Source of the DNA: a virus
Virus genome (UHGV): UHGV-0171041
Length of the DNA stretch: 17,633 nucleotides
Reading direction: 5' to 3' (one strand)
Notes under the pieces: generated by a model
What the model saw: only the letters and a program-made list of their open reading frames with translations
The model's database searches: none
What the model was told of the DNA's origin: nothing
Made by a program: the position numbers and the translations under genes
Shown: one piece after another, positions 1-17,633 of the stretch
Layout of the letters: each line of letters opens with the position of its first letter
How positions within the stretch are numbered: position 1 is the first letter of the stretch

Positions 1-47
1 ACAGGGAAAAACGCATTTTTATCGGCACTGAAAATATATTTCTGCAT
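1..47 (-). CDS. Probable tail fibre assembly protein, 5' end only (runs off window edge)
   Basis: Minus-strand ATG at 47..45, 2 nt after the H stop codon, opens a frame reading MQKYIFSADKNAFFPV that continues past position 1. Position matches P2 gene G downstream of H. Too short to confirm by sequence. Confidence 0.35.
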   Translation of the reverse strand, partial: MQKYIFSADKNAFFP

Positions 48-49
48 TT

Positions 50-1234
50 CTACCGTCCTATCGAAATATAACTGAATCTGTATTGCTGTGAGATATCACT
101 GGTTGCCACACGCCACGCTGAATTACTGATATGTTCAAAATTTACAGACAAAACCTGCGGGGCAGGATTCGACGGGTCTGACTGAACGGCATCAGACATA
201 ACACTGACTGAAACCATCGGCTGATTAGGGAATGGTATAGGGAAGTGTCCACTGATAAAGCGGGTCGTGTTTCCTGAAAAAGTGCCAAACTGAACAATAT
301 ATCCACCTGGTAGCCTGAACCATCCCGAACCAGAAGCGAATGCTCCCATATCCGGTATCTGATTATCTCCTGTGCCCACATTCCGTTTTGCCGCTTCTCC
401 CAAACCAAGGTATGCGAGAAGACCGGCAACATCCTTTCCACTCAAATGAGTCAGCGTATTGTCCAGCGGTTGTTTACCTGCCAGCGCATTGTTAATGGTG
501 GTGCTGAATTTCGGGTCATTGTTAATGGCCGCGGCAATTTCTTTCAGTGTGTCCAGCGTGGCTGGCGCGCCGTTAATCAGAGCGGTAATAGCAGCCTGAA
601 CAAACTCAGTGGTCGCAATCCGCGTGGTGTTATTTCCTGCGGCAGGCGTCGGCGCTTTTGGTTCTCCGGTAAATGTCGGATTATGTTTCTGCGCATACTG
701 GGTATGAGGGTCCTGTGCGGCAATGTGTTTGCTCATCTGGTCATCCACATACAGCCTTAATTCCAGGACTTCATCATCCACATATTTACGGGTCGCCAGT
801 ACCACCGACGGGTCGATTTTCAGCGTGATGGCTTCGGTATTCGTGACAACCAGAATCATGCGGATAGTCTGGGTGCGGCCACTGCCTTCCTGTAACAGCG
901 GTTTGTACGTTTCCGGGCAGTTCGCCACCGCAATGAGTACGCCTTCATCATCATAAAGCCCAATCTCACGGATCCAGAATCCGCCCTCGTTCTCAGGGAT
1001 GATTTGCTCCGCAATAATCTGGCTCTGGTTGTTCGGGTCAACACTCAGAAGATTCAGCGGCGCGATGCGTTTCTGGTTAATCAGTTTTATCTGTGCCGGG
1101 TCTGGTGTCGGCAAGACACCATTCGCATCACCAACGGCCATTTGCGTCAGATTCAGCTTACTGCCGAGCATCGTCGCGTTAGCCAGCCGTGCTGCGCCCT
1201 GATTAGTCAGAATGGCGTAGTATTTCACTGTCAT
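50..1234 (-). CDS. H: Tail fibre protein (gpH-like), 394 aa
   Basis: N-terminal region resembles the P2 gpH N-terminus as recalled (MAVGD..., GGFW.RE.GLYDD.G.LIAVAN...YKP...EGSG). C-terminal part differs and the protein is much shorter than P2 H (about 669 aa). Start overlaps the I stop (ATGA). Confidence 0.85.
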   Translation of the reverse strand: MTVKYYAILTNQGAARLANATMLGSKLNLTQMAVGDANGVLPTPDPAQIKLINQKRIAPLNLLSVDPNNQSQIIAEQIIPENEGGFWIREIGLYDDEGVLIAVANCPETYKPLLQEGSGRTQTIRMILVVTNTEAITLKIDPSVVLATRKYVDDEVLELRLYVDDQMSKHIAAQDPHTQYAQKHNPTFTGEPKAPTPAAGNNTTRIATTEFVQAAITALINGAPATLDTLKEIAAAINNDPKFSTTINNALAGKQPLDNTLTHLSGKDVAGLLAYLGLGEAAKRNVGTGDNQIPDMGAFASGSGWFRLPGGYIVQFGTFSGNTTRFISGHFPIPFPNQPMVSVSVMSDAVQSDPSNPAPQVLSVNFEHISNSAWRVATSDISQQYRFSYISIGR

Positions 1235-1842
1235 GCGTTTACTCTCAGGTTATCAATTAAATGAATGGCCGAGGCCGGGAAATAATCCCCTCCGACAATA
1301 ATGGCCTCCGGGGTGTAGGGATAAACCGTCAGGGCGTCGCCGTGATAGCATCCCGCACCGGCAAAAATGTTGCCGGTTGTACTTAAGCTGATAGCCAGTC
1401 CCGTCAGATGGCGGCTTGCCGGTTTTGCATCAGCAACGAGGCGCTCCAGCTCCTGATACATTTCCTCGGTAATACCCTGCTCAAGCACACCAACAACGAT
1501 ACGGAACGTCCCCGGCTCCTCGTTGAGCTGCCACCACTCCCTTACCTCAATCAGATAGCCGAGCGGCTCCACCACACGCCGGATTGCGCCTATAGTGCCC
1601 TTATGGCAGTGAATGAAATACGCATCGCGGATAACAGCGCGTTTTGTCGCTTCCGGCCACTTATCATCCCAGCGGTCAACCGAAAATGACCACGCCAGCC
1701 ACGGCAGCAGATTTGCCGGGCAGGTGTCCGGGTTCCACAGCTCACGAATACTGACCGGTGTTTTTTCAATTTCCGCACAGGCTTTTGCGGCGGCAACTTC
1801 AAGCGGCGATGAGCCGGTTGGCAGCAGTCGCGAATCACTCAT
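1231..1842 (-). CDS. I: Baseplate assembly protein gpI
   Basis: 203-aa ORF whose N-terminus (MSDSRLLPTGSSPLEVAAAKACAEIEKTPVSIRELWNPDTCPANLLPWLAW) matches P2 gpI as recalled. Lies between J and H as in P2. Confidence 0.9.
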   Translation of the reverse strand: MSDSRLLPTGSSPLEVAAAKACAEIEKTPVSIRELWNPDTCPANLLPWLAWSFSVDRWDDKWPEATKRAVIRDAYFIHCHKGTIGAIRRVVEPLGYLIEVREWWQLNEEPGTFRIVVGVLEQGITEEMYQELERLVADAKPASRHLTGLAISLSTTGNIFAGAGCYHGDALTVYPYTPEAIIVGGDYFPASAIHLIDNLRVNA

Positions 1843-2743
1843 CCGAGCCTCCGGTCACGACTCTGTATTCGGTACAGAAAGATGCCTGCGTATTGTTGAG
1901 CACGATGTCGGCCAGTGGTGCGGCCAGCTCGACACGCTGCACGCCTTCCACATGCAAAGCGGCATAAATGGCAGACAGACGGATGTCGCGCCCCAGCCGG
2001 TGCTGTGCCGTGATGTACGCTTCCAGTTTTTTCACGGCGGCAGCGCGTATGGGTTCGCTTTCGGGACCAGGGTAAAGGTAAAGCGTGGCGTTTATCTGGT
2101 ATTCAACGATGGCGGCAGACTGCACGGTCACGCGGTCGGCCACCGGCCTGACGTCCTCGCCATTAAGGGCGTTACGCACCACCGCCAGCAGGTCTTCGGA
2201 TGCGACACCGTTATTTTCACGTGACAGCACAGAGATGGTGACGCAGGCCGGAGACGGACTGGTTACAGAAATATCCGCGACACGCCCGTCGGCACTGCGA
2301 CCATGATACTGATAGGCTCCCACTGACCCGGCGACGCTTAAACCTTCAAACGCCTGCTGAATACGCAGACGATAATCGGTGTCAGATTCCATCACTGCCG
2401 GTGTCGGCGGGATAGTCGAATCATCTGCCGGGGTGATAATCAGGCGCGTGGTGTTGTAATTGGCACCAATCACATCAAGGTCATTACCGGCGGCACAGGC
2501 CAGCATTACCGCCCGTGCGGCCTCATTCACACGCTGACGCCAGATAAGCTCACGATAAGCATTTTCCTCCAGCAGTTTGACGAGAGGCTCAGATTCCAGC
2601 GTCAGGGTACGGGCGACCGCCTCCTGCTGGTCTTCCGGGTAAAGGGAAATCAGTGTCGCCTTGCGTTCGGCAAGAATGGTTTCAAAGTCCAGCTCCTCGA
2701 CCACATCCGGTGCAGGTAGCTGGTTCAGGTCGATAATCGGCAT
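1835..2743 (-). CDS. J: Baseplate assembly protein gpJ
   Basis: 302 aa, same length and sequence character as P2 gpJ. Stop overlaps the I start. Confidence 0.9.
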   Translation of the reverse strand: MPIIDLNQLPAPDVVEELDFETILAERKATLISLYPEDQQEAVARTLTLESEPLVKLLEENAYRELIWRQRVNEAARAVMLACAAGNDLDVIGANYNTTRLIITPADDSTIPPTPAVMESDTDYRLRIQQAFEGLSVAGSVGAYQYHGRSADGRVADISVTSPSPACVTISVLSRENNGVASEDLLAVVRNALNGEDVRPVADRVTVQSAAIVEYQINATLYLYPGPESEPIRAAAVKKLEAYITAQHRLGRDIRLSAIYAALHVEGVQRVELAAPLADIVLNNTQASFCTEYRVVTGGSDE

Positions 2744-2747
2744 GGTT

Positions 2748-3095
2748 TCAACTCACAGGGATGGTTAACGAAAGTGGCTGGCCGGTGTCGTTGTGCTGAC
2801 CGGTTAACGTGACCGTCATTCGCCCGTCAAAGCTGCGCGTCGTGGTGACGGATGACAGGGTGACACGGGGTTCCCATTTCAGCACTGCCATGTAACAGGC
2901 GACCTTAATCTGCAACTCAAGCGCCGGGGTCTGCGGCTGGTCAATCATTGACGCCAGCAACGAGCCGTAATCACGACGCATCACCCGTGAGCCGACCGGT
3001 GTGCGCAGGATATCGCCGATACTCTGGCTGATATGCTCAAGGTCAGTGACAGTCAGGCCATCACTGCGATTCATTCCGAGATAACGCGCTGTCAT
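2748..3095 (-). CDS. W: Baseplate wedge protein gpW
   Basis: 115 aa, matches P2 gpW in size and position. Translationally coupled to V (overlap at 3092..3095). Confidence 0.9.
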   Translation of the reverse strand: MTARYLGMNRSDGLTVTDLEHISQSIGDILRTPVGSRVMRRDYGSLLASMIDQPQTPALELQIKVACYMAVLKWEPRVTLSSVTTTRSFDGRMTVTLTGQHNDTGQPLSLTIPVS

Positions 3096-3727
3096 AGAGG
3101 ACTCCCGGTTGTGCCGCCGCTGTCGCCGGGGTGTTTATGGGTATGCAGTACCTTACCGTTTGATGAGAGTTCACCGCCGGTGTGTTCAATGTTGCCGTGC
3201 ATCGTCCCGCCCTTCTGCACTTCCAGCGTGCCGGTAATCAGCCTGTTGGTGCAGACCACCTCCGGTGTGTCCAGGGTGACGCGGGTTGATGCTTTCACCG
3301 TGACCACCGGCACCGTGGCAGTAACAGAATCAGAAGCCGTCACGCTGGCCGTTTTAATTCCGCTTACCGTGAGTGCACTGGTTTCGGGTTCATACTCAAT
3401 CACCGCCCCGTCAGGGAAACGGATATGCAGGGCATCCGCCGACGCAGACGGCGCGGGGTTATCGCCGGAATAAATCCCCGGCAGAACAAACGCCGTGTCA
3501 AGTTCACCGCCCACGGCCAGAATCAGCACCTGCTCTCCCACGGAAGGTGCCCACCATGTGCGCGAACGCCCGGCACGACAGGTCAGCCACTGAAGCCAGT
3601 CGGTGCACATGCCGCCGGTCTGCACACGGCAGCGACCGGCGTTAAGGTCGGTTTCGACGATAATGCCGGTGCGAATCATGTTGCGCAGTGCGCGCGCGAG
3701 TTCCTGAATATTTGCGAGAGTGTTCAT
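3092..3727 (-). CDS. V: Baseplate spike protein gpV
   Basis: 211 aa beginning MNTLANIQELARALRNMIRTGIIVETDLNAGRCRVQTGG, recognised as P2 gpV. Confidence 0.9.
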   Translation of the reverse strand: MNTLANIQELARALRNMIRTGIIVETDLNAGRCRVQTGGMCTDWLQWLTCRAGRSRTWWAPSVGEQVLILAVGGELDTAFVLPGIYSGDNPAPSASADALHIRFPDGAVIEYEPETSALTVSGIKTASVTASDSVTATVPVVTVKASTRVTLDTPEVVCTNRLITGTLEVQKGGTMHGNIEHTGGELSSNGKVLHTHKHPGDSGGTTGSPL

Positions 3728-3738
3728 AACGGGAAGGA

Positions 3739-3762
3739 TGCCGCCGGGTCATACCGGCGGCA
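3739..3762. other. GC-rich stem-loop in the S-V intergenic spacer (9-bp stem, 6-nt loop, no U-tract)
   Basis: tGCCGCCGG gtcata CCGGCGGCa is a perfect inverted repeat seen directly. No T-run on either strand, so not a canonical intrinsic terminator. Confidence 0.5.
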
Positions 3763-3793
3763 ATGTGACGATGAGGTGTCAGGAATGGCACAA

Positions 3794-4246
3794 CTAACGG
3801 TCGAGGTGAGCCAGGATAATCTCTTCAATCATCTGCACATCCTCACTGGTAAAGCCGAGCAGAGGACGCGCCGGATAATCAATTTTCTTACCGTCTTTCC
3901 GGTTTTCTTCCGACAGACCGAACTGATGCACGCTGGCGATTTTCGGTGACTTCCCGCCGTAAAACTCCATTGATGCCTGTTCCGGGCTGGCGCGGATATG
4001 CAAAAAACGACTGGTGATAAGTTTCGCAAACATTTTTCGCTTAACGCGACCGGTCTTTTTTCTGGCGCTCTGCTGCTGGCGTGGTGCGTAGGGTGTGCCG
4101 TCCGGGGCTTTCTGTGCCATCACCCGGCGCTGCTGACTCTGCCGCAGACGTTTCGCCAGTTCGGCGCTCAGTCGCCGACGCCCTGACGGTGACAGCGATT
4201 CAATAAGTCCGGCCAGCCGGTCTTCAAAACGCTTAAACTCATTCAT
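3794..4246 (-). CDS. S: Tail completion protein gpS
   Basis: 150 aa, matches P2 gpS in length, sequence and position. Confidence 0.9.
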   Translation of the reverse strand: MNEFKRFEDRLAGLIESLSPSGRRRLSAELAKRLRQSQQRRVMAQKAPDGTPYAPRQQQSARKKTGRVKRKMFAKLITSRFLHIRASPEQASMEFYGGKSPKIASVHQFGLSEENRKDGKKIDYPARPLLGFTSEDVQMIEEIILAHLDR

Positions 4247-4706
4247 CCCACTTGCTCACCAGTTCGCCATTGATATAAAGCTCCACCGGGCGGGTGACCG
4301 GCTCCGGCGGCGGAGGTTCCGGGATATTCTTCACATGCAGTGCGCCGTCCACCTCACTGACCAGCGTGCGCTCGGTCAGCATCAGGCTGATGCTGATATC
4401 AAAGCTGCTGTCATTGTTGATGTCCGCATAAAACGTGAAGCCCTTTTTCTGGCCTTCGTCGGTGGTCATGATGTCGGGCTGATTTTCCCGCAGCCACGCC
4501 AGCACCGGCACGATGAGCAGGTCAAAATCACCGGTAAAGTCGGTCACAATCACATTGAGCGTGTAACGCTTTTCGAATGACAGCGACGTCGCCAGTGTGG
4601 AGGCAATACTCCCGTTATCCACGAATATCCGCAGCATCTCTGGACTGGTTTTCAGCACCGTGACGGCATCAGTCAGCGCCCTGCGCAGGCTGTCGGGTTT
4701 GAGCAT
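4239..4706 (-). CDS. R: Tail completion protein gpR
   Basis: 155 aa, matches P2 gpR. Start overlaps the S stop region. Confidence 0.9.
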   Translation of the reverse strand: MLKPDSLRRALTDAVTVLKTSPEMLRIFVDNGSIASTLATSLSFEKRYTLNVIVTDFTGDFDLLIVPVLAWLRENQPDIMTTDEGQKKGFTFYADINNDSSFDISISLMLTERTLVSEVDGALHVKNIPEPPPPEPVTRPVELYINGELVSKWDE

Positions 4707-4959
4707 CGTTTTCGTCCTGACAGTGTTTAATCATTTTTACCTGGCTGGCACAGCGTGCCAGCGCGTTCTCAAGCTGTCGGATATCGGCACTTAAATCGCC
4801 GTTCGTCTCCGGGTCACTGCCCGGCATCGGGCAAAGGCTCACTTTCGGGCAGGCGTTGGCGACAATCACTGGCGTCGGTGCAGGCCGGGCGCTGGTGCAA
4901 CCGGCGCACAGCATCAGGCAGGCCAGCGCCGTACCAGCGGCGAAAATCTTCGTTTTCAT
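4669..4959 (-). CDS. lysC: Rz1-like outer-membrane lipoprotein spanin LysC, overlapping lysB and R in another frame
   Basis: 96 aa with an N-terminal signal peptide and lipobox-like LCAGC, proline-rich mature part. Embedded and overlapping arrangement is as described for P2 lysC. Confidence 0.7.
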   Translation of the reverse strand: MKTKIFAAGTALACLMLCAGCTSARPAPTPVIVANACPKVSLCPMPGSDPETNGDLSADIRQLENALARCASQVKMIKHCQDENDAQTRQPAQGAD

Positions 4960-5239
4960 TCAGTAACCTCGTGATGGTTTTCTCGCGCTGTGCTTCACGC
5001 TTCGCCGCGTTCTCCAGTTCCTGACGCAGTGCCACCTGCGCCAGCTCGTTTTTGTCTGCTCTGGCGAGGGCAACATGAAGCTGATTTTTCAGCATGGTGA
5101 TGGTCGTCTGCTGCCCGTTGGCGACGTTGTTCGCCCTGTCCAGCGAGGTGCGCAGGCTGGCGTTTTCATGCTTCGCCAGAAACAGACCGGCCACCGCCAG
5201 TGATAACAACACAACCAGCACAATCATCAGCTTTGACAT
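4814..5239 (-). CDS. lysB: Rz-like inner-membrane spanin LysB
   Basis: 141 aa with an N-terminal transmembrane segment (MSKLMIVLVVLLSLAVAGLFLA) and a coiled-coil-like charged periplasmic part. Matches P2 LysB. Confidence 0.85.
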   Translation of the reverse strand: MSKLMIVLVVLLSLAVAGLFLAKHENASLRTSLDRANNVANGQQTTITMLKNQLHVALARADKNELAQVALRQELENAAKREAQREKTITRLLNENEDFRRWYGAGLPDAVRRLHQRPACTDASDCRQRLPESEPLPDAGQ

Positions 5240-5652
5240 GGTTCCCGCCCCTCAAAACGCTGACGACAGGCCGTGCGTATCAACCGGAAGAACACCGACG
5301 CCACGAGGTAAATCAGCGCGGTAAAAATCCACCCGGCAGCGATCAGCGAGATAAACGTCGCCACCATCACCACCAGAGCCGCCGCCCGTCTGCGCCACGG
5401 CACCGGCTGCAAAAACAGCGACGCGACAATCTTCACGGCCAGCGATTCCGGCGGCAGCTCCCGCCCGTAGCGTTCCAGCACATACTCAGTGGCATACACG
5501 CCGACACCACCGGCAACCACACAGATAACCGTCGCCAGAATCGCCCAGGCGGCGACAAAATTGACGGCCACGCTCTGCGGGTAAATCAGGGACAGTGCCA
5601 GCATCAGCGCCAGCGACACGTTCAGCATCAGTGAAAGGGATAATTTCTTCAT
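5227..5652 (-). CDS. lysA: Lysis timing membrane protein LysA
   Basis: 141 aa, strongly hydrophobic with multiple predicted transmembrane segments. Matches P2 LysA in size and position. Confidence 0.85.
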   Translation of the reverse strand: MKKLSLSLMLNVSLALMLALSLIYPQSVAVNFVAAWAILATVICVVAGGVGVYATEYVLERYGRELPPESLAVKIVASLFLQPVPWRRRAAALVVMVATFISLIAAGWIFTALIYLVASVFFRLIRTACRQRFEGREPCQS

Positions 5653-5666
5653 GGTGTTTACTCCGT

Positions 5667-6164
5667 TTAAGCCGGTACGCCGCCAGCGGTACGCCAGACG
5701 GTGACCAGTTTTTCCAGTGAATGCTCACGCTGACCGTAACCGGCACCCGGCAGGGACGCCCAGATATTGCGACAGCGTGAAATGGCGCGCTCAATGCGTC
5801 CCGCCCGGATGTCATCCAGTGCACCGCGTTCGCGGATCAACTGAATGGCAAGTCTGTCCTGTGACAACGGACTGAAATCCGGCAGGGCAAGCTGTTTGCG
5901 GTAGTGCGGCCAGAACAGGTAAAGCTGCTGATAGCGACCGGAGGCCGTGGACTTTTCACCGCGACGGTTAAACACCTTCGCCGGTCGGCCATGCGCGAAC
6001 GGGTGGTCACTGTAGTCGGTGAAAATTTCCGGCTTCCCGTCCAGTCCGGTGACTATCACGTCATAGCCCCGGTTTTTCGTCAGCGGATGGTTCGCCGTCC
6101 CTTCGGACACCGCCAGCATGTCGAGAAAGGCCGCGATATTCTGATGCGTGTTAATTACCGGCAT
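5667..6164 (-). CDS. K: Endolysin gpK
   Basis: 165 aa beginning MPVINTHQNIAAFLDMLAVSEGT, recognised as the P2 gpK endolysin. Confidence 0.9.
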   Translation of the reverse strand: MPVINTHQNIAAFLDMLAVSEGTANHPLTKNRGYDVIVTGLDGKPEIFTDYSDHPFAHGRPAKVFNRRGEKSTASGRYQQLYLFWPHYRKQLALPDFSPLSQDRLAIQLIRERGALDDIRAGRIERAISRCRNIWASLPGAGYGQREHSLEKLVTVWRTAGGVPA

Positions 6165-6445
6165 TACTGTTTCCCCCTGCCCTTAAAACGGCGCTGAATG
6201 GCAATCTCAATCACCTGATAACCGGCGATACCCAGCATGGAGCCGATGCCGCACACTGCAGGCAGTGACAGGTCAGGAAACTGCACCAGAACAACACCGG
6301 CAACCATCGAGACAAAACCACCGAGCAACATGCGCCCGATAAACAGACGCGGGGTGATGGGTTCACCACCGGCAAGCACCTTGCCGACAACAATCAGCAC
6401 CCCAATCATGAAAAGCGACAGGACGCTTTTTTCTTCTGCTGTCAT
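6164..6445 (-). CDS. Y: Holin gpY
   Basis: 93 aa with hydrophobic transmembrane segments and a charged C-terminus (RRFKGRGKQ). Sits immediately upstream of K as in P2. Confidence 0.9.
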   Translation of the reverse strand: MTAEEKSVLSLFMIGVLIVVGKVLAGGEPITPRLFIGRMLLGGFVSMVAGVVLVQFPDLSLPAVCGIGSMLGIAGYQVIEIAIQRRFKGRGKQ

Positions 6446-6448
6446 GCG

Positions 6449-6652
6449 TTACTCCCACAGATTGACAGTTTCAGCCACGGGCGCGGTCTGAACGTCGGGC
6501 AGTTCGACGGCGGTGCCGTGCGGCAGCACCGCACCCAGTTCAGCCAGTCCCGGATTTGCGGCGAGCACGGTCTCAACCACGCCCTCAGTGCGCCCGTAAT
6601 ACCGGACACAAATGGCGTCGAGCGTGTCGCCCTGTAGCGCAAAGGTCTTCAT
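6449..6652 (-). CDS. X: Tail protein gpX (LysM-like), 67 aa
   Basis: The six-frame ORF is 90 aa, but the internal ATG at 6652..6650 gives the 67-aa product MKTFALQGDTLDAICVRYYGR matching P2 gpX. That start shares a base with the L stop (TGATG). Confidence 0.85.
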   Translation of the reverse strand: MKTFALQGDTLDAICVRYYGRTEGVVETVLAANPGLAELGAVLPHGTAVELPDVQTAPVAETVNLWE

Positions 6653-7161
6653 CAGATTTGACTCACGATGCAGCGCGGCTTGCCCTGGATGCGCGCCACT
6701 GCCCAGCGCATATCCCGCCACAGCTCATCAATGGTGCTGTCAATGCTGTCGGCCTTCTTGTCGCCTTTCGCACTGGCATCCACGCCGCGATAACGTTCAT
6801 AAAGCGACGCGGTCGCCATCGCACACACGGCGCGCTCGTAGTAAAAAACTTTGATGCTTTCACCGTCGATGTCGTCCGCCGGGACGTCCGCCAGACGCGT
6901 AAAACCGGCGGCAATTTTCTGTTCGCGGTACTCGTACAGCTCCGCATTCGTCTCCGCCATGCCTGACTTGATGGCCTCACGCAGACGGGCGGGGGCGACG
7001 GTCTGCTCAAGGCGCATACGTTCCCGGACGCGCTTCGGGTCGATATCGGGAAAAAAGAACGTGTTTTTAATCACCGGCTCGTCGCCTGCCGGTTGCGGGA
7101 TGACCACCGTACCCTCACCGGACACGGGGGCCTCCTTTCGCGGAATAATCAGCGTCATCAT
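6652..7161 (-). CDS. L: Head completion protein gpL, 169 aa
   Basis: Start placed at the internal MMTLIIPRKEAP (ATG at 7161..7159), preceded by GAGG 6 nt upstream. This gives the P2 gpL length; the longer 189-aa frame lacks a ribosome-binding site. Confidence 0.88.
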   Translation of the reverse strand: MMTLIIPRKEAPVSGEGTVVIPQPAGDEPVIKNTFFFPDIDPKRVRERMRLEQTVAPARLREAIKSGMAETNAELYEYREQKIAAGFTRLADVPADDIDGESIKVFYYERAVCAMATASLYERYRGVDASAKGDKKADSIDSTIDELWRDMRWAVARIQGKPRCIVSQI

Positions 7162-7260
7162 GACTACCTCTGAAAAGTCGGGCGGTGGACGCCGGTGCAG
7201 TGTCAGGTGATTCACCCTCACTGACCGGCGTGCCGCCCTGGCGCGGGGCGCATTCGGTTG

Positions 7261-8004
7261 TTAACTGGCTTTCTTTTTCGGGCGTCCACGTTTTGCCGGT
7301 GTCACGCTCCGGATCTTACGCGGGGCGCGGGTGGCCGCTTTGGGCTGCGGCTCCGGCTTCGGTTTCAGCTCCCGCTCCAGTCGTTCAATCTCTTTTTTGA
7401 CGCCTGCCTGACAGTCGAGCTGTGTCGCACGTTGCAGGTGCGCCAGCGCACCGGCGGCATCACCACCATCACGCAGAAACAGACCGGTGATTTTGTGCAG
7501 CTTTGCGCGCACTTCATCAGGCATGTCAGCCGTGGCGGTCAGTTCAAGGGTCTCCGTCAGCAGGCGGGTATCCACAGACTCACCGGCAGCGTGAGCACGC
7601 ATGGCCGCGAGCGCCACCTCCTCGGTGAACATGTACGGCGGGGTGCGGCGGTGTTTACCCGGCATGGTCAGACCGTACTTCAGGGCATAACGGGCAATCT
7701 CCAGCGCACCGGCAATATCGCCGGTATCCAGACGCCACAGCATGACCGTCATCAGAATGTCATCCTGTGCACCTTTGCCCTGCTCCAGCACGCCGTTCAC
7801 CCACGGCAACCAGAACGGCAGCAGTTCGCGTTTTTTCGCGGCCTTCAGCTCTTTTGAATAAATCGCTTTCAGTGTGCGCTGGTCTGCGGCGAGCTTAACC
7901 AGCATCTGCTCATAGACAGTTGCATGTCGCAGCGGGGCGGCTTCCCGCTGCGCGGTCATCGCTGCCGAGACCCGCATCATGTGGCGCTGTGCGGGACTCG
8001 TCAT
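7261..8004 (-). CDS. M: Terminase small subunit gpM
   Basis: 247 aa, same length as P2 gpM. Lies between N and L with a roughly 99-bp M-L spacer as in P2. Confidence 0.9.
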   Translation of the reverse strand: MTSPAQRHMMRVSAAMTAQREAAPLRHATVYEQMLVKLAADQRTLKAIYSKELKAAKKRELLPFWLPWVNGVLEQGKGAQDDILMTVMLWRLDTGDIAGALEIARYALKYGLTMPGKHRRTPPYMFTEEVALAAMRAHAAGESVDTRLLTETLELTATADMPDEVRAKLHKITGLFLRDGGDAAGALAHLQRATQLDCQAGVKKEIERLERELKPKPEPQPKAATRAPRKIRSVTPAKRGRPKKKAS

Positions 8005-8007
8005 CGG

Positions 8008-9081
8008 TTACGCTCCCGGCTCTGCGGTCGCCTTAGCCGGTGTGGAGAAATCACCGACCTTAATTTTTTCCACCAGACAACCGGCGGCGTAGTCTTCCAC
8101 CACGTAATCAATGTTCATTGACTCGTAGTTCTCCACGCGGTCGAGTTTCGGGTTTTCCTCAATCACGCGGCGATGGCTGTCATCCATGTAGTAGATGGAC
8201 AGGTTTTCCAGCTTCGTGATGAGCATCGCATCCGCCGGGAAGTACGGGACGCGTACCGCTGGCAGGTTACCGATGCGTTTCTGGCTGATGATGACGTCAG
8301 CGGCCAGCATTTCGCTGTTGTCCTGCTCCTTGTTGACGATGGGGAAATATTTGTCCGCCAGCAGCTGACGCCCCACAATCACCACAAGGTCAGGGTCTTC
8401 CTGATACCACGGCTCAATCAGGTTGTTGGTCGCATCCATCACCAGTGCATCGAGGCTGGCATAATCACCGCCCTTACCCACGCGGATGACCTCAGAGGTG
8501 GTGTGCCCTTCCTCGTCAGTGACCTTGCTCATCACGCGCGCCGGTGCTTCATTGCGGTATTTCTGCAGCCAGCCGACCGCCACATCCTGCAGCATCGGAT
8601 TGCTGCTGCGGTCAGAGGTTTCGGCACGCTTCACGCCGTTAAAACCGGCCATGATTAAATCAAGGGACTGGCGTTTGATAATGGCGTTACGGATACGGAG
8701 CTGGAAATCCTGATAACGCGCCCACAGGTCCAGCGTTTTGTAGCGGATATAAAAATCGAAGTTAATCTGGTCGCATTCGTACTTACTGGACGCCAGCTTC
8801 GAGAAGTCCTTCGGCTGACGCTCGGTGCCACCGGCGGTGTCGGTGGTGCTGGCGATGGAGCCGGTGACACCGATGCCAATTTTTTCCCCTTTCATTTCGC
8901 TGACCGGCACAATGTTGATGCGGGTCAGAAAGTCAGAGGACTCCTGCATGGTGTTCATCAGGGTCTGGGTGACCGACGGTTCAACGGTGAATTTTTTCGA
9001 CACATCACCGGCGTCGATGCCGTTCAGTTCGGCAACACGGGACAGGTAGGCATTAAATTTAAAGCGGGTTTCCTGGCGCAT
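8008..9081 (-). CDS. N: Major capsid protein gpN
   Basis: 357 aa, same length as P2 gpN, beginning MRQETRFKFNAYLSRVAELNGIDAGDVSKKF. Confidence 0.92.
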   Translation of the reverse strand: MRQETRFKFNAYLSRVAELNGIDAGDVSKKFTVEPSVTQTLMNTMQESSDFLTRINIVPVSEMKGEKIGIGVTGSIASTTDTAGGTERQPKDFSKLASSKYECDQINFDFYIRYKTLDLWARYQDFQLRIRNAIIKRQSLDLIMAGFNGVKRAETSDRSSNPMLQDVAVGWLQKYRNEAPARVMSKVTDEEGHTTSEVIRVGKGGDYASLDALVMDATNNLIEPWYQEDPDLVVIVGRQLLADKYFPIVNKEQDNSEMLAADVIISQKRIGNLPAVRVPYFPADAMLITKLENLSIYYMDDSHRRVIEENPKLDRVENYESMNIDYVVEDYAAGCLVEKIKVGDFSTPAKATAEPGA

Positions 9082-9139
9082 AGTTTTTCCTGAAATTAAG
9101 GGTTAATCGTGAAGGTTTTCCCGGACTGACTGACGCCGG

Positions 9140-9994
9140 TCAGCAGTTCGTCATCAGGGCGTCACCGCCACCGCCGGTGGCTTTGCTGCGGCGCTGCTGG
9201 GTCAGACTTTCGGTGTGGTCGAGACTGTTTTTCAGGCGGGTGAATGCCTGACTGGTTTCATCCGCCCTGTCAGTCACATCCTGCTTAAGTGCGGAAAAGG
9301 CGGTTTCCATCTCAGCAAGGCGCTGCTCAGTGGCGCTCAGTTTTTCCTGCACATGCTCAGCGACAGCGGTCACCGCTTCATGCACGTCATTCAGACGGGC
9401 GTCATCGCTGGCCTGTTTGCGGCCAAAAATGGATTTCACCTTTTCGGTCAGGGCGGTGAACACGGTTTCAGGCAGGTCTTCAAATTCCAGCTCAACAGGC
9501 GTTGCCACTGAAATCAGGTTTTCAGGGCTTAATTTGAAGCGGTTCAGGGGGTTGTGTTTTGCCGTGCGGCAGAATTCCAGGTATTCCGTGCCGAGGCTTG
9601 CCGGGTCATCGGTGACGGCCAGACCCACCAGATAACATTTGCCTGTATTGGCAAAGTTCGGCTGAATTTCCATTGAGGTATAGACCTTCTGCGCGGCCTT
9701 GTTCATCGCGATAAGGTCATCGGTCGGGGTGATTTTCGCAAACAGCGCCCATTTGCCTTTCAGCGCCGAATCATCGTCAATCTTTTCGGCCTTCAGTTCG
9801 GCCACATCGCCATAACGTTTAAAAATACCGTCAGGCAGGATGCCGCGCAGATGTTCCAGGTTAATGCGGCAACCATAGACACGCGGGTCAAAGGTTTCGG
9901 CCATTTCCTGAATATCCTGCGCACTGATGACACGCCCGTCACAGGTGTCACCCTCAACGCCGATACGAAAGAATTTTGAGACTTTTTTTGCCAT
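9140..9994 (-). CDS. O: Capsid scaffold protein gpO, 284 aa
   Basis: Start placed at the internal MAKKVSKFFRIGVEGD (ATG at 9994..9992), which matches the P2 gpO N-terminus and length. The 22 upstream codons of the longest ORF are judged not translated. Confidence 0.9.
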   Translation of the reverse strand: MAKKVSKFFRIGVEGDTCDGRVISAQDIQEMAETFDPRVYGCRINLEHLRGILPDGIFKRYGDVAELKAEKIDDDSALKGKWALFAKITPTDDLIAMNKAAQKVYTSMEIQPNFANTGKCYLVGLAVTDDPASLGTEYLEFCRTAKHNPLNRFKLSPENLISVATPVELEFEDLPETVFTALTEKVKSIFGRKQASDDARLNDVHEAVTAVAEHVQEKLSATEQRLAEMETAFSALKQDVTDRADETSQAFTRLKNSLDHTESLTQQRRSKATGGGGDALMTNC

Positions 9995-10167
9995 TGTCAG
10001 GAGTCCTGAATAGTGATTAGAGGAGTCACATGTCGGCATCAGTTTCCCGACGATGCGCATCCTCCGCCATCAGTCCCGGATGGCTTATCACTGACACAAC
10101 AGCACCTTAGCGAATCGCGGGGCGCGACTCAGTAGCCTTGCCGTGTATTCATCACGGCGAGGTATTC
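9995..10167. promoter_or_regulatory. Divergent intergenic region between O and P, expected site of the late promoters
   Basis: 173-bp non-coding spacer between divergently transcribed O and P. In P2 this spacer holds the Ogr-activated PO and PP promoters. Individual promoter elements could not be assigned by eye. Confidence 0.5.
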
Positions 10168-11940
10168 ATGACCATCACCACAGACACCACTCTTTTACAC
10201 GACCCGCGTCGTCAGGCGGCGCTGCTGTACTGGCAGGGATTTTCCGTGCCGCAGATTGCCGCCATGTTGCAGATGAAACGCCCGACGGTGCAGAGCTGGA
10301 AACAGCGCGACGGCTGGGACAGCGTTGCCCCCATCAGCCGTGTCGAAATGAGTCTGGAAGCGCGGCTGACCCAGCTCATCATAAAACCGCAGAAAACCGG
10401 CGGTGACTTCAAGGAAATTGACCTGCTCGGACGCCAGATTGAACGACTGGCGCGGGTCAACCGTTACAGTCAGACCGGCAACGAGGCAGACCTTAATCCG
10501 AACGTCGCTAACCGCAACAAAGGCGGGCGCCGCAAACCGAAAAAGAATTTTTTCAGTGACGAGGCCATCGAAAAGCTGGAGCAGATTTTCTTTGAGCAGT
10601 CTTTCGACTATCAGTTGCACTGGTATCGCGCCGGGCTTGAGCACCGCATCCGCGATATCCTGAAATCCCGCCAGATTGGCGCGACGTTTTATTTTTCCCG
10701 CGAGGCGCTGCTGCGCGCCCTGAAAACCGGTCATAACCAGATTTTTCTGTCGGCCAGTAAAACGCAGGCGTATGTGTTCCGCGAATACATCATCGCCTTT
10801 GCCCGGCTGGTTGACGTTGACCTGACCGGTGACCCGATTGTCCTGGGCAATAACGGCGCAAAACTGATTTTTCTCGGCACCAACTCCAACACCGCGCAGA
10901 GCCATAACGGCGACCTGTACGTCGACGAGATTTTCTGGATCCCGAATTTTCAGGTACTGCGTAAGGTGGCATCAGGTATGGCCTCACAGAGTCACCTGCG
11001 TTCGACCTATTTCTCCACCCCGTCCACGCTGGCGCACGACGCCTACCCGTTCTGGTCGGGTGAACTGTTCAACCGGGGACGCGCCAGCGCCGCCGAACGC
11101 GTGGAAATCGACGTCAGTCATAACGCCCTTGCCGGTGGGCTTCTCTGTGCAGACGGCCAGTGGCGGCAGATTGTCACCATTGAGGACGCGTTGAAAGGCG
11201 GCTGCACGCTGTTCGACATTGAGCAGCTCAAACGTGAAAACAGCGCCGACGATTTTAAAAACCTGTTCATGTGTGAATTTGTTGACGACAAGGCGTCGGT
11301 GTTCCCGTTCGAGGAGCTGCAACGCTGCATGGTCGACACGCTGGAAGAATGGGAAGACTATGCGCCGTTTGCCGCGAATCCGTTCGGCTCCCGCCCGGTA
11401 TGGATTGGTTACGACCCGTCACACCGTGGCGACAGCGCCGGATGCGTGGTACTGGCACCGCCGGTGGTGGCCGGTGGCAAATTCAGAATACTTGAGCGTC
11501 ACCAGTGGAAAGGCATGGACTTTGCCACTCAGGCGGAATCCATCCGCAAACTCACCGAAAAATACAACGTCGAATACATCGGTATTGATGCCACCGGCCT
11601 CGGTGTCGGCGTGTTCCAGCTCGTGCGCTCGTTCTATCCCGCCGCGCGCGATATCCGCTACACACCGGAAATGAAAACCGCAATGGTGCTCAAGGCAAAA
11701 GACGTCATCCGCCGTGGCTGTCTGGAATATGACGTCAGCGCCACCGACATCACCAGCTCGTTTATGGCTATCCGCAAGACCATGACCAGCAGCGGACGCA
11801 GCGCCACGTATGAGGCCAGCCGCAGCGAGGAAGCCAGCCACGCCGACCTCGCCTGGGCGACCATGCACGCCCTGTTAAATGAGCCACTCACCGCCGGTAT
11901 CAGCACCCCGCTGACATCCACCATTCTGGAGTTTTACTGA
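10168..11940 (+). CDS. P: Terminase large (ATPase) subunit gpP, 590 aa
   Basis: Start at the ATG at 10168 (MTITTDTTLLHDPRRQAALLYWQGFSVPQIAAMLQ), preceded by GAGG. Matches P2 gpP in N-terminus and length. Stop overlaps the Q start (ATGA). Confidence 0.92.
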   Translation: MTITTDTTLLHDPRRQAALLYWQGFSVPQIAAMLQMKRPTVQSWKQRDGWDSVAPISRVEMSLEARLTQLIIKPQKTGGDFKEIDLLGRQIERLARVNRYSQTGNEADLNPNVANRNKGGRRKPKKNFFSDEAIEKLEQIFFEQSFDYQLHWYRAGLEHRIRDILKSRQIGATFYFSREALLRALKTGHNQIFLSASKTQAYVFREYIIAFARLVDVDLTGDPIVLGNNGAKLIFLGTNSNTAQSHNGDLYVDEIFWIPNFQVLRKVASGMASQSHLRSTYFSTPSTLAHDAYPFWSGELFNRGRASAAERVEIDVSHNALAGGLLCADGQWRQIVTIEDALKGGCTLFDIEQLKRENSADDFKNLFMCEFVDDKASVFPFEELQRCMVDTLEEWEDYAPFAANPFGSRPVWIGYDPSHRGDSAGCVVLAPPVVAGGKFRILERHQWKGMDFATQAESIRKLTEKYNVEYIGIDATGLGVGVFQLVRSFYPAARDIRYTPEMKTAMVLKAKDVIRRGCLEYDVSATDITSSFMAIRKTMTSSGRSATYEASRSEEASHADLAWATMHALLNEPLTAGISTPLTSTILEFY

Positions 11941-12974
11941 TGAGCAAGAAAAAAGGGAAAACACCGCAACCTGCGGCAAAAAAAATGACCGCCAGCGCCC
12001 CGAAAATGGAGGCATTCACCTTTGGTGAGCCGGTGCCGGTACTCGACCGCCGTGACATTCTGGATTACGTCGAGTGCATCAGTAACGGCAGATGGTATGA
12101 GCCACCGGTCAGCTTTACCGGTCTGGCAAAAAGCCTGCGTGCTGCCGTGCATCACAGCTCACCGATTTACGTCAAACGCAATATTCTGGCCTCGACATTT
12201 ATCCCGCATCCGTGGCTTTCCCAGCAGGATTTCAGCCGCTTTGTGCTGGATTTTCTGGTGTTCGGTAATGCGTTTCTGGAAAAGCGTTACAGCACCACCG
12301 GTAAGGTCATCAGACTGGAAACCTCACCGGCAAAATATACCCGCCGTGGCGTGGAAGAGGATGTTTACTGGTGGGTGCCGTCCTTCCATGAGCCGACACC
12401 TTTCGCGCCCGGCTCCGTGTTTCACCTGCTGGAGCCGGATATTAATCAGGAGCTGTACGGTCTGCCGGAATATCTCAGCGCCCTTAACTCTGCCTGGCTG
12501 AATGAATCAGCCACGCTGTTCCGCCGCAAGTATTACGAAAACGGCGCTCATGCCGGATACATCATGTACGTCACTGATGCCGTGCAGGATCGCAACGATA
12601 TCGAAATGCTCCGCGAAAACATGGTTAAGTCAAAAGGCCGCAACAACTTTAAAAACCTGTTTCTCTATGCCCCACAGGGAAAAGCCGACGGCATTAAAAT
12701 TATCCCGCTCAGTGAAGTGGCGACGAAGGACGATTTTTTTAATATCAAAAAAGCCAGCGCCGCTGACCTGCTGGACGCGCACCGCATCCCCTTTCAGTTG
12801 ATGGGCGGCAAGCCGGAGAACGTCGGGTCGCTGGGTGATATTGAGAAAGTGGCAAAGGTCTTTGTCCGCAATGAACTTATCCCGTTACAGGACAGGATCC
12901 GCGAGATAAACGGCTGGCTCGGTCAGGAGGTCATCCGCTTTAAAAACTACTCACTGGACACTGACAACGGCTGA
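11940..12974 (+). CDS. Q: Portal protein gpQ
   Basis: 344 aa beginning MSKKKGKTPQPAAKKMTASAPKMEAFTFGEPVPVLDRRDILDY, recognised as P2 gpQ. Confidence 0.92.
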   Translation: MSKKKGKTPQPAAKKMTASAPKMEAFTFGEPVPVLDRRDILDYVECISNGRWYEPPVSFTGLAKSLRAAVHHSSPIYVKRNILASTFIPHPWLSQQDFSRFVLDFLVFGNAFLEKRYSTTGKVIRLETSPAKYTRRGVEEDVYWWVPSFHEPTPFAPGSVFHLLEPDINQELYGLPEYLSALNSAWLNESATLFRRKYYENGAHAGYIMYVTDAVQDRNDIEMLRENMVKSKGRNNFKNLFLYAPQGKADGIKIIPLSEVATKDDFFNIKKASAADLLDAHRIPFQLMGGKPENVGSLGDIEKVAKVFVRNELIPLQDRIREINGWLGQEVIRFKNYSLDTDNG

Positions 12975-12979
12975 ACATC

Positions 12980-13001
12980 GCCGCCTGCGGGCGGCTTTTT
13001 T
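12980..13001 (+). terminator. Rho-independent terminator downstream of Q
   Basis: GCCGCC tgcg GGCGGC hairpin followed directly by TTTTTT, beginning 6 nt after the Q stop codon. Confidence 0.8.
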
Positions 13002-13141
13002 ACACCCCGCCATCACGCCCTCACACGCTCACCACCGCACAAAACAGCCCGCAGACACACAACGCCCGGCGCACACTCTAAACGCCATCACGACGCGCTC
13101 AGACGCTGAAAAAATAAAATCAGCACCACCGCCAGCGCGCA

Positions 13142-13160
13142 GTGCTTTCCCCGCCTCGCC
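13142..13160 (-). other. cos: cos cohesive-end site (19 nt)
   Basis: gtgctttccccgcctcgcc is the exact reverse complement of the P2 cohesive end GGCGAGGCGGGGAAAGCAC as recalled. It lies about 170 bp beyond the Q stop, where P2 places cos. Confidence 0.8.
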
Positions 13161-13211
13161 CGCCCGCTTCGTGGGGCAGTTTTAATGCATATGAATGTAA
13201 ATTTAGAAACC

Positions 13212-13239
13212 ATACCAAGCCTAGATATAGGCTTGGTAT
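13212..13239. terminator. Perfect 11-bp-stem hairpin between cos and the 99-aa ORF, possible terminator for that ORF
   Basis: ATACCAAGCCT agatat AGGCTTGGTAT seen directly. On the minus strand it is followed by a U-rich stretch (GGUUUCUAAAUUU), about 50 nt after the ORF stop. Confidence 0.45.
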
Positions 13240-13288
13240 TTATTCAGGAATTGTGAATGCAAAATAATGCAAGAATATGCATTATTTA

Positions 13289-13588
13289 CTACTTAGCCTT
13301 GATAACTGGATGAGCCCGGTCATGGCCCCCTCCCAAGAACTTTGAAAAAATCACCTTATCATTACTCACTGGTTTACTACCATACACACTATCGTAATGA
13401 AAAAATACTTGTGGTTGGTTTGGTATACGAATGAAACCATAAGCTAGGTTTTCCTTCCGTACCAACCCAATATCAGTAGCTATAGCCACTGGTAAGGTTG
13501 AGACACGACGCACTGAGGATGCTATATTTTTTCGATGTAGCCATCCGTGAATATGCTCATGAAGGATTTCGTAAGAATCACGGCTCAC
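13289..13588 (-). CDS. Hypothetical 99-aa protein in the AT-rich cargo island between cos and gene A; HEHIH motif near the N-terminus
   Basis: Open frame of 99 codons from GTG at 13588..13586, preceded by a perfect AGGAGG at 13598..13593 (4-nt spacer). No in-frame ATG. About 38% GC. Sits where P2 carries orf91-tin-old. I do not recognise the sequence. Confidence 0.55.
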   Translation of the reverse strand: MSRDSYEILHEHIHGWLHRKNIASSVRRVSTLPVAIATDIGLVRKENLAYGFIRIPNQPQVFFHYDSVYGSKPVSNDKVIFSKFLGGGHDRAHPVIKAK

Positions 13589-13631
13589 ATTACCTCCTAG
13601 TTACTTTGATAGACCAAAGAGTTAGCTTACA

Positions 13632-13661
13632 AAAATAGAGCGGGAATGCCTAGTGTTTCAA
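13632..13661 (-). promoter_or_regulatory. Candidate sigma-70 promoter for the 99-aa ORF
   Basis: On the minus strand, TTGAAA (13661..13656), an 18-nt spacer, then TATTTT (13637..13632), about 45 nt upstream of the GTG start. Assigned by eye only. Confidence 0.3.
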
Positions 13662-13718
13662 TCGATTTTTGTGAGAATTGGTTATTTAATAACTATATAA
13701 AAACATTGGAATTTACCA

Positions 13719-16001
13719 CTAATTCCAGTTAGCAAAAAGCCCCCATTCCTCTTGCGAGCGCTCATTAAAACTATAATATTTTCCTTCGTAAAAGAGTGTA
13801 GCTCCGCGAGCTAGAGCAAGAAGCAGCCACCTTTCCACCGCAACCCCCTGCTGAGCGAGGTCTACGCGGATACGGGTAATTTGCATTCGTTCTGACCGGG
13901 TCAGTCTGGCCGATGGTGCAATTTCATGCGGTTTTAACGGGCTTCCATTTCTTTGCTGACGGTTTGGCGTTCTCAGGTCGTATTTTAATGCGCCCCTGAG
14001 CGCCCTCACGACCTCCGGTTCATTCCATTCAATAACACCGTCATCAACCAGATTAAGCACTGCTGCGGCGTGCTCAGAAGGAGTGGGAGCCGGTAACGAA
14101 GTATCACCGCTGGTGAGCTTTCCACAGTTATTGACAGGACTCCGAGGCGCGGCGATGCCGCTTTTTAAAGTCAAAGGCTCAACGACCGGAACTTTCGGCA
14201 CAATGCGCCAGTCCGTGGTTCTGGTGATATGAATATGACGCGCGCCGAGATGCGGTGCGTAAATGCCGACCACTCTCTCGACTTCTTCCTCGTACTCGTT
14301 AACGTCATCCGACGGGCTACGGGCGACTCTGACAGTCTGACAATCGCGCGGAACATTTGCCCCACCCTGCGCGCTGATATACAACGCAAAATCACCACTG
14401 TCTGCAGCGGCGCGTGCAGCCTCGACGCGCTCGTCAAACTCATCAGCAATGCTGACGCCGCGCGGCAATTTGCGTAGTTCACGGTAAGCCCCCATTGTCG
14501 GCAGGCCAACCGTTTTAAATTGCGGGATGCGCCACGTTGACGCCCATGCGGTAACAGCCGCTGCAGTGTCTTTCAGCGGCCTGCCGGTGTCGTTATCGAG
14601 CTGACCATCCAGTGCATAGCCGTCGATGTTTTTTGAAATGTATTTCGCGATATATCCCGCAGCACCGCCCCGGTTAAGGTGTTTTGCCTGAAAACGGTTT
14701 CGCGCAGCTCCTCTTTCGTCTCCATCCTCTTTGAGCGCGTAGCGACGCATGATTTCGATAATCTGGTTACGCTGGCGTGGATTACAAAAAAGCATCATAT
14801 GCCAGTGCGGCGTTCCGTCGTGGTGTGGTTCAACAACACGCAAACCGTAGACCTGTAAATCATTATCCTTGAATGCCGTGCGCATCAGGCTCCAGATACG
14901 GCAGAGATAACGCTGCGCATCCTTTGGATTAAATGCCTCATCGTTCCAGCCGTGATTAAGCTGAACGGTTTTACTTTCGCCTTTTCTGACCTGACGTGTC
15001 GGGTGATACTTTGACGGCGCGGTCAGCGTGATAAACATCCCCACATCACCCTCTGCGGCGGCGTAACGCTCAATACCGGCAATGGTGTTCATCAGCTCCA
15101 TCCGGCGAATTTCAGGATTAGAAATACTGCCCATCACCTTACTGATAAGGTCGATGCGCTCGCCGGTTTCCTTGTTTTCAAGGTCACACGATTTAAGAAA
15201 TTCCAGATTTGCCTGGCGGCGCGCACGCACATCACGAATGGCATGTTTACTGGCATAAGGAGAACGGTCTTTATTGACCTCCCCGACAGCAATCAGTAAC
15301 GCCTCATGCCAGCGCATACGCTGGCCTTTAAGCTGATGAGTCCACCACTCATCGTTAAACAGGCGGGCAATGGCAGAATATGCCTGCCTCGTGGTCATCT
15401 GCCCTTTACGGTATTTTTTCCAGTAAAGCGGGGAAATATTGAAAGCACGTGCAGCGCCAGCAACATGACCATAGAGGTGAGCCTGCGCCTCATCCGTAAA
15501 CAGCGATTCTTTTTCGCCATGTGCATCAACCCAGGCATCGCAGAGTTCCTCATACATCATGAAAAGCTGCGATGAGATACGGGCAGCAAACTTTTTCAGC
15601 TCCTTGTCATTCATCCCCGGCAGGCGCGCATACTGGTCGCGCTCTGCCAGAAACAGCAACGACGCGTCGGTGTTCATTTCATGGCGCTGATTCACACGCT
15701 CAATGCGCGGCCATAAACGACGCTGAAAAGTGGATGTGAGGAAATAAAACCCGTGCACCGGGCTTTTATTGCGCCGGATGTAGTCATAGCGTGAAGTAAA
15801 CAGCGAGCGCAAAAAGTAAGGCAGGCGGTTAATCGTGGATAAAACACCTTGCACCTGACGCATCTCGTCACGTGTAAGGGGTCTTTCGCGCCCGACGGCC
15901 TCGCGTGGCGCGTTCCATGCATAAGCACCGGTAAACGTCTTACCGGTGCCTGCGGCAAATGCTGACGGAGGGACAAAATGCCCGGAGGCTTTAACGGCCA
16001 T
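13719..16001 (-). CDS. A: Rolling-circle replication initiator gpA (HUH endonuclease family)
   Basis: Start placed at MAVKASGHFVPPSAFAAGTGK (ATG at 16001..15999), matching the P2 gpA N-terminus. Contains the HUH motif PHWHMMLF and the tyrosine pair GYIAKYISK. About 760 aa, as for P2 A. The last 25 or so codons are AT-rich. Confidence 0.92.
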   Translation of the reverse strand: MAVKASGHFVPPSAFAAGTGKTFTGAYAWNAPREAVGRERPLTRDEMRQVQGVLSTINRLPYFLRSLFTSRYDYIRRNKSPVHGFYFLTSTFQRRLWPRIERVNQRHEMNTDASLLFLAERDQYARLPGMNDKELKKFAARISSQLFMMYEELCDAWVDAHGEKESLFTDEAQAHLYGHVAGAARAFNISPLYWKKYRKGQMTTRQAYSAIARLFNDEWWTHQLKGQRMRWHEALLIAVGEVNKDRSPYASKHAIRDVRARRQANLEFLKSCDLENKETGERIDLISKVMGSISNPEIRRMELMNTIAGIERYAAAEGDVGMFITLTAPSKYHPTRQVRKGESKTVQLNHGWNDEAFNPKDAQRYLCRIWSLMRTAFKDNDLQVYGLRVVEPHHDGTPHWHMMLFCNPRQRNQIIEIMRRYALKEDGDERGAARNRFQAKHLNRGGAAGYIAKYISKNIDGYALDGQLDNDTGRPLKDTAAAVTAWASTWRIPQFKTVGLPTMGAYRELRKLPRGVSIADEFDERVEAARAAADSGDFALYISAQGGANVPRDCQTVRVARSPSDDVNEYEEEVERVVGIYAPHLGARHIHITRTTDWRIVPKVPVVEPLTLKSGIAAPRSPVNNCGKLTSGDTSLPAPTPSEHAAAVLNLVDDGVIEWNEPEVVRALRGALKYDLRTPNRQQRNGSPLKPHEIAPSARLTRSERMQITRIRVDLAQQGVAVERWLLLALARGATLFYEGKYYSFNERSQEEWGLFANWN

Positions 16002-16266
16002 ATGAGCCAAAAGCCTCTGAACAACGCCTGCTGAGTTGCTCAACCTGCGCGTTTAAATCAGCAAAAGACTTTGCGCTTCCGGTCAGAATATCGTGATGCA
16101 TCAGGCCGGAAACGAGCTGGCTTAATTTCGGATAATAACCAACCACCGCCAGCCATTCCTGACCGGCGTTTTTACCGCTTTCCGCTCTCTTTTTCTCGTG
16201 GAGAATAAACTGAAAGCTGTCACTGGTAACGACATAACGTTCGCCAATTTCAATACGAATACTCAT
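15991..16266 (-). CDS. Small early-operon protein immediately upstream of A (P2 orf83-position), 91 aa
   Basis: ORF on the same strand as A, stop overlapping the A start. Position corresponds to the small ORFs between B and A in P2. Function unknown. Confidence 0.6.
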   Translation of the reverse strand: MSIRIEIGERYVVTSDSFQFILHEKKRAESGKNAGQEWLAVVGYYPKLSQLVSGLMHHDILTGSAKSFADLNAQVEQLSRRCSEAFGSYGR

Positions 16267-16487
16267 GCCGTTCTCCGGTAATGTTTGTTTTTTGCTTCAA
16301 AGACTGACTGGCAGGAAACACAACGCGTGGCTGACGGATAAGCCGCACGACGGGCAGCAGGTATTGGCGCGTCACACTCTTCGCAAACCAGCGCAGAAGC
16401 ACCGCAATGTTTTACCCTTGCCGCGTTAATCTGACGCTCCAGTAATTCAGCCTGTTGTTCCTGAATAAAATCTACGTTGTCCGGCAT
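16263..16487 (-). CDS. DksA/TraR-family C4 zinc-finger protein, 74 aa
   Basis: Two CxxC pairs (VCEECDAP ... RCVSCQSV) in a 74-aa protein of TraR-like size. Translationally coupled to its neighbours by ATGA-type overlaps. Confidence 0.7.
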   Translation of the reverse strand: MPDNVDFIQEQQAELLERQINAARVKHCGASALVCEECDAPIPAARRAAYPSATRCVSCQSVFEAKNKHYRRTA

Positions 16488-16792
16488 TACCAGCTCCTTT
16501 TGTCGTTAAGTTTTTTAAATTCATCAGCGCAATAGCTGGCAATTTCTGTCGTTAATTTCGTCAGTTCATCCACGGAGGAGATTTGCTTGTGAAATACAGC
16601 GCGTTTAACAAGTAAATTGACCACATCAGACAGGAGGTTTAATTCATTCTGATAAATCGCGATAACAGATTCAGTGATGTCGCGTTTTTCTTTATCAAGA
16701 CCAAGTTGAATAAGAGACAAATCGCCATTTTTCATAACGGCGATTTTTAAGGTGTTATTCAGTAATACAACTGAATGAGAACAGGACATCAA
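16487..16792 (-). CDS. Small early-operon protein of unknown function
   Basis: 101-aa ORF, or about 82 aa if started at the internal MKNGD methionine. Coupled by overlaps to flanking ORFs. Position as P2 orf81/orf82. Confidence 0.55.
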
Positions 16793-17013
16793 AGCACCTC
16801 CCCGCGAGACAATCCGATATTGTGAAATTTTTCCGACTCCTGACTGAGCAGCTCGACTATCTCCACGCGGGATAACTCCGCCTTTGTGATGTGGCGAATC
16901 ATGGTGTCAAGATGAGAAGAAAAGCGCGTCGCAGCGTCAGCCTGTGCTTCGGTTCTGGCCTGTTGCAGCAGTAATGCGTATTTACCGCACTGATTTTCAG
17001 AAACTGTATGCAT
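16789..17013 (-). CDS. Small early-operon protein of unknown function
   Basis: 74-aa ORF preceded by GGAGAAAG. Position as P2 orf80, directly downstream of B. Confidence 0.55.
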
Positions 17014-17076
17014 GACTTTCTCCAGGCAAAAAGAAGCCCCGCACGATTAAGTGCGTTAAAAACTCTGGTTAATTAT

Positions 17077-17583
17077 TTAATGCAGATATTGCTCTGGTTT
17101 TACCGACGTCAGAATTGTCGGTGCATACTCAAACAGACTGAATAATTCACGTAACGCACGGAATAAAGCATCACGCCAGTAACATGACTCTTCATTAATT
17201 CGCCAGTATGGCTGGTTAAATTCTTTTTCAGTCAATCCGGCATGCATAAATAAAGTACGGCGCTGACTGACTGTTAAAAAACTAATATATGCATACTCAC
17301 TTGCACCGACCTGACGGCGTTTTGAGAATGCCCCGCGCAGTTCATCAATTGCACAAACCAGCCGTTCACGTTCGACGTCGTTCATTTCTTCAAAACGCAT
17401 CGTTGCGTGACGCTGTTTTAACTGCGCATGGAAGCAAACCGTTAGCCGTTCACGTTCCATCATCTGATTATAATAATCGCATGTCTCCTGCCAGCGAGGG
17501 ACGGCCAGATGCTTACCAATTATCCGGCGCATAGCTGCTGGCTGTTTTTCAACGAGATTGAGCGTCATCACTGTCATTTCCAT
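17077..17583 (-). CDS. B: Replication protein gpB
   Basis: 168-aa ORF (MEMTVMTLNLVEKQPAAMRRIIGKHLAVPRWQ), size and position match P2 gpB (about 166 aa). True start may be the second ATG at 17577. Confidence 0.85.
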   Translation of the reverse strand: MEMTVMTLNLVEKQPAAMRRIIGKHLAVPRWQETCDYYNQMMERERLTVCFHAQLKQRHATMRFEEMNDVERERLVCAIDELRGAFSKRRQVGASEYAYISFLTVSQRRTLFMHAGLTEKEFNQPYWRINEESCYWRDALFRALRELFSLFEYAPTILTSVKPEQYLH

Positions 17584-17633
17584 ACCCTCCGGCTTTTCAG
17601 AAAGGTCAGAGCCTTTTTTAACGGACTCTGTTT

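Follow-up and report, generated by a model that had tools for sequence, protein, structure and literature searches.

The tail-fibre gene H, which encodes 394 aa on the reverse strand at positions 50 to 1,234 of the stretch of DNA analysed here (17,633 nucleotides of the viral genome UHGV-0171041, hereafter the window), is in our reading the constant-plus-variable fibre gene of a P2-like (Peduovirus, pro483-type) E. coli prophage equipped with a Din-family (Hin/Gin/Cin/Pin) inversion switch at the place where P2 has H, G and fun(Z); we assign this reading a probability of about 0.9. Codons 1 to 276 of H are constant, and everything 3' of codon 276 lies on an invertible segment of 1,897 bp, of which the window holds positions 1-407 and the remainder was read from other contigs. 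The segment displays the anatomy of such a switch, the alternative fibre end fuses in frame to the constant part, and both states are found in nature. Din-family invertible fibre systems have been described since the 1980s, and the switch reported here is already known in kind and is an ordinary example of it.

The open reading frame at 50-1,234 translates into the protein whose peptides had been quoted in the preliminary description of this DNA, and its best PHROG matches are tail or tail-fibre families. Its first 150 residues (785-1,234, reverse strand) form the baseplate-attachment domain of the gpH family (Phage_tail_fib, PF12571; E = 3.7e-61, profile positions 1-150 of 150 covered). A constant shaft follows (aa 151-276; 409-784, reverse strand), delimited by BLASTP and by a structure match and carrying the fibre motif NPTFTG...ATLDTL...NALAGKQP that is common to H and P2 H; compared with H, the shaft of some relatives contains one additional 74-aa copy of this unit. 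In a search of solved structures with the H sequence, the shaft motif matched the tail-collar fibre 9d93 (E = 7.5e-7), and nothing was retrieved for the tip. Identity to the fibres of Escherichia phage pro483 and Salmonella phage MET_P1_103_31 is 96-97% across this constant part (aa 1-280; 97% to pro483 H within the N-terminal domain), and the fibre of Gemsvirus 500465-2 is 96% identical over aa 1-259.

The variable tip Sv (aa 277-394 and the stop codon; 50-408, reverse strand), as defined by its Pfam domain and by comparison with P2 H, lies within the invertible segment and ends in a gp53-like C-terminal domain (PF21882; aa 307-394, window positions 53-316), the match covering the whole profile (1-84 of 84) above the curated cut-off (E = 5e-8). 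Over aa 281-394 it is 98% identical to the tip of a 215-aa side tail fibre from SKA5, a phage whose baseplate is of the Mu/e14 type, and only 36% identical to the tip of pro483. A homologue search with the tip returned nearly exclusively near-identical enterobacterial sequences and no distant relatives, and most of these homologues are silent fragments of 131-132 aa. An AlphaFold2 model of aa 262-394, built from an alignment of 12 sequences whose members are 67-90% identical to the query, was too poor to be used (mean pLDDT 55, pTM 0.43). Two bases past the stop codon of H, at window position 46, the tip-specific assembly (chaperone) gene U starts with MQKYIFSADKNAFFP on the same strand and leaves the window after its first 15 codons (positions 1-46), as seen both in the sequence and in the contigs. 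The complete gene, which the preliminary description had advised looking for 5' of the window, is present in contigs L001 and L013 to L017 and encodes a 146-aa Caudo_TAP protein (PF02413, E = 1e-34) with 56% identity to TfaP of the element e14.

The same advice had extended to invertible fibre segments, and one is indeed found there. The invertase, the second crossover site and the genes U' and Sv' all lie outside the window and were read from other contigs. One of them, L017 (ENA ERZ894232 NODE_26, 194 kb), is 100% identical to the window over the comparable 5,234 nt, continues past the window into U, U' and Sv', and stops at the second site. The contigs that display both the invertase and the second site (L001, L013, L014, L015 and L016) are 98-99% identical to the window; L001, whose coordinates minus 12,000 give those of the window, is E. 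coli LT2-3, whose sequence agrees with window positions 1-1,300 without a single difference. The exact 394-aa H occurs on 11 contigs, and in all four that have enough flanking sequence it is followed by U, U', Sv', the invertase and the sheath gene, in that order. Among complete E. coli genomes, the closest to the window is 98.1% identical over 96% of its length, and an identical one was not found.

On the strand opposite to H, U' encodes a 197-aa Caudo_TAP protein with 61% identity to TfaE of e14, and Sv' corresponds to a fibre fragment of 189/190 aa, the alternative tip proper being of the tail-collar type and about 172 aa long. The fragment matches tail-collar PHROGs (E = 1e-51), shows a weak Pfam match to Collar (PF07484), and is 41% identical to the StfE fragment of e14. 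The Sv' cassette is promoterless; Sv'-U' and Sv-U converge, and each tip is accompanied by its own Caudo_TAP chaperone. Because the two tips belong to different domain families (the gp53-like PF21882 for Sv, a weak PF07484 Collar match together with tail-collar PHROGs for Sv'), they are likely to bind different receptors.

Just outside the second site lies the gene for a small serine recombinase of the invertase subfamily (197 aa; Resolvase and HTH_7 domains in Pfam), which thus adjoins the segment as is typical of Din-family systems. It is 97% identical to the invertase of pro483, 86% to PinE, 78% to Cin and 77% to Gin; the N-terminal catalytic-serine motif VRVST is invariant across the alignment of these invertases, and the protein matches the Gin structure 3uj3 (E = 1e-94). 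The stretch equivalent to the enhancer annotated in cin (nucleotides 19-90) is identical to pinE at 61 of 72 positions and to cin at 56 of 72. This conservation agrees with the presence of a Fis-dependent enhancer, yet the stretch is also coding sequence and coding conservation alone could explain it.

Two crossover sites border the segment. The first, a 26-bp Din-family (pix-like) site of the form TTCTCCCAAACC-AA-GGTATGCGAGAA, is found at window positions 395-420 and belongs to the strongest inverted repeat of the region (L001 10498-10524 with 12394-12420, the latter being window 394-420; arms of 26-27 nt spaced by 1,869 nt). Its partner, TTCTCCCAAACC AA CGTTTAAGAAAA, adjoins the invertase on the reverse strand (L001 10498-10523). 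The site in H lies within the fibre reading frame and spans codons 272-280, with its central AA (407-408) inside codon L276. The inner half-site codes for G277-L-G-E280, so that both alternative tips start with GLGE. Across 25 kb there are exactly two copies of the 14-nt half-site TTCTCCCAAACCAA, in inverted arrangement, where chance would give 0.10, which makes a fortuitous repeat on the H side unlikely. When up to 2 mismatches were allowed, these were the only two sites in 25 kb, with no extra sites of the shufflon kind as known in one EPEC P2-like prophage, and we therefore regard the system as a simple two-state switch. As to the other inverted repeats detected in the region, one (I2) reflects homology between the two convergent chaperone genes in a C-terminal motif, and three (I3 to I5) are short.

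Among the Din-family sites compiled in the literature (PMC3241671, Table 3), pixL reads TTCTCCCAAACC AA GGTTTTCGAGAG and pixR reads TTCTCCCAAACC AA CGTTTATGAAAA. The inner half and AA core of both sites described here are identical to these two, and the invertase-proximal site agrees with pixR at 25 of 26 positions. The outer half-sites are unlike each other (GGTATGCGAGAA versus CGTTTAAGAAAA), as they also are in e14. The same inverted pair of half-sites flanks the segment in e14, pro483, SKA5, MET_P1_103_31 and X14-3.

Inverting L001 in silico at the two cores yields an uninterrupted reading frame of 452 aa (H'), in which aa 1-280 are unchanged and are followed by GAPAIGVPFFWPSAAMPDTV...RAK. 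Among 5,426 complete E. coli genomes, 48 contain the corresponding flipped junction (1,300-nt query, at least 80% covered) and about 22 contain the native one at the same minimal coverage, so that this particular combination of constant part, Sv and Sv' is an infrequent one. A query made of the whole flipped segment with both flanks (2,276 nt) is colinear at 98.4% identity with IAL7250 and three relatives, at 97.8% with AMSCJX04, and at 99.3%, in two joined pieces, with PSS-08-2. In X14-3, the annotation shows a fibre gene of 452 aa, followed by U', U and, beside the recombinase, a silent fragment labelled 'gp53-like'. In MET_P1_103_31 the Sv-U cassette is in the silent orientation and a long H' is annotated, the phage being colinear with the inverted L001 over 2,998 nt (97.4%); it should be noted that MET_P1_103_31 and X14-3 each have only one of the two cassettes of this prophage. 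The two orientations are thus seen between genomes, rather than within one culture.

A hint as to the sequenced culture itself comes from the end of L017 (...TTCTCCCAAACCAA), which falls exactly on the AA core of the site next to the invertase, the point from which the sequences of the two orientations would differ. A contig break at a crossover core is how assemblers behave with a mixed population. The position of this end therefore suggests that the sequenced culture contained both orientations, although it could also be a coincidence of the assembler, as the junction on the H side was assembled through. In related systems, invertible loci of the P2-like prophages of EPEC E2348/69 flip in culture, as established by sequencing and PCR (PMC4272514), and inversion of the Fels-2 tail-fibre gene by the adjoining pin homologue fin has been noted (PMC7953296).

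The tip and its chaperone also appear to travel between phages. The DNA of the Sv-U cassette is 98-99% identical in unrelated backbones (SKA5, Gemsvirus 500465-2, Klebsiella and Salmonella phages), and wherever it occurs in E. coli, Klebsiella and Salmonella phages an invertase adjoins it. The GLGE-coding stretch of the half-site is common to P2-like, Gemsvirus, Mu/e14-type and Klebsiella/Salmonella prophages. This level of DNA identity, together with the identical half-sites, fits a sharing of cassettes across backbones. One could go further and imagine that the GLGE-coding inner half-site is a universal docking point for swaps of tip-chaperone cassettes between co-resident unrelated phages, with Pin-type enzymes acting in trans maybe contributing, or that the fibre variants shield the lysogen by receptor blocking as claimed for StfE2 of e14; we consider such extensions speculative and rather unlikely.

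The transfer of cassettes also lends itself to a rival account, in which tip and chaperone were acquired once horizontally and the inversion apparatus is a non-flipping fossil, leaving the prophage with a single fixed specificity. The near-identity of the tip cassette in unrelated phages does speak for horizontal transfer, and cassettes have been reshuffled among relatives, MET_P1_103_31 and X14-3 sharing one each with this prophage. Yet the invertase gene is intact and its product close to the active PinE, both cores are AA and the inner half-sites identical, and both alternative reading frames and both chaperones are intact and in frame. Moreover, prophages that have both cassettes at 98-99% identity display the opposite orientation, L017 ends precisely at a crossover core, and comparable P2-like prophage loci flip in culture. 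We therefore hold a static mosaic to be very unlikely, and retain the functional two-state switch as the explanation of the H locus.

A close counterpart of this switch is the P segment of e14 in E. coli K-12 (stfP-tfaP / tfaE-stfE, with PinE), which has the same layout: constant part, site, tip, chaperone, second chaperone, second tip, site and invertase. It measures 1,797 bp versus 1,897 bp here, and has the inner half-site and core in common with our prophage, along with the invertase (86%) and the pixR-like invertase-proximal site (25 of 26 positions). Since U resembles TfaP, U' resembles TfaE and Sv' resembles StfE, the segment can be regarded as a homologue of the e14 P segment grafted onto a fibre base of the P2 family. 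The elements that carry the two segments differ: e14 is a defective lambdoid element in which the constant part is short, whereas the segment described here belongs to a P2-like prophage that appears complete, and its constant part is the N-terminus of a gpH of the P2 family. The tips differ as well, StfP of e14 showing no detectable similarity to Sv.

This kinship raises the question of whether the switch benefits the lysogen, in addition or even primarily, through a fibre protein made from the prophage that blocks a surface receptor and thereby inhibits the adsorption of other phages. A defence role of this kind has been reported for StfE2, an inversion product of the e14 P segment, along with inversion in trans by other Pin enzymes (PMC12529663), and the half-sites and the TfaP-, TfaE- and StfE-like genes of our prophage would make it a candidate for the same. 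However, the late V operon of this prophage, which looks complete, closes with H and its chaperone gene; according to the P2 annotation, the corresponding operon of P2 depends on activation by Ogr and stays silent in lysogens. The lack of detectable similarity between Sv and StfP likewise argues against a transfer of this role, which we regard as highly improbable here. A switch between two virion fibre tips accounts for the locus better.

As for the classical systems, the G segment of Mu with Gin and the C segment of P1 with Cin follow the same principle, S being composed of Sc and either Sv or Sv', with U or U'; an invertase gene lies immediately beyond the segment, and the crossover sites are 26 bp long around a core of 2 bp. 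Their invertases are 77-78% identical to ours, the stretch of the invertase gene that holds the enhancer in cin is conserved in sequence, and the gene order of Mu is the same as here. By contrast, the segments of Mu and P1 are 3-4.2 kb long with much longer tips, the core dinucleotide of Mu is GA instead of AA, and identity between the tips and chaperones does not exceed some 30-35%, being limited to the chaperone C-termini. Within the Peduoviridae, an invertase is carried by pro483, MET_P1_103_31, Gemsvirus 500465-2, Fels-2 (Fin) and the P2-like prophages of EPEC E2348/69. Of these, pro483 shares with the present prophage the constant part of H (97% at the aa level), the invertase (97%), the sites and the position between genes I and FI, but has a largely different tip and a U that is 68% identical. 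A literature search retrieved no characterisation of the fibre switch of pro483. Annotated database entries for pro483 and further Peduoviridae nevertheless already show this architecture, the behaviour of which has been measured in the EPEC prophages.

P2 itself has no invertase, and carries fun(Z) at that place. Its H gene likewise follows V-W-J-I in the late operon, and H shares with it the full-length PF12571 domain, the gene order V-W-J-I-H and one shaft motif, which places our protein in the gpH family. The resemblance ends there, as neither the C-terminal receptor-binding region nor the chaperone is related to its P2 counterpart. With 394 aa versus 669 aa, H is much shorter than P2 gpH, and BLASTP aligns only aa 26-280 of it, in pieces (41% identity over aa 26-259; 42% over aa 175-280, corresponding to P2 aa 246-364), the duplicated shaft stretch of P2 H (roughly P2 aa 150-250) being missing. 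For aa 281-394 no significant alignment to P2 H was obtained (best E = 0.6), nor for U to P2 G (E = 0.24). Because only aa 26-280 align with P2 gpH, and neither the remainder of the protein nor its chaperone does, H can be called a short mosaic. The preliminary description was therefore right on the reduced length, on the foreign C-terminal region, which covers about the last 115 aa, and on a downstream gene unlike G. Its P2-like N-terminus holds at the level of the family (PF12571), but not as a close match: at about 41% identity to P2 gpH, the N-terminal domain is, judged from its sequence, a diverged allele of the gpH family and not near-identical P2 sequence. That H might instead have arisen from P2 H by internal deletion, keeping its C-terminus, the scenario named at the outset as the one that would overturn the mosaic, has practically no probability left and was rejected: the missing duplicated stretch explains part of the length gap, but the C-terminus matches no part of P2 H and falls into another Pfam family (PF21882), the chaperone is unrelated to G, and nucleotide homology to P2 is already over in gene I.

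The window is otherwise colinear with P2 at 95-98% nucleotide identity except in three places, the first of which is positions 1-1,405. The earlier statement that every other structural protein closely matches its P2 counterpart is thus not quite accurate, since gpI departs from it. Homology to P2 at 95% nucleotide identity stops at position 1,406, inside gene I (1,231-1,842, reverse strand; 203 aa), whose 3' 175 nt (1,231-1,405) belong to the non-P2 module formed by the end of I and H. Identity between gpI and P2 I is 82% across 175 aa; beyond these the C-terminus differs, gpI being 27 aa longer than its 176-aa counterpart in P2. As P2-grade homology ends inside gene I, gpI is atypical too, and the differing unit comprises the 3' end of I, H, the chaperone and what lies onward; P2 homology restarts beyond the segment, just upstream of the sheath gene FI. 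By sequence comparison, this block takes the place of H, G and fun(Z) of P2. The exchange of a receptor-binding module that had been proposed is borne out insofar as the C-terminal module and its chaperone are foreign to P2 and exchangeable, but instead of a permanent substitution the tip is one of a pair carried by an invertible segment. A different host range resulting from the tip exchange, also proposed, is a reasonable inference by analogy with Mu and P1.

By analogy with Mu, P1 and e14, the switch would operate in the lysogen, where the invertase would pair the two sites on supercoiled DNA with the help of Fis and of an enhancer near the start of the invertase gene. As described for Gin, Cin, Hin and Pin, it would introduce 2-bp staggered cuts at the identical AA cores and exchange the strands by rotation. 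Inversion would fuse Sv' in frame to the constant part, giving the 452-aa H', and silence Sv and U. As inversion would take place in the lysogen, lysogenic cultures would become mixed populations of the two orientations. Upon induction, only the cassette joined to the constant part would be expressed, and virions would carry either one tip or the other, so that the two-tip switch would amount to host-range bet-hedging.

The current understanding of such switches is unchanged by these observations, which add a standard member to a known system, and their consequences are mostly practical. In annotation, H should be described as Sc plus Sv, one state of a two-state gene, and the ORFs of 131-190 aa adjoining invertases that are labelled 'phage tail protein' or 'gp53-like domain' are silent halves and not separate genes. 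The quality of assemblies is concerned as well, crossover sites tending to break contigs. Finally, with two receptor-binding tips available to this prophage, the H allele that happens to have been assembled does not reveal its host range, and the existence of both tips bears on host-range prediction and on the engineering of phages or tailocins.

The constant shaft of the tail-fibre protein H (394 aa, positions 50-1234 of the window, minus strand) differs in length among relatives by a single unit of 74 aa (222 bp), which spans approximately positions 460-680 of the window (residues ~185-258 of H). The loci compared were those of E. coli PSS-08-2 (L020 2927-4507), where the flipped fibre H' reaches 526 aa, and the one cited for the fibre of 500465-2, another member of the Peduoviridae (L008 1037-2542), in which this 74-aa stretch is duplicated. 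The size of the unit is shared with phage P1, where the constant part of S is annotated with the 222-bp repeats b1 and b2. Downstream of the fibre tips, the chaperone genes U and U' are convergent and overlap by 29 nt (11607-11635 of L001, the E. coli LT2-3 locus). The second inverted repeat found in this locus, I2 (L001 11554-11697), was rejected as a recombination site, as it corresponds to the homologous C-terminal motifs of U and U' on opposite strands.

Compared to the e14 serine invertase PinE, the invertase (L001 9849-10442) carries a C-terminal extension of 13 aa. On the FI side, homology to P2 restarts in the terminal ~20 nt of the invertase ORF (L001 9849-9869), placing the insertion junction inside the gene's 3' end, immediately upstream of the pF activator site. 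An ENA contig of 194 kb with 100% identity to the window (L017, ERZ894232 NODE_26) breaks off precisely at the AA core of the crossover site beside the invertase (L017 6712-6725), ~1.5 kb past the window's 5' end. Such an ending at the crossover core is what sequencing a culture with both orientations of the segment would be expected to give.

Elsewhere in the prophage, the locus corresponding to P2 tin/old is reduced to ~660 bp (13190-13850), versus 3.4 kb in P2, where the replaced stretch consists of the 3' end of A, orf91, tin and old; gpA is here 774 aa long, with a non-P2 3' end. An ORF within this stretch (99 aa, 13289-13588, minus strand) had no match in a Pfam search and is probably a remnant, since its PHROG matches are only fragments of longer families, among them one with a serine-threonine kinase annotation. 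Further E. coli prophages of the same type have varied cargo at this locus (1-5 kb), which includes an AAA ATPase, a ParB-N protein and IS elements. The non-essential P2 orf30 and its flanks (~940 bp between S and V in P2) are also missing, the two blocks of P2 homology being spaced by 64 bp (3728-3791).

Database entries containing the tip Sv (proteins P0002-P0083, alignment A3) are mostly ORFs of 131-132 aa, labelled 'phage tail protein' or 'gp53-like domain-containing protein'. The N-terminus of these ORFs begins outside the invertase-proximal site (e.g., MPVSRN..IFLNVGLGE). They are silent copies of the cassette that have been annotated as independent genes. In E. coli PSS-08-2 (L020), the entire two-cassette segment is present, flipped and 99.3% identical, in a different Peduoviridae backbone, and the invertase is neighboured by tail genes rather than by the sheath gene. 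It is the complete switch, and not single tips alone, that moves between backbones.

Follow-up and report, generated by a model that had tools for sequence, protein, structure and literature searches.

A very probable inactivated KKP cassette remnant between cos and gene A of an Escherichia coli P2-like prophage

A short AT-rich island separates cos from the replication endonuclease gene A in the P2-like prophage described here. We conclude with high confidence that this island is what an inactivated KKP (kinase-kinase-phosphatase) cassette has left behind at the gpQ-cos-gpA hotspot of an E. coli prophage. Most of the operon was lost to one illegitimate deletion, 3,009 bp long and with 1 bp of microhomology. 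The missing DNA starts at codon 48 of the phosphatase gene and extends through codon 301 of the gene for the PfkA-like kinase; the phosphatase catalytic core is gone, as are the PfkA-like kinase domain and the PfkB-like kinase in its entirety. What survives is the leader with its Shine-Dalgarno sequence, the start codon, and the hairpins downstream, which now frame an in-frame chimera of 99 amino acids (aa). Here, we describe the island, the junction within it, its relationship to known systems, and the readings that compete with this explanation. All positions refer to the 17,633-nt stretch of virus genome UHGV-0171041 that was analyzed, which we call “the window”.

KKP is known from Pseudomonas Pf6 and from P2, P4, and Mu-like prophages, with components named PfpC, PfkB, and PfkA (PMC11341870). 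It consists of a PP2C gene followed by two kinase genes, with one kinase carrying a cold-shock domain (CSD) and a GFI/A motif, and the other an FHA domain (PMC11341870). Guo et al. (2024) located KKP in P2 and P4 prophages and showed that it has toxin-antitoxin and anti-phage activity (PMC11341870). In the published work on KKP, the two kinases are jointly toxic, and the phosphatase counteracts them, i.e., it is the antitoxin; when a phage-encoded protein blocks it, the kinases are freed and infection is aborted. The GFI motif is required for kinase toxicity (PMC11341870).

The island and its setting

The gpQ-cos-gpA (TO) hotspot of P2 is a reservoir of interchangeable cargo (Rousset et al. 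2022, PMC9122126). Its three landmarks, i.e., gene Q, cos, and gene A, are all present in the window (Table 1), consistent with the original prediction that this is a cargo locus. The prophage is otherwise complete, and the host flank, ycaD-ycaM-pflA, is that of E. coli. The hotspot flanks are 96.5–97.2% identical to P2: in a blastn comparison with the P2 ends joined, window positions 11900–13189 are 96.5% identical to the P2 sequence that starts at 1261, crosses cos, and ends at 33546, and the gene A region, 13851–16100, matches P2 at 97.2% nucleotide identity. P2 nucleotide homology ends at 13189 and restarts at 13851, inside gene A. The 661 bp between these points (13190–13850) stand in place of P2 30185–33545, an interval that holds orf91, tin, and old as well as the final 45 codons of A. 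In a megablast comparison with 76 P2-like phages, alignments end at window positions 13160–13198, and the island DNA has no match among phage records.

Table 1. Features of the window in and around the cos–A island.
Feature	Position	Strand	Details
Gene Q (portal), left conserved flank of the hotspot	11940..12974	+	Pfam Phage_portal; P2 Q homology
Block recently common to cassette-bearing prophages	~13101..14189		One SNP plus the deletion; mismatch maps against L001 and L002
P2-type cos, 19-nt cohesive-end sequence	13142..13160		GGCGAGGCGGGGAAAGCAC on the minus strand; identical to cosL/cosR, NC_001895
Last 29 bp with P2 homology, next to cos	13161..13189		Left boundary of the foreign segment between 13189 and 13190
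Stem-loop downstream of the kinase stop codon	13212..13239	-	Perfect 12-bp stem, 4-nt loop; 100% identity to the intact L001 cassette
Second stem-loop, directly after the ORF's TAG stop codon	13259..13289	-	In the same fold; without a clear U tract
99-aa chimeric ORF, PfpC(1-47)::PfkA(302-353)	13289..13588	-	In frame; stops at the native kinase stop codon
PfkA-like kinase gene, 3´ remnant	13289..13447	-	52 codons and the stop; WP_032316595.1 residues 302-353
Deletion junction	13447..13448		3,009 bp of the parental cassette missing (L001 4993-8001); blastn and three-way comparison
PP2C phosphatase gene (pfpC-like), 5´ remnant	13448..13588	-	GTG start and 47 codons; WP_032316594.1 residues 1-47
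Cassette leader with promoter region, intact	13589..13718	-	AGGAGG Shine-Dalgarno at 13592-13597
Variant 3´ end of gene A	13719..13850	-	Last 43 codons plus stop; no P2 nucleotide match
Gene A (replication endonuclease gpA), intact	13719..16001	-	760 aa; Pfam Phage_GPA, E = 6.6e-123

Orf91, tin, and old are absent, as predicted: there is no nucleotide match to P2 30185–33545, and positions 13161–13800 hold ORFs of 99, 41, and 46 aa only, none of them the size of Old or Tin. Two of these ORFs are treated as spurious. The 41-aa ORF (13142..13267, plus strand) runs from cos over the left boundary of the island, and the 46-aa ORF (13498..13638, plus strand) lies antisense within the 99-aa ORF; neither has a match in Pfam or PADLOC. 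A conserved orf91 region from which tin and old had simply been deleted is ruled out by the lack of DNA or protein similarity, with BLASTP of Orf91 against the 99-aa ORF giving E = 1.1.

The island also stands apart in base composition. GC content in 100-bp windows is 31–46% across 13200–13799, compared with 50–63% on either side; the dip anticipated from just after cos into the end of gene A is therefore real, and it is the lowest stretch of the window. Among 343 windows of 500 bp from the 17.6-kb sequence, the one starting at 13201 has the minimum GC content (37.6%), ~4.1 standard deviations below the mean outside the island (55.3%, standard deviation 4.3). Positions 13190–13718 are 36.9% GC, equal to the intact parental cassette. 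GC content rises from 36% at 13700–13799 to 59% at 13800–13899, so the compositional boundary does fall within approximately the last 25 codons of A. The extent of the foreign segment needs correction, however: it reaches the 3´ end of A, but divergence from P2 starts at 13850, 43 codons before the stop codon, and not at ~13800.

Gene A, with its stop codon at 13719–13721, is also called in an identical contig (L005). When the C-terminus of its product is compared with P2 gpA, the tail proves to be diverged from that of P2 yet alignable. The corresponding DNA is limited to one IMG/VR contig (L008; see below) and the four complete E. coli genomes that have the intact cassette, and it is ≤66% identical in 75 P2-like phages. 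On this distribution, the variant 3´ end of A is taken to travel with the cassette. Mismatch maps against two cassette-bearing prophage loci used as references (L001 and L002) delimit a block of near-identity that extends well into gene A (Table 1); outside this block, the window and the cassette-bearing prophage differ by ~2.5%. The comparison supports placing the latest homologous-recombination crossovers at the ends of the block, with one at ~14190, in line with the earlier suggestion of recombination inside this conserved gene. A literature search for the 3´ end of gene A as a recombination point returned nothing usable.

The junction and the chimeric ORF

The intact cassette, present at the gpQ-cos-gpA hotspot in four complete E. 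coli genomes, is a 3.67-kb, 37% GC, minus-strand operon; in all four, its three genes sit between the portal and replication endonuclease genes. The encoded proteins are a PfpC-like PP2C phosphatase (WP_032316594.1, 398 aa) and two Ser/Thr kinases, one PfkB-like (WP_050438546.1, 354 aa) and one PfkA-like with a C-terminal cold-shock domain (WP_032316595.1, 353 aa). The phosphatase matches PF13672 (PP2C_2) with 27 bits against a cut-off of 24. PF00069 is matched twice, once for each kinase (E = 1e-39 and 9e-47), and both kinases have HRD and DFG motifs. The second kinase, WP_032316595.1, has GFI at residue 305.

Blastn aligns window positions 12901–13447 with L001 4436–4992, and positions 13444–14100 with L001 7998–8654 at 99.7% identity. 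The two parts of the island are 100% (left) and 99.8% (right, one SNP) identical to the ends of the parental cassette, and this level of identity holds for the cassette ends in L001, L002, and L008. Perfect microhomology at the junction is limited to 1 bp (G), or CTAG/CTTG when one mismatch is allowed, and the junction falls exactly between two codons. The original prediction, which described small cargo of “one small ORF plus regulatory DNA”, is not borne out; instead, an internal deletion of 3,009 bp has brought both ends of a 3.67-kb KKP cassette together to form the island.

The phosphatase remnant shows zero differences from L001 8002–8142. The cut lies within the R-x-x-N-Q-D motif, at N47, and the DGMGG motif (residue 72) is lost. 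Since the NCBIfam Stp1/PP2C profile spans residues 38–269 of the intact protein, ~10 of ~232 domain positions are left. The kinase remnant is 100% identical to L001 4834–4992 and corresponds to a cold-shock domain minus its first strand, with the GFI motif kept (AYGFIRI, ORF residues 49–55). The Pfam CSD model scores 16.3 bits on the 99-aa ORF, under its 27-bit cut-off, and PADLOC returns a marginal CSD_V match alone (E = 0.01). For a profile built from four PfkA-like C-termini, all PDB matches with E < 1 are cold-shock domains (best E = 2e-4). Pfam detects no PP2C or Pkinase domain in the 99-aa ORF.

The sequences on either side of the chimera are retained. The leader differs from that of L001 by a single SNP, at 13644. 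It contains a weak sigma-70-like match on the minus strand (TTGAAA at 13661–13656, TATTTT at 13637–13632), and a promoter scan performed no better than chance (two found versus 1.5 expected). Downstream of the chimera, the minus-strand RNA from 13190–13295 has a predicted folding energy of −31.3 kcal/mol (z = −5.6 versus shuffles); the stem-loop at 13212..13239 is probably the terminator of the KKP operon. An Rfam scan of the island found nothing near any gathering score.

Relationship to KKP and other systems

The parental cassette shares the gene order of KKP, i.e., PP2C, kinase, and kinase with CSD and GFI, and its position between Phage_GPA and Phage_portal genes. The KKP catalogue in the supplement of Guo et al. 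includes E. coli S40, E1167, and 03-6430 (PMC11341870), and two of the loci compared here come from these strains. The IMG/VR contig L008, from 03-6430, is 99.4% identical to this cassette along 4.2 kb, and its PfkA-like kinase is a 100% match; E. coli S40 (L007) carries a cassette with 65–81% aa identity in the same hotspot. No FHA domain was found in the parental PfkB-like kinase by Pfam (E up to 10) or by a PDB profile search. KKP itself is an already-known system, of which the island is most likely an ordinary dead copy. The PP2C protein is reduced to residues 1–47 in the window, the PfkB-type gene is wholly absent, and positions 13161–13800 contain no kinase domain and, apart from the chimera, no ORF >46 aa. 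Lacking the kinase domains, the phosphatase core, and the PfkB-like gene, the window very probably carries a dead derivative of KKP and not a working member. Toxin-antitoxin behavior and phage protection would be expected to be absent, because all catalytic domains are missing.

A related system was described by Rousset et al. (2022) as “Phosphatase + kinase + kinase” (pFR102, E. coli E1167; Tables S2B and S5; PMC9122126). It has the same hotspot and three-gene architecture as the parental cassette, and homologous proteins, with 74% identity in the C-terminal domain of the PfkA-like kinase; however, it is a diverged variant, with ~71–73% DNA identity to the parent of the window. This system is listed under additional tested systems, outside the validated set (PMC9122126), so anti-phage activity of this particular variant is putative. 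The TO region of P2 itself shares the position between A and cos and, like the intact parental cassette, is accessory cargo, with old and tin being anti-phage genes (PMC9122126), but it has no sequence similarity to the island. Lastly, the parental kinases match the PADLOC profiles for PD-T4-6 and mad6 over the kinase domain (mad6, E = 1e-49 to 1e-59). These are generic kinase-domain matches: the single-gene Ser/Thr kinase defenses PD-T4-6 and Stk2 and the MADS kinase MAD6 represent systems that lack a paired kinase, a CSD, and a PP2C antitoxin. The 99-aa ORF has no PADLOC match to PD-T4-6, Stk2, or MAD6.

Rarity of the allele, alternative readings, and significance

The deletion allele is rare. 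The exact 99-aa protein is encoded on 4–5 public contigs and forms an unnamed singleton cluster. None of 5,426 complete E. coli genomes has the deletion allele, while a near-identical intact cassette is present in four and a diverged variant in 14. The 39-mer spanning the junction is absent from GTDB representative genomes, IMG/VR, and JGI metagenomes, and the PfkA-like loci in IMG/VR are all full-length, with no independent remnant. Among 1.84 billion representative proteins, there is no second protein spanning both halves at high identity; a 104-aa protein (P0016) aligns to the 99-aa ORF over most of its length at 36%. Of the short CSD-bearing proteins inspected from this exhaustive search, most are C-terminal fragments of full-length kinases; one of the short proteins (P0014) is encoded on a 1.5-kb low-quality contig and is uninformative. 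A word-based protein search, which gave nine candidates and missed the full-length parents, was left out of these counts.

The numbers bear on the idea that the island was acquired as is, i.e., as small cargo made up of a short ORF and regulatory DNA that replaced orf91-tin-old. Such an origin would fit a recognized cargo hotspot, a foreign base composition, and a single ORF, yet the intact form is commoner than the short form, and each half of the ORF is identical to the end of a different full-length gene, with 3 kb between the two in intact cassettes. One breakpoint interrupts a PP2C catalytic motif and the other a cold-shock domain, and this domain structure rules out that full-length cassettes arose from the short form by insertion. 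We therefore consider acquisition of the short form, which the alignment refutes, highly improbable. Even less credence is due to the junction being an assembly or sequencing artifact that masks an intact cassette in the true prophage. Every record of the allele is a short-read assembly in ENA or Logan, and none has an NCBI accession; nevertheless, the same junction, with 10–14 kb of identical flanks, occurs in contigs named NODE_... and k141_... from different samples. That contigs of both SPAdes and MEGAHIT type, drawn from different ENA samples, carry an identical allele indicates that it is not an assembly artifact, and the breakpoints, sharing a single base pair of perfect homology, offer no repeat that could be collapsed.

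Of the readings that compete with a dead remnant, the one we rate highest, although still very unlikely, is that the chimera is a functional neo-gene, in which the conserved N-terminal helix of PfpC would carry a free cold-shock domain of the PfkA type, with a role in nucleic-acid binding, or as a decoy or dominant-negative against the KKP of co-resident or competing P2/P4 elements. For example, the chimera could occupy the site on PfkB that is contacted by the PfkA C-terminus. The fusion is in frame, with an AGGAGG ribosome-binding site, a GTG start codon, and downstream hairpins; it retains the GFI motif; and its PfpC portion, the N-terminal 47 residues, is far better conserved among cassette variants than the remaining protein. 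Against this, a chance junction would be in frame one third of the time, the cold-shock domain lacks its first strand, and the protein is a singleton on a handful of near-identical contigs. A single-sequence AlphaFold2 model of the chimera is uninformative (mean pLDDT of 44), and the near-perfect identity of the island to its parent leaves no time in which selection could have acted. We accordingly see little chance that the chimera is expressed from the retained pfpC signals as an anti-KKP decoy or as a free, nucleic-acid-binding, cold-shock-like protein. If it were, the prophage or its host could evade or weaken the KKP of rival P2 and P4 elements, and an anti-defense gene would have been born through internal deletion of a defense operon.

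We favor the simpler explanation of an inactivated KKP remnant, which, judged from its sequence, most likely does nothing. Toxin and antitoxin went in a single step, and, because they were lost together, the lysogen would be expected to tolerate the deletion. With its translation signals, almost complete cold-shock domain, and GFI motif, the chimera may be expressed and have some residual or new activity.

The importance of the island beyond correct annotation is small. An automatic pipeline would label the ORF as hypothetical, or as a small cold-shock-like protein in a defense hotspot; it is better described as a pseudogene-like scar of KKP, and the prophage should not be scored as carrying defense at the cos-A site. 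The island is a clean, datable example of a tripartite toxin-antitoxin defense operon that would have been lost in one step, toxins and antitoxin together. It also exemplifies how hotspot cargo moves among P2 backbones by homologous recombination, with probable crossovers in gene A and in the Q-cos spacer, and how a cassette can come with a distinct version of the final 43 codons of A.

An AT-rich island between cos and gene A

GC content falls to 31–46% over positions 13200–13799, versus 50–63% on both sides (100-bp windows). Among all 343 windows of 500 bp in the 17.6-kb sequence, the one beginning at 13201 is lowest in GC content (37.6%), ~4.1 standard deviations under the average for non-island windows. 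The AT-rich island of the original prediction is thereby borne out. A second, milder dip, to 42–45% (500-bp windows), spans positions 16150–17100, over small early genes upstream of A.

Nucleotide homology to phage P2 (NC_001895) runs from the portal gene, Q, through cos to position 13189 at 96.5% identity, and picks up again within A, from 13851 on, at 97.2%. The intervening 661 bp (13190–13850) stand in place of P2 30185–33545, which comprises orf91, tin, and old plus the final 45 codons of A. The prediction had described the island as a replacement for the orf91/tin/old segment, and this description is accurate. The alternative it named, a conserved orf91 region, does not fit: the 99-aa ORF is unrelated to P2 Orf91 (E = 1.1). 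Other ORFs between cos and A encode only 41 and 46 aa, and the island matches nothing among phage records, including at blastn sensitivity.

Features of the window and of the intact parental cassette
Feature	Window position	Accession	Length	Strand	Remark
Portal gene Q	11940-12974			plus	
P2 cos	13142-13160		19 nt		match to P2 cos sequence
99-aa ORF	13289..13588		99 aa	minus	sole sizeable ORF between cos and A
Replication gene A	13719-16001			minus	
DUF5405-like ORF	16487..16792			minus	within milder low-GC stretch
DUF2732-like ORF	16789..17013			minus	within milder low-GC stretch
PP2C phosphatase		WP_032316594.1	398 aa	minus	parental cassette
Ser/Thr kinase, first		WP_050438546.1	354 aa	minus	parental cassette
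Ser/Thr kinase, second		WP_032316595.1	353 aa	minus	parental cassette

Deletion within a kinase-kinase-phosphatase cassette

A megablast search of 5,426 complete Escherichia coli genomes matched the right half of the island (13447–13800) in four, at 99.4–99.7% identity. The matching DNA is annotated as the start of a “PP2C family protein-serine/threonine phosphatase” adjoining the replication endonuclease. In these genomes (e.g., L001, NZ_AP027634, strain PSJ-22, and L002, NZ_CP128592), three minus-strand genes lie between the portal gene and gene A, encoding the phosphatase and two kinases. Pfam PP2C_2 scores over its cut-off in the phosphatase, Pkinase is detected in both kinases (E = 1e-39 and 9e-47), and the NCBIfam Stp1-type PP2C profile aligns end to end with phosphatase residues 38–269. 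Both kinases have HRD and DFG motifs, and the second has GFI at residue 305. For a profile of the C-terminal 73 residues of the second kinase, every PDB match at E < 1 is a cold-shock domain (CSD), the best being UNR CSDs and CspB, from E = 2e-4.

These predicted domains give the parental cassette the architecture of the kinase-kinase-phosphatase (KKP) system of Guo et al. (2024, PMC11341870), in which the PP2C phosphatase PfpC is followed by PfkB (kinase and FHA domain) and PfkA (kinase and CSD with a GFI/A motif). Only one KKP-defining feature could not be confirmed in the parental cassette, namely the FHA domain expected in its PfkB-like kinase. The same authors reported >1,200 KKP clusters; temperate phages, P2 and P4 among them, account for over 90%. 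In their work, toxicity comes from the two kinases jointly and depends on the GFI-bearing CSD as well as on the FHA domain, with the phosphatase serving as antitoxin; its inhibition by T4 Gp59 triggers the system (PMC11341870). The link to this published catalogue is direct, via strains S40, E1167, and 03-6430, all listed in its supplementary data (PMC11341870). The S40 cassette occupies the same hotspot and encodes proteins with 65%, 68%, and 81% identity to the parental ones, while an IMG/VR contig from 03-6430 carries the L001 cassette itself (99.4% over 4.2 kb; PfkA-like kinase 100% identical). Earlier, Rousset et al. (2022, PMC9122126) recorded Pkinase, Pkinase, and PP2C among P2-hotspot arrangements and cloned the E1167 version as pFR102, “Phosphatase + kinase + kinase”, placed under “additional tested systems”, outside the validated ones.

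Direct alignment with L001 pairs window positions 12901–13447 with L001 4436–4992, and 13444–14100 with L001 7998–8654. Inside the island, only position 13644, in the right part, differs, the left part being 100% identical; L001 4993–8001, i.e., 3,009 bp, is missing from the window. The non-P2 segment is 3,670 bp in intact prophages versus 661 bp in the window, with 36.9% GC in both. Microhomology at the breakpoints is one base (G), or CTAG/CTTG with one mismatch permitted. Translation of the 99-aa ORF yields phosphatase residues 1–47 joined in frame to kinase residues 302–353, ending at the native kinase stop codon. The phosphatase is cut at N47, within its R-x-x-N-Q-D motif, and the DGMGG motif and everything downstream are gone. 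The PfkB-like kinase is wholly absent, and the PfkA-like kinase has lost residues 1–301, with the kinase domain and first CSD strand. Of the KKP genes, the window keeps only two end fragments, and the chimeric ORF is without any catalytic domain.

PfpC residues 1–47 (window 13448–13588) are ~87–96% identical across cassette variants, versus only 65% for full proteins, which suggests a conserved interaction surface in the PfpC N-terminus, ahead of the PP2C domain. A low-confidence model places a helix at residues 5–19. Several public pfpC alleles (P0004, P0006, P0007 with 12 member sequences, and P0008) are shortened at about residues 76–93 by frameshifts at or just past the DGMGG-coding stretch (equivalent to L001 ~7900–7930); in E1167, this stretch has a run of seven G (ATGGGGGGGATGGAAGGGGGAG). 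The frameshifts may reflect errors in sequencing or slippage within the antitoxin gene, which would be odd for a toxin-antitoxin system.

Joint exchange of the cassette and the end of gene A

Over its final 43 codons (13719–13850), A has no nucleotide match to P2. The encoded tail has diverged from that of P2, yet it can be aligned and keeps a Y-x-G-K-x-[FY]-[ST] ... E-W pattern. This tail (the last ~43 gpA residues) differs among P2, the window prophage, and the S40 prophage, with the pattern common to them. Among complete E. coli genomes, the tail DNA occurs only alongside the intact cassette; it is also present in the 03-6430 contig. S40, with its 71% cassette variant, has a different, more P2-like tail, and identity to the window tail does not exceed 66% in any of 75 P2-like phages. 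Across the loci compared, the A tail differs with the cargo.

The window differs from L001 and L002 by ~2.5% along Q and most of A, but is essentially identical to them between ~13101, which lies in the Q-cos spacer, and 14189, a point 157 codons inside the 3′ part of A. The cassette was therefore exchanged recently together with cos and the 3′ end of A, in a single block moved by homologous recombination in the conserved flanks; the Q-cos spacer forms the left edge of this block. The spacer has small indels relative to L001 at 13075–13100, including one extra GAGACGCT unit in L001. Recombination within the flanking gene A, as originally proposed, is supported, although the recent crossover lies ~400 bp past the compositional boundary.

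Reality, rarity, and fate of the deletion allele

Two ENA contigs, each from a separate sample, match window positions 3289–17633 at 100% identity: L005 (ERZ894232, NODE_...) and L006 (ERZ19693858, k141_...). Their naming styles point to different assemblers. An assembly artefact at the junction is unlikely, because the contigs differ in sample and naming style and the breakpoints have no repeat. In both contigs, the prophage looks complete. It adjoins pflA in an E. coli chromosome, and the ycaD-ycaM-pflA flank (L005 1–5000) is 100% identical to E. coli. The relatives L001 and L002 are integrated elsewhere, near yegQ/yegR/yegS. At L001 2993–3475, the prophage is apparently truncated on its structural side, with a partial gene beside the portal gene and then host yegQ; an intact cassette sits there in a decayed prophage, versus a decayed cassette in an apparently complete one.

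The deletion allele is real, recent, and rare. The exact 99-aa protein is found on 4–5 contigs, as an unnamed singleton cluster without an NCBI accession. GTDB representative genomes, IMG/VR, and JGI metagenomes all lack the junction 39-mer, and the deletion is absent from all 5,426 complete E. coli genomes, four of which have the near-identical intact cassette and 14 the 71%-identical variant. In an exhaustive HMMER search across 1.84 billion representatives, no second protein spanned both chimera halves at high identity; most of the short CSD-bearing matches inspected are C-terminal fragments of full-length kinases. P0016 (104 aa, from a GC-rich source) aligns to chimera residues 8–97 at 36% identity and has a clear PfkA-type CSD, preceded by an N-terminus that is not of kinase type; this protein may be a further remnant or the product of a frameshifted gene call.

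The original prediction had read the island as small cargo, one small ORF plus regulatory DNA. Acquisition in that form is refuted, because each half of the ORF comes from a different gene, 3 kb from the other, and the breakpoints interrupt domains; the island is the two ends of the 3,670-bp segment. It is conceivable, though very improbable, that the chimera is a functional neo-gene whose free CSD acts as an anti-KKP decoy. The junction is in frame, a one-in-three chance, and expression signals are retained: the cassette leader, with an AGGAGG Shine-Dalgarno sequence (13592–13597) and GTG start, and two stem-loops 3′ of the stop codon, of which the one at 13212–13239 has a perfect 12-bp stem (fold z = −5.6). 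The chimera may therefore still be made. However, an allele this rare and this nearly identical to its parent speaks against selection. The single-sequence AlphaFold2 model computed for the chimera is uninformative (mean pLDDT of 44).

The locus is therefore best read as a dead KKP cassette, whose 99-aa ORF is most likely inert. A single event removed both toxins along with their antitoxin, so that, going by published toxin-antitoxin behavior, the lysogen would be spared kinase toxicity. The system and the hotspot are known, inactivation was by ordinary deletion, and nothing here is surprising or new in kind. The value of the finding lies in annotation, and in a tidy example of defense-cassette decay and flank-mediated exchange.
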